Positions 1 through 64,000 of a stretch of 64,000 bases of DNA are shown piece after piece. Source of the stretch: Candidatus Moraniibacteriota bacterium. Lineage in GTDB: Bacteria; Patescibacteriota; Minisyncoccia; Moranbacterales; GWC2-37-73. The translations under genes were made by a program, and so were the position numbers. Numbering within the stretch: the first letter of the stretch is position 1; each line of letters begins with the position of its first letter. A model generated the notes under the pieces. It was not told where the DNA came from. It did no database searches and worked only from the letters and a program-made list of their open reading frames with translations. The stretch spans positions 33,221 through 97,220 of the forward strand of contig DAIUDF010000001.1 in the NCBI GenBank assembly GCA_036845785.1. The letters are read 5' to 3'.

Positions 1-255
1 TCCATGATCCAAATGGATGCCAATGGGAATTTCCGGCGCATAAAACTCAGCGCAATTTTTGACCAGATTGAAAATGGCACGGCCTCCGGCATATTCCATG
101 GTTTTTTCCGTAATCTGGACAATCACTGGACTCTGCATTTCCTTGGCGGCGTCAATAATGGCCCGCGTTGTTTCCAAATTAGTCGTATTGAAAGCGCCAA
201 CGGCATAGCCTTCTTCTTGCGCTTTTTTCAAAATGTCGATAACGGGAGTAATCAT
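1..255 (-). CDS. fba: fructose-bisphosphate aldolase class II, N-terminal portion (gene continues beyond window start)
   Basis: Reverse complement of 1-255 translates to MITPVIDILKKAQEEGYAVGAFNTTNLETTRAIIDAAKEMQSPVIVQITEKTMEYAGG..., which is the characteristic class II FBP aldolase N-terminus. ATG is at the complement of 253-255. It is absent from the ORF track because it is truncated. Confidence 0.8.
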   Translation of the reverse strand, partial: MITPVIDILKKAQEEGYAVGAFNTTNLETTRAIIDAAKEMQSPVIVQITEKTMEYAGGRAIFNLVKNCAEFYAPEIPIGIHLDHG

Positions 256-319
256 AATATTTCACAAAATTACGCAGAAATTTACAGAACGACACAGAAA
301 ATTCCGTGTTTATTCTGTT

Positions 320-1099
320 TTATTCTGTTTTTTTCTGTTCATTAATTGTTTCTGCAATTTTCAAAAATTCAGATGGAACCAAACTTTCTCTTCCAACCAA
401 AACTCCGTCCATGCCTGGTTCCAAGCAAACCTGCTCTGCGGTTTTAGCTTTGACGCTGCCTCCGTATAAAATTTTTATCTTATTGGCAATTTCCGGACCG
501 TAAGCATGCGAAAGCAGTTTTTTGATCAATATTTTGGCTTCTAAAATTTCATTGCCAGTTGGAATTTCATCACTGCCAACAGCCCAGACCGGTTCATAAA
601 CAAGGACTATTGATTGTATTTTTGTCGAAGAAATTTCATCCAGTCCTTCAACCATTTGTTTCATAATCACATCCACAGTATTGCCAGACAATCTTTCTTC
701 TTTTGTTTCGCCGATGCAATAAACCGGCACCAATCCATTCTTGAGAGCTATTCTAATTTTCGCATTCGCAATTCTATTGTCTTCGGAAAAATATTTTTTA
801 CGCTCACTATGACCGATAATCACGTATTTGGCTCCGATGTTTTTTACCATCGCGGCGGAAATTTCACCGGTAAAAGATCCTCTTTCTTCCCAAAAAATAT
901 TTTGCGCTCCGACGGCTATTGCCTTTGATTTATTGTTTTTGACAAAGTTTTCAATGTGCACCGCCGGCGGGCATAAAACTATTTCTGTATCAGAAATATT
1001 TTTGTTTTTTAATTCTTTTTTGAAAGATTCAAGATACCGCTCACGTTCAGAAAGCGTCAAGAGATTCATTTTTAAATTGGCTATGATTAGTTTTTGCAT
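320..1099 (-). CDS. tpiA: triosephosphate isomerase
   Basis: The IIANLKMN, GAQN, IIGHSERK and CIGET motifs are present. The start is chosen at the internal MQKLIIANLKMN (cat at 1097-1099). The last codons are supplied by an intergenic repeat copy. Confidence 0.9.
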   Translation of the reverse strand: MQKLIIANLKMNLLTLSERERYLESFKKELKNKNISDTEIVLCPPAVHIENFVKNNKSKAIAVGAQNIFWEERGSFTGEISAAMVKNIGAKYVIIGHSERKKYFSEDNRIANAKIRIALKNGLVPVYCIGETKEERLSGNTVDVIMKQMVEGLDEISSTKIQSIVLVYEPVWAVGSDEIPTGNEILEAKILIKKLLSHAYGPEIANKIKILYGGSVKAKTAEQVCLEPGMDGVLVGRESLVPSEFLKIAETINEQKKTE

Positions 1100-1242
1100 A
1101 TTTATAATTTTATTTTTCCCAGCTAATTTACTAATCATTTACTAATATACCAATATTAAACTGCGCTCGCATTCATATATTCGTACTAAATTTGTACATT
1201 AGTTGGGCTTTCAATTGACAATGAGTTATTCTAAATATTTAA

Positions 1243-1761
1243 TCAGAAATACAATGTTATCGCCACCACAATCGCCCCTGAAACCATCGTACCAAAAAGC
1301 ATGAGCGGCAAGGATTTTTTGAGCGGCACGCCGAAAACAAAAGCGGCTAAAGCTCCGGTCATCCCGCCCAAAAGCGGGATTGGCGTTGCAGCTAAAACAA
1401 AAATTGCCCAGGATCCGTATTTTTCCATTTTCTTGTCAGCTTTCTTGCGCGTATGTTCGAAAAGCCAGGCAAAGAATTTGCCGAAAAGCGGAATAATTTT
1501 TGAAAGGAATTTTGAAATTGGATCCAGCAGCAAAACGATCAGAACCATCACGAAATAAGTGCCGGCTACCGAATAGAACCAGGCGGCTGCCGGCGTCAGC
1601 CCATAAGCCTTGATTGCCAGAGGAATCGAAGCCCGCAGTTCCGTGACTGGGATGAAAGCAATCAAAAATGTCGCCAATTCCCTAGGAAAATCACTAAAAA
1701 AGTTAGCTATCATTTCGTTCATAATCATGCTAATTATCAAGATACAAGAAACAATAACCAA
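1243..1761 (-). CDS. small multidrug-export-like membrane protein (Sm_multidrug_ex/COG2426-like)
   Basis: Polytopic membrane protein with an ELRASIPLA motif typical of the PF06695 family. The start is ambiguous (M1, M11 or M13). Confidence 0.6.
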   Translation of the reverse strand: MVIVSCILIISMIMNEMIANFFSDFPRELATFLIAFIPVTELRASIPLAIKAYGLTPAAAWFYSVAGTYFVMVLIVLLLDPISKFLSKIIPLFGKFFAWLFEHTRKKADKKMEKYGSWAIFVLAATPIPLLGGMTGALAAFVFGVPLKKSLPLMLFGTMVSGAIVVAITLYF

Positions 1762-1836
1762 TTTTTAAATTCAAAACTTTTTGATTATTAATTATTCTAA
1801 TTTGTATTTTTTTGTATCTTGTTTCTTGATTATTGG

Positions 1837-2871
1837 TTATTCTTCTATTTGTTTTCTTAGGAATTCTGCGGCTGCTTCCGGTTGAACCATTGAAACTTCA
1901 ATTCCTGTGTCTAATTCAGCTCCCGCCCAAATTGTTGTGCGCGGCAAAATTTCAATATGCCAATGATAGTGCGGATAATCCTTCCCATCGCAAGGAGAAC
2001 TGTGGATATAAAAATTATACGGCGGATCATTAAGCGCTTTATAAATCGCATTCAAGCCCTTGCCAAAAACTTCAGCCAATTTTATTTTTTGTTCATTAGT
2101 AATTCTTTCAAAATAGGGGCTATGCTTCTTTGGCGCTACCCAGACTTCAAAGGCAGCTCTGGAGGCAAACGGACAGAAAGCAATAAATTCATCATTCTCA
2201 AAAACCACCCTCTTCTTTTCTTGAAGTTCATGTTCAATCATCACGCAAAACGCGCAGTGTCTGTGACTTTTGTGATATTTTTCAGTTCCATCAAGTTCCA
2301 GCTGCACATAAGGAGAAACGACAGGAATTGCAATGAGTTGTGAATGCGGGTGCGCAATGGAAGCTCCGCATTCTTTTCCGTGATTATGAAAAACCGTAAT
2401 ATATTTCACGCCCCTTTTTTTCATGAGATCAAGATACCGATCCTGAAAGGCATCGAAAACTTCCGCGATTTCCATTGTTTCCATAACTGCCAACTGGCGA
2501 TAATGATCGCGCGTGACAATAAGCTCATGATATCCCAAGCCCGGCATAGCAAAATAGGGTCCTTCCGACAATTTTTTTCCTGATCCATTTTGCGAATAAG
2601 CGGGATATTTGTTGGGAAAAACCCTAAGGGTCCATTCACCGTCAGCTCTATGATAAATCAAAACATCTTTTTCTTGCCCGGAAGCCACAGGATCTTCGAA
2701 AAGACAGCCTTCTATTCCCTTATCATCCGGGGCACGCTGAAAATCAGCAAAAGCATCTGGACGCTTGGCACGACCGGTTGCAATCACAACCCAGTCTCCG
2801 GAGATTAGATCTTGCCTAAGTTCCGAAGCTGGAATACTTTTTTCTTCTTTTTTATTTTTATTTTCTTCCAC
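1837..2871 (-). CDS. galT: galactose-1-phosphate uridylyltransferase-like HIT-family nucleotidyltransferase
   Basis: Two HIT-like halves with HPHSQ and HYHWHIEILPR motifs, CxxC/H zinc-site residues, and RADGEW/FPNKYPA motifs. Confidence 0.75.
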   Translation of the reverse strand: MEENKNKKEEKSIPASELRQDLISGDWVVIATGRAKRPDAFADFQRAPDDKGIEGCLFEDPVASGQEKDVLIYHRADGEWTLRVFPNKYPAYSQNGSGKKLSEGPYFAMPGLGYHELIVTRDHYRQLAVMETMEIAEVFDAFQDRYLDLMKKRGVKYITVFHNHGKECGASIAHPHSQLIAIPVVSPYVQLELDGTEKYHKSHRHCAFCVMIEHELQEKKRVVFENDEFIAFCPFASRAAFEVWVAPKKHSPYFERITNEQKIKLAEVFGKGLNAIYKALNDPPYNFYIHSSPCDGKDYPHYHWHIEILPRTTIWAGAELDTGIEVSMVQPEAAAEFLRKQIEE

Positions 2872-2904
2872 TTCTTTTTTATTCGTTGATTCGAATCTTT
2901 TTAT

Positions 2905-3663
2905 TTATTTTTTAAATTCTTTTATTTTATATTGTCCGGTCATTAGACGCCATTTGGTTTTGAACAGATCAATCAAGACTTGAATGAATCCATTTGGTCC
3001 AGTCAGGCTGACGGTTGATCCTTCCTCATTCATCCAGCGCACCGGCATTTGTTTGACTTTAAAACCAAGCTTGTGAGCCAGAATAATAAGTTCAAAATCA
3101 AAACCGAAACGATCCACCACCATTCTCTTAGCAACTTCATGAGCAGCTTGACCAGTTAGCATCTTGAATCCGCATTGGGTGTCCGGATAGCTCCAAAGTC
3201 CTAAAACAATCCTGATCAGCCAGTTTCCTCCTTCGCCCATAACTTCACGATATTTAGGCTGGTGGATTTGAATGAAAGATCCTTCAATTTTTCGGGAGCC
3301 CACAATCACTTCATTGCCTTTTTCCAATTCCGGCAAAAATTTTTCCACATGAGTGATGGAAGTCGAACCGTCGGCATCCAAGAAAACCACATATTTTCCT
3401 TTGGATTCCAAAAGTCCCTGTCTCACCACATAGCCTTTGCCATGATTTTCCTTGTTGTTAATAACACGCAAATTATCAATTTGGGTTCCATAATTCTGAG
3501 CCACTTCGGCAGTATTGTCAGGAGATCCGTCAACTACCACGATTATCTCATGAGTATAATTTTTGTCTGATAAAAACCTGGAGATTTCCAAAAGATTTTG
3601 TCCAATGCGTTCCCCTTCTTTATATGCGGGAATAACAATTGAGAGATAAGGCTGATTTTCCAT
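2905..3663 (-). CDS. GT2 family glycosyltransferase (dolichyl-phosphate sugar transferase-like)
   Basis: LSIVIPAYKE...VVDGSPDNT...FLDADG shows the GT-A DXD signature. Confidence 0.8.
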   Translation of the reverse strand: MENQPYLSIVIPAYKEGERIGQNLLEISRFLSDKNYTHEIIVVVDGSPDNTAEVAQNYGTQIDNLRVINNKENHGKGYVVRQGLLESKGKYVVFLDADGSTSITHVEKFLPELEKGNEVIVGSRKIEGSFIQIHQPKYREVMGEGGNWLIRIVLGLWSYPDTQCGFKMLTGQAAHEVAKRMVVDRFGFDFELIILAHKLGFKVKQMPVRWMNEEGSTVSLTGPNGFIQVLIDLFKTKWRLMTGQYKIKEFKK

Positions 3664-3808
3664 TTTTTTTATTATTATTGATTAATTTTTTACTTAAACT
3701 GCCCACTATTAGGCTAACTATATTATAGCACAAAGACGCGACAAATGGCTAGAGACTGCAAAAAAGCTTATTTATTATTTTTTCTAATGAAGCTAAATAA
3801 GCTAAAAT

Positions 3809-4243
3809 TTATAAGCTGTTTTTGTCCAGCCATGATTGCAAGATAATTCTGGCCGCTTCCTGATCATCTTTAGCTGCAATATTCTTTTGCCCGGATTGTT
3901 TAAGATTTTCCGTTGCCATTTTAGTGGTAAACATTTCTTCCTGAAAGAAAGGAATCAACCCGGTTTCTTTTTTGACCCTTTCTGCAAATTCCATTTTCTC
4001 CTCCGCACTTTGTTGGTCTTTTTCGTGTCGGGTTATGCCGATAACTATGGCTTTTATATTTTCATTTTCAACGATTTCCTTGAGTTTTTGCAAAAAATTT
4101 TTGTCATTTTTGAGTGTACTAAAAGCAAAGGCCATCCGCGTTTCATTGTCGGCAATGGCCAGCCCGATTTTGGCTTTGCCAAAATCTAGGCCTAAATAGT
4201 GGCTTATTTCAGCTTCATTTCGGCTGGGTATTGACTTTTTCAT
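3809..4243 (-). CDS. ruvX: YqgF/RuvX Holliday-junction resolvase-like pre-16S rRNA nuclease
   Basis: YLGLDFGKAKIGLAIAD motif, about 140 aa, RNase H-like fold signature. Confidence 0.8.
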   Translation of the reverse strand: MKKSIPSRNEAEISHYLGLDFGKAKIGLAIADNETRMAFAFSTLKNDKNFLQKLKEIVENENIKAIVIGITRHEKDQQSAEEKMEFAERVKKETGLIPFFQEEMFTTKMATENLKQSGQKNIAAKDDQEAARIILQSWLDKNSL

Positions 4244-4308
4244 GAATTTGATATATAATTACAAGTTAGTGTTAAAAATAAAAAACTGTTCAAAAAAGGA
4301 GATATGTA

Positions 4309-4647
4309 ATGAAAAATTTTCTTAAAGCTTCAGCGACTATTATTATGTTAGTATTGGTAATTGTCGGAGCGGGCTATACTTTATTTTATGATTCAACTGA
4401 TATATTCTATCACAAAGTTGAATCTAATAAAGAGAAGCTGACGGTAGGAGAATATCTTGAGAAAGACAATCTTCTCTCATCAGTAAAAATTACTCCCGAG
4501 TTGAGGCAAAAATTGGGAGAGGTAAGAATGTTCGTCGAAAAATCGGAGAAAGAACCTCCTTGTGAAAAAGGAGATGTAATGATTTCAATTGGAGGATCCA
4601 AAATTGAAAATATTCTTTTTATAAGGTTTACCAACAGTAAACCTTGA
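4309..4647 (+). CDS. hypothetical N-terminally membrane-anchored protein
   Basis: Strong SD (aaaggagatatgtaATG), a single N-terminal TM helix, and an intrinsic terminator immediately downstream. Confidence 0.6.
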   Translation: MKNFLKASATIIMLVLVIVGAGYTLFYDSTDIFYHKVESNKEKLTVGEYLEKDNLLSSVKITPELRQKLGEVRMFVEKSEKEPPCEKGDVMISIGGSKIENILFIRFTNSKP

Positions 4648-4666
4648 TCCCCCCGTTTTACCCCCC

Positions 4667-4710
4667 CCCCCGGCTAGCGTAATGCTACGTCCGGGGATTT
4701 TTTTATTTCA
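4667..4710 (+). terminator. intrinsic terminator after 4309..4647, preceded by a C10 homopolymer
   Basis: ccccggctagcgtaatgctacgtccgggg hairpin followed by a T8 run. The C10 tract is at 4661-4670. Confidence 0.6.
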
Positions 4711-5200
4711 AAAAACAATTTTGTATTTATAACACAACATTCGCCCGCTTTTCTTTCAAAAGAAAAGCGGACAGAAAAGAAACTTGCACCCCGATGAATT
4801 TCTGGGGCAAATTCTAAGCTCATTCGCTAAAAAATCTAACTCGCTTCACTCAGACAGAGATTTTTCTTAACGCTCACTCGCTTGAATTTGCTGACGAAAT
4901 TCATAGGGTGCGGAAAATGCAAAAATACAGAATTTAAAAATGCATTTTGTATTTCAATTCCGCCCGATGGAAGACGCCGCTACAAATTCTGATTTGCGAG
5001 CGTCTAAAAAATTTCTGTTTGAGTCACGCCTTGGCGGGACGAGTTATATTTTTTAGTGAGCAAATCTTGAATTTGTCGGTGGCTGCAACTGGGCGGAGAG
5101 TTTTCTTTCTCCACTTTCTTTTGCGGAAAAAGAAAGTGGAAATAATAATTTCAAAAAACTTTCCTGGATTCCCGCTTCCGCGGGAATGACAAATAAAAAG

Positions 5201-5965
5201 TTACACCGTTAGAACCTCCACTCCCTTTTTCGTAACCACAATCGTATTTTCATAATGCGCTGAGAGAGAACCATCGGTAGTTTTGAAAACCCAACCGTCT
5301 TTGCCGATAAAAGTTCTGAAATCTCCCTGATTTATCATCGGCTCAAGCGCCAGCGTCATGCCTGCTTGCAGTCTCAAATCCGGAAAGCTTCTATCATAAT
5401 AATTCAAGATTTGCGGATCTTCGTGAAGTTTTTTTCCAATTCCATGCCCGACTAAATTTTTGACTACTGAAAATCCGGCGTCCTCGGCAGTTTTTTGCAC
5501 CACTTTTGAATATTCACTGAGCATTGCCCCTTCTTTCATTTTTTTAATTCCATTCCAAAAACTTTTTTCTGTCACTTCCATAAGCTTTTTGGCTTCATCG
5601 GAAATTTTCCCGACCGGAAAAGTCCGCGCCATGTCGGAACAATAGCTGTCAATTTCCACGCCAATGTCAATTTTCAAAATATCGCCTTCGTTTAAAATTC
5701 TATTGGAATCGGGAATACCATGCACCACTTCATCATTAATGGAAGCGCAAATCGTGGCCGGAAAAGGATTCTTGCCACCGCCATATCCCTTGAACAAAGG
5801 TTTGCCGCCACGGGCAAAAACAAGCTCCTGAGCGAGCTTGTCGAGTTGCAAAGTGTCGATTCCGGGCCGCACTTCTTTTCCGATTTCATTCATAATCTCA
5901 ACCAAAATCTTGCCAGCCCGGCGCATCTTTTCTATTTCTTTTTCAGTTTTAATGGAAACAAACAT
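5201..5965 (-). CDS. map: methionine aminopeptidase type I
   Basis: Pita-bread fold motifs (DIGVEIDSYCSDMARTF, HGIGKKLHE, TLALEPMIN). True start is at MFVSIKTEKEIEKMR (cat at 5963-5965). The ORF-track N-extension is hydrophobic junk. Confidence 0.9.
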   Translation of the reverse strand: MFVSIKTEKEIEKMRRAGKILVEIMNEIGKEVRPGIDTLQLDKLAQELVFARGGKPLFKGYGGGKNPFPATICASINDEVVHGIPDSNRILNEGDILKIDIGVEIDSYCSDMARTFPVGKISDEAKKLMEVTEKSFWNGIKKMKEGAMLSEYSKVVQKTAEDAGFSVVKNLVGHGIGKKLHEDPQILNYYDRSFPDLRLQAGMTLALEPMINQGDFRTFIGKDGWVFKTTDGSLSAHYENTIVVTKKGVEVLTV

Positions 5966-6214
5966 AATTTTTACAATAACTACTACATAAAAAATTATAA
6001 TAAACAAAATACAAAATGTTGAAGATACAATAACCAAGATAAAGTCTAAAGACACAAGATACAAGATACAAATCCCAAACAAACTTCAAATAACAAGTTA
6101 TTAATAACCAAAATTTGTAATTTTTGAATTTGATTATTGAATATTGTTTGTTTCTTGTTTCTTGGGACTTGTTTCTTGGCCGTGTTTCTTGGTTATTTAA
6201 AGTTGCTTTTTTGG

Positions 6215-6856
6215 TTATTCCAATTTGTTGGTTATATCTGCAAAAACCTCTTCTACTCCCTTTCTGCCATCAACTTCGACAAGCATTCCTTTTTGGCGGT
6301 AATATTCGATAACCGGAACGGTGACTGCCTGAAAGGTGTTGAGCCTTTTTATGACTCCTTCGGGGGTATCATCAACACGCTGGCTTACTTTTGTTCCGCA
6401 TTGCGGACACAAATCATTTTCATCTTTAATATCCTCTCCTAATATGAATTGCTTGCCGCATGAGGAACAAACATAGCGCTTGCTGATGCGGGCAATGGAT
6501 TCTTCCCGCGGCAGAGTTATGGATATTGCCTTGTCTATCGATCTCTTGAATTTTTCAAATATTTTTTCAATCAGTGCGATCTGGCTTACAAGCCTCGGTG
6601 CGCTGTCGATTATCAAGCCTTTTTCAATCGGAATTTTTTTCAGTTTTTTTTCTAGGACTTCGGCCATAACATCATCAGGAATCATTTCCTTTTTTTCATT
6701 TAACTCGCTGATTTTCCTGCCTAGTGGAGTTTCCTCTTTAGCCATTTCCCGAAAAATCTGTCCGGTTTCAATGTGTTCGAGACCGTGTTTTTCAGCCAGT
6801 TTCTTGGCCTGAGTTCCCTTGCCACAGCCTTGCGGACCAAAAATAATTAGGTTCAT
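6215..6856 (-). CDS. adk: adenylate kinase with zinc-binding lid
   Basis: GPQGCGKGTQ P-loop and a CSSCG...CPQCG lid. Confidence 0.95.
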   Translation of the reverse strand: MNLIIFGPQGCGKGTQAKKLAEKHGLEHIETGQIFREMAKEETPLGRKISELNEKKEMIPDDVMAEVLEKKLKKIPIEKGLIIDSAPRLVSQIALIEKIFEKFKRSIDKAISITLPREESIARISKRYVCSSCGKQFILGEDIKDENDLCPQCGTKVSQRVDDTPEGVIKRLNTFQAVTVPVIEYYRQKGMLVEVDGRKGVEEVFADITNKLE

Positions 6857-6989
6857 TTTTTATAGTTAAAAATGCAAATATCAAAATGAAAAATTAACGA
6901 GTCGCTTTGCGATAACTAATTTAAATAGCCGCGGCAAAGTCACTCTTTAATTCTGATTTTTGATTTTTGATTTTTAAATTTTAAATTTT

Positions 6990-8261
6990 TTAGAATCCTT
7001 CGTAATCCCTCATCACTAGCTGGCTTTCGATTTGCTTGATTGTTTCAATAACAACTGAAACAACGATCAAGATGCTGGTGCCTCCGATTGTCAGAGATTG
7101 GATATTGGTCAAACCCTGGACAATAAAAGGCAAAACGGCAATCACTCCAAGAAAAAGAGCTCCGGAAAGAGTAATGCGGTTCATTATTTTATAAAGAAAA
7201 TCTGCAGTGGTTTTGCCAGGACGGATTCCCGGAATATAACCGCCTTGTTTTTGTAAATTTTCCGCGATCTTGTTGGGATCAAAAACCACAGCGGTATAGA
7301 AATAGGTGAACAGAACAACTAAGATGAAATACAAACTGCCGTAGAACCATTGGTTCTGAAAAAGATTGTTAACTACTGTGGCCATATGGGCAACTGTTTG
7401 ATTGCTGACACCCATCAGAAAACTGGCAATCATTCCCGGAAAAAGCATGATGGACATGGCAAAGATAATCGGAATAACTCCAGCCTGGTTGACTTTGAGC
7501 GGCAAGATTGATTGCGCTCCGCCATAGGTCATGTTGCCGCGGATTTTCTTGGCATATGAAACGGCTATTTTTCTTTGTCCTTCGGAAACCAAAACCACGC
7601 CAGCTATTGTCACCAGTGCCAAAACAAGAAGCGAGATGTACGTAAAAATTTGAGCTGAATCAAAAGTAGCCATGAGTTGCGAAATGCCTGATGGAAGACC
7701 GCTGACAATACCCGCGAAGATAATGAGCGAAACTCCGTTGCCTATTCCTTTTTCGGTAATAAGTTCGCCCAGCCACATCAAGAAAATAGTGCCGGCTGTT
7801 GCAACTATGACAATAACTGATATGTCAAAAATTGAGGACGTTTGCAAAACATTTTGTGAGCGCAAAAGAGCAATCATGCTGAAAGTCTGAAGAGCAGCCA
7901 ATGGCACAGTCAGCCATCTGGTTATCATATTAAATTTCTGCCGTCCAGCTTCGCCTTCTTCCTTGTAGAGCTGCTCGACCCGCGGAATAATCATGGTCAT
8001 CAGCTGCATGATAATGGATGATGTGATGTATGGTCCGACTCCGAGCATCACGATTGAAATGTTGGAAAGTCCGCCGCCGGAAAAAACGTTGAGCATTCCC
8101 AGAAACTGATTGCCTTCAAAAAGCCTTTTAAGCTGTTCCACGTCCACTCCCGGAACCGGAACATTGGCAGCAATCCTAAAAACAACCAAGATTCCTAATA
8201 TGAAAAGAATCTTGTTGCGTAGTTCGCGTACTTTAAAGATTTGTGTGAGTTTTTCTAACAT
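6990..8261 (-). CDS. secY: preprotein translocase subunit SecY
   Basis: 10-TM SecY signature and its position after rplO. Confidence 0.95.
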   Translation of the reverse strand: MLEKLTQIFKVRELRNKILFILGILVVFRIAANVPVPGVDVEQLKRLFEGNQFLGMLNVFSGGGLSNISIVMLGVGPYITSSIIMQLMTMIIPRVEQLYKEEGEAGRQKFNMITRWLTVPLAALQTFSMIALLRSQNVLQTSSIFDISVIVIVATAGTIFLMWLGELITEKGIGNGVSLIIFAGIVSGLPSGISQLMATFDSAQIFTYISLLVLALVTIAGVVLVSEGQRKIAVSYAKKIRGNMTYGGAQSILPLKVNQAGVIPIIFAMSIMLFPGMIASFLMGVSNQTVAHMATVVNNLFQNQWFYGSLYFILVVLFTYFYTAVVFDPNKIAENLQKQGGYIPGIRPGKTTADFLYKIMNRITLSGALFLGVIAVLPFIVQGLTNIQSLTIGGTSILIVVSVVIETIKQIESQLVMRDYEGF

Positions 8262-8290
8262 ATAAAGCTAACAAAGCTGAAAACTATAAG

Positions 8291-8725
8291 CTAGTTTATG
8301 GTTCCGCCTGCCTTAATGATAGCATCTTTGGCTGATTTTGAAAGAAGAATTTTTTTGTCCACGTTGAATTTTTTGGATATTTTTCCGGTTGCCAAAATTT
8401 TCACGCCATTTTTGGCTTCGGTTTTTTTCATTAAATTGGCCTTGACCAAAGTTTCGATTGAAATAGTTTCACCGTCTTTGAATTTCTTTTCCAGCGTTTC
8501 CAATTTCACCACGTTCTTTTTGGCATTAACCGATTTGAAGCCACGTACTTTTTTAAGACGCATAATCAAAGAAGAACGGCCGCCTTCAAACAACGGATCG
8601 ATTTTAGCTCCCGATCTGGCTTTTTGGCCTTTGTTGCCTTTGCCGGAATATGTTCCGCGTTTGCCACCTCGGCCAATCGTCTTTCTTTTCTCACGTTTTT
8701 TAGTTTTAAGTTCGTGTATTTGCAT
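8291..8725 (-). CDS. rplO: 50S ribosomal protein L15
   Basis: GRGGKRGTYSGKGNKGQKARSG signature. Confidence 0.95.
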   Translation of the reverse strand: MQIHELKTKKREKRKTIGRGGKRGTYSGKGNKGQKARSGAKIDPLFEGGRSSLIMRLKKVRGFKSVNAKKNVVKLETLEKKFKDGETISIETLVKANLMKKTEAKNGVKILATGKISKKFNVDKKILLSKSAKDAIIKAGGTIN

Positions 8726-8731
8726 ATAATT

Positions 8732-9199
8732 TTATTCTTCTTTAGCTTTCTTTACTCTTGGGGCTTTCAAGCTCTTTAAAGCGGCTACTGTTGCTCTGGC
8801 CACATTCAGTTTATTTGAAGTTCCCAAAGATTTTGAAACAATATCTTTAATCCCAGCCAAATCAACCACGGCCCGCACGGCTCCGCCGGCAATCACTCCG
8901 CGTCCTTCCTGCGCCGGCTTAAGAATAACTTTGGCGCTGCCTAACTTCATTTGAACATCATGAGAGATAGTGTTATCAGAAAGCTTTACTGTAATCATTG
9001 ATTTCTTGGCATCATTGAAGGCTTTTTGGATTGCATCGGAAACATCTGATCCTTTAGCTACGCCAACTCCGACTCTGCCTTTGCGGTCGCCGATTACCAA
9101 AGTGGCACGAAAACGAAAACGTCTTCCGCCTTTGACCACGCGGGTAACGCGAGCCAAATCCAAAAGTTTTTGGTCAAACTCCGGTTTCTCGCGATGCAT
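8732..9199 (-). CDS. rpsE: 30S ribosomal protein S5
   Basis: VTRVVKGGRRFRFRATLVIGD motif. Start set at MHREKPEF (cat at 9197-9199) so that it does not overlap the upstream repeat. Only 6 bp separate it from rplO, so rpmD (L30) is absent. Confidence 0.9.
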   Translation of the reverse strand: MHREKPEFDQKLLDLARVTRVVKGGRRFRFRATLVIGDRKGRVGVGVAKGSDVSDAIQKAFNDAKKSMITVKLSDNTISHDVQMKLGSAKVILKPAQEGRGVIAGGAVRAVVDLAGIKDIVSKSLGTSNKLNVARATVAALKSLKAPRVKKAKEE

Positions 9200-9230
9200 A
9201 TTTTTTCTGTTTGGTCGTTTATTCATATTG

Positions 9231-9322
9231 CTATCACAGAATGACACAGAAATCTACGGAATGACACAGAAAAATTCTGTGTATCTGTGTTTATTCTGTT
9301 TTCTTCCGTGTTTTATCTGTTT
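9231..9322. repeat. 92-bp intergenic repeat family R1 (CACAGAA element), 5 copies: 262-345, 9231-9322, 11041-11135, 12111-12205, 12571-12665
   Basis: Near-identical CACAGAATGACACAGAAAnTTACGGAATGACACAGAAAAATTCTGTGTATCTGTGTTTATTCTGTTTTCTTCTGTGTTAAATCTGTTT, containing the palindrome cacagaaaaattctgtg. Confidence 0.85.
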
Positions 9323-9671
9323 AAAATTTTAATCCGCCTTCTCTGGCGCCTTCAGCCAAAGCTTTTACTTTTCCGTGATATTTATAACCCGATCGATCAA
9401 ATTTCACAGTCTTGATTTTGGCTTCCAGACATTTTTTGGCCAGCAATTTTCCCATATCTTTAGCGCCTTCTACGGTATTTTTAGCTTTCTTTATTTCAGA
9501 AAGTTTAACTGAAGCCAAAGTTTCACCTTTCACGTCATCAATAATTTGCGCATAAATTCCACGCAAACTTTTGTGCACAGCCAAGCGCGGACAATTTGCA
9601 TCACCCGAAACTTTAGCGCGGATTCTTTTCTTGCGTCGTAATCTTGTTTTATTGTTATTTACTTTTGACAT
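9321..9671 (-). CDS. rplR: 50S ribosomal protein L18
   Basis: RLRRKKRIRAKVSG...PRLAVHKSLRGIYAQIIDD. Start at MSKVNN (cat at 9669-9671), with an alternative start at 9707. Confidence 0.9.
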   Translation of the reverse strand: MSKVNNNKTRLRRKKRIRAKVSGDANCPRLAVHKSLRGIYAQIIDDVKGETLASVKLSEIKKAKNTVEGAKDMGKLLAKKCLEAKIKTVKFDRSGYKYHGKVKALAEGAREGGLKF

Positions 9672-9709
9672 AATAGTTTCTAATAAAATTACTCTTTGAT
9701 TCGCCAAGG

Positions 9710-10246
9710 CTATTTAGCTGCCTTCTTTCCTTCTTTTCTGCGGACATGCTCGCCGACATATTTAAATCCTTTGCCTTTATACGGTTCAACTGGTTTTAGG
9801 GCTCTGACATTGGCGGCAAATTGCCCCACCTTGCATTTATCAACCCCGGAAATTGTCATGACGTTATTTTCAATAGTAACTTGCAAGTCTTCCGGCACAT
9901 CGACAACAACTGGATGAGAAAAACCCAGAGCTAGATTTATTTTCTTTCCGGCCACTGACATGCGAAAACCAACGCCATTAAGCTCTAATTGTTTTTGAAA
10001 ACCCTTAGCTACTCCTTCAATCATATTATTGATAATGCGAGTTGTCGTTCCCCAAACAGCTGGAGCATTCTTGCTTTTGCCCGTTTTTTCAACCAAAACT
10101 TCATTATCTTGAATTTTAACAACCACATCAAAATGATGCTCAAAAGTCATCGTTCCTTTGGCGCCTTTTATTGTTACTACATTTTTATCCGTTGTAACAG
10201 TTACTCCTTGCGGAATGCTTATTGGTTTTTTTCCTATCCTAGACAT
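9710..10246 (-). CDS. rplF: 50S ribosomal protein L6
   Basis: MSRIGKKPISIPQGVTV signature. Confidence 0.95.
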   Translation of the reverse strand: MSRIGKKPISIPQGVTVTTDKNVVTIKGAKGTMTFEHHFDVVVKIQDNEVLVEKTGKSKNAPAVWGTTTRIINNMIEGVAKGFQKQLELNGVGFRMSVAGKKINLALGFSHPVVVDVPEDLQVTIENNVMTISGVDKCKVGQFAANVRALKPVEPYKGKGFKYVGEHVRRKEGKKAAK

Positions 10247-10372
10247 AATAATTAATTCAAAATTTAAATCTCAAAATATAAACTTACGGAGTCGCTACGC
10301 GACATTTTTATAAACATGAGCGGAGCGAATTCCTAAATTTTGATTTTTTATTTTTGATTTTTTAATTTTACT

Positions 10373-10777
10373 CTACCAAACTTCGCAAATTATTTCCCCT
10401 CCGATTCCCATTTTTCTGGCTTCATCTGCCGGCATAATGCCTTTTGAAGTTGAAACTATGGAAATTCCATATCCATTCTTAACTCTCTTCAGATCAGTTT
10501 TCTTTGCATATATGCGCTGTCCTTGGCGGCTGATTCTTTTGATTTCTCTGATGGCCGGATTCTTTTCAGTATTGGAAACGACATCATATTTTAAAACTAT
10601 TTTTATTAAAGATATATTTCCTTCAGTTTCTTCGCTGACTGATTCAATAAAATTCCTTTGTTCTAAAATTTTGGCAATAGCCATTTTGAGACGCGAAAAC
10701 GGCACCAGCACTTCCTTGTGTCCGGCTCTTTGCGCGTTTCTAATTCTTGTAAGCATGTCTGCTATTGGATCTAACAT
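10373..10777 (-). CDS. rpsH: 30S ribosomal protein S8
   Basis: DPIADMLTRIRNA signature. Confidence 0.95.
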   Translation of the reverse strand: MLDPIADMLTRIRNAQRAGHKEVLVPFSRLKMAIAKILEQRNFIESVSEETEGNISLIKIVLKYDVVSNTEKNPAIREIKRISRQGQRIYAKKTDLKRVKNGYGISIVSTSKGIMPADEARKMGIGGEIICEVW

Positions 10778-10850
10778 ATCTTTTTTTAATTCAAAATTTA
10801 AAATTCAAAATTCAAAATTATAGTGTTGTTTCTGATTCTTTAATTTATTG

Positions 10851-11036
10851 CTACCAACTGCTCTTCTTCACTCCCGGCAACTCTCCTTTGCTGGCTAATT
10901 CCCTAAAACAGATTCTGCAAATATCGAAAGCACGAAGATACCCATGCTTTCTTCCGCAACGCCAACAGCGGCGCACAATACGGGTTGAAAATTTAGGTTT
11001 CTTTTCTGCTCTAGCTTTTGTAGATGTCTTTGCCAT
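10851..11036 (-). CDS. rpsZ: 30S ribosomal protein S14 type Z (zinc-binding)
   Basis: 61 aa starting at [16 protein letters not shown], with [38 protein letters not shown]. cat at 11034-11036. Confidence 0.9.
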
Positions 11037-11122
11037 TTTTGTTGTCACAGAATAACACAGAAACTTACGGAATGACACAGAAAAATTCTGTGTATCTGTG
11101 TTTATTCTGTTTTATTCCGTGT

Positions 11123-11671
11123 TTAATCTGTTTTAATTGGGAATCCTAATAATTTAAATAATTCAAAACCTTCTTCCTGTGATTTCGCGTCAGTCGAAAC
11201 TGTTATTTGCAGACCGAACACGTGTCTTGTTTTTTCTGGAGAAATTTCGGGAAAAATCAAATGTTCTTTAATGCCGATATTCATGTTTCCTCCTTTGTCT
11301 ATTGATTTTCTGTTAATTCCCTGAAAGTCTCTGGTTCTTGGCAATGTCGCGTTTATCAGACGATCAATAAATTGCCACATTCTTTTTCCTCTGAGTGTCA
11401 CCTTGACTCCGACTTCCATTCCTTCCCTAACTTTGAAACCGGAAATGGCTTTGCGAGCTTTGGTTTTTAACGGTTTTTGTCCTGTAATCGCAGCAATTGA
11501 ATTTATGACTTCTTCAACCTTGTCATTCTCCTTGGTAATTTTTCCAATTCCAACATTAACAACAGCCTTTTTGATTCGAGGCATCGCCATTGTGCTTTTA
11601 TATCCAAATTTCTTCTTCATTTCTGGAGTAGCTATTTTGGTATATTTTTCTTTTGTTGAAATTATATTCAT
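11123..11671 (-). CDS. rplE: 50S ribosomal protein L5
   Basis: L5 signature motifs. Its final codons overlap the end of a repeat copy. Confidence 0.95.
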   Translation of the reverse strand: MNIISTKEKYTKIATPEMKKKFGYKSTMAMPRIKKAVVNVGIGKITKENDKVEEVINSIAAITGQKPLKTKARKAISGFKVREGMEVGVKVTLRGKRMWQFIDRLINATLPRTRDFQGINRKSIDKGGNMNIGIKEHLIFPEISPEKTRHVFGLQITVSTDAKSQEEGFELFKLLGFPIKTD

Positions 11672-11685
11672 AATAATATTATTCT

Positions 11686-11800
11686 AATCTGCCCGCCTAG
11701 ACTCACGGAGACAATCGTTCATCGACGCGAGGCTGGCTAATTAATCCTGACCTACAAATTTGTTTTTACTGAATTCATTCGTAGATTTGAATCGTGTTTA
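11686..11800. repeat. repeat family R4, two copies (11686-11800 and 18333-18460), upstream of rplE and rplC
   Basis: ATCTGCCCGCCTmGACTCACGGAGACrATCGTTCATCGACGCGAGGCTGGCTAATTAAT followed by a ctacaaa...tttgtag hairpin. Confidence 0.8.
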
Positions 11801-12106
11801 TTAAAATTCTTTCTTGCACTTCTTGCACACGCGAACTTTTTTGCCATTGGCAAATGCATATCCAACCCGCGTAGGCTTTCCGCAGCCAGGACAGATAACC
11901 ATGGCATTGGAAACGCTAAACGCAGCCGGAACTTCAACACGCTGTCCTTTCTCTCCTTCCCGGCGGGGTTTTTTGTGCCTTTTTACTATATTCATCTTCT
12001 CGACAACAATTTTTCCTTCACTTGGAATAGTCCGGATGACTTTGCCTTCCTTTCCTTTGTCTTTGCCGGTAATTTTTTTAATTGTATCTCCTTTTTTAAT
12101 CCTCAT
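11801..12106 (-). CDS. rplX: 50S ribosomal protein L24 with C-terminal Cys4 zinc-ribbon-like extension
   Basis: KOW domain MRIKKGDTIKKITGKDKGKEG plus a C-terminal CPGCGKPT...CKKCKK tail. Confidence 0.9.
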   Translation of the reverse strand: MRIKKGDTIKKITGKDKGKEGKVIRTIPSEGKIVVEKMNIVKRHKKPRREGEKGQRVEVPAAFSVSNAMVICPGCGKPTRVGYAFANGKKVRVCKKCKKEF

Positions 12107-12202
12107 ATAACTATCACGGAATTACACAGAAACTTACGGAACGACACAGAAAAATTCTGTGTATCTGTGTTATTCTGTTTTCTTCTGTGTTAATTTTGTT
12201 TA

Positions 12203-12568
12203 TTACAATACTTCTGGTGCTAATGAAATTATTTTAGTATATCCTTTCTCTCTAAGCTCTCTGGTAACTGGTCCGAAAATTCTGGTTCCTTTTGGTTCTT
12301 TGCCATCCAAGATCACGGCTGCATTCTCATCGAATCGGATGTATGACCCATCTTTTCTCCGGAAAGATTTTTTCTGTCGGACAATCACTGCTCTGACCTT
12401 ATCTCCTTTTTTGATCATGCCTCTGGGTTCTGCCGATTTAACACTGCAAACAATAATATCCCCGATGGAAGCATAGCGTCTGCGGCTGCCTCCAAGAACC
12501 TTGAAGCATTCAATGGTTTTTGCTCCAGTGTTGTCAGCTGCTCTTAATCTTGTTTCTGCTTGAATCAT
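12203..12568 (-). CDS. rplN: 50S ribosomal protein L14
   Basis: [17 protein letters not shown] signature. Confidence 0.95.
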
Positions 12569-12662
12569 ATTGCTATCACAGAATTACACAGAAGCTTACG
12601 GAATGACACAGAAAAATTCTGTGTATCTGTGTTTATTCTGTTTTCTTCTGTGTTAAATCTGT

Positions 12663-12893
12663 TTATGCTATTTTATGGCTCTTTCCCTTGCTTATCGGCT
12701 TGCACTGCACAAACTCAACCGCATCTCCTTTTTTGAACTTGTTTTCAGCGTCATGTACTTTATATTTCTTGGTAGACAGATACTTTTTCAGATATTTCGG
12801 ATGCGTCTTAAAAGTTTGGACAGCCACTACAATTGTCTTGTCCATTTTATCACTGATAACTATTCCCTTCTTTTTGGCTAACTTTTTTGCCAT
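12663..12893 (-). CDS. rpsQ: 30S ribosomal protein S17
   Basis: GIVISDKMDKTIVVAV signature. Confidence 0.9.
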   Translation of the reverse strand: MAKKLAKKKGIVISDKMDKTIVVAVQTFKTHPKYLKKYLSTKKYKVHDAENKFKKGDAVEFVQCKPISKGKSHKIA

Positions 12894-13070
12894 AATTGTC
12901 TACGAGCGGAGCGAGTAGCTACAATTATGAGCATCCCGCACCAATTCTTTATTTAAACTTAATCTTATATCTTATTAAAGCCGCAGGCGAATTCCGTGAA
13001 AAGTTTTCAATCTTTTATTAAAAACTTTATTCGGAATTTGGTGCGGGACAACAATTTATTTTTAATCTAA
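12894..13070. repeat. about 165-bp intergenic element family R2 with 15-bp inverted repeats. Copies at 12894-13070, 14497-14665, 15612-15768 and 36697-36874, with divergent copies at 41640-41790 and 60725-60765
   Basis: GAGCGGAGCGAGTAGCTACAAAnnGAGCATCCCGCACCAATTC...CCGCAGGCGAATTCCGTG...TTCGGAATTGGTGCGGGAT. The IR atcccgcaccaattc/gaattggtgcgggat is perfect. Confidence 0.8.
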
Positions 13071-13262
13071 TTATTTCTGCATTTCTTTTATAATTGTTAA
13101 AATTTGCGCTATGTCTTTTTTGAGTGCCCGATATTGCCGATGATTCTTGAGCTGTTTGTTGGCAATATCAAACTTAAACCTGACAACCTGTGTTCTCTTT
13201 TCGTCTGCCAGCTTTTTCAGCTGTTCTATGTTCATATTTCTTAATTCTTGAATATTTGCCAT
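13071..13262 (-). CDS. rpmC: 50S ribosomal protein L29
   Basis: 63-aa helical protein (IQELRNMNIEQLKKL). Confidence 0.9.
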   Translation of the reverse strand: MANIQELRNMNIEQLKKLADEKRTQVVRFKFDIANKQLKNHRQYRALKKDIAQILTIIKEMQK

Positions 13263-13264
13263 AT

Positions 13265-13678
13265 CTATTTTTCCTTAACTACAAATTTACTCTTAACACA
13301 AAGCTTGTGTGAAGCCAAACGCATAGCTTCTCTGGCTACTGATTCGGCGATTCCATCCATTTCAAACAAAACTCTGCCTTGTTTTATTTTAGCTACAAAA
13401 TGATCCACGCTTCCTTTTCCTTTACCCATCGGAGTTTCGTCACCCTTTTTGGTCATTGGTTTGTCCGGGAAAATCCTGATCCAAATTTTTCCGCCACGTT
13501 TCACATATCTGGTCATCGCTCGACGAGCAGCTTCAATCTGGCGGGCAGAAATAAGTCCGGAAGTTGTCGCCTTCAAACCAAAACTGCCGAAACTGACAGT
13601 GTTTCCTTTTGTCGCCACTCCACGGATTGGTCCTCCGCGATGGATCTTTCTATGTTTTACTTTCTTTGGCATCAACAT
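13265..13678 (-). CDS. rplP: 50S ribosomal protein L16
   Basis: [15 protein letters not shown] signature. Confidence 0.95.
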
Positions 13679-13842
13679 ATGCGTTTCACTAAATTCAAAA
13701 TTTAAAATTCAAAGTTCAAAATTATGGAGCTCGCCTCGATTCGACAAGGTATGTCATCGAGTCGAAGCGGGTCGCTACGCGACATTTTTTATAAACATGA
13801 GCGAAGCGAATTCCTAAACTTTTAACTTTTCACTTTTAACTT
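13679..13842. repeat. intergenic repeat family R3 (AATTCAAAATTTAAAATTCAAAATT module plus GTCGCTACGCGAC hairpin plus GAGCGAAGCGAATTCCTAAA). Copies at 10247-10372, 13679-13842 and 17637-17752, with partial copies at 6857-6989, 10778-10850 and 36097-36228
   Basis: Shared blocks upstream of rplF, rplP, rplD, secY, rpsH and fusA. Confidence 0.7.
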
Positions 13843-14496
13843 TTAACTTTTAACTTCGTTAAATACTTCCCCTTTATAAATCCAAACCTTTACTCCAATA
13901 ACTCCGTAAGTGGTGTATGCCTTAGCTCTGGCAAAATCAATATCAGCTCGGAGGGTGTGAAGCGGTACTGTTCCTTTGGACAACCATTCGCGACGTGACA
14001 TTTCAGCGCCACCCAATCTTCCAGAAACCTCAACTTTAATTCCTTTAATATTTTTATTCTTCGCTGCCTGGTCTAAGGTTGATTTCAAAATTCTCCTGAA
14101 TGGCATTCTTTTTTCCAGCTGTTCTGCCACATTCTGGGCCACCAAACAAGCATTTTCTTCAAACTGTTTTATTTCCTGAGCTTCGATTTTCAGATCAATC
14201 TTCTTGCCGGCAAAAAACTTTTTCTTGATAATTTCCAACATGTCAGTGATTCCAGTGCCTCCTCTGCCGATCAAAACTCCCGGGCGTGATGTTTTAACAA
14301 TCAATTTCAGCGTATTGGCGTTGCCCTCAATATCCACATCAGCAATGGCTGCCGCCTTCCATTTTTTCATTACAAAATCACGGATTTGAACATCCTCTTT
14401 GAGCTTTTTGGAATAATTTTTGCCTCCAAACCATCTTGATTTCCAATTGGTGGTAATTCCGATTCGGAGTCCTGTTGGGTTTACTTTATGTCCCAT
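13843..14496 (-). CDS. rpsC: 30S ribosomal protein S3
   Basis: MGHKVNPTGLRIG start, KH and S3-C domains. Confidence 0.95.
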   Translation of the reverse strand: MGHKVNPTGLRIGITTNWKSRWFGGKNYSKKLKEDVQIRDFVMKKWKAAAIADVDIEGNANTLKLIVKTSRPGVLIGRGGTGITDMLEIIKKKFFAGKKIDLKIEAQEIKQFEENACLVAQNVAEQLEKRMPFRRILKSTLDQAAKNKNIKGIKVEVSGRLGGAEMSRREWLSKGTVPLHTLRADIDFARAKAYTTYGVIGVKVWIYKGEVFNEVKS

Positions 14497-14665
14497 GCAA
14501 TTTTTGTCTGCGAGCAAGGCGAGTAGCTACAAAAATTAGCATCCCGCACCAATTCGCAATATTAACTTTCTATTATTTCCGGTTAAGCCGCAGGCGAATT
14601 CCGTGAAAAGTTTTCAATCTTTTATTAAAAACTTTATTCGGAATTTGGTGCGGGATAACTTCTTA

Positions 14666-15235
14666 TTACGCTGACTTTCTTTGAAAAACTTTTTTCAAAA
14701 ATCCACTGTCTTGTCCTTTTTTAGCTGTTTCTTTCTGAACGGAAACTTTTTTAACCGGCGTTTTTTCAGCCGCTGTATCTTCTTTTTCCTTTTCCTCTTT
14801 TTCCATTTCTGCCATTGCTTCTTTCATCATCTTTTCTTTTTCTGCCTGGCGTTTGGCTTTTTCTTTTTCCAGTTCCTGCTTTGATTTTCTGTTTTTGCCT
14901 TCCACTCTTTCTGCGAGTTCCAATTTAATGTGGGATGTGCGTTTCAAAATCTGAGTCGCCCTGCCCTGGGCCCGCGGCAACCATCTTTTCAGCCTGGCTC
15001 CTTCGCCGACTAGGATGCTGCTTATATACAGATTGTCCCGGTCCAAACCGAAATTATTTTCTGCATTGGCCAAAGCGCTTTTCAGCAATTTTTCCAAAAT
15101 TCCGCTGGTTTTTTTCACCAAATGTTCGAGTTGGATAAAAGCATCATTAACATCCATGCCGACAATACTGTCCGTAACTAGACGCACCTTGCGGGGAGAC
15201 ATTCTTAAATTTTTGAGATTAGCAGTAACTTGCAT
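14666..15235 (-). CDS. rplV: 50S ribosomal protein L22 with long KE-rich C-terminal extension
   Basis: SPRKVRLV...NAENN core plus a 60-aa lysine/glutamate-rich tail. Confidence 0.9.
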   Translation of the reverse strand: MQVTANLKNLRMSPRKVRLVTDSIVGMDVNDAFIQLEHLVKKTSGILEKLLKSALANAENNFGLDRDNLYISSILVGEGARLKRWLPRAQGRATQILKRTSHIKLELAERVEGKNRKSKQELEKEKAKRQAEKEKMMKEAMAEMEKEEKEKEDTAAEKTPVKKVSVQKETAKKGQDSGFLKKVFQRKSA

Positions 15236-15260
15236 AAAATTATAATCAAACTACAACTTA

Positions 15261-15611
15261 TTATTTACCTCCATTTTTCTTATTACTATCTTCAGCTTTA
15301 GCCGCCTTGGCTGCATCCAAAGCCTTCTGTTTTTCCGCTATCTCGATTTCTTTCTGCATCTTGCCTCCGTGTCTTGTAAATTTGCGAGTTGGCGAAAATT
15401 CTCCCAGCCTGTGACCCACCATTTCTTCAGTTACATAAACATTCAAAAATCCTTTTCCATTATGCACGCCAAAAGTAAAACCGATCATTTCTGGTGAAAT
15501 TGTGCAGGCTCTTGACCAGGTTTTGATCACTCCTGCTCCCGGCTTGGCGTCAATGACTTTCTTGAGCACGCGCGGGTCTACATATGGTCCTTTCTTTAAA
15601 CTTCTGCTCAT
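15261..15611 (-). CDS. rpsS: 30S ribosomal protein S19
   Basis: SLKKGPYVD...HNGK...GHRLGEF signature. Confidence 0.95.
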
Positions 15612-15768
15612 TTGTCTGCGAGTGGAGCGAGTAGCTACAAATGAGCATCCCGCACCAATTCTTTAATTATTCTTTAAATTATATTATTACTGAGCCGTTA
15701 GGCGTTTCCGTGCACCAAGCTTTCTTTTGAAAAAATCTGTCTTCGGAATTGGTGCTGGGATTAATAAT

Positions 15769-16599
15769 CTATTTCTTAATTCTTCTTTTAACTATAAATT
15801 TATTACTATATCTTTTCTTCTTTCTGGTTTTCTTTCCTAATGCCGGCTTGCCCCATGGGGTTTTCGGATATTTAAGACCGATTCCTTGACAGCCTTCGCC
15901 GCCTCCATGCGGATGGTCAATCGGGTTCATAACCGTTCCACGCACTGCCGGTCTCTTGTTTTTCCATCTGTTTCTGCCAGCTTTGCCAATTCTTTCCGCA
16001 CTATGTTCAAAATTGCTGACTCGTCCGATTGTAGCATAACATTCTTCACTGGCCAATCTGATTTCGCCAGAAGACATTTTCAGCTGAGCCATCTTGTTGT
16101 CAATTGCCATAAGAGCAGCTCCGCTGCCGGCGCTTCTGATAATCTGTCCGCCCTTGCCTGGAAATAATTCAACATTGCAAATAATGGTTCCGTAAGGAAT
16201 ATTTTTAAGCAGCGTTCGGTTGCCTTCTTTGATAGGAGCTTTCGGGGAAGCCATGATTTCAACTCCCGCCTTCATTCCTTCCGAAGCCAAAATATATTTC
16301 TTATCTCCGTCTTTGTATTGAACCAAAGCAATCAAAGCGCTTCTGTTGGGATCTTTTTCAATCGCCACAATTTTTCCCGGAATATCAAATTTCTGTTGCT
16401 TGAAATCAACAAGTCTATAGCGCCTTTTGTGTCCGCCACCCTGATGTCTCACGGAAATTTTTCCATTGGATCTTCCCGCCTTATTTTTAAGAGGGGCCAA
16501 CAAAGATTTTTCCGGTTTTTTGTCCGTCAAATCATCCGGTTTTACAATCGACATGTTTCGCCTTCCGGCATTATTCTTTTTATAAACTTTAATTGCCAT
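15769..16599 (-). CDS. rplB: 50S ribosomal protein L2
   Basis: L2 signature including the HPHGGGEG motif. Confidence 0.95.
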   Translation of the reverse strand: MAIKVYKKNNAGRRNMSIVKPDDLTDKKPEKSLLAPLKNKAGRSNGKISVRHQGGGHKRRYRLVDFKQQKFDIPGKIVAIEKDPNRSALIALVQYKDGDKKYILASEGMKAGVEIMASPKAPIKEGNRTLLKNIPYGTIICNVELFPGKGGQIIRSAGSGAALMAIDNKMAQLKMSSGEIRLASEECYATIGRVSNFEHSAERIGKAGRNRWKNKRPAVRGTVMNPIDHPHGGGEGCQGIGLKYPKTPWGKPALGKKTRKKKRYSNKFIVKRRIKK

Positions 16600-16629
16600 A
16601 AATTTTCTGATTCGTAGTTTTGAATCGCA

Positions 16630-16998
16630 TTACGCTGTCTTAAAAAATTCTATCTTATCTCCTTTCTTAACCGTCACAGTTGCTTTTCTAACGGCTGGCT
16701 TTAAACTCAGATGCCGTCCGTAAGCCTTTTTCTTTGGCTGCAAATTCACTATTGAAACTTTTTCCACTTTTACTTTATAAATTCCCTCAACTGCTTTTTT
16801 CACTTCTTTTTTGTTTGCACTGTGCGTAATTCTGAAAGTGTATTTATTATCAGCCGAATCTCGATGCGTTTTTTCCGTAATCCAAGGCGCAACCAAAACA
16901 TTGCAAGCTATTTCAACATTATCAGCCGCTACAATAACTTCCGCCTTCTTGGCCGCAGTTTTTTTGGTAACTTTTTTTGTAGATTTTTCTTCAGTCAT
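16630..16998 (-). CDS. rplW: 50S ribosomal protein L23 with N-terminal extension
   Basis: Core VLVAPWITEK...KYTF plus a 28-aa basic N-terminal extension. Confidence 0.9.
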   Translation of the reverse strand: MTEEKSTKKVTKKTAAKKAEVIVAADNVEIACNVLVAPWITEKTHRDSADNKYTFRITHSANKKEVKKAVEGIYKVKVEKVSIVNLQPKKKAYGRHLSLKPAVRKATVTVKKGDKIEFFKTA

Positions 16999-17006
16999 AT
17001 TTCAGA

Positions 17007-17636
17007 TTATTTCTTAAATTTTTCTTCCAAAAATGCTATCGACTGCTTGGAGAGAATCAAATATTTATTATTCAGAATATCCATCACATTCAAATCCTTA
17101 ACTTCCGTGTTGGTCACATTTTTGACATTGCGGCTGGCCAGATTCATCTTTTTTTCCTCCTGAGAAAATGCCGCCAATGTCTTGCCTTCTATTTTCAAAT
17201 TATTCAAAACTTTCACAAATGATTTGGTCTTAGTTTCTTTCAGCAGCAGTGAATCAACAGCGATAAGCTGTCCGTTTTTCAGTTTTCCGCTAAGAGCAAT
17301 GCAGACTGCTTTTTGCTTCATTTTCTTGTTCAAATCTCTTTTGAAATTGCGATCGCTTTTAGGTCCAAAAGAAACACCTCCGCCTTTCATGACTGGATTT
17401 CTTTTCTGGCCTTGTCTGGCGCTGCCGGTTCCTTTTTGCCTGAATGGTTTTTTGCCGCTGCCAGCCACTTCACCTTTGCCTTTCACATGCGCAATCGGAT
17501 TTCGCTGATTGCCAGCCATAACCATGAAAACTTGTTTCACCAATTCATCATTAGCAGCTGCACCAAAAACAGCATCTGAAACTTTCAGATCTTCAATCTT
17601 TTTTCCTTCTTGATTATGTATTGCAATTACCGCCAT
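17007..17636 (-). CDS. rplD: 50S ribosomal protein L4
   Basis: L4 family signature and position between L23 and L3. Confidence 0.9.
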   Translation of the reverse strand: MAVIAIHNQEGKKIEDLKVSDAVFGAAANDELVKQVFMVMAGNQRNPIAHVKGKGEVAGSGKKPFRQKGTGSARQGQKRNPVMKGGGVSFGPKSDRNFKRDLNKKMKQKAVCIALSGKLKNGQLIAVDSLLLKETKTKSFVKVLNNLKIEGKTLAAFSQEEKKMNLASRNVKNVTNTEVKDLNVMDILNNKYLILSKQSIAFLEEKFKK

Positions 17637-17752
17637 AATATTAATTCAAAATGCAAAATTTAAAATTCAAAATTATAGAGTTTTGCTTCGCAAAATATTT
17701 TTTAAAAATATGAGCGAAGCGAATTCCTAAACTTTTAACTTTTCACTTTTAA

Positions 17753-18319
17753 CTATTTTACTGTCTGAACTTCCACGATTCTGCCGACAACTCCCGGCAC
17801 TCCGCCTTGCACTGCCAGAATATTCTTGGCTGAATCTATATAAACAACTTTCATATTTTTCACAGTTACTCTTTTGCCTCCCATGCGTCCAGCCATTTTC
17901 TTGCCCTTAATGACGTGCTGCGGTTGCTGTGCGCCAATTGATCCCGGCGCCCGAAGATCATGTTTGTGTCCATGGCTTTTTGGAGATCCCTTGAAACCAT
18001 GGCGTTTGACCACACCCTGATATCCCTTGGCTTTTCCGATTCCGCTGACTTTTACAATATCCCCTATTTGGAAATTTTCAACTGTAATTTTATCTCCCAC
18101 CGCCACCTTTGCTGCTTCATCCAAAGAAAATTCTTTCTTGTGGGAAACTTTTTTTGTCTTAGCAACCTTAAGCTGCAAAGCATTGTAGCCATTTTTTTCT
18201 TCAGTTCTGATATCAGAAACAACATTGGGTTCGCATTCAATCAGAGTCACGTTCAAAGCGCCACGTTCTTTGTCGTACAGTGTTGTCATTCCTAATTTTT
18301 TTCCGAGTATAAATTTCAT
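17753..18319 (-). CDS. rplC: 50S ribosomal protein L3
   Basis: MKFILGKKLGMTTLYD start and L3 signature. Confidence 0.95.
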   Translation of the reverse strand: MKFILGKKLGMTTLYDKERGALNVTLIECEPNVVSDIRTEEKNGYNALQLKVAKTKKVSHKKEFSLDEAAKVAVGDKITVENFQIGDIVKVSGIGKAKGYQGVVKRHGFKGSPKSHGHKHDLRAPGSIGAQQPQHVIKGKKMAGRMGGKRVTVKNMKVVYIDSAKNILAVQGGVPGVVGRIVEVQTVK

Positions 18320-18591
18320 AAAATATTATTCAAATCTGCCCGCCTCGACTCACGGAGACGATCGTTCATCGACGCGAGGCTGGCTAATTAATTCTAATCT
18401 ACAAACAATTCGTTGATTGGAATGATATTTGTAGATTGGGATAATTCTGGCAATAAAAATACTGGCCTCAGCCAGCATCATTCCGATCTATCGGAATTTA
18501 GCTAGTTGAGTATCCCCGAACTGCCGAGGACTTTAACTAGTAATATTCACATGTGCCCCATTTGCAGCGGGGCTCCGCCAAAAGCGGATAA

Positions 18592-18927
18592 CTACATTTT
18601 GATTTCAACATCGACTCCGGCCGGTAGGTCTAAACTGGTGAGATTCTCAATCGTTTTTGAATTCGGATTCCAAATATCAATAAGCCTCTTATGAATTCTC
18701 ATTTCATACTGGTCTCTGGAATTCTTATATACAAAGGTCGACTTATTGACAGTTACCTTGTGTATTTCTGTTGGAAGAGGAACCGGACCTGTGATTTGCG
18801 ATCCTGATCTTTCCGCAGTTTCCACAATTTTTTTGGCTGATTGGTCAATGACTTTGTTGTCATAGGCCTTGATCTTAATCCTGATCCTTGTGGACAATTG
18901 TTCTGAATCTGTTTTTTTCGCTGCCAT
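18592..18927 (-). CDS. rpsJ: 30S ribosomal protein S10
   Basis: IRIKIKAYD...GPVPLPT signature. Confidence 0.95.
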
Positions 18928-19022
18928 CTAATTTTTTAGTAACAAATTACTTTTAATTTAATATTGTTCGTTAGAACACAGGCAGACACAATTTTGTTTT
19001 GTGTCTGCTTAGTAAATTCGAA

Positions 19023-20216
19023 CTATTTGATGATTTTGGTGGCTGTTCCGGCTCCGACTGTTTTGCCTCCTTCGCGGATAGCGAAGCGCATTCCTTCTTC
19101 CATAGCTACCGGTGCAATCAATTTAATATTGATGTGCACAGTGTCTCCAGGCATAACCATTTCAGTTCCTTCTGGCAGAATAACTTCTCCGGTAACATCA
19201 GTTGTGCGGATATAGAACTGTGGTTTGTATCCTTTGAAGAAAGGAGTGTGTCTGCCGCCTTCTTCTTTGGTCAGAATATATATTTCACCTTCAAATTCAG
19301 TGTGAGGAGTGATTGAACCCGGTTTAGCCAAAACTTGTCCGCGCTCAACATCTTCTTTCTTAACACCGCGCAGCAGAAGTCCGGCATTGTCTCCAGCTTG
19401 TCCTTTGTCCAAAGATTTGTTGAACATTTCGATTCCGGTTACAACAGTCTTGGTAGTTGGCTTAAGACCAACAATTTCAACTTCTTCATTGATGCTGATG
19501 GTTCCGCGTTCAATTCTTCCGGTTACTACAGTTCCGCGGCCTTCAATTGAGAAAATATCTTCAATCGGCATCAAAAGAGGCTTGTCAGTGTCACGAACCG
19601 GTTCAGGAATTTTTGAGTCCAGTGCGGCAATCAAATCATAGATAGGTTTAGCATCAGCGTCTTCAGCTCCCTTAACTTCCAAAGCTTTGACAGCTGATCC
19701 ACGGATAACAGCGGCATTGTCGCCATCAAATTCATATTTGGAAAGCAGTTCGCGAACTTCTGTTTCAACCAAATCGATAAGTTCAGGATCATCAACCATG
19801 TCAACTTTGTTGATGAAAACAACGATCGCAGGCACGCCTACTTGTTTAGCCAAAAGGATGTGTTCGCGAGTCTGAGGCATAGGACCATCAGTTGCGCTCA
19901 CAACCAAAATTGCTCCGTCCATCTGAGCGGCGCCGGTAATCATGTTTTTGATGTAGTCAGCATGGCCAGGACAGTCAACATGAGCATAATGACGGGTGTC
20001 GGATTCATATTCGCAGTGTGAAGTTGCGATAGTGATTCCGCGTTCCTTTTCTTCTGGAGCGTTGTCGATTTCATTAACGCCTTTTTCCTTGGCAAAACCT
20101 TTAAGGCTCAGACAATGAAGAATAGCCGCGGTCAAAGTTGTTTTGCCGTGGTCAACATGTCCGATTGTGCCGACATTTACATGTGGCTTTGAACGTTCAA
20201 ATTTTTCTGCTGCCAT
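19023..20216 (-). CDS. tuf: elongation factor Tu
   Basis: [18 protein letters not shown] and NKVD motifs. Start at [12 protein letters not shown]. Confidence 0.95.
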
Positions 20217-20407
20217 ATTGATTTTTTTCGCGGCCAAAGGTTTTTTACTTTGGCACCACGCGATTAATTAAGATAATTTAATTATAAAATTATTGCATCT
20301 GTTTACTATACACTAAATTCCTTTTTCAGGCAAATTTAAAAAATCCGTCTGTGGAAAATTCAATACATGACTCATTCTACACGACCTATAAAATCTGTCA
20401 ACCCCGC

Positions 20408-20473
20408 ACTAACTTTAGGCAAGTGTACAACACTGGATTGCTTTCAGCAAGCCTAAAGTTAGTGCGGGGTCAA
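20408..20473. repeat. hairpin element family E with 12-bp terminal inverted repeats CCCCGCACTAAC/GTTAGTGCGGGG, two copies (20408-20473 and 59746-59810)
   Basis: The arms are identical and the interiors unrelated. One copy sits at the tuf-side edge of the island. Confidence 0.7.
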
Positions 20474-20612
20474 GCCCCCGCCAATTTGGCACTTTTGTCT
20501 TACCTTAGCCAATAACCAACCCTCAGAAAACCTAGGAATTTGAAGATTTTACTCACTATATCCACATTTTTAATACGTAGCGAAGTAAGTATTAAATTAT
20601 TCCGCCCAGAAA

Positions 20613-21032
20613 TTAGATTTTTTTTCTGAAGAAAATTGAAACAATGAAAATTAAAATGAAAAAGATCGAACCCATGACGCATGTCGGCAGGCCGAAGAAA
20701 TATGCGCTCGGTCCATTTTCAAAAAACAAGGACAATTCTCCCCAAGAAAAATAGCCGGCAAAAAGAACTCCCAAAAATGAAAACAAAAATAAAAGATTGG
20801 CCAAACATTTTGTCGCCTGTTCCTTGAAAAAAAGGACGACGGAAAAAATAAAAAGGAGGCAGAACATGACAAAGCCGTAGTAGCAGGCCGGAAAGCCCAG
20901 GAACAGCGGGCAAGTTTCCCCGAAAGCGCAGACAGATGAAAACATTTTGACTCCGCTCATATAGCCGGAAAACAATACTCCGCCCAGCGAAGCCAGCAAA
21001 AAGAAAATTTTAAAATTTTTGTATTTATCCAT
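20613..21032 (-). CDS. hypothetical polytopic membrane protein with internal 2-TM duplication
   Basis: Two repeated LGGVLFSGYMSG / LGVLFAGYFSWG modules, each followed by Cys residues. Start set at MDKYKNF (cat at 21030-21032). Confidence 0.5.
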   Translation of the reverse strand: MDKYKNFKIFFLLASLGGVLFSGYMSGVKMFSSVCAFGETCPLFLGFPACYYGFVMFCLLFIFSVVLFFKEQATKCLANLLFLFSFLGVLFAGYFSWGELSLFFENGPSAYFFGLPTCVMGSIFFILIFIVSIFFRKKI

Positions 21033-21093
21033 TTTATTAAATAAATAATTAATTAAGTAATTATTTCTGATCCGTTTTTCTTTTTTTACAATT

Positions 21094-21588
21094 TTATATT
21101 TCGGCAAAAAATATCATATAATTATGCCCGAATTTCTTGGCGCATTTCGGACAATAGGCATAGTGGATGTAATAATCCTTGGCCTTTTTCCCTGTCTCGG
21201 CCAGATATCCATCCATAACTTTGATAAATTTAGGAATATCATTATAGCCGCCATCAAAAACTCTGGAGATAAAATTTCCGGAAATCACAACGTTGTTTTC
21301 ATCCGGAACGTCTTTTTCCACCGCTACATATATCTCGCCCCTAAAAGGCGTCGGATCGCGGAACAATATCAGGGTGTCTTTTTTGTCCGGCGCGCCCGCC
21401 CCGACCTTTTCCACAGCCGTCCACATTCTGGTTATTTTTTTGCCGATCATCGGCGGAAAAGGGATATGGAAAAACTCCGGCATGGAATCTTTGATGAATT
21501 TTTTATTGTCCCAGCTCAATGTTTGCTTGTCCCATTTTTCTACACTAAATTCGGGACAGCATTCTTGTTTTTGATTTTCGTTGTTCAT
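21094..21588 (-). CDS. hypothetical protein
   Basis: 164-aa ORF. Its conserved GGCGGGGTAAGTAATTAAT leader motif is shared with two other island genes. No confident domain was recognised. Confidence 0.45.
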   Translation of the reverse strand: MNNENQKQECCPEFSVEKWDKQTLSWDNKKFIKDSMPEFFHIPFPPMIGKKITRMWTAVEKVGAGAPDKKDTLILFRDPTPFRGEIYVAVEKDVPDENNVVISGNFISRVFDGGYNDIPKFIKVMDGYLAETGKKAKDYYIHYAYCPKCAKKFGHNYMIFFAEI

Positions 21589-21686
21589 AGTTTTATTAAT
21601 TACGTAATTAATTACTTACCCCGTCAATTATATCTGATCAGAAAATGATTATCTTTATTTTTCCTTTGCTCGATTTTATTTTTTAT

Positions 21687-22964
21687 CTATTTTTTCGCTC
21701 TTTCTGATTGTTTAATTTTATTTATTATTACTTGCATTTTATCCCAATCTTTAAATTTTTTCCTAGTTAAAAAAAATTTTTTTAATTCTTCCTCGGGATT
21801 TACCGCTAAACTATATTTTTTGTGTGTCATTCTTTTTAAAATGCAGTGGATAATATTTCTTTCTGAAGAATAGGTCAGGGATGCCGGCATTTTTAAAATT
21901 GCATTTCTTGTTTCTTTAATATCATTGTCAAAAATCATGGTTAGAGTTTGAAAATTTCTTTTAGAAGTTTGGTAAGACTGATGGAAAAGCGATGGCTGTC
22001 TTAATGCAATTTTAATAAAATCTTCTTTGGAAAGTCCTAATATCTCGACTGAATTTTCAATATTTTTAACAATAGTCATGGGAGATTGATAAAAAAGCTG
22101 TGGATGCTTTAACGCAACTTCCAGAAATTCTTGTTTATCAATGCTTATAAGCTTTGATGTACTTTCAATATTATTATTTATCGTGCTTGGGTTAAGATAA
22201 AGAATTTGAGGAGCTTTAAGAGAGCTTTTTATAAACATCTCTTTTTTGATCCCTAATAATTCGGCCGAATTTTCAGCATTATTATTTATAGTTTCGGGAT
22301 ATTGAACTAAGAGCGATGGTCTTTTAAGAGCTGCGTTGAGAAATTTTTCTCTCGAAATACCCAACAATTTAGCTGAATTTTCGATATTACTATTGATAGT
22401 TTCTGGGAGCATACCAAAAAGTGACGGGTGTTTAATTGCAGCTTTAATAAATTCTTCTTCTGATATTCCTATTAGCTTAGCTGAATTTTTAATATTACTA
22501 TCGATAGTTTCTGGAGATTGACAAAAAAGTTGTGGCGTTTTAAATATGCACTTTTTCCATTCATCTGCTGACACATTAAAATTACGCATACTTCGCAAGA
22601 AATTATATTTGTATTTGTCTGATTTAAGAGTTTCCGGACGACATCTAAGAATTGCTTCGTTTGAAATAATCTTATTTACTTCATCATCTGTGAAAACAAT
22701 TTTTTGTTCTTCTTTTTGATTATCGGCAGGAATAGTTATTTTAAATTCGCAAAAAACTTTCCTCAGCTCAATTTTCCTTCTAGCTTTTGGACCTTGTTGA
22801 CCATTTTCTTGTCTATCTCTTTCTTCTTGCAGCGTTATTTCAGATTGAGCATAATCATCTCTGGAAGGCTCTCCGCTTTCATTTCTTTTCAGCTTCAAAT
22901 CAAGAGCTTTATCTCTTATTACATGTGCCTCATTTTCTGCTTTTTCAAACAAATACTTCTCCAT
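21687..22964 (-). CDS. tandem-repeat protein with about seven 36-aa mTERF-like repeats
   Basis: Repeats of the form F.KAA.KHPSLF.Q.PETINSNIENSAKLLGIS.EEF. The DNA shows matching 108-bp periodicity across 21950-22560. Confidence 0.6.
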   Translation of the reverse strand: MEKYLFEKAENEAHVIRDKALDLKLKRNESGEPSRDDYAQSEITLQEERDRQENGQQGPKARRKIELRKVFCEFKITIPADNQKEEQKIVFTDDEVNKIISNEAILRCRPETLKSDKYKYNFLRSMRNFNVSADEWKKCIFKTPQLFCQSPETIDSNIKNSAKLIGISEEEFIKAAIKHPSLFGMLPETINSNIENSAKLLGISREKFLNAALKRPSLLVQYPETINNNAENSAELLGIKKEMFIKSSLKAPQILYLNPSTINNNIESTSKLISIDKQEFLEVALKHPQLFYQSPMTIVKNIENSVEILGLSKEDFIKIALRQPSLFHQSYQTSKRNFQTLTMIFDNDIKETRNAILKMPASLTYSSERNIIHCILKRMTHKKYSLAVNPEEELKKFFLTRKKFKDWDKMQVIINKIKQSERAKK

Positions 22965-23014
22965 AAAAAATTTACTGTCTGTATTAATTACTTACTCCGC
23001 CAATCAGATTAATT

Positions 23015-23066
23015 ATACAATTCTTGGCTGTTTTTATTATATCACCAAATTAAAAAGGCCGATTTC
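23015..23066 (-). promoter_or_regulatory. conserved promoter/leader element F, two copies (23015-23066 and 24160-24215), with extended -10 TGATATAAT
   Basis: AATTATACAATTCTTGGCTGwTTTTATTATATCACCAAATTAAAAAGGCCG on the plus strand. The minus strand reads ttggTGaTATAATaaaa, then GGCGGGGTAAGTAATTAAT just before the ATG of the lipoprotein and repeat-protein genes. Confidence 0.45.
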
Positions 23067-23101
23067 ACATCCCCCTTCGGCATAAATTCAGGGGGATGTA
23101 A

Positions 23102-23374
23102 TCATTTTTTGCTAAAGAGACTTATCCGACGTTTTTCAACATAGACAATTTGCCACCATTTCTGGCCGATGAAATAGCCCGCAGCTACGCCCAAAAGCAG
23201 AAGGATGAAAGTTAGCATTGGCCAGACATATCCCCCGTTTCCAAGAATTGACGGGCCAGTACCTGATTTCAAAAGACTCTTAATATACCACAATTCCAAT
23301 CCGGCACGAGCAATCACCGAAAGCAGAATAAACAAAACAATGCTGGCAATTAAATATATTGTTTTTTTGGTCAT
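23102..23374 (-). CDS. small two-TM membrane protein
   Basis: 90 aa with two hydrophobic helices. Confidence 0.5.
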   Translation of the reverse strand: MTKKTIYLIASIVLFILLSVIARAGLELWYIKSLLKSGTGPSILGNGGYVWPMLTFILLLLGVAAGYFIGQKWWQIVYVEKRRISLFSKK

Positions 23375-23457
23375 AAATTTAATACCCTTCTTAATAATTA
23401 TAATTAATTTATACTTATTCCGGAATTCTTGAGAATACCGGAATAGTGTAATTTTGA

Positions 23458-24111
23458 TTATTTGTAATTTTTGATCGCTTCGCCTATCTTTATTGCAAAA
23501 TCAATGAATTTTCCGTTCTCAATCGTATTTTTTGAACTTGGCTTGATTGAAATAAATTTTTCCGGACTAAGTACAAAATAAATTTCACTGACAAGATCTC
23601 CTTGTGTAATTACTACATTATCCATAGGAATTTTAGGATTTTTTTCTACCTTATCTCCGGTCTGTTGATAAAAAAGTTTTTGATTTTCAATTTTTAAATA
23701 TTCCAGATTAAACAATAAATATTCCTTATCATTAAGATAATAGGAACAATTATAAAGACTTGCATATTTTGGCAGTTCGATTTTTACTACTTTTTGGCCT
23801 AAGGCATTTTCCACAAATTCTTTAGTAAACTGACCGCAGATATCTTCAACAATATAATAACTTTTGTCCTGACGACTTGGTTCTCCTGGATATTCCACAA
23901 AACAATTTTTAAGACGCTTTCCTGGTTCGCCATAACCTTCTATTGATACATTTTCTTTTTCGCAAGCTCCGTCTAAATTATCTTCAGTTGCTGGGGCTGA
24001 CGCTACACTTTCCGCATTATTATTTTTTTCAGCTTGATTGTTATTTGCACAACCGGAAAGAAAAATGGCTCCAACAATTAACATCGGCAGAATGATTATT
24101 TTTTTGTTCAT
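23458..24111 (-). CDS. putative lipoprotein
   Basis: Signal peptide with an LSGC lipobox. Confidence 0.55.
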   Translation of the reverse strand: MNKKIIILPMLIVGAIFLSGCANNNQAEKNNNAESVASAPATEDNLDGACEKENVSIEGYGEPGKRLKNCFVEYPGEPSRQDKSYYIVEDICGQFTKEFVENALGQKVVKIELPKYASLYNCSYYLNDKEYLLFNLEYLKIENQKLFYQQTGDKVEKNPKIPMDNVVITQGDLVSEIYFVLSPEKFISIKPSSKNTIENGKFIDFAIKIGEAIKNYK

Positions 24112-24265
24112 GGTTTTATTAAATAAATAATTAATTACTTACCCCGCCAAGCATGTTTAATTATACAATTCTTGGCTGATTTTATTATATCACCAAATTA
24201 AAAAGGCCGCTTTTAAACTTGTCTTGCGGCCTTTATAGATTGGAAAAATTTCCTTTTTCAACTCC

Positions 24266-24760
24266 TTACGTCCTTATAATCTTGTCTATAGCCATTTGCT
24301 CAGCGTTTTTGAGGATTTCCTCAATAAAAGGATCCCTGCGAAAAATGAGATGATCGGGCGTGTTATCGAAAACAAATGTTCTCCCAGTGAAAGGAAGAAA
24401 GGTTTCCCATCTATCCCCCTTAATCTGCATCGGGACTCCTCTCGTCGATTCAAGACCGCATTCTGCTGCAATTTTTTCTACCGCATCCCTACATTCAGCA
24501 GGGACGCTCATTACAGTCCAAATTTTTTTAGCCCAACGGATCGTGTGCATGAAAAAAAGCGCGCTCTGTTGGCTTTGCGGATTGAAATGCTTATGCTTCA
24601 CAGTCAGCATGCATTCCCTGATGCCAGGCGTATATGGTTCTTCTAATCCTACATACTGAATGAATCGCTTATTATTCAAAAGATCATTAAATTCTTCAGT
24701 CATAATGCCTATTGCCTGGGTTTTTGTTTCTTTTTTTAACAAGCTCTTCAATCGTATCAT
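24266..24760 (-). CDS. hypothetical protein
   Basis: 164-aa ORF with locally higher GC than its neighbours. No domain was recognised. Confidence 0.45.
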   Translation of the reverse strand: MIRLKSLLKKETKTQAIGIMTEEFNDLLNNKRFIQYVGLEEPYTPGIRECMLTVKHKHFNPQSQQSALFFMHTIRWAKKIWTVMSVPAECRDAVEKIAAECGLESTRGVPMQIKGDRWETFLPFTGRTFVFDNTPDHLIFRRDPFIEEILKNAEQMAIDKIIRT

Positions 24761-24895
24761 TTGAACCTCCTTTCATTAAATATTTGAGAGTTATTTTCTT
24801 TTTATAAGTTGTTAAAGAAGTGTTAAAAATATCACCACCTGTACATACCTAGGTACGCTCGCCCCGTAGCAAGCGAAGCTTTGCTTCTGGGGTAA

Positions 24896-25474
24896 TTAAT
24901 TATTTATTCTTTCAATCTCTTTTAACAAAAAATTTAAATCTTTTGACAATGGATTTCCTTTCCATCTTTTCAGGATTGATTTGATAGCCATTTGCTGATG
25001 ATTTAAGATTTTTTCTTTTGGCGCATTAAATCTGGCAAAAACTTCCTCTCTGTAACGATTATAATCATCCAACAATTCAGAAACGTTAGCAATAATATCA
25101 GCCGATTTAATTAGTAAAGAATCATGCGAAAAATTCTTTATGTGTTCCAATGCTTGCTTTTTCCTTTCCTCCCATGGTAATTTTTTCTCAATCTCTGTTA
25201 CACTCAAAACTCCTCTTGCAACTTTTTTACCGAATCTTTCTTCCAGCATTTTGGCATTTACTTTTTTCTGATCTATAGAATCCTCAATCGTATCGTGCAA
25301 AATTCCAGCCACAACTATGTCTTCTTTGGCTTTGATCAGTGAGAGGATAATCCCTACAGTTAATGGATGGGTTATATATGCGATATCTTTGCCTTTTCTT
25401 TTTTGCTTCTGATACACTTCGTGTGTTTTAGTGGCAAATTTTATCGCCTTTTGTATTTTTGGAGTATAGATCAT
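24896..25474 (-). CDS. HD-domain metal-dependent phosphohydrolase
   Basis: ITHPLTV...AGILHDTIED matches the HD motif. Confidence 0.7.
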   Translation of the reverse strand: MIYTPKIQKAIKFATKTHEVYQKQKRKGKDIAYITHPLTVGIILSLIKAKEDIVVAGILHDTIEDSIDQKKVNAKMLEERFGKKVARGVLSVTEIEKKLPWEERKKQALEHIKNFSHDSLLIKSADIIANVSELLDDYNRYREEVFARFNAPKEKILNHQQMAIKSILKRWKGNPLSKDLNFLLKEIERINN

Positions 25475-25571
25475 AATTTATTGTATACTTAGAATACTTT
25501 AAATTTTTTTGCATTCACCTCCCCCTTCGGCATAAATTCAGAGGTACGTAATTAATTACGTAAATTCAAAT

Positions 25572-26591
25572 TTATTCCTCATTATTTCTAATTCTTCCCC
25601 AATTTATTCTATCCAATTCTGGTTTTAATCTTGATACTAATAAATCTAATCTATCCAAAATTTCATTCACATCTTCTTGATCAAATTCAATTTTATTTGT
25701 TGTAGAATAAACATTATATAATTTTGACCAATTTTTGCCCCACTTAGCTTTTAACTTAAAAATTTTATCACTCTTAGATAAATCTTTTTGCACATTCTTC
25801 ATTATTTTAAGTAATTTATTTCTTCTTTTCTTAGTAAAATCATGAATCAAATGGGATTTAGCAAATTCAACATGAAAAGCTATTTCAAACTGCGCTTTAT
25901 CGCTTGCTTTAGTTATTTTTTTAGAAGTTATTTCAAAATGTAAAAATGGATTTCCTATTTTTTCTTTAATTTGAATCATATGTCTAAACTGAGTCCTGTT
26001 TTCCATTAGTCCTTCAGCAATTGGCTGATTTAAAAATTTATTTAGAATTTCTTGTAAAATTTGCTCTCTGGTATAAATTTTTCTCAACTTAATTAGCAGC
26101 GGTTTAGCTGGAATACCTAATTCACATTTTTTACTATTCGCAAAAAAAACTCCTATAGAAGATCCGAAATCACCTAGATTTTTTAACATTAATTTAGCCG
26201 AAGGTAATAATTTGTCCTTTTTTTCTAGAGGTAAAGTTACAAAAAAACAAGCACGGATGGCTTTATTTTCAAGAAAAGTTGAAACATCTTCTAGCTCCAA
26301 TCTTTCTTGTTGAGTTATTTTTTCAAGAAATTCATAACCTTTCTCCTGGATAACTGACATATAGGCAATAAGCTGGCCAACTGCATGGCCGATCGAAGCA
26401 ACATTTCCAGATCTTTTCCCTTCACTAATATAGAAACATTTTTCGTTTTGATTATAGGCCAGAACATCAAGGAAGCCAGCTGAAAATTTAAATTCCGTAA
26501 CAGAAAAATTACATTTGAATTTACTTTTGAAATAATTTTTAGTCGGCTGATTTAATTGTTTGTCTTCTGGGTTGTTCATAAGTTCTGGCAA
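25572..26591 (-). CDS. hypothetical protein with N-terminal PD-(D/E)xK nuclease-like motif
   Basis: FLDVLAY...ISEGK fits a D...ExK arrangement. It is the last gene of a tightly packed six-gene operon. Confidence 0.45.
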   Translation of the reverse strand: MPELMNNPEDKQLNQPTKNYFKSKFKCNFSVTEFKFSAGFLDVLAYNQNEKCFYISEGKRSGNVASIGHAVGQLIAYMSVIQEKGYEFLEKITQQERLELEDVSTFLENKAIRACFFVTLPLEKKDKLLPSAKLMLKNLGDFGSSIGVFFANSKKCELGIPAKPLLIKLRKIYTREQILQEILNKFLNQPIAEGLMENRTQFRHMIQIKEKIGNPFLHFEITSKKITKASDKAQFEIAFHVEFAKSHLIHDFTKKRRNKLLKIMKNVQKDLSKSDKIFKLKAKWGKNWSKLYNVYSTTNKIEFDQEDVNEILDRLDLLVSRLKPELDRINWGRIRNNEE

Positions 26592-26607
26592 GTAATTAAT
26601 TACGTAA

Positions 26608-26793
26608 TTATCTATTATATTTTTTATTACAAGATGGACAATATTTCCAATTTCCTGTTATCTTAACACCACAAATACATTTTCTCATTCCATATCTCGC
26701 CTTATTTTCTTTTTGCACTTTTTCCCAGCAGTCATTACAATATATACTTTTTATATACTTTGATTGATAACCACATTTTCTACATTTTCCCAT
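26608..26793 (-). CDS. small zinc-ribbon protein
   Basis: 61 aa containing CxxC...CxxC...CxC...CxxC. Confidence 0.5.
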   Translation of the reverse strand: MGKCRKCGYQSKYIKSIYCNDCWEKVQKENKARYGMRKCICGVKITGNWKYCPSCNKKYNR

Positions 26794-26808
26794 AAATTTT
26801 TTATCCTA

Positions 26809-27912
26809 TTATTTCCCCGATTTAGTTCGATTGTCTTGTTTGCAAAGCATCTGACAATTTTCAGCAATTGTTTTTCCGCCCTCATGCCAAGGTTTGATAT
26901 GATCAGCTTCCATCTCGCCTATTTTAAAATGTTCACTGCATTTCGGACAAATTCCATTTTGTCTTTCATAAGCTTCACGCTTCATTTTGTCAGTAAACGC
27001 CCGAATCGAAAGATATTTTTCCTGTCTGGTTAAAACATACGGATAAATTCCGGATTTTTTCGTCACATCTTCATCCTGCATTAAATCTTTGATTTCGGTT
27101 TCAAGTTTTTTAGTATCTAGTTTTTTATCTTTAAATTCATTATATAATTCACCCCACTGCACGTTTTTCATTTCTTTGCGATAATTTATGAAAGTTTTTC
27201 TGGCCCACTCAATAACATTTTGAAAATATTCCCACAATTCTTCGGCATTTTTGTCGTGCTGATGTTTGGCCATATAGTCTTCAATTTTTCCATCATTTAT
27301 CCATGAAATTGCAGTTTCTAAATATTCTTGCCGAATTGGCGAACCACTAACTAACCCACCTCCATCATTGGCCAGAAGATAAGCTGCGCAATTTGATTTA
27401 CTGAATTTTAGTTTTGCATCAGAAAGCCACGGACCAGTATAGACAGCATTTCTAAGTTCTTGGTCAGTCAATTTCTCGCCGGCAATATTAATAATTTTAA
27501 ACCAATCTAATCGCTCTTTGTCACTGCCTTCGCAAAAATAGATCATGAGTTCATAATTCAGAATCTGTTCTTGTTCTTCTTTGGTTAGATTGTGAAACGC
27601 AGCTAGTCTACCGTTGAATTCAACAGAATAATTACCTTCTTTATATTCCGCAATACTAATTGTTCTTTGTTGACCATCAAGCACTTCAAAATTTCCCTGA
27701 TCAGTTTTGACCCAATACATTACATTAAGTGGAAAACTGTTTTTGATTGTTTCAATCACAGCATCGCGCTGTTTGCCGGTGTATACAAACTCCCGTTGAT
27801 ATTTCGGACGAATATCCAACTTGCCGCCATAAGCCACCACGCCTTCTTCGTGACTGTCCTTATAGCCATTGATAACGTCCCGCACCGAAATTCTTTGTAG
27901 TTCAATTTTCAT
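26809..27912 (-). CDS. DUF262 (ParB-like, DGQQR) plus HNH nuclease, GmrSD/SspE-like defense nuclease candidate
   Basis: VLDGQQRTISI is the DUF262 hallmark. The C-terminal ADHIKPWHEGGKTIAENCQMLCKQDNRTK is an HNH motif. Confidence 0.75.
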   Translation of the reverse strand: MKIELQRISVRDVINGYKDSHEEGVVAYGGKLDIRPKYQREFVYTGKQRDAVIETIKNSFPLNVMYWVKTDQGNFEVLDGQQRTISIAEYKEGNYSVEFNGRLAAFHNLTKEEQEQILNYELMIYFCEGSDKERLDWFKIINIAGEKLTDQELRNAVYTGPWLSDAKLKFSKSNCAAYLLANDGGGLVSGSPIRQEYLETAISWINDGKIEDYMAKHQHDKNAEELWEYFQNVIEWARKTFINYRKEMKNVQWGELYNEFKDKKLDTKKLETEIKDLMQDEDVTKKSGIYPYVLTRQEKYLSIRAFTDKMKREAYERQNGICPKCSEHFKIGEMEADHIKPWHEGGKTIAENCQMLCKQDNRTKSGK

Positions 27913-27918
27913 ATTATT

Positions 27919-28413
27919 TTAATTTTTGAAATAATTGTTATCAATAATAAATTGGTTGACTTTTTGACTTATTTTTTCAATAACTTCTAATTTTGGCATT
28001 TTTTTATATCCATACATCATTTCTAATAACATTTCATCTGAAAAATAATCAAATCCTTTTTTAAAATATAATTTATTAACATTTTTAAGATTTTTTTTGT
28101 CTTTCTTTGAAAAAATATTAATAAATAATAATTCAAATTCTTTAATTACTTTCTCTAAATTATGCTTGATACTTATTGCTAAAAAACGTTTTTTAGACTT
28201 AGTGCATTCTTTGCTTAAAATTGCTGCTTTCAATCCCCTTTCTATTGAAGATAAATACATAGAATATTTAGCTAACGAAAAATGCTTTTGCTTGTATGAT
28301 TCTGCCGAATTATGAAAATCGTCTGAAATTTTGGCTAGCATATAAGGAGTAATCGAAATAGCTAAAGGATCGCATTTTATTAAACAATGTTTATTCTTAA
28401 CTTGTAGTTTCAT
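27919..28413 (-). CDS. hypothetical protein (operon member)
   Basis: 164 aa, very AT-rich, 6 bp downstream of the preceding gene. Confidence 0.45.
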   Translation of the reverse strand: MKLQVKNKHCLIKCDPLAISITPYMLAKISDDFHNSAESYKQKHFSLAKYSMYLSSIERGLKAAILSKECTKSKKRFLAISIKHNLEKVIKEFELLFINIFSKKDKKNLKNVNKLYFKKGFDYFSDEMLLEMMYGYKKMPKLEVIEKISQKVNQFIIDNNYFKN

Positions 28414-28451
28414 AAAATTCCTTATTATTTTTTTATTTTTAATTAAAATAT

Positions 28452-28730
28452 CTAATCAATTTTAAATAGAGATTTAAAATTATCTACTAAATCAATTTTA
28501 TAAATGAACGCTGTGACAGATAAAATAAGTGCTAATATTGAGATTATTAAAGATGCTAATGAAATTTTTTTCTGATAACCAGTTATATGCTTATTCATTT
28601 CTAATTGCAGTCTATTTGAATGGCTTAGCCATAAGCCGCATTTTTTACATTCGGAAACCCCTGGCCCATCTCTTCCATCATAAGTTAAAATTCTCCAATC
28701 ATGCTTACAATTTAGTTGATCTTTTGACAT
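28452..28730 (-). CDS. small zinc-ribbon protein with C-terminal TM helix
   Basis: CKHDW...CKKCG followed by a hydrophobic helix. Confidence 0.45.
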   Translation of the reverse strand: MSKDQLNCKHDWRILTYDGRDGPGVSECKKCGLWLSHSNRLQLEMNKHITGYQKKISLASLIISILALILSVTAFIYKIDLVDNFKSLFKID

Positions 28731-28753
28731 AGATATTTTTAATTATCGGACAA

Positions 28754-29818
28754 CTATTTTTTCACTTTCTTATTTTTAATTAATATACGTCGAAATAACA
28801 TTTTTCCATTTATAGTAAAGTCTTTATCTCCATTTTTTCCTGTATATCTATCTAATCCTATTATTTCAAATTGACTAGGATTATGATAATTAAGAAAAGT
28901 AATTGGCACACCCATTACTCCATCATAATCCATAGGAATATCAATATATCTATTTACATTAATCCCATTATAATTATCATATTTTAAATATTCTTTAGGG
29001 TTATATTTTTTATATAATGTGAGATCTTTGTGACGACTAGCAACATCAAGATTGGTATACCAATTAACACTTCCCATGCTGAAATATTTCACTCCGTTAA
29101 CAATTTTCTTCCTCGATTCCGTAGGAATATCATAATCCATTGGGACTTGAAACCATTTTGTTCCACCATTATCATATCCAAGCCAAACTTTATTTTCTTT
29201 TATCAAAGGAAAAAATTCTTTATAAATCACTGCGCCTTGCTGACCTAATATTAAAAAATTTTTATTATGTTTTACTAATTGATCTACATATTCCCTAAAC
29301 AATGAAAACGGCGGATTAGTGACAACCATGTCCGCTTGTTTTAACAGCTCTATACTTTCTTGACTTCTAAAATCCCCTTCTCCCTGGAGCGGCGCCCATT
29401 CATTATTTTTATTGTCTTTGAGTTGCTGGGCAATATCATTCAAATCAAAAGCTCCGTTATTATCAAGATCACCAACTTCATTAATAATAAATTTGTTAGC
29501 AGTTGTTTTTGGGCGGCCCTTTTTTACTGTAAGTGTTTTGTCATCGCCAAATAGGCTAAGTTGAGTGTTGGCAATCGGCGATGGCTTATAGCTGGTAGCC
29601 ATAAGTTTTTTCAAACCCAAAGCATTGAAATTTGATGCAAAATATTTGAAAAAATTACTTTCAAACGGATCGTCGCAATTACAATAAACCACTTTCCCAC
29701 GAAACTGGTCTTTATAATGCATGAGTTCCTTTTCAATATCAACCAGCTGAGTGTAAAACTCATCTTTTTTGGCCTTGTTTGCCTTGTGCAAGTTTTTATT
29801 CGACGATTTATTTTCCAT
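28754..29818 (-). CDS. N6-adenine DNA methyltransferase (NPPF motif, gamma-type order)
   Basis: DEFYTQ N-terminal motif, CNCDDPFESNFF (motif I-like), and VVTNPPF (motif IV). Confidence 0.7.
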   Translation of the reverse strand: MENKSSNKNLHKANKAKKDEFYTQLVDIEKELMHYKDQFRGKVVYCNCDDPFESNFFKYFASNFNALGLKKLMATSYKPSPIANTQLSLFGDDKTLTVKKGRPKTTANKFIINEVGDLDNNGAFDLNDIAQQLKDNKNNEWAPLQGEGDFRSQESIELLKQADMVVTNPPFSLFREYVDQLVKHNKNFLILGQQGAVIYKEFFPLIKENKVWLGYDNGGTKWFQVPMDYDIPTESRKKIVNGVKYFSMGSVNWYTNLDVASRHKDLTLYKKYNPKEYLKYDNYNGINVNRYIDIPMDYDGVMGVPITFLNYHNPSQFEIIGLDRYTGKNGDKDFTINGKMLFRRILIKNKKVKK

Positions 29819-29994
29819 AATTTTATAAAAACTAATTTTCCTTTAAATAAAGCAATTTTTCTTGATTTTTGAAAATTATCCACAGGGGCTTGAAATAATT
29901 ATAAGAATATGGTAGTATCTATACATAGACAAGTAAATTCCTTATGCGTGGGGTTCCGGATGGTTCCTCTTAAATAGCGCATAAGGTTTTGTTT

Positions 29995-30633
29995 TTATGG
30001 GAATAATGGACTTTCTTCAACGATTTTCTGCCTTATTAAATTATAATAGCTCTCATCTCCTAATTCTTTTTTCTTATATATCGCCCAGCAAATAAAATCA
30101 ACCGCCTGCAAGCACTTTTCAGCTTCAGGTGTTTTTATTTTTACACAAATATCAAGTTTATGATTATTCTTAACCTGATTTTCTAAATAATTTTTAAAAT
30201 TATCATTAAGAAATCTGTTTGTTTCACGCCTAGAAGCTATTAAAATTATTGGCGAATCTAGTGAAATAAGTTTTTTGGTGAATATTCTATCCAATAATAT
30301 ATTAGAAACATAATTATAAAGGACGTGTTTTTCATCTCTGAGTTTGGTATATACTTTCGCCTTATTTAGATGTATGGAAAGAACTGAAATATCTTTTTCA
30401 TTTAGCATTCCCAATGTTTTTATAATTGTCTTTGGTTTTTCTTTGCAAGCATGCAAAATTCCGACATGCTTTTTAAGCTCCTTCTTGCTTAAATTTCTAG
30501 CAACTTTTTTAATTACTTTTTCTACAGGACCTTTATTTTTAACAAATAAAAAAGTAACCACAAAAAATTTTGAAGATTTCTTGTTCGAATCAAATCCTAA
30601 GTCTCCACTTTCATCCAAAAATATATATGCCAT
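29995..30633 (-). CDS. DUF3800 family protein
   Basis: MAYIFLDESGDLG N-terminal signature. Confidence 0.65.
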   Translation of the reverse strand: MAYIFLDESGDLGFDSNKKSSKFFVVTFLFVKNKGPVEKVIKKVARNLSKKELKKHVGILHACKEKPKTIIKTLGMLNEKDISVLSIHLNKAKVYTKLRDEKHVLYNYVSNILLDRIFTKKLISLDSPIILIASRRETNRFLNDNFKNYLENQVKNNHKLDICVKIKTPEAEKCLQAVDFICWAIYKKKELGDESYYNLIRQKIVEESPLFP

Positions 30634-30750
30634 TTTTTATTTTCCCCAATCCACGTAAAACAATTTCATTATCACGTGGCTGTGCTTTAATTATTTTTTT
30701 GAATAATAATCCTTAATCATCAGCCCACCCCGGTTAAATACGATTTGAGC

Positions 30751-31809
30751 CTATTTTCTAAAAACATAGGCGGAGGCGGGACCTTTGCCTACTTGTTTTA
30801 TTGACCCGATTTTTTTGAGTTTTTGAAGATGCAACTGAGCTGTCCTCTTGGGACAATTCAGAATATCAACCACATCGTTCACGTTTATTTTTCCAAGCTT
30901 ATCCAAAAAATCCAAAATTTTCATCTGATCCTTGTCCAGATAGATTTGCGAATTAACATCCGCATCAATTTTCATGGCGGAAAGCGAGATTATTTTGTTT
31001 TTGACATTGTCAATTTCCTCTTTGAAACCTTTGGAGAAATATTCCAGCCATAAAGTGAAATCAGTTTTTCTTTCATCATAAGTCTTGCCTATATTGATAG
31101 CTTTATAATATCGTTGTCTATCTTTGTTGTAATAATCTTCCAAAGCAAAAAGTTTTCTGAAGTCATAGCCCCGCTTATAGAGAATAAGAGTGGCCAACGC
31201 CCTGGCTGTCCTGCCATTGCCATCATTGAATGGATGGATGGCAGCAATTTCCTGATGGGCTATGCCAGCCACAATGATCGGGCTAGTGTCTTTTTTCTTA
31301 CTATCTTCTATCCAAGAAATAAGATCAGCGCAAAGTTTCGGAACTTTCTTGGCATCCGGGCCTGTATACATAACCTCATTAGGAAAGCCTAAGCGCCTTC
31401 TGACGATATAGACCGGACCTTTTCTGTAGTGTCCTGACGATTCCTCATCCAATGTTTTGTCTGTAACTAATTTATGTATTTTAAGCAAAACTTTTTCGGT
31501 AATCGCCTGCTTTTTTTTGACGACTTGCTCGATATATTTCAAAGCATTGAGATAATTTTGCACTTCAAAAATTTCTCTCTGGGGAGCATCCACTTTTTTC
31601 CGGCCAACTAAAGCTTCAACTTCGTGCATATTGAGCTGGTTGCCTTCAATGGCAGTTGAGCTATGAGTCATCCTGATCAAAGCTTGCCGGCGCAATTTCA
31701 GCTCATTTTTAGGAAGAATCTTGGCTCGCTCAATAACTGCCTTGGCCTCAGCCACCGCAGTCAACATTTTTACAATATTGTCAGTAATTTTATATTTTGG
31801 ATTAAACAT
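30751..31809 (-). CDS. fic: Fic-family protein (AMPylator-type) with C-terminal wHTH
   Basis: HPFNDGNGRTARA matches the HxFx(D/E)GNGRxxR Fic motif. Confidence 0.85.
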   Translation of the reverse strand: MFNPKYKITDNIVKMLTAVAEAKAVIERAKILPKNELKLRRQALIRMTHSSTAIEGNQLNMHEVEALVGRKKVDAPQREIFEVQNYLNALKYIEQVVKKKQAITEKVLLKIHKLVTDKTLDEESSGHYRKGPVYIVRRRLGFPNEVMYTGPDAKKVPKLCADLISWIEDSKKKDTSPIIVAGIAHQEIAAIHPFNDGNGRTARALATLILYKRGYDFRKLFALEDYYNKDRQRYYKAINIGKTYDERKTDFTLWLEYFSKGFKEEIDNVKNKIISLSAMKIDADVNSQIYLDKDQMKILDFLDKLGKINVNDVVDILNCPKRTAQLHLQKLKKIGSIKQVGKGPASAYVFRK

Positions 31810-31910
31810 ATCGATATAGAAAGTATAGCATGTTTTTGATAATCACGCAATAATCGCGCAAAGAATCGCGCAAAGTTTTTTTCGCCCACTTTCGGAATTC
31901 TATATTTATT

Positions 31911-31985
31911 ATTTTTTTGAATAATAATCCTTAATCATCAGCCCGCCCCAGTTAAATATCGCTTCGCTATTTAACGGGGTAAACC
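31911..31985. repeat. palindromic element family G (ccccGTTAAATA...TATTTAACgggg). Copies at 30688-30750 (degenerate), 31911-31985, 32724-32800, 33260-33320, 42481-42540 and 48313-48362 (inside comEC)
   Basis: Three copies share the upstream TTTTTTGAATAATAATCCTTAATCATCAGCCCGCCCC block plus a 12-bp-stem hairpin. All six carry the GTTAAAT/ATTTAAC arms. Confidence 0.8.
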
Positions 31986-32165
31986 TTATCTTTTTTTCCA
32001 GTCCCTTATTACAAAACCGCCCTTAATTTTTTTAACGGTTATTTTTTGCCGCTCCTTCCACCCCAGTTCCCTAACAACTTCAATAGGCAGAGTTAAACCG
32101 ATTGAGTGTTTTCCAATTTTTGTTAATTTTCGCACATTTTTTTCGTTTGATTTTTTGTTTGCCAT
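31986..32165 (-). CDS. AbrB/MazE/SpoVT-type swapped-hairpin small DNA-binding protein (antitoxin-like), 59 aa
   Basis: Complement translates to MANKKSNEKNVRKLTKIGKHSIGLTLPIEVVRELGWKERQKITVKKIKGGFVIRDWKKR. It is absent from the ORF track, presumably because it is under 60 aa. Confidence 0.6.
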   Translation of the reverse strand: MANKKSNEKNVRKLTKIGKHSIGLTLPIEVVRELGWKERQKITVKKIKGGFVIRDWKKR

Positions 32166-32199
32166 ATTTTTTTGTTGCTACTTATAATTCTAATAAAAT

Positions 32200-32646
32200 T
32201 TATCGAACCTTTGCGAAAAGATAAACATCATAATATTTCCCGTTTTTGCAGACTTCTTTCCTTAATATTCCCTCCAACTTAAATTTATTCTTCTCCAAAA
32301 CTCTTGCCGATGCTTTATTCGGGAGATACACCTTTGCTGTAACTCTTTTTAATTTTAATTTGTCAAAACATAGCTTCACCAGCTCTCTTGTGACCTCGGT
32401 AATCAAACCTTTGCCCCAATGCTTTTTTGCCAGCCAGTAACCGATCTCCGCCTGATGCCCGTTTCTATGTATTCCGCAACTGCCAGCAACTTCACCTTCA
32501 ATTTCAATGGCAAGGTTTACCCTGTCCTTCCTTTTTAGGTTAAGTGCTTTTTTCAGAAAAATATTCGCTTCTTTGGATCCGTAAGGATACGGCACTACTG
32601 ACATATAGCGGCCAATGTCGGGATCATTTATATTTTTTATCAGCAC
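32200..32646 (-). CDS. GNAT N-acetyltransferase (RimJ/RimL-like)
   Basis: GIHRNGHQAEIGYWLAKKHWGKGL...ARVLEKNKFKLEG acetyl-CoA-binding region. Confidence 0.8.
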   Translation of the reverse strand: MLIKNINDPDIGRYMSVVPYPYGSKEANIFLKKALNLKRKDRVNLAIEIEGEVAGSCGIHRNGHQAEIGYWLAKKHWGKGLITEVTRELVKLCFDKLKLKRVTAKVYLPNKASARVLEKNKFKLEGILRKEVCKNGKYYDVYLFAKVR

Positions 32647-32783
32647 ATCCTTATCTGTTTTTTTGTAATTTCTGATTATAAACCGCTTGGTTTTGATCGG
32701 CTTGATTTTCGTATATTTATGTTAATTATTTTTTGAATAATAATCCTTAATCATCAGCCCGCCCCCGGTTAAATATCGCTTCG

Positions 32784-33224
32784 CTATTTAACAGGGTAAA
32801 TCTTCCTTACATTTTCTTTGTTTGGTTCTTCGTTTGGTTCTTTGTTTTCCTTACGTCTTCCCCTGGATTCAAGCTCTAGCACAACTGCTTCATAGTACGC
32901 AGGATGACTTTTTATTTTAGTTTCATCTGCAGCTATTATGATATCCATCAATTCTATACTTGATGCATCATGCACAAGAGCTCTGCGTTTTTGAACATTT
33001 TCAGAACTTATAGCACCTGGGCTTGAATGCCTCAAACTAATCAGGGTTTCAACTACCCATTCCTTATTTTCTAAGTATTTTTTACATTTTTCATCTAAAA
33101 AAGCTTTCTCTTCAGCTGAAAGTTTATATTTTTTATCACTCGTATTTCTTGTTTCTTCTTGATTAGCTTTTTTTATTTCTGCTTTTCGACCCGATGGAAC
33201 CGGGAATTGTATTAATTCTCCCAT
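32784..33224 (-). CDS. hypothetical protein (cassette)
   Basis: 146-aa ORF bounded by palindromic repeat copies. Confidence 0.4.
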   Translation of the reverse strand: MGELIQFPVPSGRKAEIKKANQEETRNTSDKKYKLSAEEKAFLDEKCKKYLENKEWVVETLISLRHSSPGAISSENVQKRRALVHDASSIELMDIIIAADETKIKSHPAYYEAVVLELESRGRRKENKEPNEEPNKENVRKIYPVK

Positions 33225-33349
33225 AATTTTATTTTATTAAATAATTTATTTTTTACTTTTAAAATCTCTCACTACCAACGCACCCCCAGTTAAATATCGC
33301 TTCACTATTTAACGGGGCAAGCGTACTTCAATTCTACGCCTAAAAATCC

Positions 33350-33396
33350 CCCTTAGCAAAAGAAAAAGGCTTGGCGACACAATCGTCACCAAGCCT
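33350..33396 (-). terminator. intrinsic terminator after 33409..33828
   Basis: ggcttggcgacacaatcgtcaccaagcc hairpin followed by a T-run on the minus strand. Confidence 0.6.
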
Positions 33397-33408
33397 TCGG
33401 TTTATTTG

Positions 33409-33828
33409 TTACGGAAAATCTATAAGACTCTCCACTTTTCCCTTGAGATAATTCAGGCCCTTTTCATCAATGAAGACGTTTGATTCTTTATCAAACATGG
33501 CAATCCAATCTTCAGGGTATTTGAAAGCAGCAAGTTTTTCCAGAGCTTCTTTCTCTTCAGGACTGCCCTTTTTGGTTTCCTGATAAGCCAAAAGTGTCTC
33601 TTCGACATCTTTGGCTTTATCCAGCATTTTTTTGAGAATAATTTTGAGAAGGCGTTCCCGGTATTTGTCTTTTTCATAAAAACGTACAACTTTGGTATAT
33701 ATGCCCTCCCAATCGTTGAAATCGAATTTGTCTTTGGCTTCTTTTGAAAGTTTGCCTAGATACATGGTACGCGTCCGGCTCACTCCAACTTTGCGTGCAA
33801 ATTTTTCAAATGGTATTTTATTATCCAC
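33409..33828 (-). CDS. hypothetical protein with possible N-terminal HTH
   Basis: FEKFARKVGVSRTRT is HTH-like. An intrinsic terminator lies just downstream. Confidence 0.45.
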   Translation of the reverse strand: MDNKIPFEKFARKVGVSRTRTMYLGKLSKEAKDKFDFNDWEGIYTKVVRFYEKDKYRERLLKIILKKMLDKAKDVEETLLAYQETKKGSPEEKEALEKLAAFKYPEDWIAMFDKESNVFIDEKGLNYLKGKVESLIDFP

Positions 33829-33961
33829 TTTAAACCCTCCAATATAGAATTGTTGCCTTCAATGTGATTAGAAATAAAAATTTTTACCCACCTCCTTGTG
33901 CTGAATTATCATCTTAAAGAACAACAGCAATATATTACATCTTCTATGACTGTTGTCAAGC

Positions 33962-33990
33962 CATAAAAAACAGCCCCGAAGGGCTGCTTT
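33962..33990 (-). terminator. intrinsic terminator after fusA (island boundary)
   Basis: cagccccgaagggctg hairpin followed by T6 on the minus strand. Confidence 0.65.
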
Positions 33991-34017
33991 TGTAAAAAGT
34001 ATTCAAATTTCTATAAG

Positions 34018-36096
34018 CTATTTTTTCGCAATGATTGTTTCTGCTACATTTTTCGGCACTTCGTTGTAGTGTGAAAATTCCATGTAGTAGCTGGCGCGGC
34101 CCTGGGTCATGCTTCTCATTTGGGTTGCGTAGCCGAACATGTTGGCCAGTGGCACTTCCGATTCAATTTCTTTGACGCGCGCATTGCCTTCTCCGCGATC
34201 ATTGATTTCTTTGATCATGCCACGACGAGAATTGATGTCGCCCACCACATCGCCCATAAATTGTTCCGGCGTCGTGACCACCATTTTCATAATCGGTTCA
34301 AGGATGACAGGTTCAGCTCTTTTCACTGCTTCTTGCACTGCCAATGATCCGGCAATTTTGAAAGCAGCTTCCGAAGAGTCAACTTCATGGAAAGATCCGT
34401 CATAGAGAGTTACTTTCACATCCACCATTGGATAGCCGGCCAAAACTCCGTTTTCCAAAGCTTCTTTGACGCCGACATTGATCGGTTTGATATATTCCTG
34501 CGGAATGACACCGCCTTTGATTTCGTCAATAAATTCATAACCCTTGCCTTTTTCTTCCTGCGGCTGCACTTTGAGCCAGCAATGTCCATATTGTCCGCGA
34601 CCGCCGGATTGACGGATATATTTTCCTTCAGCTTGAGCTTCTTTTTTGATTGTTTCACGATAGGCTACTTGCGGCTGGCCGATGTTGGCTTCAACATTGA
34701 ATTCCCTTTTCATACGATCGATGATGATGTCCAAATGAAGTTCGCCCATGCCGGAAATGATTGTCTGGCCGCTTTCTTCATCCGTGCGCAGGCGGAGAGT
34801 CGGATCTTCACCGGAAAGTTTGCGAAGGGCAGTGCCCATTTTTTCCTGATCAGCTTTGGTCTTCGGTTCAACAGCAATGTCGATCACCGGTTCCGGGAAA
34901 ACGATATTTTCGAGCTGGATTTGTTTGTTTTCATCGCAAAGAGTGTCGCCTGTTGTTGTGTTTTTGAGTCCGACCAATGCGCCGATTCCTCCGGCTGAAA
35001 TTTCCTGAATTTCTTCACGATGATTGGCATGCATCTGCAAAATGCGTCCGATTCTTTCTTTTTCTCCGTTAGTAGCATTTATCACATATGAACCAGCTTT
35101 CAGCGTTCCTGAATAAACACGGAAAAATGTCAGCTGACCCACGAAAGGATCAGTGGCAACTTTGAAAGCCAGCGCCGCAAAAGGTTCTCCGTCATCAGCT
35201 TTTCTTTCAATTTCGCTTCCGTCTTTTGGATCAATGCCTTTGACAGGCGGAATATCAATCGGCGATGGCAGATAGTCAACCACGGCATCCAAAACTAATT
35301 GTACTCCTTTGTTGCGAAGAGCAGTTCCGGTCAAGACCGGCACAATTTTAACAGCAATCACAGCTTTTCTAAGTGCGGTTTTGAGTTCTTCAATGGAAAT
35401 TTCTTCGCCGTTCAAATATTTTTCTGTGAGCGCATCATCAGTCTCGGAAATTTTTTCCACCATTTTTTCGCGCATTTCTTTGGCTTTGTCCAAAAGTTCA
35501 GCTGGAATTTCAGCTTCCACGATTTTTTCTCCCATTTGGCCTTCGAAAGTGTAGGCTTTCATTTTGATAAGATCAACAACACCTCTAAATTCACTTCTTT
35601 CGCCAATTGGTATTTGAATTGCCACTGCGTTCGGAGTCAGACGATTCCAGATTGAATTCAAAACAAAATTAAAGTCCGCGCCTTCTTTGTCGATCTTATT
35701 TACGAAGCACATGCGCGGCACGTGATATTTGTCAGCTTGGCGCCATACTGTTTCAGATTGCGGTTCCACGCCTTCCTTGCCGTCAAAAATTACTACCGCA
35801 CCATCCAAAACGCGGAGTGATCTTTCCACTTCCACGGTAAAATCCACGTGTCCTGGCGTGTCAATGATGTTGATTTGGTGTTCTTTCCAAAAACAAGTGG
35901 TAGCCGCGCTGGTGATGGTGATGCCGCGTTCGCGTTCCTGTTCCATCCAGTCCATCGTTGCTTCGCCTTCATGCACTTCCCCGATTTTGTGGGTAATGCC
36001 GGTGTAGAACAAAATACGCTCGGTGGTGGTTGTTTTGCCGCCGTCAATATGAGCGATGATACCAATGTTTCTTAGTTTTGAAATATCCTTAGACAT
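34018..36096 (-). CDS. fusA: elongation factor G
   Basis: [17 protein letters not shown] and full five-domain EF-G. Confidence 0.95.
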
Positions 36097-36228
36097 ATTT
36101 TTTAATTAAAAATTGAAAAATCAAAAATCAAAATGACAGTTGAAAAATAAAAAAATATTTTTAAATTATTAATTTATTTTTACATTCTTATTTGTCATTT
36201 TCCATTTTGAGATTTACATTTTACATTT

Positions 36229-36696
36229 TTATGCGAAGTGGGCAAAGGCTTTGTTGGCTTCAGCCATACGGTGCACATCTTCGCGTTTCTTGATAGAAGA
36301 TCCGGTTTTGTTGGAAGCATCAATAAGTTCGTCTGCCAATTTTTCTGCCATTTTCTTGCCTTTGCGGCTTCTGACAGCTGCCAAAATCCAGCGGATAGCC
36401 AAAGTCTGTCGGCGTTCACCGCTAACTTGGATCGGCACTTGATAGTTGGCGCCTCCTACTCTTTTTGATTTAAGTTCCAAAAGCGGTGAAACATTTTTGA
36501 TAGCTTGTTCAAAAACATTAAGTCCGCCCTTTTTGGTTCTTTCATGAATAACGTCAAAGCAATCGTAAATGATTTTTTCCGCCACGCTGCGTTTGCCATT
36601 TTTCATGACATTGCCAATCAGTCTGCCGACCAGCATATTTCCATATCGCGAATCAGCTTTCCATTGTTTTTTATATATTCTTTTTCGTCTAGCCAT
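36229..36696 (-). CDS. rpsG: 30S ribosomal protein S7
   Basis: S7 signature. Confidence 0.95.
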   Translation of the reverse strand: MARRKRIYKKQWKADSRYGNMLVGRLIGNVMKNGKRSVAEKIIYDCFDVIHERTKKGGLNVFEQAIKNVSPLLELKSKRVGGANYQVPIQVSGERRQTLAIRWILAAVRSRKGKKMAEKLADELIDASNKTGSSIKKREDVHRMAEANKAFAHFA

Positions 36697-36874
36697 TTTT
36701 GTCTATGAGCGGAGCGAGTAGCTACAAAAATGAGCATCCCGTCCCAATTCTTAAATTTTACCTTTAAATTATATTAAAACTGAGCCGTAGGCGTTTCCGT
36801 GTCTCAATCCAATTCACTACTGCAACTCTTCTTTGGAATTTGGGACTGGGATAGCCATACCTTTATCTATTGTA

Positions 36875-37297
36875 TTATTCTGTTTTCGCTTTCGGTCTCT
36901 TGGTGCCGTACATGCTGCGGCTTCTTTTCCTGTTTTCTGTTCCAGCCGTATCCAAAACTCCGCGCACCACGTGATAGCGCACGCCGGAAAGATCCTTCAC
37001 GCGTCCTCCGCGGATCATAACGATTGAGTGTTCCTGCAGATTATGTCCGATGCCCGGGATATAGGCGGTAACTTCCATGCCGTTGGTCAATTTGACGCGG
37101 GCTATTTTCCGAAGAGCTGAGTTTGGTTTTTTCGGCGTTGTGGTTCCGACTTTGGTGCAAACTCCACGCTTAAAAGGACCAACTGTTTTGACCGGCTTAT
37201 TTTTGAGCGTATTAAAAGTCATGCTCATGGCTGGTGACTTTGTCTTCTTTTTGATTGATTTCCTGTTTTTCTTTACTAACTGATTTATTGTAGGCAT
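36875..37297 (-). CDS. rpsL: 30S ribosomal protein S12
   Basis: [10 protein letters not shown]...[10 protein letters not shown] signature. Confidence 0.95.
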
Positions 37298-37711
37298 ATT
37301 TACATCAATTTCTAATTTCTAATTTCTAATTTTCCGCCTCGGCTTCGCCTTGGGCGAGACGGGCTAAACAAATTCTAATGACCAAATTTCTAAATGTTTT
37401 AAACATTGAAAATTGAAACATTGAAAATTGATTGAAAATTGAGAATTGAAAATTGAAAATTTCCAGTTCTATTATAATTATTTTTTATAAACAAACAATC
37501 TTCCGTGCAACTCTCACGGATTTTCAATAAAAACGGCTAATTAGATAGCAAAATCATAATAAACGATATCGGAAAATGTGTCAACCCTGAAATGTTTAGC
37601 AAAATTGACAGCAGCCAAGGCTGTGCTAGGCTGAAATCAAAGCTAAGCAATGTTGATTTAACAATTTTTTAAAACCGAAATCTACAATAAAAAAATATAT
37701 TCTGAGAGGAG

Positions 37712-39061
37712 ATGAGAAAAATGAAGAAGAAAGCTTTGAAATCAGATTTGGGGAATAAATTTTATTCCAAAAATGTTTTTTTACCCATAGACAAGATCAA
37801 TGTTTTAAGACAACATCGGGAGACTTTTGATTTAGAAGGAATCCGGGATCTGGCTAATCACATCGCCAGCACTTTTCTTATGGAACCGGTCGTTGTCGCT
37901 TGCCTCAACGAAAAAAACGCACAGGAATATATCAATCTCTTAAACAAATTTTATAAGACTGACTACGATTTAAAGATGTTGATCAAGTTGACTGGTGGCA
38001 ACTATGCTGTGCTGATTTCAGGCGAAAGACGTCTTCGTGCTCATCAAGTAATTTGGCTTGGAGGCTGTTCGGAATGTCAGGATCTTTACGGTCAGGAAAA
38101 ACCTGGGACTTGTTGGAGTCGGCACTTTTCTGGAGAAAAAATCAAAAAAATGATTGAGACGCGTTTGTGCTACAACCTGTCAGCCATCAAGGTGATGGAT
38201 TTGCAGCTTTCCGGAAACAACTACATTCCACCACCTGAAGATGAAGTGATTAAAACCACTTCACTGCAATATCTGGTTAAAAAAGAACTGAATCCGAGAA
38301 TAACGATCAAAGAATTTGCCAAAGGCATTGGAAAAAGTTCTGACACTGTCGGCAAATATCTCCAGGTTTATAATCTGCCTCCGGAGATTTATGAGTATTA
38401 TGACAAAAAAAGCATTCCCTACGGCATCGCTGTTGAGTTGGCTTTTCTCAAAAACAATGGCGAAACCGACTTGGCCTATTGGGCCAACTGGGCCATATCG
38501 AAAAGAGTAACTGTTGAAAGGTTTAAAAAAGTAATCAGAGACTATCTTGGAACAAAGGATCAGGGCATTTTGGAAATATTCACAATGAAAGCTCAGGAGA
38601 TAGAGAGAAAAAGAATTATCAGAAAAACGGTTAATGAAGAAATGGTTGGCAGCATGCATTCTATGATTGTTTATTGGAGAAGAGTTCTTCTTTTGTTTCA
38701 GGAAGAAAAATTGGGCAAGGAAGATTCTCCTTTCTCTGAAAAAAGTCCAGCTTCTCTCTATAGAAAACAGATTGATCTAATGAAAACCAGCGTTTTGCCT
38801 CATCTCAGAGAGTATTTGCCCAAAAAAGATATGGGCGAGATTGAAAAAACTCTCGATTTGGTTTCTTCTGAGCTAGTAAAAGGCTCGAGAGATAAAAAAA
38901 CGTCGTTGCCACATCAATGTAGTTTTGATTTACGAACAATTTTAAAGGGCGTTCTGCATTCGCAGACCGCCCTTATTTTTTACTTCTTTTCGCTTCTCCT
39001 TTTAAATCTTGCGAAAACCGGATGCTTTTCTTTAAATCCAAGCCCTGGCAAAACGGTTTGA
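37712..39061 (+). CDS. ParB/Srx-fold (GERR box) domain protein with HTH
   Basis: YAVLISGERRLRAHQ is ParB box II. HTH at ITIKEFAKGIGKSSDTVGKYL. Good SD (gagaggagatgagaaaaATG). The 3' end is uncertain because it overlaps the convergent gene. Confidence 0.65.
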   Translation: MRKMKKKALKSDLGNKFYSKNVFLPIDKINVLRQHRETFDLEGIRDLANHIASTFLMEPVVVACLNEKNAQEYINLLNKFYKTDYDLKMLIKLTGGNYAVLISGERRLRAHQVIWLGGCSECQDLYGQEKPGTCWSRHFSGEKIKKMIETRLCYNLSAIKVMDLQLSGNNYIPPPEDEVIKTTSLQYLVKKELNPRITIKEFAKGIGKSSDTVGKYLQVYNLPPEIYEYYDKKSIPYGIAVELAFLKNNGETDLAYWANWAISKRVTVERFKKVIRDYLGTKDQGILEIFTMKAQEIERKRIIRKTVNEEMVGSMHSMIVYWRRVLLLFQEEKLGKEDSPFSEKSPASLYRKQIDLMKTSVLPHLREYLPKKDMGEIEKTLDLVSSELVKGSRDKKTSLPHQCSFDLRTILKGVLHSQTALIFYFFSLLLLNLAKTGCFSLNPSPGKTV

Positions 39062-40155
39062 GTTTGCAGCGGCTGAAGATTGAAAGGAACCCGATCCATT
39101 TTCATGAGAATTCCCCAGATATAATAGGGGGCTGCCGGAACAACACCATGACAGTACTGCTCTATTGGACAAGCAGAACAAGGATCCGTATACATCCTGG
39201 GCCAAGAAATCTTCCCGGAATAAAATTTCTCCGGTTCTCTTAAAACGGTTCCTTCTTTTGCTGAAGAATTTTGAAAATGTCTTGAACACAGATCTCGCGA
39301 CAAAACCCAGAGAGCAGGATTAATAACTAAATGGCTAATTTTGCTTTTATGAAGAAAGTTCTGAGACCATTTGGTTACTTCATCAACAAAATCTTCTCTC
39401 ATTCTCACGGCAATCTTGCCATCATAGGATATTGGATGATCTAGATTGATTTCAAATGGCTTTAAATCAGGCAAATTTAAAATTCCTGTTATCCAGAGAA
39501 TTCTCAAAGCGTGAAAATCAACCGGAATTGGAGTTGGAAAATGAGGAATTAGATTTTTTTCCTGAAGCCAAATTGTTAATAATGAAAATATCTTGCGCCG
39601 CATTCCTAAAATCCCGTGTCCGCCATTTCTTTTTTTGTCCTTTAAATTGACTCTGGCAAAAGCTTCTTCAAAGTCCTTGACACCTTTAAAAACTTTCAGG
39701 ATATTTCCATTCCATTTATCAACCAGAAAATAAGAATTGGTTATCCAGGCCTTGGTATGTTGATCGATTTTGTAAGCAAACGGATTGCCACTGCCGTTTT
39801 CTTTTCGTCCATAAACATGACCATTCTGTGCCAGAACCTTGGGTGTTATTTTCAGGAACGCTTTTTGCAAATCAGCTTCTTCTATGCCCTCGTCAACTAT
39901 ATAATTGGGATCAAAATATTCTGGATTTTCATCATACAAAACACATATCCAACGAAAAGGATCTTCGCTGATAATTCCGCCGCGCATAAACAAAGCTGCA
40001 TAAAAAAGAAAATTGGCATCCCTGGAAAACTTTAATCTGTCTTGTGGCAACACAATGTTTTCAAAGACATCTTTCTGCGCTCTCCATTCTCTATCCAAAA
40101 TTCGGAATACTTTCAAAGCCTTTTTATTATCAAACATTATATTCATCTTCCTCAC
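38980..40155 (-). CDS. hypothetical protein, possibly an HhH-GPD (endonuclease III-like) DNA glycosylase with C-terminal Cys cluster
   Basis: PIPVDFHALRILWITGIL resembles the VDTHVxRVxxRLG helix-hairpin-helix. Four C-terminal Cys residues (C-x34-C-x2-C-x5-C). Confidence 0.4.
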   Translation of the reverse strand: MRKMNIMFDNKKALKVFRILDREWRAQKDVFENIVLPQDRLKFSRDANFLFYAALFMRGGIISEDPFRWICVLYDENPEYFDPNYIVDEGIEEADLQKAFLKITPKVLAQNGHVYGRKENGSGNPFAYKIDQHTKAWITNSYFLVDKWNGNILKVFKGVKDFEEAFARVNLKDKKRNGGHGILGMRRKIFSLLTIWLQEKNLIPHFPTPIPVDFHALRILWITGILNLPDLKPFEINLDHPISYDGKIAVRMREDFVDEVTKWSQNFLHKSKISHLVINPALWVLSRDLCSRHFQNSSAKEGTVLREPEKFYSGKISWPRMYTDPCSACPIEQYCHGVVPAAPYYIWGILMKMDRVPFNLQPLQTQTVLPGLGFKEKHPVFARFKRRSEKK

Positions 40156-40268
40156 CCCTTTCCTTATTCGATTTTTAATTTAACTAAGCTAGCCAGAAAA
40201 TCCTAGCAGAAGATTAGTTTTTAAGCAAGAAAAAAACTGCCTAAGCAGTTTTTGAGAATTTTTTAGAG

Positions 40269-40967
40269 TTATAATGCCAAACTGAAAAAGATGTTCAGCA
40301 TAAAATTCAAGAAAATTCCCAGCGGCTTGGAAAAAATAAAGATAAACAAAAGCAAAAGAATGAAGCCATACTGTTCCAACATTATCATTATTTCAGTTCT
40401 AATTGGCAGAAAAGCAAAAAGCAGTTTTGACCCATCGAGCGGCGGAAACGGAATAAGGTTAAAAAAGGCCAAGAGCACATTCCAAAAAATGACAATCATG
40501 AGAATGGCAAAAAATATCGATCCAACAGAACCAGAAATAGCTGCGGAAAGCTGTTCCCAAGAAGTTCCGGCAATTCCGGAAATGATGGCCATTTTTACAG
40601 CTGTGGAAATAGGAATAATTTTAGCTATAATTGCAGAAATTAGGGCAATGGCAATGTTTGCCCCCGGTCCACCGAAAGCAACTGCAACCGGACCCCATTT
40701 TTGATTTTTGAGATTGTAAGGATTGTATGGAACCGGTTTCGCCCATCCGAAGGCGAATCCTGTTGAGATAAACATCGCGAAAGGAACAATAATTGAACCC
40801 CAAATGTCAATATGTTTAATTGGATTGAAATTCAGTCGGCCGGCATATTTGGCCGTCGGATCGCCGAGCCAAAGCGCCACGAAACCATGCGCCACTTCAT
40901 GGATGATAATGGTGTATATCAAAATTGCGATATAAAAACCAATAAGAATGATTGAGTTCAGATCCAT
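40269..40967 (-). CDS. site-2 protease family (peptidase M50) membrane metalloprotease
   Basis: HEVAHG zinc motif and NLIPFPPLDG motif. Confidence 0.85.
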   Translation of the reverse strand: MDLNSIILIGFYIAILIYTIIIHEVAHGFVALWLGDPTAKYAGRLNFNPIKHIDIWGSIIVPFAMFISTGFAFGWAKPVPYNPYNLKNQKWGPVAVAFGGPGANIAIALISAIIAKIIPISTAVKMAIISGIAGTSWEQLSAAISGSVGSIFFAILMIVIFWNVLLAFFNLIPFPPLDGSKLLFAFLPIRTEIMIMLEQYGFILLLLFIFIFSKPLGIFLNFMLNIFFSLAL

Positions 40968-41053
40968 AAAATTTTACCGATACGAAACTACAAATTAAAT
41001 ACGAATCTACGAAATTTCGGATGTGCGCTTTTGTAGCGCGCTTTCGGATACTC

Positions 41054-41082
41054 TTGCCAAAGTACAATATATATAGTACAAT
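41054..41082 (+). promoter_or_regulatory. sigma70-like promoter for rpmB
   Basis: TTGCCA, 17 bp spacer, TACAAT, about 40 bp upstream of the ATG. Confidence 0.45.
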
Positions 41083-41123
41083 GAAATTCGTAATTAATCA
41101 ACATTTATACATTACATAAATAT

Positions 41124-41291
41124 ATGAGTAGAACATGCAGCGTCTGCGGCCGCGGAACAACTTCTGGAAATTCCCGAAGCCATTCAAACATCGCTTCCAA
41201 AAGAAAATTTTCCATCAATCTTCAGAGCAAAAAAGTTAAGGGCAAGAAAGTCAAGGTTTGCTCAAAGTGCCTGAAAACGGAAAATAAATAA
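41124..41291 (+). CDS. rpmB: 50S ribosomal protein L28 (zinc-binding form)
   Basis: MSRTCSVCGRGTTSGNSRSHSNIASKRKF...CSKC. Under 60 aa, so not in the ORF track. Confidence 0.85.
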   Translation: MSRTCSVCGRGTTSGNSRSHSNIASKRKFSINLQSKKVKGKKVKVCSKCLKTENK

Positions 41292-41306
41292 TTGCATTCC
41301 TTTAAA

Positions 41307-41341
41307 AAATCCCCTGCTAAACCAGCGGGGATTTTTTGTTT
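41307..41341 (+). terminator. intrinsic terminator after rpmB
   Basis: tcccctgctaaaccagcgggga hairpin followed by T6. Confidence 0.7.
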
Positions 41342-41364
41342 CCATAAAAGCTTTGAAAGAATTT

Positions 41365-41571
41365 TTACTTTCTTTGCATCATTCCCACGACAAAAATCAA
41401 ATACAGTCCGGCCAAACCGACCAAATCATAAACTATTCTGGATACAATCGACATGCTGCCGAAAATTGCAGCCACAAGATCAAAGCTAAACAACCCCACC
41501 AGCCCCCAGTTGATGGCGCCAACGATAACAAGCACTAAGGCAACCCAGTCAAGTATTGTTAATTGTTTCAT
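41365..41571 (-). CDS. DUF378 family small membrane protein
   Basis: GAINWGLVG...FDLVAAIFG signature. Confidence 0.7.
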   Translation of the reverse strand: MKQLTILDWVALVLVIVGAINWGLVGLFSFDLVAAIFGSMSIVSRIVYDLVGLAGLYLIFVVGMMQRK

Positions 41572-41817
41572 AAAAACCCACCTCCTCGCATTTTATCAAA
41601 ATCTAAGATTTTGCTAAAAAATGCAGAGTCCCGTAAAATTCTCTTTTGAATCTTTATCTTACGACTAGCTAAGCCGTCAGGCGATTCCAAGCGCAATTTA
41701 TTTGCTACATAAATCGTATTCGGAATTTGTACGGGGCTGCATCATTAAATATTATAGCTACTATTACTACAACGAAGCGAGTTATTTATGACAATTTTCA
41801 TTTATATAACAGAAAAA

Positions 41818-42480
41818 TCAAAACAAACGGCCGGAAGAATTTTCAAATACCATTTTCCGATAGACATCCCGCGTAGTCGCGACATCCCGCTGGCAATATT
41901 CGCAGATTTCTTTGTCTTTGCCTTTCCGATGAAACTCCGCCACTTGCGATCCGTCAATTCCGTCTTTGGGCGAAGGAATGCTAAGTGCCAAAGCCAGATA
42001 TTCCAATCCCACTCCGCTGTTTGCCCATTTCATCCACTCTTTCATTGTGTCGAAAATCGGATAATTCCTATACCTAGCAAAGCTGATTTCGTAGGCAGGT
42101 TTGACTCCTAAAATAATGGAACGCTGATAGATGAAGCGCAAATCGAAATCCATCACATTGTGACCCACGAAAAGCAAACCGTAGTCCGGATATTGTGGAT
42201 TGCGCGGCGTGATGCTGAGCGCCTGAACCAAATCCCAAAATTCTTGCAATGTTTTTTTCTCATTATTTTCATTGTAAAAAAATTGGACCGGATCGTCATC
42301 GACGGCATAGCCGATGCAAAGAATCTGGCCATAGGCTCCGTCAAAACTGGTCTTGGCCAAAAATTCATCGAATTTTTCCTGATCAAATTCATCATGCTTC
42401 TTGTCAAAAAGCATTTTCAAAGTTTCTGTCTTGCTTTCTTCGGCTGGCAAAGTTTCAATGTCTAAAAATAGTTTGTGCAT
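41818..42480 (-). CDS. DnaQ-like (DEDD) 3'-5' exonuclease
   Basis: FLDIETLP (Exo I), GHNVMDFDLRF (Exo II), YCQRDVATTRDVY (Exo III). Confidence 0.7.
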   Translation of the reverse strand: MHKLFLDIETLPAEESKTETLKMLFDKKHDEFDQEKFDEFLAKTSFDGAYGQILCIGYAVDDDPVQFFYNENNEKKTLQEFWDLVQALSITPRNPQYPDYGLLFVGHNVMDFDLRFIYQRSIILGVKPAYEISFARYRNYPIFDTMKEWMKWANSGVGLEYLALALSIPSPKDGIDGSQVAEFHRKGKDKEICEYCQRDVATTRDVYRKMVFENSSGRLF

Positions 42481-42609
42481 TTACCCTGTTAAATTCAACT
42501 CTGTTGAAATTTTGCTTTGGCAAAATTATTTAACAGGGTGAATTTTAAATTATATCTTATAATTACATTATAACACCAAACAAAAACCGCTTCTAGCTTG
42601 AAGTGGTTT

Positions 42610-43173
42610 TTAGAGTTTTTGAAGTTGATTTTTTATTCTTTCGTATTCCGGAATAGTTTCCGAAACCAGATTCCAAAAACGTTTGGAATGATTAAATTCC
42701 TTGAGATGGCAAAGTTCGTGTACAATGATGTAATCAGCGTGGCGCGAAGGGAGCAATATGATTTTGTAGTTGAAATTTAAATTACCTTTCGAACTGCAAC
42801 TGCCCCAGCGGGTTTTTTGATTGCGGATCGCCACGCTGTTGTATTCAAATCCATAAAATTCACTATATTTTTCCAAACGCCTGGTCACAAAATCCCGGGC
42901 ATACTCCTTGAGACGCAAATATTCATCCCGATTGTAGCGAGAAAACAGACTTTTGCGGCCGATTTTCTTCATAGCTTTCATTTTGTCCAAAACCCACTGG
43001 GAATTTTGCTGGATAAATTTTTCTGCATCCCAAAAACTCATGCGCCACGGCAATGTTACCATGCAGTTTCCATCGCAAGAAATGGCAATTTTGAGCCTCT
43101 TTGCCTTCCTGTGCTTGCGCACGCTATATTCAATTCTCTCATTTTTGAGAGTGATTTTTTTAGTCACTGTCAT
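42610..43173 (-). CDS. YgjP-like (DUF45/WLM) zinc metallohydrolase
   Basis: HELCHLKEFNHS HExxH motif. Start at MTVTKKITLKNERIEYSVRK (cat at 43171-43173). Confidence 0.75.
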   Translation of the reverse strand: MTVTKKITLKNERIEYSVRKHRKAKRLKIAISCDGNCMVTLPWRMSFWDAEKFIQQNSQWVLDKMKAMKKIGRKSLFSRYNRDEYLRLKEYARDFVTRRLEKYSEFYGFEYNSVAIRNQKTRWGSCSSKGNLNFNYKIILLPSRHADYIIVHELCHLKEFNHSKRFWNLVSETIPEYERIKNQLQKL

Positions 43174-43219
43174 ACGTTGACAAAAATCAATTATATTGCC
43201 TACTTTGAAAAAAATCATA

Positions 43220-44416
43220 CTATTCTTTGATCAAAGCATTATACTTTTTAACATTCTCGTTGTAAAGCGCGACATTGTTGTTGTATTTTTCCAGATCTCT
43301 TTTGTATTCTTCAAGAAAATTATTGTATTTTTCAACAACTGCGTTATATTTTTCAATATTTCCATCTTTTTTGTATTTTTTTAGATCATCCTTCATATTT
43401 TCCAGGTCTTCTACCTCTTCATTGATTACACTTTTAAATGAACTAGTCTTGGATGAAAGAGTTTGCATGTCTTTTTTAAGCTGTAAGATCTGATCTGCAA
43501 TTTTCTGCGTCTGAATTATCCCTAAATACTCTTTTCCTTCTTTGGGCAAAATTATTTTTACCTGCTCCAATTCCTTTATTTTTATTGTTTGCGTCGAGAT
43601 AGAATCATAATCAGCAATCTGCTTAACTTCCGCCACCTTGCCACTTCCCAAATCAAAATCCGGAATAATTCCAATTTTGTTCCCGGTATTTGTTGTTTCG
43701 ACAAAGCAATACCCGCTGTCATAATTTGAATAATTTTGCGGACATTCAACCGCAGCTGCCATATGTTTTTCTTGTTCGAATTCAAAAAGTGCGACACCAT
43801 AACCCATTTTATCTAATAATGCATATGCCAGAAGACTTTTGTCGCTGCAGACTCCCTTTTGTTCCCATAAAACTTCGTAGGGATAGAGCAACTCTTCTTT
43901 ACCTATTTCCTGCAAAATATTAGCGGCCTTGGCATCATCATATGGGATCGTTTGAACAAAACTTATTGCGAGTTCCACAATCTGATCATCGTTGAGATTA
44001 TTCTTTTTTCCAAGTTCCTCTATTTGATTTGCCAGCTCCGCCATTGTTGCGTCAGTCGGATCGCTTTTTAAAAACATCGCATAATATTCTTCTTCCCAAT
44101 TTGTCGGCAATTCTCCCAAATATGAATATTCTTTAGGTTTGGATTTATAGTATTCATAAACCGATTTATATAGCGTTTTTTCTAGGCTATATTTTTTTCC
44201 TTTATATTCCCATTCGAATTTTTTTATGACCGGCTGGCTGAGTTCCGGAAAAGGAATGAGTTTTTGCTTGGCATTTTGTACAGTTTGTTCGATTCCTGGT
44301 GCAATTTGAGCAAAATTATGAATACCCTTTTTTTCGGAAATATACCAAAGCAAGCCCGCAACAATTGCCAGTTCGACGAAAACAATAATTGATTTTTTCA
44401 GAAAATTTTTAAGCAT
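43220..44416 (-). CDS. membrane-anchored transglutaminase-like cysteine-peptidase-domain protein with C-terminal coiled coil
   Basis: N-terminal TM. GVCSDKS...EKHMAAAV...DSGYCFVE matches a Cys-His-Asp triad. EKYN-repeat coiled coil at the C-terminus. Confidence 0.55.
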   Translation of the reverse strand: MLKNFLKKSIIVFVELAIVAGLLWYISEKKGIHNFAQIAPGIEQTVQNAKQKLIPFPELSQPVIKKFEWEYKGKKYSLEKTLYKSVYEYYKSKPKEYSYLGELPTNWEEEYYAMFLKSDPTDATMAELANQIEELGKKNNLNDDQIVELAISFVQTIPYDDAKAANILQEIGKEELLYPYEVLWEQKGVCSDKSLLAYALLDKMGYGVALFEFEQEKHMAAAVECPQNYSNYDSGYCFVETTNTGNKIGIIPDFDLGSGKVAEVKQIADYDSISTQTIKIKELEQVKIILPKEGKEYLGIIQTQKIADQILQLKKDMQTLSSKTSSFKSVINEEVEDLENMKDDLKKYKKDGNIEKYNAVVEKYNNFLEEYKRDLEKYNNNVALYNENVKKYNALIKE

Positions 44417-44420
44417 TTAT

Positions 44421-44873
44421 CTATGATAATTTTTGTATCTTATAATAATTACTTTCGATTTCGTCTCTATCTTTTTTTATTTTAAGATCATTAAATAATT
44501 TTTTCTTAAGTAAGGTTGGCAAAACTGTTTTTTTTGAAAACTCATCGTAATTAACCCAATAAAATTCTAAATGTTTTTCAAGAGCGCGAATATTTTGCTT
44601 ATTGATTTTTACTCGAAACACAAAATTAACTTCGTGGATGACATCTTTTTTATCTTTAAAAACATTTTCTAATACGCCAATGGGTTTACAATTTTTTATT
44701 TCTGCTCCAATTTCTTCCTTAATTTCTCTTTTCAGGGCATCTTCTGCAAATTCACCAAATTCAATATGCCCTCCTGGAAAAAAATAATAATCCCTATCTT
44801 TCCTTTTGCAAAGCAAGATTTTTCCTTTTTGAAAAATGAAACCTCTAGCAATAAATTCTACATTTTTTTTCAT
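44421..44873 (-). CDS. NUDIX hydrolase
   Basis: GGHIEFGEFAEDALKREIKEEIG Nudix box. Confidence 0.8.
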   Translation of the reverse strand: MKKNVEFIARGFIFQKGKILLCKRKDRDYYFFPGGHIEFGEFAEDALKREIKEEIGAEIKNCKPIGVLENVFKDKKDVIHEVNFVFRVKINKQNIRALEKHLEFYWVNYDEFSKKTVLPTLLKKKLFNDLKIKKDRDEIESNYYKIQKLS

Positions 44874-44898
44874 ATATTTTTTATAAATTGTTTTAATG

Positions 44899-44969
44899 TC
44901 GGGGTATGGAGAGTTGAACTCCAGCTACAAGACCCCCAGCCTTGCGTACTACCGTTATACTATACCCCG
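44899..44969 (-). tRNA. tRNA-Pro (anticodon GGG), no encoded CCA
   Basis: Minus strand reads CGGGGTA-TA-GTAT...GTAC-G-CAAGG-CTGGGGG-TCTTG-...TGGAG-TTCAACT-CTCCA-TACCCCG-A. It has the C1:G72 pair and A73 discriminator typical of bacterial tRNA-Pro, and the anticodon loop is CU-GGG-GG. Confidence 0.8.
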
Positions 44970-45087
44970 ATTTTTGTTTCTAACGAGATATGCCCCGATA
45001 TAATTCAAGCATAACAGAACTTAGGCAATAAAAAAAGCAGAATTTTATTTTCAAAATCCTGCTATTTTTGTTTGCAAACATGAAAGA

Positions 45088-45267
45088 TCATATTTGCCAA
45101 GTTGTGTGAGGAACAAAATATGGTCCCTTCTCACTACGCTTTTTTGGAGAATTATTTTTAATTTCTCCCTTGCCGGCTTCAATCTGTGCCGGCAAAACTC
45201 CACGACAAATGTCACAAGTGTTAGGATTGACGCAAAAATGATCGCTTAAACTTTTTTCGTTACTCAT
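45088..45267 (-). CDS. small CxxC protein (59 aa)
   Basis: MSNEKSLSDHFCVNPNTCDICRGV..., with strong SD (aaaagggggaagaaATG). Not in the ORF track. Confidence 0.4.
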   Translation of the reverse strand: MSNEKSLSDHFCVNPNTCDICRGVLPAQIEAGKGEIKNNSPKKRSEKGPYFVPHTTWQI

Positions 45268-45286
45268 TTCTTCCCCCTTTTAAAAT

Positions 45287-45487
45287 CTAAGTTAAATGCA
45301 ATATGGATAAAATAATTACCCCTTCAATTTTCTTTATTTCTTCAGTGATTTTTTTAAAATCACCTTCAGCTTCTACTAAATAACCTTTTATTTCGCTGCT
45401 TATTACAGACAACCCCTCTATGGATTTAATTCCTTCAGCGATTTTCGTTTTATTATCCTTAATGCCTAATGAAAGTCTAACTGCCAT
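45287..45487 (-). CDS. small hypothetical protein (66 aa)
   Basis: Strong SD (aagggggtgaatgtattATG). Confidence 0.4.
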   Translation of the reverse strand: MAVRLSLGIKDNKTKIAEGIKSIEGLSVISSEIKGYLVEAEGDFKKITEEIKKIEGVIILSILHLT

Positions 45488-45693
45488 AATACATTCACCC
45501 CCTTATTGTTTTTAAAGGACCAATAAAAAATCCCGACTTGCGCCGGGCTTCCAATGCGAAACTTTTAAATATTTCATGCATTATTACCCAGCCAATAAAA
45601 CTTCTTGTTAAAGAAGAAAAACCAAAACAGGTTTATAAATTTTTTGGCTGAATAATTTTTCATATGTGAATTTTATCAAAATTCATTTTTTCT

Positions 45694-45722
45694 GTCAAAA
45701 AAGCCCCAATTGCTCAGGGCTT
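45694..45722 (-). terminator. intrinsic terminator after ndk
   Basis: agccctgagcaattggggct hairpin followed by T6 on the minus strand. Confidence 0.65.
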
Positions 45723-45741
45723 AAATAAAATCAGAAAAAAT

Positions 45742-46347
45742 CTATTCCAAGATTCCATCTAAGTTAACATCATACAAAATTTTATCCTGAACAAGATTAT
45801 AGCTAATAATTTCTTTTTTATCAAACCAGTGATTAATTTCCATTTCAGCTTCTTCAGGAGATCCAGAAGCATGAACTAAATTCCTAACAAAACGATTATC
45901 TGAATCACTCATTTCATAAGAATCCAAAACATAGTCTCCACGAATTGTCCCCGGATCTGAAGTAAGAGGTTCTGTTCCTCCGGTAATTTTTCTGACTATT
46001 TTTACTGCATGTGCTCCTTGCCATACCATAGCTACAACAGGTCCAGCAGTCATAAATTTTCGACCGTTTTCCAGGATTTTAGCTGTAATTTCCAATGGAT
46101 CCATTGATGGAGGAGTTAAACCCTTAGCTTGATAACCTTTTATTGTTTTTTCTCCAGTTACTCTGCGCCAATTAGGATCTAATGTATAATGTTTTTCAAT
46201 AAAATCTCCATCCGGAATAAGCATTTTAACAGCTATCAGTTTTAATCCTAATTGTTCATATCTTTTAATGATTTCTCCGATTAATCCTCTTTGTACTCCA
46301 TCTGGCTTAATAACTGTCAGTGTTCTCTCATGTTTAAAATGTTTTTC
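45742..46347 (-). CDS. ndk: nucleoside diphosphate kinase (with internal insertion)
   Basis: TLTVIKPDGVQRGLIGEII...NLVHASGSPEEAEMEI, including the active-site His. Start at MEKHFKHERT. Confidence 0.85.
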   Translation of the reverse strand, partial: EKHFKHERTLTVIKPDGVQRGLIGEIIKRYEQLGLKLIAVKMLIPDGDFIEKHYTLDPNWRRVTGEKTIKGYQAKGLTPPSMDPLEITAKILENGRKFMTAGPVVAMVWQGAHAVKIVRKITGGTEPLTSDPGTIRGDYVLDSYEMSDSDNRFVRNLVHASGSPEEAEMEINHWFDKKEIISYNLVQDKILYDVNLDGILE

Positions 46348-46399
46348 CATAAAAGTTAAGCTTAGTTTATTACTGAAATTAAATTTAGCACATAAAAAA

Positions 46400-47263
46400 T
46401 CAATTGGCAACCCGAGTGCATTTGTCATTTGGATTTTGACATTTATAAACGACATCCCCCATTTCATCGGTTCTTAAAATATTTACTTTATTTCTAAGCA
46501 GTCTGTCCAAAACTTCCTGATTGGGATGGCCATAGGAATTTTTACCCACAGAAATAACAGCGTCAGCCGGATTTGTTGCTGATAAAAAATCATCGCCGGT
46601 TGAATATTTGGAGCCATGATGGGCGACTTTGAGCACATCGGATTTTATATCCACTCTGGAATTTATAAGCTCTGTTTCTTTGGCGCTTGGCAAATCCCCG
46701 GTCAGAAGAAAAGAATTTTCGCCATAAACTAACTCAATAGCAACACTGTTGTCATTACTGGCTTCATCAACGGCTTCCGGAAGTGAAGTTAAAGGAAATA
46801 AAACATTCGCCACTGTTCCGCCGGGAAATTTAACTGTCGCATCTTTTTTGGCATCCACTTTTTCCAAACCTTTTTGGCTAATCACCTCTTTGAGTTTTTG
46901 ATAAACTTCCGAATCGCTTTCGGCATTGGTTTTCAGAATTTTTTCAACTCTATATGTTCCAAGAACATCAATGAGTCCCCCAATATGATCTTGATCGGGA
47001 TGGGTAGCGACAACAATTTCAATCTTCCGGTCCCAAAACGGAATATATTTTCCAAGCTCCTGCAAAAGCAATCCCCCGTCTTTCCCGCCATCAATCAACA
47101 TTTGATTTTGCCCTTCGGAAATCAAAATAGCGTCGCCCTGTCCGACATTCAGAAAATAGACGTTTAAATTATTTTTCCGAGCAGAAAAAACAATACTAAA
47201 AATAATTGCGGTTAATATTGCAAATAATATTAAGATTGAATAGATTAGTTTGCGATTTGTCAT
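46400..47263 (-). CDS. metallo-beta-lactamase fold protein corresponding to the ComEC C-terminal domain (separate ORF with its own TM)
   Basis: ATHPDQDHIGGL and VAHHGS motifs. Start at MTNRKLIY. Confidence 0.75.
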   Translation of the reverse strand: MTNRKLIYSILILFAILTAIIFSIVFSARKNNLNVYFLNVGQGDAILISEGQNQMLIDGGKDGGLLLQELGKYIPFWDRKIEIVVATHPDQDHIGGLIDVLGTYRVEKILKTNAESDSEVYQKLKEVISQKGLEKVDAKKDATVKFPGGTVANVLFPLTSLPEAVDEASNDNSVAIELVYGENSFLLTGDLPSAKETELINSRVDIKSDVLKVAHHGSKYSTGDDFLSATNPADAVISVGKNSYGHPNQEVLDRLLRNKVNILRTDEMGDVVYKCQNPNDKCTRVAN

Positions 47264-47334
47264 AAAAGTAAAATGACAAATGACGAATTCCCAATGACAA
47301 ATCAAATCCAAATGACTAAATGTCAAATTTGAGC

Positions 47335-48846
47335 TTAGGATTTTGACATTGATTTGTCATTAGTCATTGTAAATTTGACATTATGAAAATTTTTTATAAA
47401 TAACATAATTCCAAATAAAATTATATAATATAATGTTACCCACCATCCACTAAACTTTTCTATTTCGATGCTTGCCCAAGGAAAGCCAGCCAAAATATGC
47501 ACTGTTTTTATCACATAAGTCAGCGGCACGAAAGCCAGCCAGGCCAAAACCAACGACAAAGGCGGAAAAATAAGCCCGGCCAATGAAACCAGAAAAACCA
47601 AAAGCATAGCGAGCGGAACTATCGGCAAAATCAAAACATTGGCCAAAAGTGAAATCAGCGAGGCTATGTGGAAATTATACGCTATAATTGGCAGCACAAA
47701 AACCTGCGCACTGAGCGACAATGCAATTATCTCTGAAATTCCCAGTGCCTGGTTCTTTTTGATAAAACTTTTTTCCCAAATTGGTGAAATCAACACAATC
47801 CCCAGTGTAGCCAAAAAAGAAAGTTGGAATCCCACATCCCACCTAAGCAGCAATGGATTAATCAGTAGCATTACGGCACCCGCAAAAATTATGGCATTTT
47901 CGCTGTTAGCTAAGCGCCCATTTTTCATCGCCCAAAGTAAAAGCGTTCCCATAACTCCTGCCCGCACAGCTGAAGACGGCAGCCCAATCATAATTACGAA
48001 CAAAACTATGCCGAAAATCGCAAACCAAACCGCTCTTTTGCGCCAGAGTCCGATCCAGATTCCGATAAGAATTAAATATTCCGCAATGATTGTGACGTTA
48101 TAGCCCGAAACTGCCACGATGTGAGTCATGCCGGTTTTGGAAAAATCATTTTGGATTTCTTTAGGAAGTTGACTGCTCCCGCCGAATAAAATTCCGTCCG
48201 CCAAGGCTCTCTCCGGCTCGGGAACGACTTTGCGTACATTCTCTTGCAATAAATTTCTGACAAGAAAAATTTTATTTAAGAAAAAATTGCCTTTGTTTTC
48301 TCCAATCTTATTTACCCCGTTAAATTGCGAAGCACTTCGGCTTGCCGAAGATTTAACGGGGTCGCATTGATACAAAACTCCGTCTTTCGCCATATACATT
48401 TGATAGTTAAAATCAGCATTTTTATTTTCTATTGATTTTAAAGTGCACTCTACATTAAGCAAATCGCCATATTCATATTCCGGATATTTCGGAATTTGCA
48501 CCAGCAATTTTATTTTTTCCGCCGTTGTTTTTACGATTAAATTTTGTCCAAAAGCGTTGGGCGAACTCTTGAGTACCAATGCTTCGCCCCGGAAATTCTG
48601 TCCGTTCAATTTTAAATTTTGGCTTTCAACTATTCTGTTTTGTGTCAGCCACGCGCCAAAAACAAAAATTATAATCGTCAATGAAATTAAAAATATATTT
48701 TTGTTTTTATAAAAAACAGCTGCCATGATTATGTCAGCAACAATAAGCAGCCAATAAATCGTTTGATTTATTTCCCAAAATGACCGCACAAAAACTCCGG
48801 CGATAAATGCTAAAAGGATAACAAAAAAGACGCGTGATTTGCTCAT
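47335..48846 (-). CDS. comEC: ComEC/Rec2 competence channel (DUF4131 plus Competence domain), carrying an in-frame palindromic element insertion
   Basis: GMTHIVAVSGYNVTIIA...SAVRAGVMG Competence motifs. Polytopic membrane protein. Confidence 0.85.
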   Translation of the reverse strand: MSKSRVFFVILLAFIAGVFVRSFWEINQTIYWLLIVADIIMAAVFYKNKNIFLISLTIIIFVFGAWLTQNRIVESQNLKLNGQNFRGEALVLKSSPNAFGQNLIVKTTAEKIKLLVQIPKYPEYEYGDLLNVECTLKSIENKNADFNYQMYMAKDGVLYQCDPVKSSASRSASQFNGVNKIGENKGNFFLNKIFLVRNLLQENVRKVVPEPERALADGILFGGSSQLPKEIQNDFSKTGMTHIVAVSGYNVTIIAEYLILIGIWIGLWRKRAVWFAIFGIVLFVIMIGLPSSAVRAGVMGTLLLWAMKNGRLANSENAIIFAGAVMLLINPLLLRWDVGFQLSFLATLGIVLISPIWEKSFIKKNQALGISEIIALSLSAQVFVLPIIAYNFHIASLISLLANVLILPIVPLAMLLVFLVSLAGLIFPPLSLVLAWLAFVPLTYVIKTVHILAGFPWASIEIEKFSGWWVTLYYIILFGIMLFIKNFHNVKFTMTNDKSMSKS

Positions 48847-48996
48847 GCCCAGTAGTAGAAATTCAAATGGGCGTAGCCCAAAAAATATTTACTAAAACAA
48901 ATTACTGATTATAAAAATTTTTTATGCCTCAATAAAAATAGTGATGTTATATATTTTTGAATTTTCACTACTGGGCATGTATCTATTATAACAGAT

Positions 48997-49040
48997 ATAA
49001 AGAAAGGGTTGGCGAAAACATATCGCCAACCCTTTTTCTC
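48997..49040. terminator. bidirectional intrinsic terminator
   Basis: gggttggcgaaaacatatcgccaaccc hairpin with T-runs on both sides. Confidence 0.6.
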
Positions 49041-49476
49041 AGTAGCAAACGAAGGGTTTTTTCATTTTTTCCAATCTTCCTATAAATCCTTGCTCACTTA
49101 TGGAGCCTAATCCCATTTTACTAACAGACGCAATAATTGCATCTATTATGGTTTGCTTCAAAAGTTCCGGGTCTTCTTTTTCCCCATCAATGCGTTTTAC
49201 CATTATTTTGAAACTCGGTTGATTTTTGCGTATGTATATGTCAACATACCGCCCTTCTAACACATATGTTAAGAAACTTAATCCTGGCTGAAGTTTAATT
49301 TGAATTTTTGAAAGCCTCAAAATTACTTTGGCCAAATTGCTTTCTAGGCTAACATTCAGTCTAATCTTAATATTTCTTAAAACTTGTCCTTCCTCTGAAA
49401 TGCCAGCTCCAGCAATTTTTTTTCTCTCGTCCATGCCATCGCTTCTAGCGCCACTTCGAACTGCATATATCTCCAT
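49039..49476 (-). CDS. hypothetical protein
   Basis: 145-aa ORF with no recognised domain. Confidence 0.45.
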   Translation of the reverse strand: MEIYAVRSGARSDGMDERKKIAGAGISEEGQVLRNIKIRLNVSLESNLAKVILRLSKIQIKLQPGLSFLTYVLEGRYVDIYIRKNQPSFKIMVKRIDGEKEDPELLKQTIIDAIIASVSKMGLGSISEQGFIGRLEKMKKPFVCY

Positions 49477-49498
49477 TTTATAATCCCCCTTTCAATTA

Positions 49499-49717
49499 TT
49501 ATAATATATCGATTATTTTTGTTTTGGCGGTTTTACCGCCAATTATTTTTAACGAACTTTTCGGCATATTAAAATATTTTGCCAATACTTTTATTAGCAT
49601 ATCATTAGCCTTATTGTCAACCGGTGGAGCTGTAACCCAAACTTCGTATTCATTTTCAGAATTTTTTACGATTTTGTTTTGCGAAGTTTTGGGATGAATT
49701 TTAACGTAAATCCGCAT
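49499..49717 (-). CDS. DUF167 (YggU) family protein
   Basis: VWVTAPPVDNKANDMLIKVLAKYFNMPKSSLKIIGGKTAKTKII signature. Start is likely at MRIYVKIHPK. Confidence 0.65.
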   Translation of the reverse strand: MRIYVKIHPKTSQNKIVKNSENEYEVWVTAPPVDNKANDMLIKVLAKYFNMPKSSLKIIGGKTAKTKIIDIL

Positions 49718-49721
49718 AAAT

Positions 49722-50429
49722 TTAATTGTTTTCCCTAATTCCAGTTTTGGGAAAATATTTTTCAATATCTTTTTTTATTTTTTTAAGATCCAAGGTTCTG
49801 CCTTTGGTTTTCTTTTTAAGCTTGGGATCTAAAATAATTTTTTCCCGATATTCCTGAAGATAATAGGCCCGTGCGCCCTTGATCCATTTGGCAATTTCCA
49901 GAAAATCTTTTTCTTCATGGATTCCAGGCACAACTGTCGTCCTGAATTCATAAGGCACGCCCGAATTCATGATCAGGCCAACGCTGAGCTTGATTCTTTT
50001 TTTGTCACCTTTAACACCCGTAGCCTTGTCATATTTTTTAATCTGATGTTTGATGTCCATCGCTACAAAATCCAAGAGCTTTTGGTCTAAAAGTTTTTTG
50101 AGCACATCCGGCCGCGTTCCATTGGTGTCTAATTTTACCAGATAACCCAGGTTCTTTATTTTTTGAATAAATTCAATGATATCCGGCTGGACTGTTGGCT
50201 CGCCGCCGGTAATGCAAACGCCCTCCAGTTTGCCTTTGCGTTTCTCAAGATGAGCAAAAAACTCTTTTTCCATTTTCTGGCTATATTCGACTCCCAAAGC
50301 TCCGCGCTTAACCAATTCCGGATTATGGCAAAACGGGCAGCGAAAACTGCAACCTACCGTAAAAACAGTGGTTGCAATAGCACCCGGATAATCAATAAGG
50401 GTTAATTTTTGGAAACCACCGATGCGCAT
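49722..50429 (-). CDS. nrdG: anaerobic ribonucleotide reductase activating protein (radical SAM)
   Basis: GCSFRCPFCHN CxxxCxxC motif, immediately downstream of nrdD. Confidence 0.85.
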   Translation of the reverse strand: MRIGGFQKLTLIDYPGAIATTVFTVGCSFRCPFCHNPELVKRGALGVEYSQKMEKEFFAHLEKRKGKLEGVCITGGEPTVQPDIIEFIQKIKNLGYLVKLDTNGTRPDVLKKLLDQKLLDFVAMDIKHQIKKYDKATGVKGDKKRIKLSVGLIMNSGVPYEFRTTVVPGIHEEKDFLEIAKWIKGARAYYLQEYREKIILDPKLKKKTKGRTLDLKKIKKDIEKYFPKTGIRENN

Positions 50430-50526
50430 GCGCTTAAATTTAAAATTGAAAATTTATGTGAAAAATTCGGGGCAACCCGAATTTACATTCAAGTTGCCCC
50501 TCTATCTTTTTCTATGTCTATTTTAA

Positions 50527-52800
50527 TTATTTTTTCTTTTTGCTAGCGCCTACAGGTACGGGAACAAATGTTCTCCTGTCTTTGAATTCGGCTTGCTTAC
50601 CTTTGTTCCATTGTTCAACCGGTCGAATATAACCAACCACCCGTGAATATACTTCGGTTTTCTGCTCTACCACGCATTTCGGACAAACATGCTGTTCGCC
50701 TGCCAGATAGCCATGCACCGGACAAATGCTGAATGTCGGCGAAAGCGTGAAATATGGCAAAGCATAATTTTCGGCAATTTTCCTGACCAGATTCTTCACC
50801 ATATTTATATCCCAAATTCTTTCTCCTAAGAATCCGTGCAAAACTGTGCCACCCGTGTATTTGGTCTGCAAACTTTCCTGCAAATCCAAAGCTTCAAAAA
50901 TATCTTCAGTGAAATAGACCGGCAATTGGGAAGAATTCGTATAATATGGTTCAGCGCTTTCAATTTTAACAGCTTTATCATTGGCGAAAACAATGTTAGG
51001 ATATTTTATTTTATCCATGCGCGCCAAACGATAGGAAGTGCCTTCAGCCGGAGTGGCTTCCAGATTATACAGATTACCAGTTTCTTCCTGATAACTGACA
51101 ATCCTTTCGCGCATATGCACCAAAACTTCTTCCGCCAATTTCTGCCCTTCTTTAGTGGTTACATCTTTTCCAATTAAGTTCGTAAGCGCTTCATTCATGC
51201 CAACGAGCCCTATGGTAGAAAAATGGTTAGCCCAATATTGTCCACGCCGCATCTTGATCGCATCCAAATAAAACTTGGTATATGGATAAAGACCCTGCTC
51301 TGTGAGATTCTCAACTAACTTTCTTTTGGTTTCCAGGCTAGTTTTAGCCAGATCCATTAAGTTATCAAGTTTTTTAAAAAACTCCTGTTTGTTTTTTGAA
51401 ACAAATCCAAGTCTTGGCATGTTGATTGTGACTACTCCGACTGAACCAGTTAGCGGATTGGCACCGAAAAGTCCGCCGCCACGTTTGTGCAGTTCTCGGT
51501 TGTCCAATCTCAAACGGCAGCACATCGATCGCGCATCGTCCGGATCCATATCGGAGTTTACGAAATTCGCAAAATACGGAATACCATATTTAGCGGTCAT
51601 TTCCCAAATAGCATCAAACCTGCTGTCATTCCAATCGAAATTTTTGGCAATGTTATAGGTTGGAATCGGAAAAGTAAAAATTCGGCCGTTAGCGTCGCCT
51701 TCCGTCATAACTTCAGCAAAAGCCCGGTTAATCATATTCATTTCTTCTTGAAAATCAGCGTATGTTTCTTTTTGCGGAACTCCTCCGATAATAGCAGCTT
51801 CCTTGGCTAGCGTTTTTGGCGGCGTAATATCCAAAGTTATGTTAGAAAAAGGAGTTTGAAAACCGACTCGAGTCGAGACATTCATGTTAAAAACAAAAGA
51901 CTGAATCTCCTGCTTGACTTGGGCATATGACAGCTTGTCATGGCGCACAAAAGGAGCCAGCAGTGTGTCAAAGTTGGAAAAAGCTTGAGCGCCAGCGACT
52001 TCGCCCTGAAGAGTATAAATAAAATTTACCATTTGGCCCAAAATAGATCCGAGATGCTTGGCTGGCTTGCAGGCAACCTTGCCCGACACACCGGTAAAAC
52101 CGCGACGGATCAAATCTTGTAAATCCCAGCCACAGCAATAGGCTGCAATAAGTTGCAAATCATGAATATGAAAATCACCGCCTTCATGCGCCTCGCGGAT
52201 TTCCTTGGTATAAACCCGATTCATCCAATATTTAGAACTCACGATTGAAGCAATGTAGTTATTAAGTCCCTGCAAAGAATAGGCCATGTTGGCATTTTCC
52301 TTAACTTTCCAATCTATTTCCTGAATATATTTGTCCACCAAGCTTACGGCTTCATCCAAAGATTCTTCGGTTTCGCGAATTTTCCTGTGTTGTTCACGAT
52401 ACAGAATGTAGGCTTTGGCGGTTTCTTCAAAATCAAGCACCATCAAAACCCTTTCAATCACATCCTGGACTTGTTCCACGCTGGGGATTTCTCCTTTTTT
52501 GTAATTTTTATTCAAAAGCTGCAAAACTTTTTCGGTAACTTTTCCGGCATCTTTTACACTGCCTTCGCCTGTAGCCGCAAAAGCTTTGCTGATGGCGATT
52601 AATATTTTCTTTTTATCAAAAGGTGCAACATTGCCGCTGCGTTTTACTATTTTTCGAATTAGGTTCTTAATTTTTTTAGCCTTTGGCTTCTCTTCTTTCG
52701 TCTGCGCCTTCTTCTTGCTTATTACCTTCTTTACCCTATTAAATTGCTTCGCACCGACTTTGTCGGATTTAATAGGGTGAATGTTTTTTTGTTTTTTCAT
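50527..52800 (-). CDS. nrdD: anaerobic ribonucleoside-triphosphate reductase (class III)
   Basis: N-terminal ATP-cone, CxxC...CxxC C-terminal zinc site, and the glycyl radical motif RVVGYIRPV. Confidence 0.9.
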   Translation of the reverse strand: MKKQKNIHPIKSDKVGAKQFNRVKKVISKKKAQTKEEKPKAKKIKNLIRKIVKRSGNVAPFDKKKILIAISKAFAATGEGSVKDAGKVTEKVLQLLNKNYKKGEIPSVEQVQDVIERVLMVLDFEETAKAYILYREQHRKIRETEESLDEAVSLVDKYIQEIDWKVKENANMAYSLQGLNNYIASIVSSKYWMNRVYTKEIREAHEGGDFHIHDLQLIAAYCCGWDLQDLIRRGFTGVSGKVACKPAKHLGSILGQMVNFIYTLQGEVAGAQAFSNFDTLLAPFVRHDKLSYAQVKQEIQSFVFNMNVSTRVGFQTPFSNITLDITPPKTLAKEAAIIGGVPQKETYADFQEEMNMINRAFAEVMTEGDANGRIFTFPIPTYNIAKNFDWNDSRFDAIWEMTAKYGIPYFANFVNSDMDPDDARSMCCRLRLDNRELHKRGGGLFGANPLTGSVGVVTINMPRLGFVSKNKQEFFKKLDNLMDLAKTSLETKRKLVENLTEQGLYPYTKFYLDAIKMRRGQYWANHFSTIGLVGMNEALTNLIGKDVTTKEGQKLAEEVLVHMRERIVSYQEETGNLYNLEATPAEGTSYRLARMDKIKYPNIVFANDKAVKIESAEPYYTNSSQLPVYFTEDIFEALDLQESLQTKYTGGTVLHGFLGERIWDINMVKNLVRKIAENYALPYFTLSPTFSICPVHGYLAGEQHVCPKCVVEQKTEVYSRVVGYIRPVEQWNKGKQAEFKDRRTFVPVPVGASKKKK

Positions 52801-52896
52801 ATCTTTTTTAATTAACCCCTTTTTCTTTAGTTTGATTATCTTCCTTTCCCCCGAAAATTAAAATTTATTATTTTTTGGTTCTTTAACTGTTTCTTA

Positions 52897-53352
52897 TCAC
52901 TCTTGAACAGACATTTTTTCCATTTCCTTCCGGAAACTGTCCGCGCTTTTGAATGATTTGTAAACGCTGGCAAAGCGGAGATAGCCTACGTCATCGATTT
53001 CTTTAAGTTTTTCCAAAACTATCTTGCCAATATCTTTGCTAGTTATCTCAATCACTTCTTTAGAATGAATTTCGTATTCTATATCCCCGATAAGCTTATT
53101 GACTTTTTCTTCGCTAACCGGTCTTTTTTCCAGAGCCTTGTGGATTCCAATTTCAATTTTCTGGCGATCATAGTCTTGTCGGCTGCCATCGCGTTTTATT
53201 ACTGTAAGTTTCATTATTTCCATTTCTTCATAGGTGCTGAAACGTGCCTGGCATTTTTCACATTCTCTGCGACGACGGATGGCTTTTCCGTCATTGGTAT
53301 CGCGCGAATCAACAACTTTTGTTTCGTTGTGTCCGCAAAATGGGCAAATCAT
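52897..53352 (-). CDS. nrdR: transcriptional repressor NrdR
   Basis: MICPFCGH...CEKCQ zinc ribbon plus ATP-cone. Confidence 0.9.
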   Translation of the reverse strand: MICPFCGHNETKVVDSRDTNDGKAIRRRRECEKCQARFSTYEEMEIMKLTVIKRDGSRQDYDRQKIEIGIHKALEKRPVSEEKVNKLIGDIEYEIHSKEVIEITSKDIGKIVLEKLKEIDDVGYLRFASVYKSFKSADSFRKEMEKMSVQE

Positions 53353-53467
53353 ACAAATAGCTTTTAGCTTTACTAGCTCCTTAGCTTAGTTAGCTTCTGA
53401 TTATTTTTTATAAGCACTTGACAATATTACAATTTTAATATCCCAAATTTCATTTTTTCAATTAAAA

Positions 53468-53503
53468 CCACTATATATTGTGTATGTATATACTATTATA
53501 CCA
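53468..53503 (-). promoter_or_regulatory. NrdR box overlapping an extended -10 promoter of nrdR-nrdD-nrdG
   Basis: CCACTATATATTGTGT (53468-53483) fits the 16-bp NrdR palindrome acaCwAtATaTwGtgt. TGGTATAAT extended -10 lies on the minus strand at 53495-53503. Confidence 0.55.
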
Positions 53504-53618
53504 CAAGTCAAATATTTGCCAAGAGTCCATTTTTAGGGCACTTTATAAGTTATCCACAGGCCATAAAAATAAAAACAGGGTCTCCCCTGTTTTCATTATT
53601 AAAATCAAAATACTAAAT

Positions 53619-54845
53619 TTATTTTTCCATCTTTCTCCGAATAAAAGCCGGGATTTCCAGTTCATCTTCTTTATCATCATCCTTGGAGCTGGAAGAAAAA
53701 CTGGCTGGACGCGGCTGAATTTTTTCTTCAATAATCATTTTTGGCTCAAAAAGCTTTTTAACCGGAAAAGTTACCCTATCTTCAATTTCGTCTTTCTTTT
53801 TATCATCTCTTTCCTTGCCATGATTTTCAAGGCTTTTATTGGCAGCGGAAAACTTATTCAATAAAGAAACTCCTTCTTTGGAAGCTTGTTCGATGTCAAA
53901 GCCGGTTGCTACCACAGTTATAACTATTTCTCCTTTTTTAACCTGGTCATCAATCACTGCTCCAAAAATAACTTTTGCATTCGGATCAATGCTTTCCGTG
54001 ATAATATTGGCGGCTTCATTTATTTCCAACATTCCCAGATCACTGGAACCGGAAATATTAAAGAGAACGCCCTTGGCTCCGTCAATAGAAAGTTCCAGAA
54101 GCGGACTATTGATGGCAGTGCGAGCTGCTTCAGAGGCCCGATTGTCGCCGCTGGCAACACCGATTCCCATCAAAGCGCTGCCGGAATCCTGCATAATCGC
54201 CCGTACATCGGCAAAGTCAACATTAACAATTCCCGGTTTGGTGATGAGATCGGAAATTCCCTGAACTCCTTGTCTTAGAACATCGTCGACAATGCGGAAT
54301 GCATTTATGAGTGTTGTTTTTCGATCGATGATTGAAAGAAGCTTATCGTTTGGAATTGTAATCAAGGTGTCAACTCTGTCTTTTAGGTTTTGCAGACCTT
54401 CTTCGCCTAACATTCTTCTCTGTGCTCCTTCAAAAGAAAAAGGCTTTGTAACAACAGCCACAGTCAAGGCGCCAAGTTCTTTGGCGGTTTCAGCTACAAC
54501 CGGAGCAGCTCCGGTTCCTGTTCCGCCACCCAATCCGCAAGTTACAAAAACCATATCAGCGCCCTTAAGGACTTCTTGGATCTCGTCCCTATTTTCTTCC
54601 GCAGCTTGTCTTCCAATTTCCGGATTCATGCCGGCGCCCAATCCCTTGGTTAAATTTTTTCCAATGTGAACTTTTTCGGAAGCTTTGGAATGATGCAGGG
54701 CTTGTGCATCCGTGTTGATTGCCACAAACTCCACTCCTTTTATTTTAGAATCAATCATGCGGCTGATTGCGTTGTTTCCGGATCCGCCGACACCGACAAC
54801 TTTGATTCTTGCAAATGTTTCTATTTCGGGCTTGATTTCTGCCAT
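53619..54845 (-). CDS. ftsZ: cell division GTPase FtsZ
   Basis: GGGTGTG tubulin signature. Confidence 0.95.
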
Positions 54846-55078
54846 ATTTTTTCAGCGACCATTGTTTTTTAAACTATGATCAAATATATAAATTAGTTCT
54901 TTCTGAAATTACAACCCTTGTGTTTTTATTTTAGTTTTATATTCAGCACAGGAAAATTTTTTAATTCCTACCTAAATAGTATATTTTTAATTTAAATGCC
55001 ATGTTTTCCAGTACTTTAATCTATCATAACTTAAGCTTTTGTGTCAACCTGGCAAATTCAGCCTTTGAAATATATGTT

Positions 55079-56344
55079 TTACGGCAGGAATTTTTTAAGC
55101 CAACCACTCATTTTATTTACTGTTTTTCCAGCAGGACGTGCTAAAGATTCAAAAGATTTTAAACCCATAAACCCGTCATTTTGTGAAGAATGTTTTTCTT
55201 GTTCCCACAAAACAAGTCCGGCAACAGTGGCAAAGGAAGGATCGTCAAATTTGTCCAGGATTCCCTTGAAGCCTGTCGGAAAACCAATTTGCACCGGCAA
55301 GCCCAAAATTTCTTTGGCTATTTCGGCAATATGCACAAGCTTTGCTCCTCCGCCTACTAAAACTGCGCCCGACGGAAGCAAATTAGCCTTGCCAATTTTT
55401 TTCAGTTCTTCTTGCACCAAAGAAAATATTTCTTCCAGTCTGGCTTCGATAATTTCTGCCACATGATAGCGGGAAATAATACCTTCTTCTTTGGAGTCTA
55501 TTTGAGCAAGATCAATTCCATCTTTTTTGTTAACTTCTCTCGAAAGAGCACTTCCATATTCCAATTTTATTTTTTCTGCCACATCAATGGATGTTCTGAG
55601 TCCGATAGCAATATCATTTGTCACATGCCCGGCACCAACAGGCAAAATTGCCGTATAAACAAGATCTCCTTCTTCATAGACTGCTATGGATGTCGTTCCC
55701 CCGCCAATATTAACCAGAACTACGCCTAGTTCTTTTTGTTTTTTACTTAAAACTGATTTAGCCGCTGCCAAAGGTTCCAAAACCAAATCATCAATTTCCA
55801 CGTTTGCTTGATACATGCACTTGCTGATATTTTTTATGTTTGTGCTGGAACTTTCAATAAGCAATGTATCCGCTTCCAAACGCACGCCTTTCATTTCTAA
55901 CGGATCTTTAATATTGTCTTTGTCATCCAATCTGTATTTGCGGGCAACTACATGCACAATTTCCTTATTCATAGGCAAAGGAACATTTTGAGCTTCGGCA
56001 ATAGCCCTGTTGACATCATCTTCTGTAACTTCTCCATCTGCCCGACCGACAGCCACCACTCCTTTTGAGTCCTGAAAATCAATATCGCCGCCCCCAATAT
56101 TCAATATTGCGCTTTTAATATTTATTCCTGACATTTTTTCTGCCAACTCCAGTGAATCATTGATTGATTTGGTAACATCTTCCACATCAATAATAACCCC
56201 TCGTCTGATTCCAAACGAAGGCGCTGATCCGACACCAATCACGCGTAATTCATTTTCTCCACGAATCTGCTGCGCAACAACAGTGCGCACGCCTGAAGAT
56301 CCAATATCAATTCCGACAATAATGTCCCCGCTATTTTTTGACAT
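55079..56344 (-). CDS. ftsA: cell division protein FtsA
   Basis: Actin-fold ATPase motifs, located upstream of ftsZ. Confidence 0.9.
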   Translation of the reverse strand: MSKNSGDIIVGIDIGSSGVRTVVAQQIRGENELRVIGVGSAPSFGIRRGVIIDVEDVTKSINDSLELAEKMSGINIKSAILNIGGGDIDFQDSKGVVAVGRADGEVTEDDVNRAIAEAQNVPLPMNKEIVHVVARKYRLDDKDNIKDPLEMKGVRLEADTLLIESSSTNIKNISKCMYQANVEIDDLVLEPLAAAKSVLSKKQKELGVVLVNIGGGTTSIAVYEEGDLVYTAILPVGAGHVTNDIAIGLRTSIDVAEKIKLEYGSALSREVNKKDGIDLAQIDSKEEGIISRYHVAEIIEARLEEIFSLVQEELKKIGKANLLPSGAVLVGGGAKLVHIAEIAKEILGLPVQIGFPTGFKGILDKFDDPSFATVAGLVLWEQEKHSSQNDGFMGLKSFESLARPAGKTVNKMSGWLKKFLP

Positions 56345-56554
56345 ATCCAGAAAAAATTTTAATTTATATTTTAACTTAAGCTTCCCTTTTTATTTTTTTA
56401 ATCTTAATTTTCATCAACAGACATAAACCCAAACCAAACACATATCGTATGCTGGTTGTTTTTGTCTTTTTTTTGATTTTTATTCTTGATTTTTTGAATA
56501 TCCTTTCAATTTATTATACAAAAATTTGCCTATAAATGCAAAAACTCAAGAAAA

Positions 56555-56941
56555 TCAAAAAAAGCAGAGAATTATGATGAAATCACGTGCGTATGGATAG
56601 AAAATTATGATACCCACCATTATTGCCACCACTGAAGAAATCAAGACAGCTGAAGCCATAAGATCCTTAATTAGTCGCGCATACGGATGAATTCTGGGTT
56701 TTAATATGTCGACTATTCTTTCCATAACTGTGTTTATGAGTTCCGCTACCAACACCCACATAATCATCAAAATGAGCAGAATTGCTTCCCAGTTCTTTAC
56801 TTTAAAGAAGAATATCAGGAAGATGACAAAAATTGCAATCAGCATCTCGATGCGAAAATTTTTTTCATGGGAAATGGCATATTTGATGCCATCCAATGCG
56901 TGCTGCAAACTTTTTTTAAAACGGCCTATTTCTTTTTCCAT
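56555..56941 (-). CDS. dgkA: diacylglycerol kinase (prokaryotic DgkA)
   Basis: Three-TM protein of about 120 aa with EMLIAIF...NTVMERIVD motifs. Confidence 0.7.
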   Translation of the reverse strand: MEKEIGRFKKSLQHALDGIKYAISHEKNFRIEMLIAIFVIFLIFFFKVKNWEAILLILMIMWVLVAELINTVMERIVDILKPRIHPYARLIKDLMASAVLISSVVAIMVGIIIFYPYARDFIIILCFF

Positions 56942-56991
56942 ATTTTTATTTTTTTATTTTTTCTATTTTGCAAACATTTTTAAAAAGTGAA

Positions 56992-57465
56992 CTAGGTTTC
57001 TGTCTTATTTGCAACTTGATCCTGCAAAAAGAACATTTTTTCACCATGTGAAAATCCCAAGAGATGCAAAAGGCCATGCGAAAAAACTTTGGCCAATTCT
57101 TTTTCAAAATTTAAACCCTCCTTTTTAGCATATTCATTGATATCATTATAACACAAAATGAGTTCGCCTAAAAATATTTCCGGCTGATTATTGGCATTGA
57201 TTTCATTTTCCAAATCTTCCGTTGATTTATATTCCGGAAAAGACAGAATGTCGGTCACACTGTCATATTGCCGATAATTCTTGTTGATTTTCCTGATTTC
57301 TGCAGGTGTTACGAATGCTACGCTTACATTTATTTTTTTTTCATTAATTGGCAGGTTTAAAAAATCATAATTTGCCGCTATCAAGGTTTTCTCCGCTATT
57401 TCCTCGAAAAATTTTTCTTCAATCGGGCTATGAGTTGTATTGTTGATTTCCAAATTAATTTTCAT
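56992..57465 (-). CDS. ybeY: rRNA maturation endoribonuclease YbeY
   Basis: HGLLHLLGFSH zinc motif. Confidence 0.85.
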   Translation of the reverse strand: MKINLEINNTTHSPIEEKFFEEIAEKTLIAANYDFLNLPINEKKINVSVAFVTPAEIRKINKNYRQYDSVTDILSFPEYKSTEDLENEINANNQPEIFLGELILCYNDINEYAKKEGLNFEKELAKVFSHGLLHLLGFSHGEKMFFLQDQVANKTET

Positions 57466-57946
57466 GATCTGAAATTTTACTATTTATATCAGAAATAAAT
57501 TTTTCCAATTCTTCAGCAAAATCATTTTTAGCAACGTCTCTAGTCAGAAGCGCCAGAGTAGCCAATGGTTTTTGACCGATAATTTGTTCCATTTCTGCGA
57601 AAGCTTTGTCGTCCCCTGATCCGTCCATCGTGCAGAAAAAGGCTGCTTTTTGGAAATTATTTTTCTGTTCGGTTATATATGTTCGAACCGGCGTTGACAT
57701 ATTCCAGCCCCAAATCGGCGTGCCGATGATCACTAAATCAAAATCCGTCGGATTTTTTTCGCTCGGTTCCAAAACAGTCAGCTTTTTCTGCATCGCATCC
57801 CGTCCGGAAACAAGATAGCCCTTGATTCCGCTGCGACTCACTGTATCTTTAATTTCTTCAACTTCAGCCCCCAGTTTATTGGCGATTTCCAGCGCCACTT
57901 TTTTGGTCGTTCCTGTGCGGGAATAATATGCGATTAATATTTTCAT
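57455..57946 (-). CDS. flavodoxin-like protein
   Basis: MKILIAYYSRTGTTKKVA...IIGTPIWG signature. Confidence 0.75.
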   Translation of the reverse strand: MKILIAYYSRTGTTKKVALEIANKLGAEVEEIKDTVSRSGIKGYLVSGRDAMQKKLTVLEPSEKNPTDFDLVIIGTPIWGWNMSTPVRTYITEQKNNFQKAAFFCTMDGSGDDKAFAEMEQIIGQKPLATLALLTRDVAKNDFAEELEKFISDINSKISDHEN

Positions 57947-57977
57947 ACGATTGCAATATTAATTATAAATCAGACGC

Positions 57978-58244
57978 TTATTTTCCAAATTTATATTTCT
58001 TTTCAATCGGTTCTTTGATTTTCCAGGTGCAATCCAATCCTGGTGGGAAAATTACGAAATCACCGGCACCAAATTCCACTTTTTCTCCGCCGGAAGTTGT
58101 GACTTCCGCCTTGCCTTTGAGAATCAGGCAAGTTTCCTGATCTGAATAGCTCCAAGGAAATTCCGAAACCTCCTTGGTCCAGGTCGACCAATTTTCAGCT
58201 GTTTTTATTTCTTCTTCTGTCGGTTTTCTGACTTCAATAGACAT
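57978..58244 (-). CDS. cupin-domain protein
   Basis: Cupin_3-like motifs GEKVEFGAGDFVIFPPG. Confidence 0.6.
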   Translation of the reverse strand: MSIEVRKPTEEEIKTAENWSTWTKEVSEFPWSYSDQETCLILKGKAEVTTSGGEKVEFGAGDFVIFPPGLDCTWKIKEPIEKKYKFGK

Positions 58245-58339
58245 AGTGATATATTTTTTAATTTTTATTTGTTACGTAGCATGCTACGTAGCATTTAATA
58301 CAAACGATATCTGAATTTTACGCCGAAATTCAGCTTTGG

Positions 58340-58381
58340 GCAAACAAAAACGGCAGACTTCTTATTGAAGCAAGTCTGCCG
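58340..58381 (-). terminator. intrinsic terminator after 58405..58989
   Basis: cggcagacttgcttcaataagaagtctgccg hairpin followed by TTTTTGTTT on the minus strand. Confidence 0.6.
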
Positions 58382-58404
58382 TATTAACTTATATTGCCGC
58401 TTAA

Positions 58405-58989
58405 TTATCGTAATGTAGACAAACTTCTTTTGCGGAAAAGCCTTCTGTCGCTCACGACATCCACCATTGGCCAACCCGCTGTTTGTCGAGCATTTATAGC
58501 CAATGTTGCAGTATTGGGCGAAAAATCCAGATTTTTCTCTTTCTTTCGTGATTTTTTGCGCTTAGCGGATTTGTTTGCCGGCTTTAGTTTTTTAACTTGC
58601 CGTTTCACAACTTTATTATCAGCCCCTCTGATCATTTTTATAGTAATTTTATCGGCAGGTATAATTTTATTGAATCGTCTTTTTACTTTATTGCCAATTA
58701 GGCAATAGTTGACCGAAACAAAATTCAAAAAAATAAAACCTTTCATTTTGACCAATTCTGGCCGGCGTAATTTATCAGCAAAGCGCTTTTTTATTTTAAG
58801 CATCTTAGCTTGTAATTTTTTTCGATCATTTTCCAATTCTATTTGTTCTTGGCACTTGGATATTTTTTTATCAATAGCCGGCAAAATATTACGCAACTCT
58901 GAAAACAAAATTATTTGCATCAATTTCTCAATCATTCTTCTGTTCAACGTTTCTGCTTCATCAAATAATTCTTGCAATGTTTTCTTCAT
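58405..58989 (-). CDS. hypothetical highly basic protein
   Basis: 194-aa ORF with a K/R-rich C-terminal half. It has its own terminator and a conserved upstream leader repeat. Confidence 0.45.
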   Translation of the reverse strand: MKKTLQELFDEAETLNRRMIEKLMQIILFSELRNILPAIDKKISKCQEQIELENDRKKLQAKMLKIKKRFADKLRRPELVKMKGFIFLNFVSVNYCLIGNKVKRRFNKIIPADKITIKMIRGADNKVVKRQVKKLKPANKSAKRKKSRKKEKNLDFSPNTATLAINARQTAGWPMVDVVSDRRLFRKRSLSTLR

Positions 58990-59037
58990 GTTCTTTCTCC
59001 TTTATGTTTATTTTATTCATTATTTTAAATTGCTCTT

Positions 59038-59097
59038 TATCCAAAGCTTTTGATAAAGTTTTTTATCATAACAAACAATTTTCAAAAATGCAAACCG
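59038..59097. repeat. leader repeat H, two copies (59038-59097 and 59680-59745)
   Basis: ttatccaa...gataaagt.tt.atcataacaaa....aaaaatgcaaacc shared upstream of two adjacent small-gene units. Confidence 0.6.
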
Positions 59098-59165
59098 TAT
59101 ATGATTCAGGGGCGACACCATTTGGTGCGCCCCCTTTGTTAACATTTTTCTTTGTGATGATGGAT

Positions 59166-59489
59166 TTATTTGCGTCCATCACGGAGAACTCTGTATTTTA
59201 GAGCTTTGGGAAGATAGAAACTATGCTTCACATTGGCAGGAACCAGAACTGCCATTGCTCTTTTTGGATCAAATCTTATCCAATAAGAAACCCCGTTCAA
59301 ACAAAGATTGCATCGGCCTTTGCCGGGAGGAAGGATAATCCATTCATTCGACTTGTGTATATCTTCGGGAATCATTGTTTTGGCTTCGAAGTCATGATCA
59401 ACAACAGGATATTCTTTTTCTGTTTCTCTGAGACCTTTTTCTGCCTCATCTACACTTGAATAAAAAATTTTTATTAGTTTAACAGACAT
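59166..59489 (-). CDS. hypothetical protein (107 aa)
   Basis: Start at MSVKLIK preceded by tggaggtaaaaATG. The M1 of the ORF-track ORF is the SD itself. Confidence 0.5.
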   Translation of the reverse strand: MSVKLIKIFYSSVDEAEKGLRETEKEYPVVDHDFEAKTMIPEDIHKSNEWIILPPGKGRCNLCLNGVSYWIRFDPKRAMAVLVPANVKHSFYLPKALKYRVLRDGRK

Positions 59490-59887
59490 TTTTACCTCCA
59501 TTTAATTTGGCGTTTCCTGAACAGCACTTTTGCCTTTCTTTTTTACTGGTTTATTAAGCCTTCGATTTGCCCTTTCAGGTCTTACGGTTTTGGATTTAAT
59601 CAGTCGCGGTCTTGGTTCATTCTTTGACATATAAACCTCCTTAGGAATATTTTAGTTTATTTATAATATTAAGAACTTCTTATCCAACATTGTGTGATAA
59701 AGTATTTCATCATAACAAAACTAACTAAAAATGCAAACCCCGCACTAACTTTGCACAAGCGCGAAGCGCTAATCGGCAAAGCCAGTGCAAGGTTAGTGCG
59801 GGGCAAATACCCTTGTTACGTAGCATGTACGTAGCAAAAAAACACCCTGCACAAGCAGAGTGTTTTTCAAAATTTGTATAAGCTGTA

Positions 59888-60340
59888 TTATTGCAATTCT
59901 TCTTCCACGATTTTTTTCACCACATTTCCATCCGCTTGGCCCTTCAGCTTGCCCATGGCCTGGCCCATGACTTTGCCCATTTCCGATTTGGAATTGACAC
60001 CGGAAACAGAAATTATTTCTTTCACGATTTTTCTGATTTCCTCTTCCGAAAGTTGCGCTGGCATGTAGACTGACAAAATTTCAATTTCAGCTTTTTCGTT
60101 TTCAGCCAGTTCCGGACGTCCACCAGCTTCATATTGGGCTACGCTGTCTTTTCTTTGTTTAATTCCGCGCGCAATCACTTCAATAATTTCTTCATCATTG
60201 AGTCCTGTTTCTCTTTTTTTCTTCTCGATTTCAGTATTTTTAATGGCACTATCCAAAAGGCGCAGCGTGTCTCTTTTTTTGGCATCACCGGCTTTCATAG
60301 CCTCTTTGAGATCGGCAATAATTTTTTCTTTTAAGCTCAT
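59888..60340 (-). CDS. yqeY: GatB/YqeY-domain protein
   Basis: Full-length YqeY family signature. Confidence 0.8.
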   Translation of the reverse strand: MSLKEKIIADLKEAMKAGDAKKRDTLRLLDSAIKNTEIEKKKRETGLNDEEIIEVIARGIKQRKDSVAQYEAGGRPELAENEKAEIEILSVYMPAQLSEEEIRKIVKEIISVSGVNSKSEMGKVMGQAMGKLKGQADGNVVKKIVEEELQ

Positions 60341-60344
60341 TTTT

Positions 60345-60596
60345 TTATTGATTAAGTTTCAATTTAATTCTGCGAAGAGCTTCTTCATCGAATTTGCCCA
60401 TTTTTTTAAGTTTGTCGATTTCTTTGCGGATTTTTACTTTATAGAGAGCTTCTTGGCGCTTTTCTGTTTTGCTTTTCTCTTCATTTTTAAAACGAGTCCG
60501 GCGGGCACGCACCAAAACACCGCTTTGTTGAATTCGGCGGGAAAATCTGCGCATCAAACTTTCAGTTGTTTCCTTTTCTTTTCTTCTGACTTCAAT
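60345..60596 (-). CDS. rpsU: 30S ribosomal protein S21
   Basis: MIEVRRKEKETTESLMRRFSRRIQQSGVL. The ORF-track extension upstream of this start is hydrophobic junk. Confidence 0.8.
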   Translation of the reverse strand: MEVRRKEKETTESLMRRFSRRIQQSGVLVRARRTRFKNEEKSKTEKRQEALYKVKIRKEIDKLKKMGKFDEEALRRIKLKLNQ

Positions 60597-60771
60597 CATA
60601 CAATGCCTCCTTTCTAAATAGTATGTGGTATAAAGTATCTGGTATGCGGTATAAATACCGAATACGAAATACAAAATACTAAATACTTATATGTTTATAA
60701 CCTAACATATTATAACGATAAATTCAAATAAGTCAATCCCGTGCCAATTTGGTGCGGGATCAAGATGATTT

Positions 60772-62229
60772 CTATGAGCTTTGTTCTTCATGAGACACCA
60801 CCACATTATTTTTCAGGATTTTTTTGACTGCATTTACCAGTTTTTCATTTGTAACTGTTTCTTGTGTTCCACTGACCATGTCTTTAATAATCACTGTTTC
60901 ATCCAAGGCTTCTTTTTGGCCGACAATCAAGGTCACTTCCACTCCCAAACGATCAGCCACTCGAAGCTGCGATTTAAGGCTACCTCGTCCGAAACTTTCC
61001 GCTGTCAAAATTCCGTTTTTTTGCAGTTCAGCAAAAATATTCAGGCTTTTTTTCTTAGCCAATTCTCCGAGTTGCGCCAAAAATACGCGCGGCTTTGGTT
61101 CAATATACATTTTAGCGTGGACTCTTTTCATTTCAGATACCAACCTGTCCATTCCCACGCCAAAACCAATAGCCGGTGTATGCTCGCCGCCCAATTCTTC
61201 AATCAAATAATCATAACGTCCGCCGCCGCCCAAAGAATATTTTTTGCCTTCTTCATCATTAGACCATATTTCAAAAACAGTTTTTGTATAATAACTGAGT
61301 CCCCTGACTAAGCGTGGATTTATCATATAAGGCAGATCCAGTTCATCCAAATATTCCAAAATATGCTTGAAATGAGTGTGGCATTCAGGACAAAGCCGAT
61401 CGATTGATTGCGGTGCCGTAGCCGCTACTTGAATGCATTTATCTTCTTTGCAATCTAAAATACGCAGTGGATTTGTTTCCAGACGTTTTTTGCAATTTTG
61501 GCAGAGCTTTTGCTTTTTCGATTCAAAATAGGCCACCAAAAGTTCCTGATAGCTTTTGCGGCATTTTGGACAGCCAATAGAATTAACTTGAAATTGGATA
61601 TTTTTAATTCCCAAGCTTGTTACAACCCGATGCGCCATTTGAATCAGTTGCGCATCCAAAATAGGATCTTGTTCGCCAAAAGCATCGAAGTTGGCCTGGA
61701 AATGTTCGCGATATCTGCCTTCTTGCGGACGATCATATCGATAGACAGGACCGGTTGAAAAAAGTTTTACCGGTTTGGAAAGAACGTTCATGCCATGTTG
61801 GATATAGGCACGACCAAGACCGGCAGTTAATTCCGGACGCAAAGATACCCGGTCTCCGCCTTTGGTATTGAAAATATACATTTCTTTGTCGACAATATCA
61901 GTGCCTTCGCCAATTGAACGGACAAAAAGGTTGGCATATTCCAAAACTGGAGTATCTATGCGGCCAAAACCATATTCCAAAGCAATGCGGGCAATTACAC
62001 GCCTAATCTGATTCCAATATGGCTGATCTGATGGCAGCAAGTCGCGCATGCCTCGCGGCGGCTGCAAAAGAATTTCTTCTTGCGGTTCTATGTATTTTTC
62101 TTTTTTATTCCTAGTTGCTTTTTTTATATTTTTTTTCTTCACGGCCAATTTCTTTTTGATTTTTTTTAGAGGTTTCTTTTTGGAACTTTTTTTACTTTTA
62201 GCCATACTCGATAAAGATACAATGACCAA
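60772..62229 (-). CDS. hisS: histidyl-tRNA synthetase with K-rich N-terminal extension and Cys-rich insertion
   Basis: Class II motifs (RGMRDLLP, YRYDRPQEGRYREHFQ, GGGRYD) plus a CPKC...CQNC...C...CPEC insert. Confidence 0.9.
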   Translation of the reverse strand: MVIVSLSSMAKSKKSSKKKPLKKIKKKLAVKKKNIKKATRNKKEKYIEPQEEILLQPPRGMRDLLPSDQPYWNQIRRVIARIALEYGFGRIDTPVLEYANLFVRSIGEGTDIVDKEMYIFNTKGGDRVSLRPELTAGLGRAYIQHGMNVLSKPVKLFSTGPVYRYDRPQEGRYREHFQANFDAFGEQDPILDAQLIQMAHRVVTSLGIKNIQFQVNSIGCPKCRKSYQELLVAYFESKKQKLCQNCKKRLETNPLRILDCKEDKCIQVAATAPQSIDRLCPECHTHFKHILEYLDELDLPYMINPRLVRGLSYYTKTVFEIWSNDEEGKKYSLGGGGRYDYLIEELGGEHTPAIGFGVGMDRLVSEMKRVHAKMYIEPKPRVFLAQLGELAKKKSLNIFAELQKNGILTAESFGRGSLKSQLRVADRLGVEVTLIVGQKEALDETVIIKDMVSGTQETVTNEKLVNAVKKILKNNVVVSHEEQSS

Positions 62230-62374
62230 GATACAAACACCAAATAATATTCAATGACCAAATTCCAATAATCAAACCGTTTTGTTATTTTAGTTATTGG
62301 TGATTGTGATTTGTTTGGTTATTGTTTCTTGTTTCTTGGTTATTTATATATCTAAAATTTAATTACATACCTTT

Positions 62375-63061
62375 TTACAATATCTCTGCTTTAGTTATAG
62401 GCCAAGCCCTGAGCAAAACTTTGCCGATTATGTCTTTTTGCGGCAAAACTCCCCAGCCGCGGGAATCATAACTGGCATTCCTATTATCTCCTAAAACAAA
62501 ATATTCATTATTTTTCAGCTTAATATTAACGTTGCCATTGGTAATCACATTTTTTGCAATGTATCCATTTTCATTAAGATTTATTCCCTCCGGATTTTGT
62601 TCGTTATAAATTATGACTTTTCCGTTTTCAATTTTCACCTGTTCGTTCGGCAAGCCAATAACTCTTTTAATAAAAAATTGCTGCGGATTTTTTGGATAAC
62701 GGAAAACAATCGTATCCAGTCTTTGAGGATCTTTAAATGATTTGACGGTAAACAAATGTTTTCCGGCAATAATGATGCTGGTTTGCTTGTATCCAAATTC
62801 ATTTACGATCAAATAATCTCCATCTTGAAAATTGGGTTCCATGCTGGCTCCCTGGACGAAAAAAGGTTGGAAGAGAAACATGCGGATAGGTACGATGATA
62901 ACTATCGCCCATAAAAAAACCTTGACAACTTCCCATAAAAATCCGCCTACTCCGAAATAAACTTCCTCATTTTCTTCCGGAATTGATTCATTTTCCAGTT
63001 TTTCTTTTGTTTTATCCTCCATTCTTGCTCTGAACAAAAGCTGCCTTTTCTTAGAAAGCAA
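62375..63061 (-). CDS. lepB: signal peptidase I
   Basis: GASMEPNF and GDNRNASYDSRGWG boxes. Confidence 0.85.
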   Translation of the reverse strand: MLSKKRQLLFRARMEDKTKEKLENESIPEENEEVYFGVGGFLWEVVKVFLWAIVIIVPIRMFLFQPFFVQGASMEPNFQDGDYLIVNEFGYKQTSIIIAGKHLFTVKSFKDPQRLDTIVFRYPKNPQQFFIKRVIGLPNEQVKIENGKVIIYNEQNPEGINLNENGYIAKNVITNGNVNIKLKNNEYFVLGDNRNASYDSRGWGVLPQKDIIGKVLLRAWPITKAEIL

Positions 63062-63162
63062 TTTATTGCTTAATTTAAAAAATTAAAAATATTCGTTTCT
63101 AAATACTAACATGCAATTTGCCTCTAAGCAATAGCTGAATTTGTGCTTAAAAAAGCCTTTTT

Positions 63163-63192
63163 TTGACATTTAGGCCCTTTTGGGGTTATTAT
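63163..63192 (+). promoter_or_regulatory. sigma70-like promoter for the LCP gene
   Basis: TTGACA, 18 bp spacer, TATTAT. Confidence 0.4.
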
Positions 63193-63427
63193 ATAAGAGC
63201 AGACATAACAAATAAAAAGAAATTTAACAGGGCAGGGCCCGTAATTCTTCCTTTGTCAGATGGATAGCTTGCGAAAAAGGCGATTTGAAAAACCGCCGGA
63301 AAAAAATCAAATATTTCAGCAAAACATTTCCATTCCCCCTGCCCCCCACAGAGAAGAGATTTTTATTTCCTCAAAAGATTCTCAAGCAACGGATACTTAT
63401 GAAAAAAAATTCCAGCGGGGACGTTTG

Positions 63428-64000
63428 ATGAAAAAAATTATTTTCATTCTAATGATTGCTGCCATTGCCGTTTTTTTGTCCTATGTTTCTTTTCTTTTTT
63501 TCAAGACCTATGGCACTTTCAAAAAAATCAGCCTGAAATCTGATTCTGAAGCCAAATCAATAAACCTGACTGAATATGCCCGCGAAGTTGTTTCTCCGAT
63601 AATTCCCAAAGAAAAACAAATGCTTCGTGGCGAAGAATCGGGCCGGATCAATATATTGCTTCTGGGCGCAGCCGGTGAAAAAAAACCAGGCAACAATTTG
63701 ACTGACACGATCATGTTGATGAGCGTTGACACAAAAAACAAAAAAGTGTCTCTTCTTTCATTACCCAGAGATCTCTATGTCAACATTCCTGATTCAGAAA
63801 GTTATTCTAAATTAAACACTCTTTATCCGATCGGCCTGAAACAAAATAGCGGGATTGATCTTATTAGGTCAGCCGTTTCAGAAATCACTGGCTTAAAAAT
63901 AAATTACTATTTAGTGATTGATTTTGACAGTTTCGAAAAAATCATCAATGACATTGGCGGAATCAATATCACTAATGAGCGCGATATTTATGACCCAAGA
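63428..64000 (+). CDS. LytR-CpsA-Psr (LCP) family protein, 5' portion (runs off window end)
   Basis: N-terminal TM, then INILLLGAAGEK...TDTIMLMSVD...LSLPRDLYVNIP. Not in the ORF track because there is no stop codon within the window. Confidence 0.75.
   Translation, partial: MKKIIFILMIAAIAVFLSYVSFLFFKTYGTFKKISLKSDSEAKSINLTEYAREVVSPIIPKEKQMLRGEESGRINILLLGAAGEKKPGNNLTDTIMLMSVDTKNKKVSLLSLPRDLYVNIPDSESYSKLNTLYPIGLKQNSGIDLIRSAVSEITGLKINYYLVIDFDSFEKIINDIGGINITNERDIYDPR

Follow-up and report, generated by a model that had tools for sequence, protein, structure and literature searches.

Few stretches of bacterial genomes are as compact and conserved as the ribosomal-protein operons, the backbone on which CPR phylogenomics is built. 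Here we discuss a repeat that fills their spacers, and we set the scene with the closest described systems. Correia/NEMIS and ERIC MITEs are non-coding elements of about 100–150 bp with terminal inverted repeats, which lie in intergenic DNA and are co-transcribed as hairpins. Classical MITEs show a defined target-site duplication (e.g., TA) and are found in both orientations, with tens to hundreds of copies in each family and usually a parent IS that can be recognised. Two inverted units make up a REPIN, a hairpin of about 70–110 nt, REP and REPIN sequences being mobilised by RAYT transposases; we know of no REPs that fill ribosomal operon spacers or abut start codons. MIRUs, in the summaries of Supply et al. 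1997 given in PMC12548453 and PMC3184786, are mobile elements that insert themselves at start codons and affect expression minimally. Rickettsia palindromic elements (RPEs; Ogata et al. 2000, as cited in PMC3184786) are palindromic, belong to a reduced genome, and are also found in-frame within protein-coding genes. In phage f1, the hairpin between genes VII and IX ends just upstream of gene IX, which is coupling-dependent and requires the upstream stop at or within the hairpin (PMC12548453). TIGR-Tas arrays, known from CPR bacteria and phages, consist of 36-nt units (edge repeat, spacer A, loop repeat, spacer B) with variable spacers and an adjoining Tas gene with a Nop domain (PMC12045711). 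Our literature searches found no earlier description of intergenic palindromes or MITEs in CPR/Parcubacteria.

The window (the whole stretch analysed, 64,000 nucleotides of the Candidatus Moraniibacteriota contig DAIUDF010000001.1) carries a CACAGAA/TTCTGTG foldback in four near-identical copies plus a shorter one, all on the minus strand. All genes in positions 1–20300 lie on that strand too, in canonical S10/spc order. An earlier note on this DNA had reported five copies, in the rplR/rpsE, rplE/rpsZ, rplN/rplX, rpsQ/rplN, and tpiA/fba spacers, which is confirmed, with counts that exceed chance. They are the following (predicted RNA MFE in kcal/mol):

Copy 1: 9227..9320, minus strand; fills the rplR-to-rpsE spacer (94 nt); five ACRGAA units, a TTT loop, four TTCYGT units, and the tail GATAGCAAT, then the rpsE ATG (9226); covariance model 116 bits; MFE −26.3, z −3.4.
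Copy 2: 11037..11131, minus strand; rplE-to-rpsZ spacer (11037–11122, 86 nt); tail GACAACAAAA, then the rpsZ ATG (11036); MFE −28.0, z −4.5.
Copy 3: 12107..12202, minus strand; rplN-to-rplX spacer (96 nt); tail GATAGTTAT, then the rplX ATG (12106); covariance model 122 bits; MFE −28.1, z −4.1.
Copy 4: 12569..12662, minus strand; rpsQ-to-rplN spacer (94 nt); begins right behind the rpsQ TAA; tail GATAGCAAT, then the rplN ATG (12568); MFE −33.0, z −5.7.
Copy 5: 256..343 (252–343 in the repeat search), minus strand; tpiA-to-fba spacer (256–319, 64 nt); shorter subtype of 4 + 4 units, the outer ones on the 3' side being degenerate; 5' units reach into the last tpiA codons (tpiA stop 320–322), fba ATG at 255–253; covariance model 85 bits; MFE −23.3, z −4.6.

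The repeat search groups the four long copies as one family with 87–92% identity to the reference, the identity of copy 3 falling to 69% solely through a 1-nt register shift. The core CACAGAATTTTTCTGTG has four exact sense-strand matches in the window and eight with at most three mismatches (0.5 expected, each site being counted on both strands), and CACAGAA occurs 21 times where 6.7 are expected. This core had been described as a perfect palindrome; it is a 7-bp inverted repeat with a 3-nt loop, merely the innermost of 4–5 plus 4 phased units. The repeat had also been said to encode the C-terminal codons of two genes. This is correct for tpiA, where the EQKKTE codons fall within repeat units. 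In rplE, the first unit of copy 2 (ACAGAT) together with TAA makes up the last two codons (T-D) and the stop (11123–11125), but the protein has 182 aa as in its relatives, which end S/N-E at that place, so it is not extended.

The element is 86–96 nt long and non-coding, with stops in all frames; TAA/TAG/TGA occur in the three sense frames, no internal small ORF was found, and no ATG-initiated ORF spans it. Its plan consists of 4–5 ACRGAA units, a short loop, 4 TTCYGT units, and an A/T-rich tail reaching the ATG, the arms being inverted arrays. The 3' units are phased at exactly 10 nt, with a super-period of 20–21 nt. The 5' end of the element adjoins the upstream stop codon or overlaps it, usually with TAA(A) as the left flank; on the right, a family-specific tail and the ATG follow. 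Instead of the 5–25 nt proposed earlier as the gap to the ATG, the last unit stops 9–10 nt short of it in 14 of 18 copies, leaving a tail of that length. Because the tail is constant in length and conserved right up to the ATG, passive tolerance alone explains it poorly. Orientation is identical in ~19/19 distinct copies, each pointing with its gene, all covariance-model matches score higher on the sense strand, and 18 of the 19 abut an ATG, the exception being the copy after rpsJ in L032. Such uniformity in orientation and ATG adjacency argues for either a real expression-linked constraint or a precise insertion mechanism.

About 19 distinct copies are known from several Moranbacteria/Parcubacteria genomes, five of them in the window. 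They also stand upstream of rpsS (L010), tsf (L019), rplK (L023), rplC (L032), and atpC (L031), as well as of porD, hypA, M50 peptidases, a PfkB kinase, and a glycosyltransferase, with enrichment in highly expressed translation, glycolysis, and ATP-synthase operons. At L027 and L002 the element forms the entire 5' UTR behind a TATAAT-like hexamer, at L014 and L032 behind a terminator-like hairpin. The same family occupies non-orthologous sites in other genomes. The five window positions are compact (1–35 nt) in L045, L046, and L051, and the orthologous spacers in L010, L044, and L047–L050 carry other iterated-unit foldback families. The element is dispersed and has been gained or lost between relatives. 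In the earlier note, random placement combined with absence from the relatives' spacers would have marked a pure selfish MITE; the absence is indeed observed, whereas the placement is non-random.

The CACAGAA repeat is one of many iterated-unit foldback families that sit in 5' leaders and where a stop meets a start codon, above all in the S10/spc and str operons. More than 10 other families were counted, with unit periods of 7–11 nt and unrelated sequences. Across eight genomes, 53 of 86 long spacers are single hairpins, whose feet lie, in the median, 3 nt past the stop and 9 nt ahead of the ATG; in the B family, one element is inverted. In one Moranbacteria clade, nearly all S10/spc spacers can hold hairpin repeats of 80–180 nt, belonging to more than 10 families and keeping a strict stop/start geometry. 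Two other signals were set aside. Purifying selection had been read from the 94%-identical contig L035, but the differences amount to one recombination tract in tpiA. An apparent ‘cassette exchange’ between the window and L030, in the leader of the M50 peptidase gene, was also rejected: the leader is wholly different, but the gene is an 81%-identical allele beside a variable region, and this whole-gene divergence makes the leader change inseparable from a larger recombination event.

We consider the repeat to be probably a non-coding copy-and-paste foldback of a Candidatus Moranbacteria/Parcubacteria lineage, MITE/REPIN-like in structure and MIRU-like in placement. Like the Correia/NEMIS and ERIC MITEs (reviewed in PMC3184786), it is short and non-coding, has inverted repeats, and is dispersed in intergenic DNA with presence/absence polymorphism between relatives (~19 loci). 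Unlike classical MITEs, it has a locked orientation, a tail that runs to the ATG, few copies per family, and many families, and neither a duplication nor a parent was found. Flanks, as well as filled versus compact spacers, gave no consistent direct repeat that could be a target-site duplication, though the divergence of the relatives precludes an exact comparison with empty sites. A Pfam scan of 20 window ORFs showed no transposase, RAYT/Y1 or other, and no autonomous partner. Many families with few copies each, often in adjacent spacers, make for an atypical MITE, which would need many transposase specificities or structure-based copying. REP/REPIN sequences, as far as PMC3184786 outlines them, are likewise extragenic palindromes, but the CACAGAA arms are arrays of 4–5 short phased units and not two REPs, which are hairpins of 20–40 nt with a conserved GTAG-type head. 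Nonetheless, REPIN-style transposition that is single-stranded and strand-specific would explain the hairpin, the missing target duplication, and the orientation bias.

In placement, the element lies inside operons, co-oriented with the genes, its ends abutting stop and start codons. This recalls the MIRUs, which the summaries named above depict as 40–100-bp intra-operon repeats with gene-wise orientation, ends at stop/start codons, and empty sites in relatives. The same summaries give MIRUs a small ORF coupled at −4 nt, tandem VNTRs, and short flanking direct repeats, whereas the CACAGAA element has no internal ORF, no direct repeats that we could find, a long phased-hexamer foldback, and an SD-poor CPR host. 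A likeness to RPEs comes from the MAG JBAZSS01, where ACAGAATGACACAGAA units of this family lie in-frame in NusA, FtsK, and an S1-domain protein and encode QNDTE repeats, a selfish behaviour that we count in favour of the mobile reading. These ORF insertions, however, hold one arm type (direct units) and not the whole palindrome, the window element touches just the last 2–6 codons of rplE and tpiA, and there is no sequence relation to RPEs. The phage f1 case differs in being a single, experimentally tested one without repeats; for the CACAGAA element we infer the coupling link from geometry alone. A phage origin was discarded after 0 matches in the viral contig scan, and so was a TIGR array, given the period of 10 nt, the near-identical copies without variable spacers, and the lack of a Nop domain among the 20 window ORFs (Pfam).

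The earlier suggestion of a MITE that colonised the operon is thus well supported by the near-identical copies, the non-orthologous sites elsewhere, and the relatives' spacers, which are empty or hold another family. The element has the appearance of mobile DNA which the host tolerates and possibly makes use of, not that of a regulator dedicated to the ribosome. Critically speaking, its enrichment in highly expressed operons counts against a selfish reading, since selfish insertions are normally rare there. If merely tolerated, the elements define the form that an insertion needs in order to be neutral within an essential polycistronic mRNA of an SD-poor organism.

The alternative half of that suggestion, a shared cis-acting coupling or regulatory RNA, is not demonstrated. 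The predicted fold is an imperfect hairpin of ~30 bp (MFE −23 to −33 kcal/mol and z −3.4 to −5.7 over the five window copies), with 98.2% of alignment cells paired. The covariation check that had been proposed across copies gave 0 double-sided compensatory pairs (RNAalifold plus a pair count), in a test that is weak because the search pattern partly fixes the 3' arm. The sense fold is more stable than the antisense fold in 6 of the 18 CACAGAA copies, and in 29 of 53 elements across families. Moreover, the variation at unit position 3 (R/Y; A/G) in one arm is independent of that in the other, which means that conservation of the unit sequence does not depend on its pairing partner. The symmetry of the element therefore lies at the DNA rather than the RNA level. 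Rfam, searched at gathering score and at E ≤ 5, returned only a tRNA plus chance hairpins; this, together with the lack of an orthologous position in relatives and of any compensatory pair, does not fit a ribosomal-protein autoregulatory leader. The leaders had also been called SD-less. Shine-Dalgarno motifs are absent from them, but the absence is genome-wide (GGAG/GAGG/AGGA upstream of 5/64 genes vs 12% background) and so not element-specific. The element is neither a Shine-Dalgarno substitute nor a ribosomal-protein-specific regulator, and its role in translational coupling is possible but unproven.

Transcription signals were considered as well. The four long copies score terminator-like on the antisense (+) strand only, which rules out an intrinsic terminator on the transcribed strand, and a promoter was rejected, as the sense strand of the four spacers has no sigma-70-like site. 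If the mobile reading holds, the element would be co-transcribed in the operon mRNA and may persist because its geometry is harmless: the hairpin would keep stop and start adjacent, with about 9 unstructured A/U-rich nucleotides before the AUG. In an RNA-unfolding model, translational coupling would survive because the outer helix would be melted by any ribosome that terminates at the 5' foot. In the opposite orientation the element would mimic an intrinsic terminator and would presumably be purged.

Among the rival explanations, a possible, though doubtful, one is that selection maintains a cis-acting RNA module in an SD-poor lineage, which would serve internal initiation or coupling and have the stop–hairpin–9 nt–AUG geometry as its function. 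The hairpin base at about −10 might dock at the site of the SD:anti-SD helix on the 30S platform, or the hairpin might gate the AUG and be opened only by translation of the upstream cistron. Fixed tail length and strict orientation at ~19 loci fit such a module, as do the same foot positions in more than 10 unrelated families, the enrichment in r-protein, tsf, atp, and glycolytic operons, and a start region that is predicted to be unpaired in most copies. The setting would suit it too, with SD motifs rare in the host genome and the anti-SD missing in roughly half of Parcubacteria, in which h26 is conserved (PMC9297842). However, close relatives translate the same genes via 1–35-nt spacers without a hairpin, and many operon genes of the host genome itself go without one. 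The missing compensatory changes and sense-strand folding advantage, the L032 copy that does not adjoin an ATG, the unit arrays inside ORFs, and the inverted B-family element speak against it as well. Going one step further, it is conceivable but rather unlikely that ‘stop – iterated-unit hairpin – ~9 nt A/U – AUG’ serves a clade of SD-poor CPR bacteria as an interchangeable translation device between cistrons, kept by selection, on which many unrelated families converged, or because of which they propagated. If so, the helix would fill the SD-helix pocket of the 30S platform or tie downstream initiation to upstream translation, and mobile DNA would supply ribosomal operons with ready-made initiation cassettes. 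Elements used in this manner would be a new way to organise internal translation initiation.

Hairpins of ~30 bp could also be sites for RNase III or other nucleases, or barriers to 3'-exonucleases, which would split the operon mRNA into segments of separate stability. Comparable cases are phage T7, with its repeated RNase III sites between early genes, and E. coli, with REP hairpins in its operons. A long imperfect duplex is predicted in every copy, the hairpins occupy the exact gaps between cistrons all along the S10/spc and str operons of several genomes, and the sense orientation is not a terminator. We nevertheless hold processing to be improbable, as compact relatives manage without the hairpins, structural covariation is lacking, and a copy that makes up an entire 5' UTR (L027, L002, L014, L032) has nothing to separate.

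At the DNA level, the ACRGAA hexamers, 10-bp phased in two inverted blocks, could be bound by a multimeric protein, whether a transposase, a factor of the response-regulator type, or a modular repeat protein, which would make the element a mobile operator that groups growth genes into one regulon. The exact 10-nt phasing of a conserved hexamer core, the independent A/G variation at position 3 in both arms, and the strand-symmetric folding energy agree with this idea. But the other families have periods of 7–11 nt and unrelated sequences, and hence no common site; an operator would be expected to lie at a fixed distance from a promoter and not from the ATG, and the spacers have no promoter-like site. 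In favour of the idea stands also an mTERF-domain protein with 5–6 near-identical repeats, whose gene lies 1.5 kb upstream of tuf, although this link is one of proximity only, inside a strain-specific island. Overall, a DNA-binding array is highly improbable.

That the copies are an assembly artefact, i.e., that the repeat was collapsed or wrongly joined when a metagenome contig was built, has a negligible probability, since the gene order is canonical and six independent assemblies (JGI, ENA, and NCBI samples, with differing samples and assemblers) contain the same operon with its copies at 99.96–100% identity over 12–18 kb, which also answers the worry raised in the earlier note. Assemblers can mis-join at the repeat, as seen in the metagenome contig L026, in which a join within the element links rplN to the gene of an unrelated M50 peptidase. 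Repeats of this kind thus produce chimeric joins in metagenome assemblies, and they also lead gene callers to miss or mis-start small genes such as rpsZ.

All genes in the window's first 20 kb lie on the minus strand: tuf, the S10 and spc operons in canonical order (with no L30 gene between rpsE and rplO), then adk and map, and at a greater distance tpiA and fba. NCBI records with an identical L5 protein name the organism Candidatus Moranbacteria (CPR/Patescibacteria). A repeat search of the window returned four long copies of the CACAGAA element, 87–92% identical (spacers rplR–rpsE, rplE–rpsZ, rplN–rplX and rpsQ–rplN), and one shorter copy (tpiA–fba), which confirms the five-copy family reported in the earlier note. 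On the sense strand copy 1 reads taaACAGATAAAACACGGAAGAAAACAGAATAAACACAGATACACAGAATTTTTCTGTGTCATTCCGTAGATTTCTGTGTCATTCTGTGATAGCAATatg. Four exact matches to the core lie on that strand, and allowing up to three mismatches gives eight matches (each site being counted on both strands) against 0.5 expected. An assembly artefact, considered in the same note, is excluded because six independent assemblies agree at 99.96–100% identity over 12–18 kb of the operon with every copy in place. The operon is present in the MAGs GCA_964453005.1 and GCA_022710305.1.

The element consists of a 5′ arm of five ACRGAA units (four in the shorter subtype), a loop of 3–5 nt, and a 3′ arm of four TTCYGT units in a phase of exactly 10 nt; an alternative reading of the arms is two copies of a ~21-nt unit. 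Between the 3′ arm and the ATG lies an A/T-rich tail, which measures 9–10 nt in 14 of 18 copies, and the loop-to-ATG distance stays at ~45 nt even where outer units have decayed. For the window copies, RNA folding predicts an imperfect hairpin of ~30 bp (MFE −23 to −33 kcal/mol, z −3.4 to −5.7). The 5′ foot adjoins or overlaps the upstream stop codon. As had been noticed from the sequence, the repeat even encodes C-terminal codons: the first unit supplies the two final codons of rplE together with its stop (at 182 aa the protein is as long as its relatives but ends in T-D vs S/N-E), and the C-terminal EQKKTE of tpiA is coded by repeat units.

Gene calling is affected in this region. The 61-aa rpsZ (window 10851-11036, minus strand; loci L038-L043) is missed by public gene calls, some of which instead annotate a 96-aa antisense ORF spanning the CACAGAA copy, and the starts of rplB, rplP, rplE and rpsE beside repeats are called inconsistently.

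Further copies were sought with 3′-arm patterns in genome contigs and metagenome contigs (one scan each) and then with a covariance model over 250 kb of fetched loci (L-numbers denote contigs or loci fetched for comparison). Overall, ~19 distinct loci carry the element. Every copy found is co-directed with the downstream gene, and all except one stop just short of an ATG. The following genes lie downstream of copies outside the five spacers:

rpsS (rplB upstream)
tsf (rpsB upstream)
rplK (nusG upstream)
rplC
atpC (atpD upstream; 3′ arm only)
porD (porG upstream)
hypA
M50 peptidase, two kinds
PfkB kinase (eno upstream)
a glycosyltransferase

In L027, L002, L014 and L032 the element makes up the entire 5′ UTR, directly 3′ of a TATAAT-like hexamer or a terminator-like hairpin. 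The sole copy not adjoining an ATG is a second one in L032, 3′ of rpsJ and 5′ of a conserved structured RNA. A mini version of 2+2 units precedes nusA in L014. The Parcubacteria MAG JBAZSS01 carries the units as direct arrays without an inverted arm, in frame in three proteins, where they encode QNDTE repeats.

Direct ACAGAATGACACAGAA arrays in JBAZSS01:
L002 ~2230-2350, in frame in the FtsK linker
L014 ~3430-3530, in frame in NusA, within the N-terminal domain
L020 ~3050-3200, in frame in the C-terminal tail of an S1-domain protein

At the M50 peptidase gene, the window (40968-41060, minus strand) has a different leader cassette, ATCCGAAAGCGCGC...TTTCGTAGATTCGTA..., and the CACAGAA element is found in an 81%-identical allele (L027/L030/L034) and in a distant ortholog from a Parcubacteria MAG (L002 7425-7530). 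The flank 5′ of the leader is ~99% identical. Within the element, at ~683-760, contig L026 (Ga0116153_10041350) passes from rplN–rplX spacer sequence into the M50 peptidase gene, which reflects either chimeric assembly or recombination at the repeat.

Whether relatives have the same spacers was checked in the S10/spc region of seven of them, the closest L5 proteins being at most 83% identical. CACAGAA is absent from the window's five positions in all seven, which hold compact spacers or different families there. In two relatives (L045/L050 and L046/L051) all five positions are compact (1–35 nt), save for tpiA–fba in L050, which carries another family. In the others most spacers are filled (L010 11/14, L044 9/12, L047 18/19, L048 15/19 and L049 14/19). 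The fillers belong to more than 10 other families of a common build, namely stop, 3–5 iterated short units, loop, 3–5 inverted units, A/T tail and ATG, with these unit pairs:

ACGAAT/ATTCGTA; CGCGAAT/ATTAGAGAT; TTAGCTT/AAGCTAA
GTCCATAAA/GACTTGATA; CATAGAGCA/TGCTCCATG
TGTTCTA/TAGAACA; AATAACA/GTTATAA; TTTTCAA/TTAGAAA; GAACAAT/TTACTGA

Same-family copies tend toward adjacent spacers and are sometimes identical (e.g., rplF–rplR and rpsE–rplO in L048). Across eight genomes, 53 of the 86 spacers of 60–200 nt form a single hairpin at z ≤ −2, with medians of 3 nt from the stop to the hairpin start and 9 nt from its end to the ATG. The window's own families B, C and D are members of the same foldback set.

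Further iterated-unit foldback families in the window:
17637-17752, 13679-13842, 10247-10372, 10778-10850 (3′ arm only), 6857-6989, 36097-36228 (str operon): family B
12894-13070, 14497-14665, 15612-15768, 36697-36874 (str operon): family C, TCCCGCACCAAATTCCGAAT ... AATTGGTGCGGGATGCTCAT ... GTAGCTACTCGCTCCGCTCGTAGACAA
11672-11800, 18320-18405: family D, GCCAGCCTCGCGTCGATGAACGAT.GTCTCCGTGAGTC.AGGCGGGCAGATT.GAATAATATT, upstream of rplE and rplC
5969-6214, 1762-1836, 62206-62374: CAAGAAAC / GTATCTTG family, outside the ribosomal operons

Family B occupies other spacers of the operons that hold CACAGAA copies. It runs from an A-rich heptamer array (AAAAGTT/AAAAATC) through the motifs GGAATTCGCTTCGCTCATG and GTCGCGTAGCGAC and a TATAAT-like hexamer to a TTTTGAA array reaching just before the ATG; its 3′-arm-only form at rpsZ–rpsH is kept in L045 and L046. 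Family C has one constant orientation, ends 2–9 nt 5′ of the ATG and is also present in L044, L047 and L048, the rplB–rpsS position being common to the window and L044. Of family D, a diverged copy lies at rplD–rplW in L047. The CAAGAAAC / GTATCTTG sites are adk–map, upstream of a PF06695 membrane-protein gene and upstream of gene 60772-62205. In the rest of the window foldbacks are rarer (the str operon sites and a few more), and most other intergenic regions resemble ordinary terminator-plus-promoter regions.

A search of Rfam returned no family for the CACAGAA element. In a 16-copy alignment 98.2% of cells pair, and the proposed check for covariation found no pair changed on both sides, a weak negative, the 3′ arm being constrained by the search pattern. 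At the variable unit position the counts are A63:G11 for the 5′ arm and T52:C16 for the 3′ arm; the two arms change independently, and the unit consensus is therefore kept whatever the pairing partner. The sense RNA is the stabler one in 6 of 18 CACAGAA copies and 29/53 across families; without such a bias, the symmetry of the palindrome thus lies at the level of the DNA. Simple scans found terminator-like signals on the antisense strand only of the four long copies, and no promoter-like site on their sense strand. Inverted insertions would hence be polar, which would be a simple reason for the orientation lock; this lock has exceptions, since one B-family element, in L048, lies the other way round. 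The leaders do lack a Shine-Dalgarno (SD) motif, as claimed earlier, but this is not specific to the element: an SD-like motif is present upstream of 5 of 64 genes vs a 12% background (GGAGG does occur before a few), and the lack thus characterizes the genome as a whole. Such low usage agrees with the reported lack of the anti-SD in many Parcubacteria (PMC9297842).

Taken together, these features fit a mobile or otherwise copy-and-paste foldback. In structure it resembles MITEs and REPINs, yet it differs from classical MITEs in its locked orientation, its tail up to the ATG, its many low-copy families and the absence of a recognizable target duplication. In placement its closest likeness is to mycobacterial MIRUs, repeats that are described as lying between cistrons in the orientation of the genes and as inserting at start codons with minor consequences for expression (PMC12548453; PMC3184786), except that the CACAGAA element has no internal ORF. 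Its tolerance is likely geometric: the hairpin would hold stop and start adjacent and leave ~9 nt before the AUG unpaired. Termination of a ribosome at the 5′ foot would then open the outer helix, which is translational coupling by RNA unfolding, as known for genes VII/IX of phage f1 (PMC12548453). That this stop–hairpin–AUG geometry is itself functional is favored by the constant tail length, by its recurrence in unrelated families and by the enrichment in highly expressed operons; we nonetheless hold it to be rather unlikely. The interpretation in the earlier note thus stands in part, for a MITE-like element, and a selected regulatory RNA is not demonstrated, given the lack of covariation, Rfam match and sense-strand folding bias. 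Colonization of ribosomal operon spacers by such foldbacks is clade-wide and previously undescribed; we found no earlier account in the searchable literature on CPR/Parcubacteria intergenic palindromes or MITEs.

The rpsJ–rplC spacer (18320-18591) also holds, at ~18450-18540 (minus strand), a structured RNA, ACTAGTTAAAGTCC-hairpin-GGATACTCAACTAGC, followed by a second hairpin and ending in an intrinsic terminator, GCTGGCTGAGGCCAGTATTTTT. This RNA is conserved in five genomes (window, L010, L032, L045 and L046), where 5 of its 21 pairs show compensatory changes; it has no Rfam match and is a candidate ribosomal-protein attenuator between the two genes.

Between tuf and fusA lies an island of ~14 kb (~20300-34000), where the compact relatives L050 and L051 have 1–2 kb. 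It encodes an mTERF-domain protein (21687-22964) with 5–6 near-identical repeats of ~36 aa, besides an HD protein, a GmrSD_N+HNH nuclease, an EcoRI-type adenine methylase, DUF3800, Fic and GNAT proteins. Such mTERF repeat proteins are unusual in bacteria; as a modular nucleic-acid binder, this one is, speculatively, a putative partner of the unit arrays. A strain-variable segment (37585-40281) carries the window's sole plus-strand ORFs, one with a weak ParB HTH match, and is replaced in L030 by ~1 kb of unrelated sequence. Finally, the map–ruvX gap of almost 1 kb (4244-5200), for which public gene tables list no operon-strand gene, contains a G11 homopolymer, several G+C-rich hairpins (e.g., GTCATTCCCGCGGAAGCGGGAATCC) and antisense ORFs, and may be a decayed gene or a further mobile remnant.

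Follow-up and report, generated by a model that had tools for sequence, protein, structure and literature searches.

Candidatus Moranbacteria belong to the CPR bacteria, whose genomes are among the most streamlined, and the locus analysed here, a stretch of 64,000 nucleotides (the window), raises the question of why one long inverted-repeat element fills the spacers before rpsQ, rpsC, rpsS and rpsG, and whether it acts as a regulatory or processing RNA, as a MITE, or as both. A sequence-only reading had placed four full copies next to these gene starts, and this is borne out: at three mismatches or fewer, GAGCGGAGCGAGTAGCTAC occurs at four sites in the window (+ strand 12904, 14512, 15620 and 36707) and at none in 100 shuffles. 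The copies are ~160 nt long with their mRNA sense on the - strand, score 131-170 bits under a covariance model, and precede genes identified by Pfam as those of S17, S3, S19 and S7 (Table 1). The repeat belongs to a lineage-specific non-coding family of ~160 nt in Candidatus Moranbacteria and related Parcubacteria, apparently undescribed so far. It is well supported that the element is a folded repeat located at operon junctions, that it spreads within genomes, and that it holds the start codon of the next gene inside a conserved hairpin.

Table 1. Copies of the element in the window, with the parts of copy 1
Feature	Position	Strand	Properties
Copy 1, filling the rpmC-to-rpsQ spacer	12888..13051	-	170.3 bits; MFE -54.8 kcal/mol, z = -5.76
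P4 of copy 1	12888..12932	-	arms CATAATTGT/ACAATTATG; -15.2 kcal/mol
P1 3' arm of copy 1, GAAUUGGUGCGGGAU	12933..12948	-	complementary also to P4 apex CUCGCUCCG
Part of the unstructured A/U-rich linker of copy 1, P3 to P1 3' arm	12949..12969	-	
P3 mini-hairpin of copy 1, GCC-UGC-GGC	12970..12978	-	98-99% paired across copies
P2 hairpin of copy 1	12979..13033	-	base UUCCG...CGGAA, variable top; -14.9 kcal/mol, z about -5
P1 5' arm of copy 1, GUCCCGCACCAAAUUCC	13034..13050	-	rpmC stop codon 21 nt before
Copy 2, filling the rplV-to-rpsC spacer	14496..14658	-	161.6 bits; P4 14496-14540
Copy 3, filling the rplB-to-rpsS spacer	15605..15763	-	131.5 bits; P4 15605-15646
Copy 4, filling the rpsL-to-rpsG spacer	36691..36854	-	134.1 bits; P4 36691-36735; rpsG AUG 36696-36694
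Divergent copy before the DUF378 gene	41585..41739	-	72.6 bits; P1, P2 and P3 retained
Minimal palindrome of two P1-arm sequences, ATCCCGTGCCAA/TTGGTGCGGGAT, 25 nt	60736..60760	.	near rpsU

Architecture and covariation of the element

Each copy is composed of a clamp helix of 14-16 bp (P1) that closes a three-way junction with the hairpins P2 and P3, an A/U-rich linker, and a 45-nt hairpin (P4). In the window family, P1, the three-way junction and an unstructured A/U-rich strand of ~30 nt all lie 5' of P4, the conserved core of which reads GCUCAUUUUUGU-AG-CUAC-UC-GC-NNN-GC-UC-GYAG-ACAAAAAUGGCA. The linkers between P3 and the 3' arm of P1 are 30-35 nt long and 67-94% A+U, with an MFE of about 0. 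The junction nucleotides CGGAAUCGCC...GGCUUAG are conserved, and P2 and P3 keep their structure despite unrelated sequences and expansions, the loop of P3 being enlarged in some relatives. P4 has ~18 bp with internal loops, and P1 can reach ~25 bp in copies with a 5' AUGGCU extension. The inverted repeat that had been described as a perfect 15-bp one is real, but its ungapped perfect arms are only 11-12 nt long (such as TCCCGCACCAA/TTGGTGCGGGA), the helix reaching about 16 bp once a 1-nt bulge is allowed. Likewise, the CCGCAGGCGAATTCCGTG block thought to be shared is exact in copies 1 and 2, which are 95% identical over an 83-nt variable core, but is present as variants in copies 3 and 4. In the window family, the stem is not the terminal inverted repeat of the whole unit; the conserved start-codon hairpin lies outside it.

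The divergent copy proposed upstream of the DUF378 gene is genuine, with P4 swapped for a different hairpin that is followed by a normal GGAGG site and, 13 nt on, the AUG. The other proposed divergent copy, at rpsU, amounts to a palindrome of two clamp arms, related to the element but not a copy of it, which sits upstream of a promoter-like TTGACT-N16-TATAAT sequence preceding rpsU.

Folding and covariation across copies had been chosen beforehand as the check on the proposed structure, and the covariation is strong. The consensus structure was set by hand because the raw MAFFT alignment had a 1-nt register shift in P1 and RNAalifold was unsuccessful. Across copies, 86-90% of the cells of the modelled pairs are paired, compared with 33-48% in slid controls, and none of 500 shuffles scored as high; compensatory changes were found at 36 of the 36 modelled pairs in one count and at 23 of 36 in another. 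The lower stem of P4 (97.5% paired) changes in concert with the start codon and the codon after it, its arms taking forms such as CAUAAUUGU/ACAAUUAUG, CAAUUUUGU/ACAAAAUUG and GUUCAU/AUGAAC. Within the window, the P1 arms of copy 4 carry a compensated change (CAC-to-UCC / GUG-to-GGA), and the AUG AGC of rpsS (15611-15606) is in perfect pairing with GCUCAU of copy 3. Every P4 module has its own internally compensated stem, with no matching to the other end of the unit. The P4 apex, AG bulge and UC/UC internal loop are invariant or nearly so, even in copies found without constraining them, while much of the apparent invariance is an artefact of collecting copies by exact-match patterns.

Evidence on the strand at which the structure is selected is mixed. 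The outer pairs of P1 include 16 U-G and no C-A combinations on the mRNA strand. In the apical P4 stem, combinations that are A-C or C-A mismatches in the mRNA would be G-U pairs on the opposite strand, and the antisense P4 hairpin folds more uniformly than the sense hairpin, so that a constraint on DNA or single-stranded DNA, as in transposition, fits P4 better than one on mRNA. Strand assignment from wobble pairs was dropped because P1 and the P4 apex gave conflicting answers.

Start codons and downstream genes

The long-stem repeat had been placed exactly at gene starts, and this holds far beyond the window: in a non-redundant set of 124 copies, 95 have an ORF start 2-11 nt after the hairpin core. 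Relative to the GAC, the start is at +4 in 50 copies, where the element's own AUG is used, and at +9 in 31 copies, where the start lies one base inside the end of the element. Where the element supplies the start, P4 carries AUG GCA in its 3' arm and the encoded proteins open with M-A-...; every informative copy is co-oriented with the downstream gene. P4 of copy 1 holds the rpsQ AUG (12893-12891) base-paired within its 3' arm, at a predicted unpaired probability of 0.00. As had been noted, the start codons of rpsQ, rpsC, rpsS and rpsG directly adjoin the shared sequence on the - strand with no Shine-Dalgarno sequence, whereas other genes of the window carry GGAGG.

When the gene starts 5 nt later, the out-of-frame AUG of the element is mutated in about half of the copies, and the opposite arm is always compensated, which indicates that the AUG is read and that the stem matters. 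Copy 2 is an example: the first base of the rpsC AUG (14496-14494) is the last base of the copy, and the element's AUG has become AUU with a CAU-to-AAU change in the opposite arm. Gene calling in the window produced a spurious TTG start for rpsC and an antisense ORF over rpsN. On the 5' side, an upstream stop codon lies within 23 nt of P1 in 26 of 42 copies (5-23 nt in most), a proximity that would also arise trivially from insertion into short spacers.

The suggested link to small-subunit genes does not extend to other Moranbacteria, in which the same element precedes rplN, rplX, rplP, rplC, rplO, rplK, rpmA, rpmG, nusG, nusB, ssb, dnaK, groEL, mreB, hypC and others. At least 12 ribosomal protein families (rplC, rpsH, rplO and rplP among them) and many non-ribosomal genes are preceded by it. 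Ribosomal proteins account for at least 39 of 96 downstream ORFs, the remainder encoding largely abundant proteins, and the downstream genes are mainly internal cistrons of tight operons (for L14, S14, L27, L11, SSB, NusG, GroEL and DnaK). In the window itself, rpsN, rpsE, rpsH and rpsJ have leaders of other kinds.

Distribution and mobility

The search of related genomes that had been recommended was productive: the covariance model has 142 matches (42 + 100) in genomes and metagenomes of Moranbacteria and Parcubacteria, and the copies are extremely enriched at gene starts. Both outcomes named beforehand as refuting, a lack of structural covariation and a lack of such enrichment, are contradicted. 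Search patterns matched 29 real loci in about 22 genomes, plus 115 metagenome stretches. The model could serve as the seed of an Rfam family. Among relatives the upstream domain is swappable, from a 25-nt hairpin up to a 118-nt junction. Some metagenome relatives are symmetric in a MITE-like way: a central hairpin lies between an inverted P4-like module and P4, so that two inverted P4-like modules bound a unit reaching exactly from the TAA stop of the upstream gene to the AUG of the downstream one; in the window family, the P1 repeat is internal and P4 is outside it.

Comparison of eight related S10/spc operons revealed that positions of the element vary between genomes, which indicates that the element spreads and rules out a gene-specific autoregulatory leader. 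In one related locus (L020), a copy with the core of window copies 1 and 2 precedes rpsN, a site taken in the window by a different family of repeats. The element is non-coding, multi-copy and variable in location between genomes, as a MITE is. No consistent direct repeat that could be a target-site duplication flanks the 42 copies, no transposase partner was seen in the loci examined, and no empty site was found, the rpsQ copy being present in all sampled strains of the species (7 contigs). The 5' AUGGC of one subfamily continues into a conserved (A)GGWAUGGCU, which the other subfamily lacks. In 13-15 of 21 copies, an internal GC(U)CAU has complements both in the AUGGC at the 3' end and in an AUGGC directly 5' of P1, a pairing that the first subfamily allows and the other lacks. 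A related family of small palindromes with arms CCCCGCACTAA is inserted with short duplications, TTGA at window positions 20403-20468 and CTCGC inside P4 in two related loci (L009 and L030), and GUAG/CUAC motifs and minimal palindromes with P1-arm sequence occur both at rpsU in the window and in L006 (966-988).

Known families offered no match. At the gathering threshold, Rfam identified only a tRNA at 44899 in the window, and at E <= 10 over the copies it returned only noise (miRNA, snoRNA) and no ribozyme, riboswitch or leader family. Three collections of phage, plasmid and viral sequences contained no match to the element, and a literature search on repeats, MITEs and ribosomal leaders of CPR bacteria and Moranbacteria found nothing relevant. 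Several other interpretations were also rejected. There is no recurrent sigma-70-like promoter on the mRNA strand of the element, the only hit being a weak TTGTCT-N18-TACAAT on the antisense strand of a single copy. Unlike a leader peptide, the ORFs that begin at the 5' AUGGCU vary from copy to copy in both frame and sequence, and length variants break the frame for read-through from the 5' AUG to the 3' AUG. A remnant Shine-Dalgarno sequence with an old start upstream does not fit an AGG just 1-2 nt before the AUG; this AGG is conserved across unrelated genes and thus belongs to the element. The tRNA-like appearance of ...CCCGCACCA is contradicted by arms in the wrong order, complementarity to the anti-Shine-Dalgarno sequence by the CUCC-like rather than GGAG-like sequence of the mRNA strand, and co-occurrence with an mTERF-like protein by the lack of a homologue in the other fetched loci.

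A possible start-codon switch

Both readings offered at the outset, regulatory or processing RNA and MITE, are still live, with evidence for each. The interpretation preferred here, which may be given about an even chance of being correct, combines them: a MITE-like intercistronic element that is transcribed as a leader, in which competing helices gate the start codon. The element would be part of a polycistronic mRNA, its compact fold bringing the stop codon of the upstream cistron close to the start codon of the downstream one. P1 and P4 would both be formed in the ground state, with the AUG buried in P4. The 3' strand of P1, GGUGCGGG, could pair instead with the P4 apex, CUCGCUCC, so that whenever the 5' strand of P1 is held open the alternative helix would form, P4 would be disrupted and the AUG exposed. 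The likeliest agent to open P1 would be a ribosome terminating on the upstream cistron, and the outcome would be that translational coupling is preserved or enforced across a long spacer, which would explain how a streamlined genome can tolerate the element even in its most constrained operons.

Covariation is seen in the complementarity of the P1 3' arm to the P4 apex (116 observed versus 102.5 +/- 3.2, 0 of 2000 shuffles as high), as counted among related repeat copies that are not independent. With the first 20 nt blocked, the MFE fold changes to the alternative helix, and the predicted unpaired probability of the AUG rises from 0.04 to 0.24, which is only a partial opening. Against a ribosome as the trigger, some copies lie behind promoters (L013, L029, L030) with no upstream ribosome. 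The logic resembles that of ermC-type attenuation and of RNA thermometers that sequester the ribosome-binding site, in which segments pair as 1:2 and 3:4 or as 2:3; occupation of segment 1 frees the initiation region in segment 4, and the initiation codon lies in an A-U-rich stem. The element differs in having no conserved leader peptide or Shine-Dalgarno sequence and in being multi-copy and mobile, and its trigger would be the ribosome that terminates on the upstream cistron. The fullest version of the proposal, a mobile RNA device in the form of a self-spreading intercistronic cassette with its own start codon and a ribosome-operated switch of clamp helix versus apex, is conceivable but rather doubtful.

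Alternative interpretations

A purely selfish DNA element (MITE, REPIN or IS200/IS605-derived PATE), its RNA merely harmless, is an unlikely alternative. The helices would then be terminal or subterminal repeats and single-stranded DNA transposition intermediates, and orientation and start adjacency would result from target specificity and purifying selection, the target perhaps being junctions of the type TAA^TG or ATGGC, to which the internal GCUCAU would base-pair. Turnover of position between genomes, near-identical variable cores within a genome, the symmetric TIR-like forms that start at the upstream TAA, the related small palindromes with their duplications, and the variation of the P4 apex compatible with G-U pairs on the non-mRNA strand are all consistent with this. 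REP/REPIN sequences are GC-rich palindromes of 20-40 nt with a conserved GTAG and a RAYT gene, and IS200/IS605-derived PATEs have subterminal hairpins without TIRs or duplications, insert 3' of a guide-paired tetra- or pentanucleotide and have a TnpA in the genome; the complementarity of GC(U)CAU and AUGGC recalls the guide/cleavage-site pairing of IS200/IS605. However, the family itself has yielded neither a target-site duplication nor, in the loci examined, a transposase; recognition of double-stranded DNA would not require internally compensated P4 modules; the U-G pairs of P1 are confined to the sense strand; P2 and P3 are kept with unrelated sequences; and the out-of-frame AUG is purged with compensation.

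A dedicated cis-regulatory leader that responds to a trans-acting factor (the ribosome, an initiation factor, a global RNA-binding protein, or a small ligand sensed by the three-way junction) is decidedly unlikely. Such a leader would set the translation of abundant housekeeping proteins that lack a Shine-Dalgarno sequence, and would have spread because of the regulation conferred. The near-invariant apex, bulge and loop of P4, the conserved junction nucleotides, and the share of ribosomal and other abundant proteins downstream without Shine-Dalgarno sequences argue for it, but the downstream genes look less like a regulon than like a collection of internal cistrons from tight operons, positions differ between species, and much of the apparent invariance stems from exact-match collection. 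The swappable upstream domain implies that there is no conserved aptamer. A riboswitch has a conserved ligand core and a coherent gene set, whereas the genes here are heterogeneous and Rfam has no match; an autoregulatory leader of ribosomal proteins belongs to one operon or regulator at a conserved position, whereas this element precedes genes of at least 12 ribosomal protein families.

An intercistronic RNA-processing (punctuation) signal is improbable. RNase III acting on the long helices, or an RNase Y/E-type enzyme on the A/U-rich strand, would split the operon mRNA into units with a 5' hairpin or near-leaderless AUG and a stabilising 3' hairpin. The hairpin family lies exactly between cistrons, its AUG fixed 4 or 9 nt from the core, and the lengths of P4, P1 and the single-stranded linker would suit such enzymes; the RNase III signals of phage T7 early genes are similar internal-loop hairpins located between cistrons just before the next start. 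Unlike the T7 signals, the element contains the start codon itself, and its processing is putative; a processing signal would not require the P1 arm and the P4 apex to covary in their complementarity, and copies directly behind promoters separate nothing upstream. A leader for autoregulation or processing that is restricted to genes of small-subunit ribosomal proteins, to which the four of four full window copies before rps genes pointed, can hardly be correct, since large-subunit and non-ribosomal genes are preceded at least as often across genomes, four rps genes of the window lack the element, and its positions shift between related genomes.

Relationship to known repeats

The closest known kinds of element are the REP2 repeats of Neisseria and MITEs. 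Neisseria REP2 and Borrelia IR-A/IR-B are intergenic repeats of 120-180 bp without a transposase, which are found immediately upstream of many different ORFs in one orientation, and contain internal stem-loops, 5'-UTR sequence and an ATG fused to the downstream frame; REP2 repeats also provide a ribosome-binding site along with a promoter, and the genes they mark form a co-regulated virulence regulon (Delihas 2011, PMC3184786). The Moranbacteria element, likened to REP2 by description only, similarly adjoins diverse ORFs and lends its ATG as their start (50/124); repeats of Neisseria and CPR bacteria would not be expected to be homologous in sequence. Unlike REP2, it lies inside operons of CPR bacteria and lacks both a GGAGG-like site ahead of the AUG and any consistent promoter of the sigma-70-like type; its AUG is enclosed in a conserved hairpin, accompanied by a clamp helix and three-way junction.

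Other bacterial MITEs found in mRNAs, such as the Correia elements (CREE) of Neisseria and ERIC/IRU of enterobacteria, are short, non-coding and multi-copy, form long RNA hairpins, are co-transcribed with neighbouring genes, and vary in position between strains and species. Classical MITEs are bounded on either side by terminal inverted repeats, show target-site duplications and insert in either orientation; for the element no duplication was found, its orientation is strict, and it has a start codon of its own and an internal clamp repeat. MIRU repeats of mycobacteria reportedly occupy the intercistronic spacers of operons in one orientation, with ends that overlap stop and start codons, and the element shares these properties. 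MIRU units are 40-100 bp long, can be arranged in tandem and contain small ORFs but no highly structured hairpin modules, of which the element consists.

Implications

The genomes of CPR bacteria (Patescibacteria) are among the most streamlined, yet here their most conserved operons are broken by structured repeats of 90-180 nt at nearly every junction. The family combines unusually clean compensatory evolution, a fixed start-codon register and turnover between species, and gene callers will misplace the starts of genes behind its copies. Should the element be only selfish, it would still illustrate how mobile DNA can settle in essential operons, namely by bringing along the stop-to-start signals that it displaces. 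A genuine RNA switch would provide a testable model of initiation and coupling where ribosomal protein genes lack Shine-Dalgarno sequences. In the more doubtful case of a mobile RNA device, the downstream cistron would be translated only when the upstream one is, and CPR operons would possess portable translational coupling or structure-directed initiation independent of Shine-Dalgarno sequences; if confirmed, this would make it the first transposable element with an RNA that works as a functional module for translation initiation.

Copies of the element in the window

Nearly all genes of the window, among them those of the ribosomal-protein operons str and S10/spc, lie on the - strand; the host is AT-rich (about 38% GC). 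The 19-mer GAGCGGAGCGAGTAGCTAC recurs at four sites with at most three mismatches, compared with none in 100 shuffles, and each site adjoins the start codon of rpsQ, rpsC, rpsS or rpsG, as the sequence-only reading had proposed. The spacers before these four genes (157-178 nt) have no Shine-Dalgarno (SD) sequence, also in agreement with that reading. No SD sequence precedes any gene of the ribosomal-protein operons, with or without a repeat upstream (window 6000-20300 and 34000-37300); strong GGAGG sites precede the DUF378 gene, rpsU and one other gene (see table). The inverted repeat that had been described is real, its perfect 15-mer arms being slightly overstated: ungapped perfect arms are 11-12 nt long, and pairing reaches about 16 bp with one bulged base. 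With a covariance model derived from 17 copies, the four window copies score 131-170 bits, and the divergent copy suspected before the DUF378 gene is recovered at 72.6 bits. This copy keeps the upstream domain, with another hairpin and a normal GGAGG site before the gene. A second divergent copy, thought to lie at rpsU, is only a 25-nt palindrome formed from the two arm sequences.

All related sequences belong to MAGs of Candidatus Moranbacteria/Moraniibacteriota and other Parcubacteria. Metagenome assemblies from JGI and ENA contain contigs nearly identical to the window, of which the longest measure 118-124 kb; the species occurs in anaerobic digesters and groundwater (JGI 3300010355 and 3300009776; Hainich wells). 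ORF lists are misled by the repeats: a spurious TTG start pushes rpsC into the element, and antisense ORFs run over rpsN, rpsQ and the repeats, and a public assembly (locus L031) even annotates one of this type as a gene.

Predicted structure of the element on the mRNA strand

On the mRNA strand, the clamp helix P1, (A/G)UCCCGCACCAAAUUCC paired with GAAUUGGUGCGGGAU, encloses the other two arms of a three-way junction and a linker: hairpin P2, in which the UUCCG/CGGAA base is conserved and the top varies; mini-hairpin P3, GCC-loop-GGC, with a loop that has grown into GC-rich hairpins in some relatives; and 25-35 nt of 67-94% A+U, predicted to be unstructured. Directly 3' of P1 stands the 45-nt start-codon hairpin P4, which consists of three stacked parts: an A-U-rich lower stem of 9-12 bp with the 3' arm ACAAAAAUGGCA; an AG bulge followed by a 4-bp CUAC/GYAG stem; and, above a UC/UC internal loop, a GC/GC clip capped by 3 unpaired nt. 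The predicted fold of copy 1, before rpsQ, has an energy of -54.8 kcal/mol (z = -5.8 against dinucleotide shuffles).

Structural covariation, which had been named as a check on this feature, was found in alignments fitted to the model. Paired cells amount to 86% among 42 copies from genomes and 90% among 100 copies from metagenomes; both sides change in 23 of 36 pairs and in 36 of 36, respectively; none of 500 shuffles reaches the observed value in either set; and slid controls are 33-48% and 34-46% paired. In the metagenome set, 97.5% of the P4 lower stem is paired and 399 cells of all pairs are compensated against 100 expected. In both sets, independent events are far fewer than cells because the repeat copies are related.

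Wobble pairs bear on which strand folds, with conflicting indications and over few mutational events. The outer P1 pairs include 16 U-G and no C-A on the mRNA strand. The long stem of another repeat family of the window likewise consists mostly of G-U pairs on that strand. The P4 apical stem points the other way: GUAG, GCAG or AUAG faces an invariant CUAC, so that the mRNA has A-C and C-A mismatches where the opposite strand has G-U pairs; both of these variable positions were constrained by the metagenome search pattern itself. Antisense P4 has one uniform predicted fold in all four window copies; the upper stem of sense P4 is lost in three of the four.

Register with the start codon

Among 124 non-redundant copies, the downstream ORF starts at the element's own AUG in 50, giving proteins that begin M-A-..., and five bases later (AUGGC-AUG) in 31, where the final A of the element doubles as the first base of the gene's AUG. 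Altogether, 95 of the 124 have a start 2-11 nt 3' of the hairpin core. The embedded AUG of the AUGGC-AUG class is out of frame and is changed to UUG, AUU, UUU or AAG in about half of the copies, each change being compensated in the P4 5' arm (CAU to CAA, AAU or AAA). This compensated alteration suggests that ribosomes read the embedded AUG and that selection acts on the P4 stem. The stem also tracks the second codon: AUGAGC/GCUCAU (rpsS of the window), AUGAAC/GUUCAU and AUGCC/GGC(U)AU.

Downstream genes

The proposed tie to small-subunit genes was not borne out: the element also precedes large-subunit and non-ribosomal genes, and its operon positions vary among genomes. Within the S10/spc/str operons it stands before different genes from genome to genome: rpsG, rpsS, rpsC and rpsQ in the window and, in loci of other genomes, rplX and rpsN (L001), rplN, rpsN, rpsH and rplO (L008), rplN (L011), rplP and rplN (L018), rpsN (L020), rplC (L023) and rpsE (L026). 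Pfam assignment of 96 downstream ORFs gave L14 and S14 (six each), L27 and L11 (five each), SSB (four), S19, NusG and HypC (three each), and S7, L16, S8, S17, S5, L33, L3, DnaK, MreB, NusB and GroEL (two each). At least 39 of the 96 encode ribosomal proteins, and the others too are mostly internal genes of tight operons. A co-directional ORF ends at most 23 nt 5' of P1 in 26 of 42 copies; TATAAT-like boxes lie shortly upstream of a few.

Signs of spread

The 83-nt variable core is 95% identical between window copies 1 and 2 (before rpsQ and rpsC), and this core is also found before rpsN in L020, a related genome whose coding DNA is just 75-87% identical to that of the window; the rpsN junction of the window holds a different repeat. 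In metagenome relatives, P4 is joined to many different upstream hairpins, and symmetric units occur in which a central hairpin has an inverted P4-like module on its left and P4 on its right. In six of these, the terminal TAA of a 108-120-codon ORF abuts the left module and the right module holds the AUG, so that the unit spans stop codon to start codon. Together with the class that ends ...GGCA directly before TG, the TAA-bounded units suggest insertion into overlapping TAATG stop/start junctions. No empty rpmC-rpsQ site was found among the seven contigs listed of 18 with identical RpsQ, and rpmC-rpsQ spacing is 177 nt, as in the window, in all seven contigs listed for the species.

Possible switch

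The P1 3' strand UUGGUGCGGG and the P4 apex CUCGCUCCG are complementary, and their variable positions covary (GAAGCGGG with CUCGCUUC, UGUGCGGG with CUCGCACA, UAUGCGGG with CUCGCAUA); the complementarity score is 116 against 102.5 +/- 3.2 for shuffled pairings, none of 2000 shuffles reaching 116. With the element wholly free, the mean predicted probability that the AUG is unpaired is 0.04 in copies using the embedded start. When the first 20 nt are blocked, this mean rises to 0.24, and the predicted minimum-energy fold becomes the alternative helix in most copies. The P1 3' strand may pair alternatively with the P4 apex, by the four-segment logic of translational attenuators, and the natural agent driving such a switch would be a ribosome terminating on the upstream cistron.

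Other repeat families and genes

Several other repeat families occupy junctions of the same operons. The second family (ACAGAAUAAACACAGAUACACAGAAUUUUUCUGUGU...UUCUGUGUAAUUCUGUGAUAGCAAU-AUG) fills its spacers with one long hairpin (-25 to -31 kcal/mol) that begins just past the stop codon and ends about 9 nt short of the AUG, without an SD site. The third has a AAAAGUUAAAAGU-type 5' arm and a AAUUUUGAAUUUUAAAUUUUG 3' arm, which form a stem only on the mRNA strand because most of the pairs are G-U; it encloses GGAAUUCGCUUCGCUCAUG and small GC hairpins. Two copies of the fourth (GCCAGCCUCGCGUCGAUGAACGAUYGUCUCCGUGAGUCKAGGCGGGC) are 93% identical over 84 nt, with weak matches in L020 and L021. A simpler palindromic family of about 64 nt with CCCCGCACTAA arms (CCCCGCACTAAC.../...GTTAGTGCGGGG) has the P1 arm motif in common with the element; its copy upstream of tuf has TTGA on its flanks and splits a TTGACA box, and in L009 and L030 the P4 loop contains a relative set between CTCGC repeats. 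The motif GAGCGRAGCGA (UCGCUYCGCUC on the opposite strand), which includes a GCGNAGC mini-hairpin, is common to several otherwise unrelated families and has nine window sites at no more than one mismatch, against about one expected. In L020 a further family forms a long hairpin (UCUCUACGAACUACGAAU...AUUCGUAGUUCGUAGAGA), which stops 5 nt upstream of the AUG, at junctions that hold other families or short spacers in the window.

A block of about 13 kb, with GC down to 29-35%, parts fusA from tuf, which are normally neighbours in the order of the str operon. With genes for a GmrSD-HNH nuclease, an EcoRI-type adenine methyltransferase, and Fic, DUF3800, GNAT and HD proteins, the block is probably a defence or mobile island. 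Its 71-nt repeat holds CAGCCCGCCCC and the hairpin UUAAAUA-UCGCUUCGC-UAUUUAA. A 425-aa protein matches the mTERF family (PF02536, E = 1.1e-17), with repeats from residue 201 to 384. This helical-repeat nucleic-acid-binding fold is characteristic of organelles and uncommon in bacteria, and the other loci examined contain no homologue. The 189-aa product of rplV carries a 70-aa Lys/Glu-rich C-terminal extension past the L22 domain.

Coordinates of repeats, genes and sites (window positions unless a locus is named)
Feature	Position	Strand	Gene or context
Divergent element copy	41585-41739		before DUF378 gene
Genes with strong GGAGG sites	41571; 60600; near 34017		DUF378 gene; rpsU; one gene
rpsC with spurious TTG start	13843-14517	-	
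Antisense ORFs, 76-97 aa	10765-11055; 12688-12918	+	
Antisense ORF called as gene	L031 4839-5129		
Symmetric units	L046 2050-2231; L085 531-720; L074 8760-8892; L116; L057 680-813		at upstream TAA
Second family	9227-9320; 11037-11122; 12107-12202; 12569-12662	-	before rpsE, rpsN, rplX, rplN
Second family, further copy	252-343		
Third family	10247-10372; 13679-13842; 17637-17752	-	before rplF, rplP, rplD
Third family, partial	10778-10850; 6857-6989; 36097-36228		
Fourth family	11672-11800; 18320-18405	-	before rplE, rplC
Palindromic family	20403-20468; 59739-59802; L011 156-218		first copy upstream of tuf
GAGCGRAGCGA sites	4841; 10318; 12904; 13799; 15620; 17712; 31959; 32776; 36707		
L020 further family	L020 1910-2060; 2553-2700; 5624-5675; 1-100	-	before rpsE, rplO, rplX, adk
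Low-GC block	20613-33828		between fusA and tuf
mTERF-family gene	21687-22964	-	
71-nt repeat	30695-30765; 31912-31982; 32729-32799; 33250-33320		in low-GC block
rplV	14666-15235	-	

Relation to known systems

No Rfam family matches the element, nor does any sequence in the phage, plasmid and viral collections, and full-text literature searches turned up no account of repeats of this sort in CPR bacteria. Among described kinds, Neisseria REP2 repeats come closest, along with the Borrelia IR elements. REP2-type repeats have in common with the element the principle of a 5'-UTR plus ATG; the element, however, brings neither promoter nor ribosome-binding site, sits within operons and keeps its AUG inside a conserved hairpin. 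Its size, copy number, folding and turnover are like those of MITEs, but it showed no target-site duplication and, in the window family, no terminal repeats of the MITE kind. The element would work in the manner of ermC-type attenuators, RBS-sequestering thermometers and T7 RNase III sites but is a member of none of these groups.

The feature is real and far broader than the sequence-only reading could see. The description that fits best is a new form of intergenic repeat bearing a start codon, a MITE-like intercistronic element of Moranbacteria that is transcribed as a highly structured leader. Both the spread of the element and selection on its helices are well supported. In the preferred mechanism, argued from covariation and folding predictions, competing helices would gate or couple translation, possibly as a four-segment switch driven by the terminating upstream ribosome.

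Follow-up and report, generated by a model that had tools for sequence, protein, structure and literature searches.

In E. coli and most bacteria the genes for ribosomal proteins S12 and S7 and for the elongation factors EF-G and EF-Tu form the canonical str operon, rpsL-rpsG-fusA-tufA. Defence hotspots flanked by core genes have been described as the cDHS of Pseudomonas aeruginosa, with similar hotspots in E. coli and Acinetobacter (PMC10250203, PMC11723918). For Patescibacteria, an IslandViewer survey reported that CPR genomes carry islands including restriction-modification (R-M) systems and that translation genes (ribosomal proteins, tuf) are located in or near predicted islands (PMC12455944). 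That survey contains neither a fusA/tuf hotspot nor a comparative occupancy of a fixed site, and our literature search found no paper describing a hotspot between fusA and tuf or the comparative occupancy of that site.

The window, i.e. the whole stretch of 64,000 nucleotides analysed here, retains the order and orientation of the canonical operon (rpsL-rpsG-fusA ... tuf-rpsJ) on the minus strand. We identified rpsL at 36875-37297 (translation, and a Pfam Ribosom_S12_S23 match on an identical contig), rpsG at 36229-36696, fusA at 34018-36096, tuf at 19023-20216 and rpsJ, the first gene of the S10 operon, at 18592-18927. Here, in contrast to the canonical operon, a terminator closes fusA, a conserved promoter of its own precedes tuf, and the two genes are 13.8 kb apart. 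The initial annotation had placed exactly this gap between rpsL-rpsG-fusA (37297-34018) and tuf-rpsJ (20216-18592); gene order and coordinates are right, and we likewise count exactly 19 co-directional minus-strand ORFs in it. The shared strand is unremarkable, since the minus strand carries nearly all genes of the window. With a probability of roughly 0.78, we interpret this interval of a Candidatus Moranbacteria lineage as an integrase-free hotspot for accessory and defence genes that is anchored by two ultra-conserved core genes.

Adjacency of fusA and tuf, taken as the norm in the initial annotation, was found in 37/37 sampled non-CPR loci with tuf detected downstream of fusA (spacer of 3-417 nt), but in CPR the linkage is already loose in general. 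Housekeeping genes, e.g. PGM, RecG, TsaD, holB and HisG, follow fusA in L095 and L096 as well as in the distant CPR loci L022, L025 and L048, where rearrangement has simply severed the linkage. Synteny of the flanks extends to eleven relatives among the Moranbacteria, whose fusA is 75-94% identical; their fusA-tuf intervals span 0.59 kb to over 10 kb, with almost wholly different cargo. Specifically, the interval measures 0.59 kb in L114 (EF-G identity 83%), 0.95 kb in L091 (EF-G 94%), 1.06 kb in L011 (75% identity), 2.0 kb in L112 (EF-G 88%), 2.2 kb in L094 (EF-G 94%), 8.0 kb in L097 (EF-G 90%; MNT-HEPN, DUF5655, Alr and EamA) and more than 10 kb in both L113 (EF-G 87%) and L092 (93%; RhuM-Fic, a HinfI restriction endonuclease, two methyltransferases, a GNAT and a MazE-like gene), and L093 (EF-G 94%) carries RhuM-Fic and DUF3800 at the site. 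Relatives with 83-94% identical EF-G hold different genes, so the lineage does not share one conserved set of 19, and same-site homologues exist for just three island genes (h139, AbrB-like and DUF3800).

Read from fusA towards tuf, the cargo begins with two hypothetical proteins known from translation and family searches, h139 (33409-33828; same-site homologue in L092, 44% identical) and h146 (32784-33224). These are followed by a GNAT acetyltransferase (32200-32646; Acetyltransf_3, with a RimL/RimJ-like match below cut-off), an AbrB/MazE-like protein of 59 aa (31986-32165; same-site homologues in L092, 62%, and L094, 42%), a SoFic-like Fic protein with a C-terminal wHTH (30751-31809; motif HPFNDGNGRTAR, match to the PADLOC SoFic model at 2e-57) and a DUF3800 protein (29995-30633; 82.5% identical same-site homologue in L093). 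Beyond a six-gene R-M operon we found an HD_4/SpoT-like small hydrolase (24896-25474), the hypothetical protein h164 (24266-24760), a lipoprotein (23458-24111; signal peptide and LSGC lipobox read from sequence), a membrane protein of 90 aa (23102-23374), an mTERF-repeat protein (21687-22964), a PF20603 'Bact_hydrolase' (21094-21588) and a VKOR-like four-TM protein (20613-21032; weak Pfam match, accessory at the site), all on the minus strand. The last two had not been named before. Family searches confirmed the earlier calls of an EcoRI-family methyltransferase, DUF262/GmrSD_N with HNH, HD, DUF3800, Fic and GNAT, the lipobox and the mTERF repeats agree with the lipoprotein and repeat-protein calls, and the AbrB-like call is kept tentatively, its family matches being weak and all below cut-offs. 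The description of the content as defence- or toxin-like holds for part of the cargo but not for about half of it (VKOR-like protein, hydrolase, lipoprotein, mTERF and membrane protein), which has no recognisable defence or toxin signature, and 'accessory hotspot' is therefore a safer label than 'defence island'.

The R-M operon, also on the minus strand, opens with an EcoRI-family N6-adenine methyltransferase (type II MTase; 28754-29818). Two small genes, h92 (Zn-ribbon/TM protein; 28452-28730; GC 28.7%) and h164b (hypothetical; 27919-28413; GC 22.6%), sit between it and a DUF262 (GmrSD_N) plus HNH nuclease (26809-27912) that matches the PADLOC type II REase model over its full length (REase_II 3e-144), as the methyltransferase does the type II MTase model (MTase_II 2e-122). 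A double zinc-ribbon protein of 61 aa (26608-26793) follows, and h339 (25572-26579), with an N-terminal PD-(D/E)xK nuclease fold from a rare family of 16 proteins and a homologue in a defence-type context, closes the operon. Plasmids of Proteobacteria, Firmicutes, Bacteroidetes and Actinobacteria encode homologues of the nuclease (54-60% identical) directly 3' of an EcoRI-family MTase, which marks the MTase and DUF262-HNH pair as a horizontally mobile type II R-M module. Plasmid modules such as those of Aeromonas caviae p1 and Mammaliicoccus sciuri pH8C110P-cfr have the same families, EcoRI-family MTase and DUF262(-HNH), in the same MTase-first order. However, their genes overlap, whereas in the island two very AT-rich small ORFs lie between them and the pair is followed by the Zn-ribbon and PD-(D/E)xK genes in one tight operon.

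The island is indeed AT-rich, as had been claimed, with a GC content of 33.3% vs 38.0% outside it (sd 1.6 over 4-kb windows), and its tetranucleotide distance is 0.242 vs 0.156 +/- 0.021, with the maximum at 25-31 kb. Such atypical composition would also be expected if the 13.8 kb were one integrated mobile element (a genomic island sensu stricto, an IME/ICE remnant, a prophage or a transposon) targeting the fusA-tuf spacer, as would an R-M pair that is elsewhere plasmid-borne and adjoins integrases or recombinases, or the T4SS coupling-protein gene that follows fusA in the distant CPR locus L050. We nevertheless consider a single element improbable, since family searches found no integrase, transposase, relaxase or phage family among the 19 island ORFs, and no direct or inverted repeats of at least 10 nt are common to both island ends. 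The hairpin at the tuf edge (20401-20470, minus strand; perfect 20-bp arms, 30-nt loop, -51.6 kcal/mol, z -5.6), previously placed at 20408-20473 and taken for a terminal inverted repeat, is real, but its outer stem recurs at 59738-59803, far beyond the island, and we reject it as an island terminus and assign it to a dispersed palindrome family. The block is moreover a mosaic, in which DUF3800, h139 and the AbrB-like gene recur at this site in relatives, about as diverged as the flanks, and the remainder is unique, the sub-blocks differ in GC (35.7%, 32.6% and 36.3%), and so far only parts of the 13.8 kb have been found separately, not the whole block.

The three shared genes, together with the separation of fusA and tuf that is common in CPR, could suggest an old, vertically inherited and lineage-specific block at a site where the str cluster split once and which is no hotspot. 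This is very unlikely and already contradicted by the 0.95-2.2 kb of unrelated sequence in relatives with 94% identical EF-G, by the deviant composition and by cargo differences among strains of the same species. Two same-species strain pairs differ in cargo. L009/L010, a co-occurring strain, depart from the window upstream of a junction at 21055-21084 and encode an ArsM-like methyltransferase where the window has the PF20603 hydrolase. Past the junction, four SNPs (21009, 20922, 20900 and 20877) fall inside 180 nt, after which ~11.8 kb are identical, a clustering with a chance of ~(180/12030)^4 = 5e-8 assuming uniform spread; in this one strain pair the cluster is a footprint of homologous recombination. 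L095 and L096 have identical EF-G and 99.8% identity until an abrupt switch of cargo. The variable cargo in relatives and in same-species strains supports the original proposal of a hotspot for horizontally acquired genes inside a core operon.

A repeat search revealed four copies of a boundary repeat, D4 (~75 nt, hairpin GTTAAATAGCGAAGCGATATTTAAC plus tail; 30695-33320, minus strand), at 33250-33320, 32729-32799, 31912-31982 and 30695-30765, which part the units h139, h146, GNAT-AbrB, Fic and DUF3800. The contigs L004-L006 stop at D4 repeats, which may represent assembly breaks and not true variation. Co-directional genes, many with a recurring ~75-nt imperfect palindrome at their borders, might be taken for an integron-like cassette array with D4 and other repeated hairpins as attC-like recombination sites, and the D4 hairpin contains GTTAAAT...ATTTAAC, which is similar to the consensus of integron core sites. 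Chromosomal integron cassettes also carry comparable types of cargo (GNAT, TA-like, lipoprotein, unknowns), which counts for such an array. We give it very little credence, however, as no tyrosine recombinase is found beside the array or in the annotated 37 kb around it, the motif order GTTRRRY...RYYYAAC is the reverse of attC, the cassettes have their own promoter-like modules and a search of the relatives' islands found no D4. Comparable palindromic repeats also occupy spacers within the S10 operon and are thus a genome-wide feature.

An assembly or binning artefact fusing two unrelated contigs, favoured by nothing but the a-priori rarity of the arrangement, is already refuted, since the fusA-island and island-tuf junctions recur at 99.99-100% identity in three independently assembled metagenome contigs of 123.7 kb, 118 kb and 39 kb that differ in sample and assembler (JGI 3300010355, ENA ERZ27257428 and ENA ERZ761564), which excludes a chimeric join.

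An accessory hotspot also agrees with the structure of the borders. With every relative, nucleotide homology breaks off exactly at the fusA stop codon; it restarts at 20401-20406. The intrinsic terminator claimed 3' of fusA (33962-33990, minus strand; GC stem, U-tract, -16.4 kcal/mol) is real, and L091 and L011 have analogous terminators. The island is opened by a promoter-like site, TTGACA-16-TAATAT (33932-33959, minus strand), within an intergenic module that is partly common to L093 and L092. At the other end, where homology restarts, a tuf promoter, TTGACA-17-TGTAGAAT, with a ~170-nt leader (20217-20401, minus strand) is kept in the four genomes compared. These signals suggest that the str cluster in the Moranbacteria clade consists of two transcription units, a terminator-ended rpsL-rpsG-fusA and tuf-S10 with its own promoter and leader, and DNA inserted between terminator and promoter would leave expression of the essential genes undisturbed. 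The units that fill the slot are self-contained, each having a promoter-like module upstream and a hairpin at its end, namely the six-gene R-M/PD-(D/E)xK operon, the SoFic-like Fic, DUF3800, the GNAT/AbrB-like pair, the SpoT-like hydrolase and envelope or other accessory genes. Cargo gain, loss and replacement probably proceed mainly via homologous recombination in shared flanks or shared neighbouring cassettes, and the incoming DNA would most likely arrive by natural transformation, because ComEC is encoded in the window, 13 kb from the island. Among the sampled species, fusA and tuf nucleotide identity is 76-83%, which is too low for homologous recombination to work efficiently between species and leaves the first entry of novel cargo into a lineage unexplained by this process. 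The variability between species and strains, the borders, the insulation signals and the one recombination footprint are observed, and the route of DNA uptake, the selective reason for the site and any anti-phage activity of its cargo are inferred.

Like the cDHS, the fusA-tuf site has a fixed position between core genes and no dedicated mobility genes, and what it carries, R-M and other defence systems among it, differs from strain to strain and from species to species or may be wholly absent. Its status as a hotspot, compared with the cDHS, is based on site occupancy in relatives and not on statistical enrichment over the rest of the genome, and recognisable defence makes up only part of its cargo. 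It further differs from the cDHS in that the flanks belong to the most conserved bacterial gene cluster and that it belongs to a CPR bacterium that has not been cultivated and whose genome measures about 1 Mb. The fusA-tuf slot would thus be a gene-exchange hotspot of a known type at an unusual location, and in close relatives it holds other cargo or next to none.

The rpsL (36875-37297), rpsG (36229-36696) and fusA (34018-36096) genes are parted from tuf (19023-20216) and rpsJ (18592-18927), beyond which the S10 operon continues, by a gap of 13.8 kb that holds exactly 19 ORFs. All of these genes lie on the minus strand, and the order, count and coordinates proposed in the initial annotation were borne out. 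The co-directionality of the island is unremarkable, since the minus strand carries nearly all genes of the window. Family assignments were made with Pfam, PADLOC and NCBIfam. From the fusA end the ORFs encode two proteins without family (h139 and h146), a GNAT acetyltransferase (Acetyltransf_3), a 59-aa AbrB/MazE-like protein (weak matches only), a Fic protein with a wHTH domain, a DUF3800 protein, an EcoRI-family methyltransferase, two small and very AT-rich ORFs (h92 and h164b), a DUF262/GmrSD_N nuclease with an HNH domain, a 61-aa zinc ribbon protein (zn61), h339, an HD_4/SpoT-like hydrolase, h164, a lipoprotein, a 90-aa membrane protein, an mTERF-repeat protein, a PF20603 hydrolase (21094-21588) and a VKOR-like membrane protein (weak match).

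The arrangement is not an assembly artefact. The exact EF-G and EF-Tu proteins recur on contigs from several samples and assemblers, and three independent contigs, namely JGI 3300010355 (123.7 kb), ENA ERZ27257428 (118 kb) and ENA ERZ761564 (39 kb), match the window at 99.99-100% identity through both island junctions. The AT-richness that had been noticed in the island was confirmed by a GC content of 33.3% versus 38.0% outside (standard deviation of 4-kb windows 1.6). Its tetranucleotide distance from the remaining window sequence is likewise raised, at 0.242 versus 0.156 +/- 0.021, and is most extreme at 25-31 kb. Elsewhere in the window, the region 42000-48000 around tRNA-Pro (44898-44969) and the ComEC genes also has a lower GC content (0.32-0.36) and a mildly raised tetranucleotide distance.

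In the GTDB sample, at least 37 non-CPR loci with tuf detected downstream of fusA, among the matches listed, have spacers of 3-417 nt. In the CPR loci among the matches listed the spacer measures 202, 663, 1064 or 2377 nt, or tuf is lacking within 10 kb, in which case housekeeping genes or, in one instance, a T4SS coupling protein follow fusA. In CPR, therefore, fusA and tuf are already only loosely linked. The closest relatives were not among the GTDB matches listed and were located via EF-G homologues (word-index protein search) and contig look-ups. Their upstream flank (NDK, NUDIX, DUF553, YgjP-like, RNase H-like, M50 peptidase, rpsL, rpsG) and downstream flank (tuf-rpsJ-S10 operon) are syntenic with the window, and the arrangement from M50 peptidase to fusA and from tuf to S10 is present in the related loci L091, L094, L097, L112, L114 and L011. 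The interval itself spans 0.59 kb to more than 13.8 kb among related genomes, including near-empty states: 0.59 kb in L114 (EF-G identity 83%), 0.95 kb in L091 (94%), 1.06 kb in L011 (75%), 2.0 kb in L112 (88%; DUF3276 and two ORFs), 2.2 kb in L094 (94%) and 8.0 kb in L097 (90%; DUF5655, MNT-HEPN, DUF3276, Alr, EamA). It exceeds 10 kb in L092 (93%; a 622-aa ORF, RhuM-Fic, amidase, GNAT, MazE-like, DUF5655, HinfI REase and two MTases) and L113 (87%; cation efflux, RecQ-like, HD). In L093 (94%) the contig ends after RhuM-Fic and DUF3800, and in L095/L096 (90%) reversed PGM and RecG genes are followed by strain-specific cargo. Only three of the 19 island genes have homologues at the same site in relatives, namely h139 (44% identity), the AbrB-like gene (42-62%) and DUF3800 (82.5%). 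Syntenic flanks around a variable interval with so few shared genes agree with the earlier proposal of a hotspot for acquired genes inside a core operon. The VKOR-like gene is also accessory at this site, as shown by a metagenome scan anchored on its protein, which returned only one same-species contig and distant homologues unlinked to tuf, and no further strain variants. A second small variable spot was observed between the M50 peptidase gene and rpsL (37712-40155). It contains a plus-strand 449-aa ParB-like protein (weak ParB_N/HTH_ParB) and a 391-aa ORF without family, and is empty or holds one small gene in relatives.

The borders of the variable segment are sharp. Nucleotide homology with relatives stops at the fusA stop codon and restarts at 20401-20406, and the variable segment therefore extends from approximately 20402 to 34017. 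The intrinsic terminator that had been placed immediately 3' of fusA is indeed found there (33990-33962; -16.4 kcal/mol with a U-tract), directly followed by a TTGACA-16-TAATAT site; terminators also lie 3' of fusA in L091 and L011. At the other end, tuf has its own, strongly conserved promoter (TTGACA-N-TGTAGAAT) with a leader of approximately 170 nt, both kept in the window (20217-20401), L091 (12889-13030), L094 (14093-14267) and L097 (20050-20083). The leader contains the invariant blocks TTTCC...GGA.TTTTT and AAATTATCTTAA, is without Rfam match or convincing consensus structure, and may be an uncharacterised regulatory leader. Rfam at gathering thresholds found tRNA-Pro alone in the whole window, and at E<=1 only two chance-level matches between 18.5 and 37.5 kb, including 'mir-1784' on the hairpin at the tuf edge (E 0.8); neither a known leader or riboswitch nor a DUF3800 RNA motif came up.

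This hairpin, a perfect 20-bp stem at 20401-20470 that abuts the tuf promoter (-51.6 kcal/mol, z -5.6), had been described as a terminal inverted repeat. The hairpin is real, but it is not an island terminus, as a second copy of the long palindrome lies in an unrelated intergenic region (59738-59803). Both copies have the outer stem CCCCGCACTAAC...GTTAGTGCGGGG in common and differ in inner stems and loops. L094 partly mirrors the hairpin with the same ACCCCG...CGGGGT base and another inner stem (z -1.8, not significant), and it is absent from L091 and L097; a conserved structural role is unproven.

Turnover of the cargo can be followed at strain level. Two contigs of sister samples, L009 and L010, agree with the window between tuf and about 21055-21084. 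Beyond this junction (positions 1-183, where both contigs end) a co-occurring strain has, in place of the PF20603 hydrolase, a protein reading ...CVAGALMKEDYISKVKNAGFEVEI..., which resembles the C-terminus of an ArsM-type methyltransferase. Downstream of the junction L009 differs from the window by only four SNPs (21009, 20922, 20900 and 20877), and the next ~11.8 kb are identical. With uniformly distributed SNPs such clustering has a probability of ~5e-8, and it is what would be expected as the footprint of a homologous-recombination tract ending inside the shared VKOR-like gene. A second strain pair, L095 and L096, has identical EF-G proteins and shares 99.8% identity until the cargo changes abruptly. 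Natural transformation is a plausible route for DNA uptake, ComEC being encoded at 46400-48846. Separately, three contigs from other samples end exactly at or inside copies of the repeat D4 (L004 and L005 at window position 31888, L006 at 32736), which could reflect repeat-induced assembly breaks or more strain variation at cassette boundaries.

Apart from the six-gene operon described below, the cargo units carry upstream modules of their own. D4 (~75 nt) sits after h139, h146, the AbrB-like gene and the Fic gene. A module TTG(A/G)CGGGGTAAGTAATTAAT... precedes the mTERF, lipoprotein and hydrolase genes alike. Furthermore, the 64-kb window contains six copies of the 10-bp palindrome TAATTAATTA (0.37 expected), all in the tuf-proximal half of the island (21046, 21605, 24128, 24893, 25549 and 26593). 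Five copies lie 15-85 nt upstream of the start codons of the VKOR-like, hydrolase, lipoprotein, HD and h339 genes, and the one at 24893 lies across the stop codon of the HD gene, 133 nt ahead of h164; the palindrome may be a shared operator or promoter element. Neither D4 nor TAATTAATTA was found in the islands of relatives, and a scan of viral contigs found neither the D4 tail nor the shared promoter-like module. Further repeats (60-170 nt, 2-4 copies each) fill spacers of the S10/spc operon (9218-18405) and the spacer 36691-36781: D2 in L18|S5, L5|S14, L14|L24 and S17|L14, D5/D8 in L29|S17, L22|S3 and part of rpsL|rpsG, D9 in L24|L5 and S10|L3, and D6 in S8|L6, S3|L16 and L3|L4. D2 and D5/D8 form long hairpin folds (z -4.5 to -5.4). 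The matching spacers of L091, at 94% EF-G identity, are merely 7-67 nt, and the ribosomal-operon repeats look like a lineage-specific spread of palindromic (REP/MITE-like) elements.

The defence- or toxin-like character ascribed to the cargo holds for the putative type II restriction-modification (R-M) genes and the SoFic-like protein, but many cargo genes are not defence genes. The six genes from MTase over h92, h164b, REase and zn61 to h339 are separated by gaps of only 23, 38, 6, 15 and 28 nt and, because these are so short, form one operon. The methylase matches PF13651 EcoRI_methylase (7e-130) and PADLOC MTase_II (2e-122), and the DUF262-HNH nuclease gives a full-length match (3e-144) to a PADLOC type II REase model. 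A known MTase family with a linked putative endonuclease is the composition of a type II R-M system, which we predict here from the protein matches. On plasmids from Aeromonas, Mammaliicoccus, Macrococcoides, Chryseobacterium, Sulfitobacter, Gordonia and Variovorax (four phyla), genes for nuclease homologues with 54-60% identity directly follow and overlap that of an EcoRI-family methylase. Judging by its distribution, the pair is a widely transferred module. M and R overlap in the plasmid pair, whereas in the window they share an operon and are parted by h92 (92 aa, GC 28.7%) and h164b (164 aa, 22.6%). Both ORFs (27919-28730) are without family match, and their GC values are the lowest in the window. 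Avoidance of GAATTC, considered as a clue to specificity, was not significant (25 sites versus 35 +/- 5.7 expected, a mild depletion). The h339 protein shows the alpha-beta-beta-beta-alpha-beta core and the D...(D/E)xK catalytic residues of PD-(D/E)xK nucleases. A homologue with 56% identity was observed on L110 (1-13014) among SIR2_2, DUF6765, Exo_endo_phos, CTD10, MC6 and DUF2326 genes, and this conflict-system-like neighbourhood suggests that the rare h339 family is a component of defence islands. Candidates for functional work are this family and the R-M pair, common on plasmids, in its expanded six-gene form.

The Fic protein may be of SoFic type. It matches PADLOC SoFic (2e-57) over residues 9-350 and carries the motif HPFNDGNGRTAR (pattern HxFx(D/E)GNGRxxR), but its NCBIfam equivalog score is 65.5, against a cut-off of 550. 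The Fic protein of L092 is of a different type. In three genomes the AbrB-like gene is preceded by genes for non-homologous proteins, and a conserved GNAT/AbrB toxin-antitoxin pair is therefore unsupported. Defence-type cargo in relatives includes HinfI R-M, type IIG/type I components, MNT-HEPN and RhuM-Fic.

Among the explanations that invoke a mobile element, an integron cassette array could draw on the hairpin-bearing D4 repeats behind genes. The D4 hairpin, however, has the reverse order of integron attC sites (RYYYAAC...GTTRRRY) and follows only four of the 19 genes; moreover, the array is bounded by fusA and tuf, and the annotated 37 kb contain no Phage_integrase match, so that the integron reading is rejected. 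An integrase-mediated island or integrative element is improbable, since none of the 19 ORFs matches a recombinase, or more broadly an integrase, transposase, relaxase or phage family, and a k-mer comparison of the borders found no repeat of at least 10 nt common to both ends (no attL/attR). A prophage is dismissed, as PHROGs gave no phage-type match on the island beyond a family of unknown function (DUF3800) and a match to a signal peptide.

We tentatively propose, with a probability of roughly 0.3, that in Moranbacteria, and perhaps in other Patescibacteria, the fusA|tuf interval acts throughout the lineage as an exchange slot independent of recombinases, in which self-contained, hairpin-bounded cassettes with their own promoters are swapped by transformation and homologous recombination. 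As the two protein genes of highest conservation, fusA and tuf would provide universal anchors for recombination. If so, a tiny host-dependent genome would sample defence and accessory genes across species without mobile-element machinery.

Phylogeny and MAG quality control routinely rely on the str-S10 ribosomal supercluster, which is usually regarded as the most stable part of a bacterial chromosome. The island shows that even this cluster can accommodate a fast-turnover accessory region, provided that its flanks are insulated by a terminator and a separate promoter. Using fusA and tuf as anchors could allow targeted recovery (PCR, long reads, assembly-graph walks) of strain-variable defence cargo from uncultivated CPR bacteria, in which phage defence is poorly known. 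It is also a warning that marker-gene contigs will fragment at fusA-tuf.

Core defence hotspots have been described in Pseudomonas and Acinetobacter (PMC10250203, PMC11723918) and a survey of islands in Patescibacteria exists (PMC12455944); our literature search found no description of a fusA|tuf hotspot. The locus resembles the Pseudomonas and Acinetobacter hotspots in its fixed core flanks, its variable and in part defence-like cargo and its lack of mobility genes, and its interpretation as an accessory/defence hotspot flanked by core genes is supported. The hotspot principle is already established; what is unusual, and useful in practice, is that this one sits within the str-S10 supercluster of a CPR bacterium.
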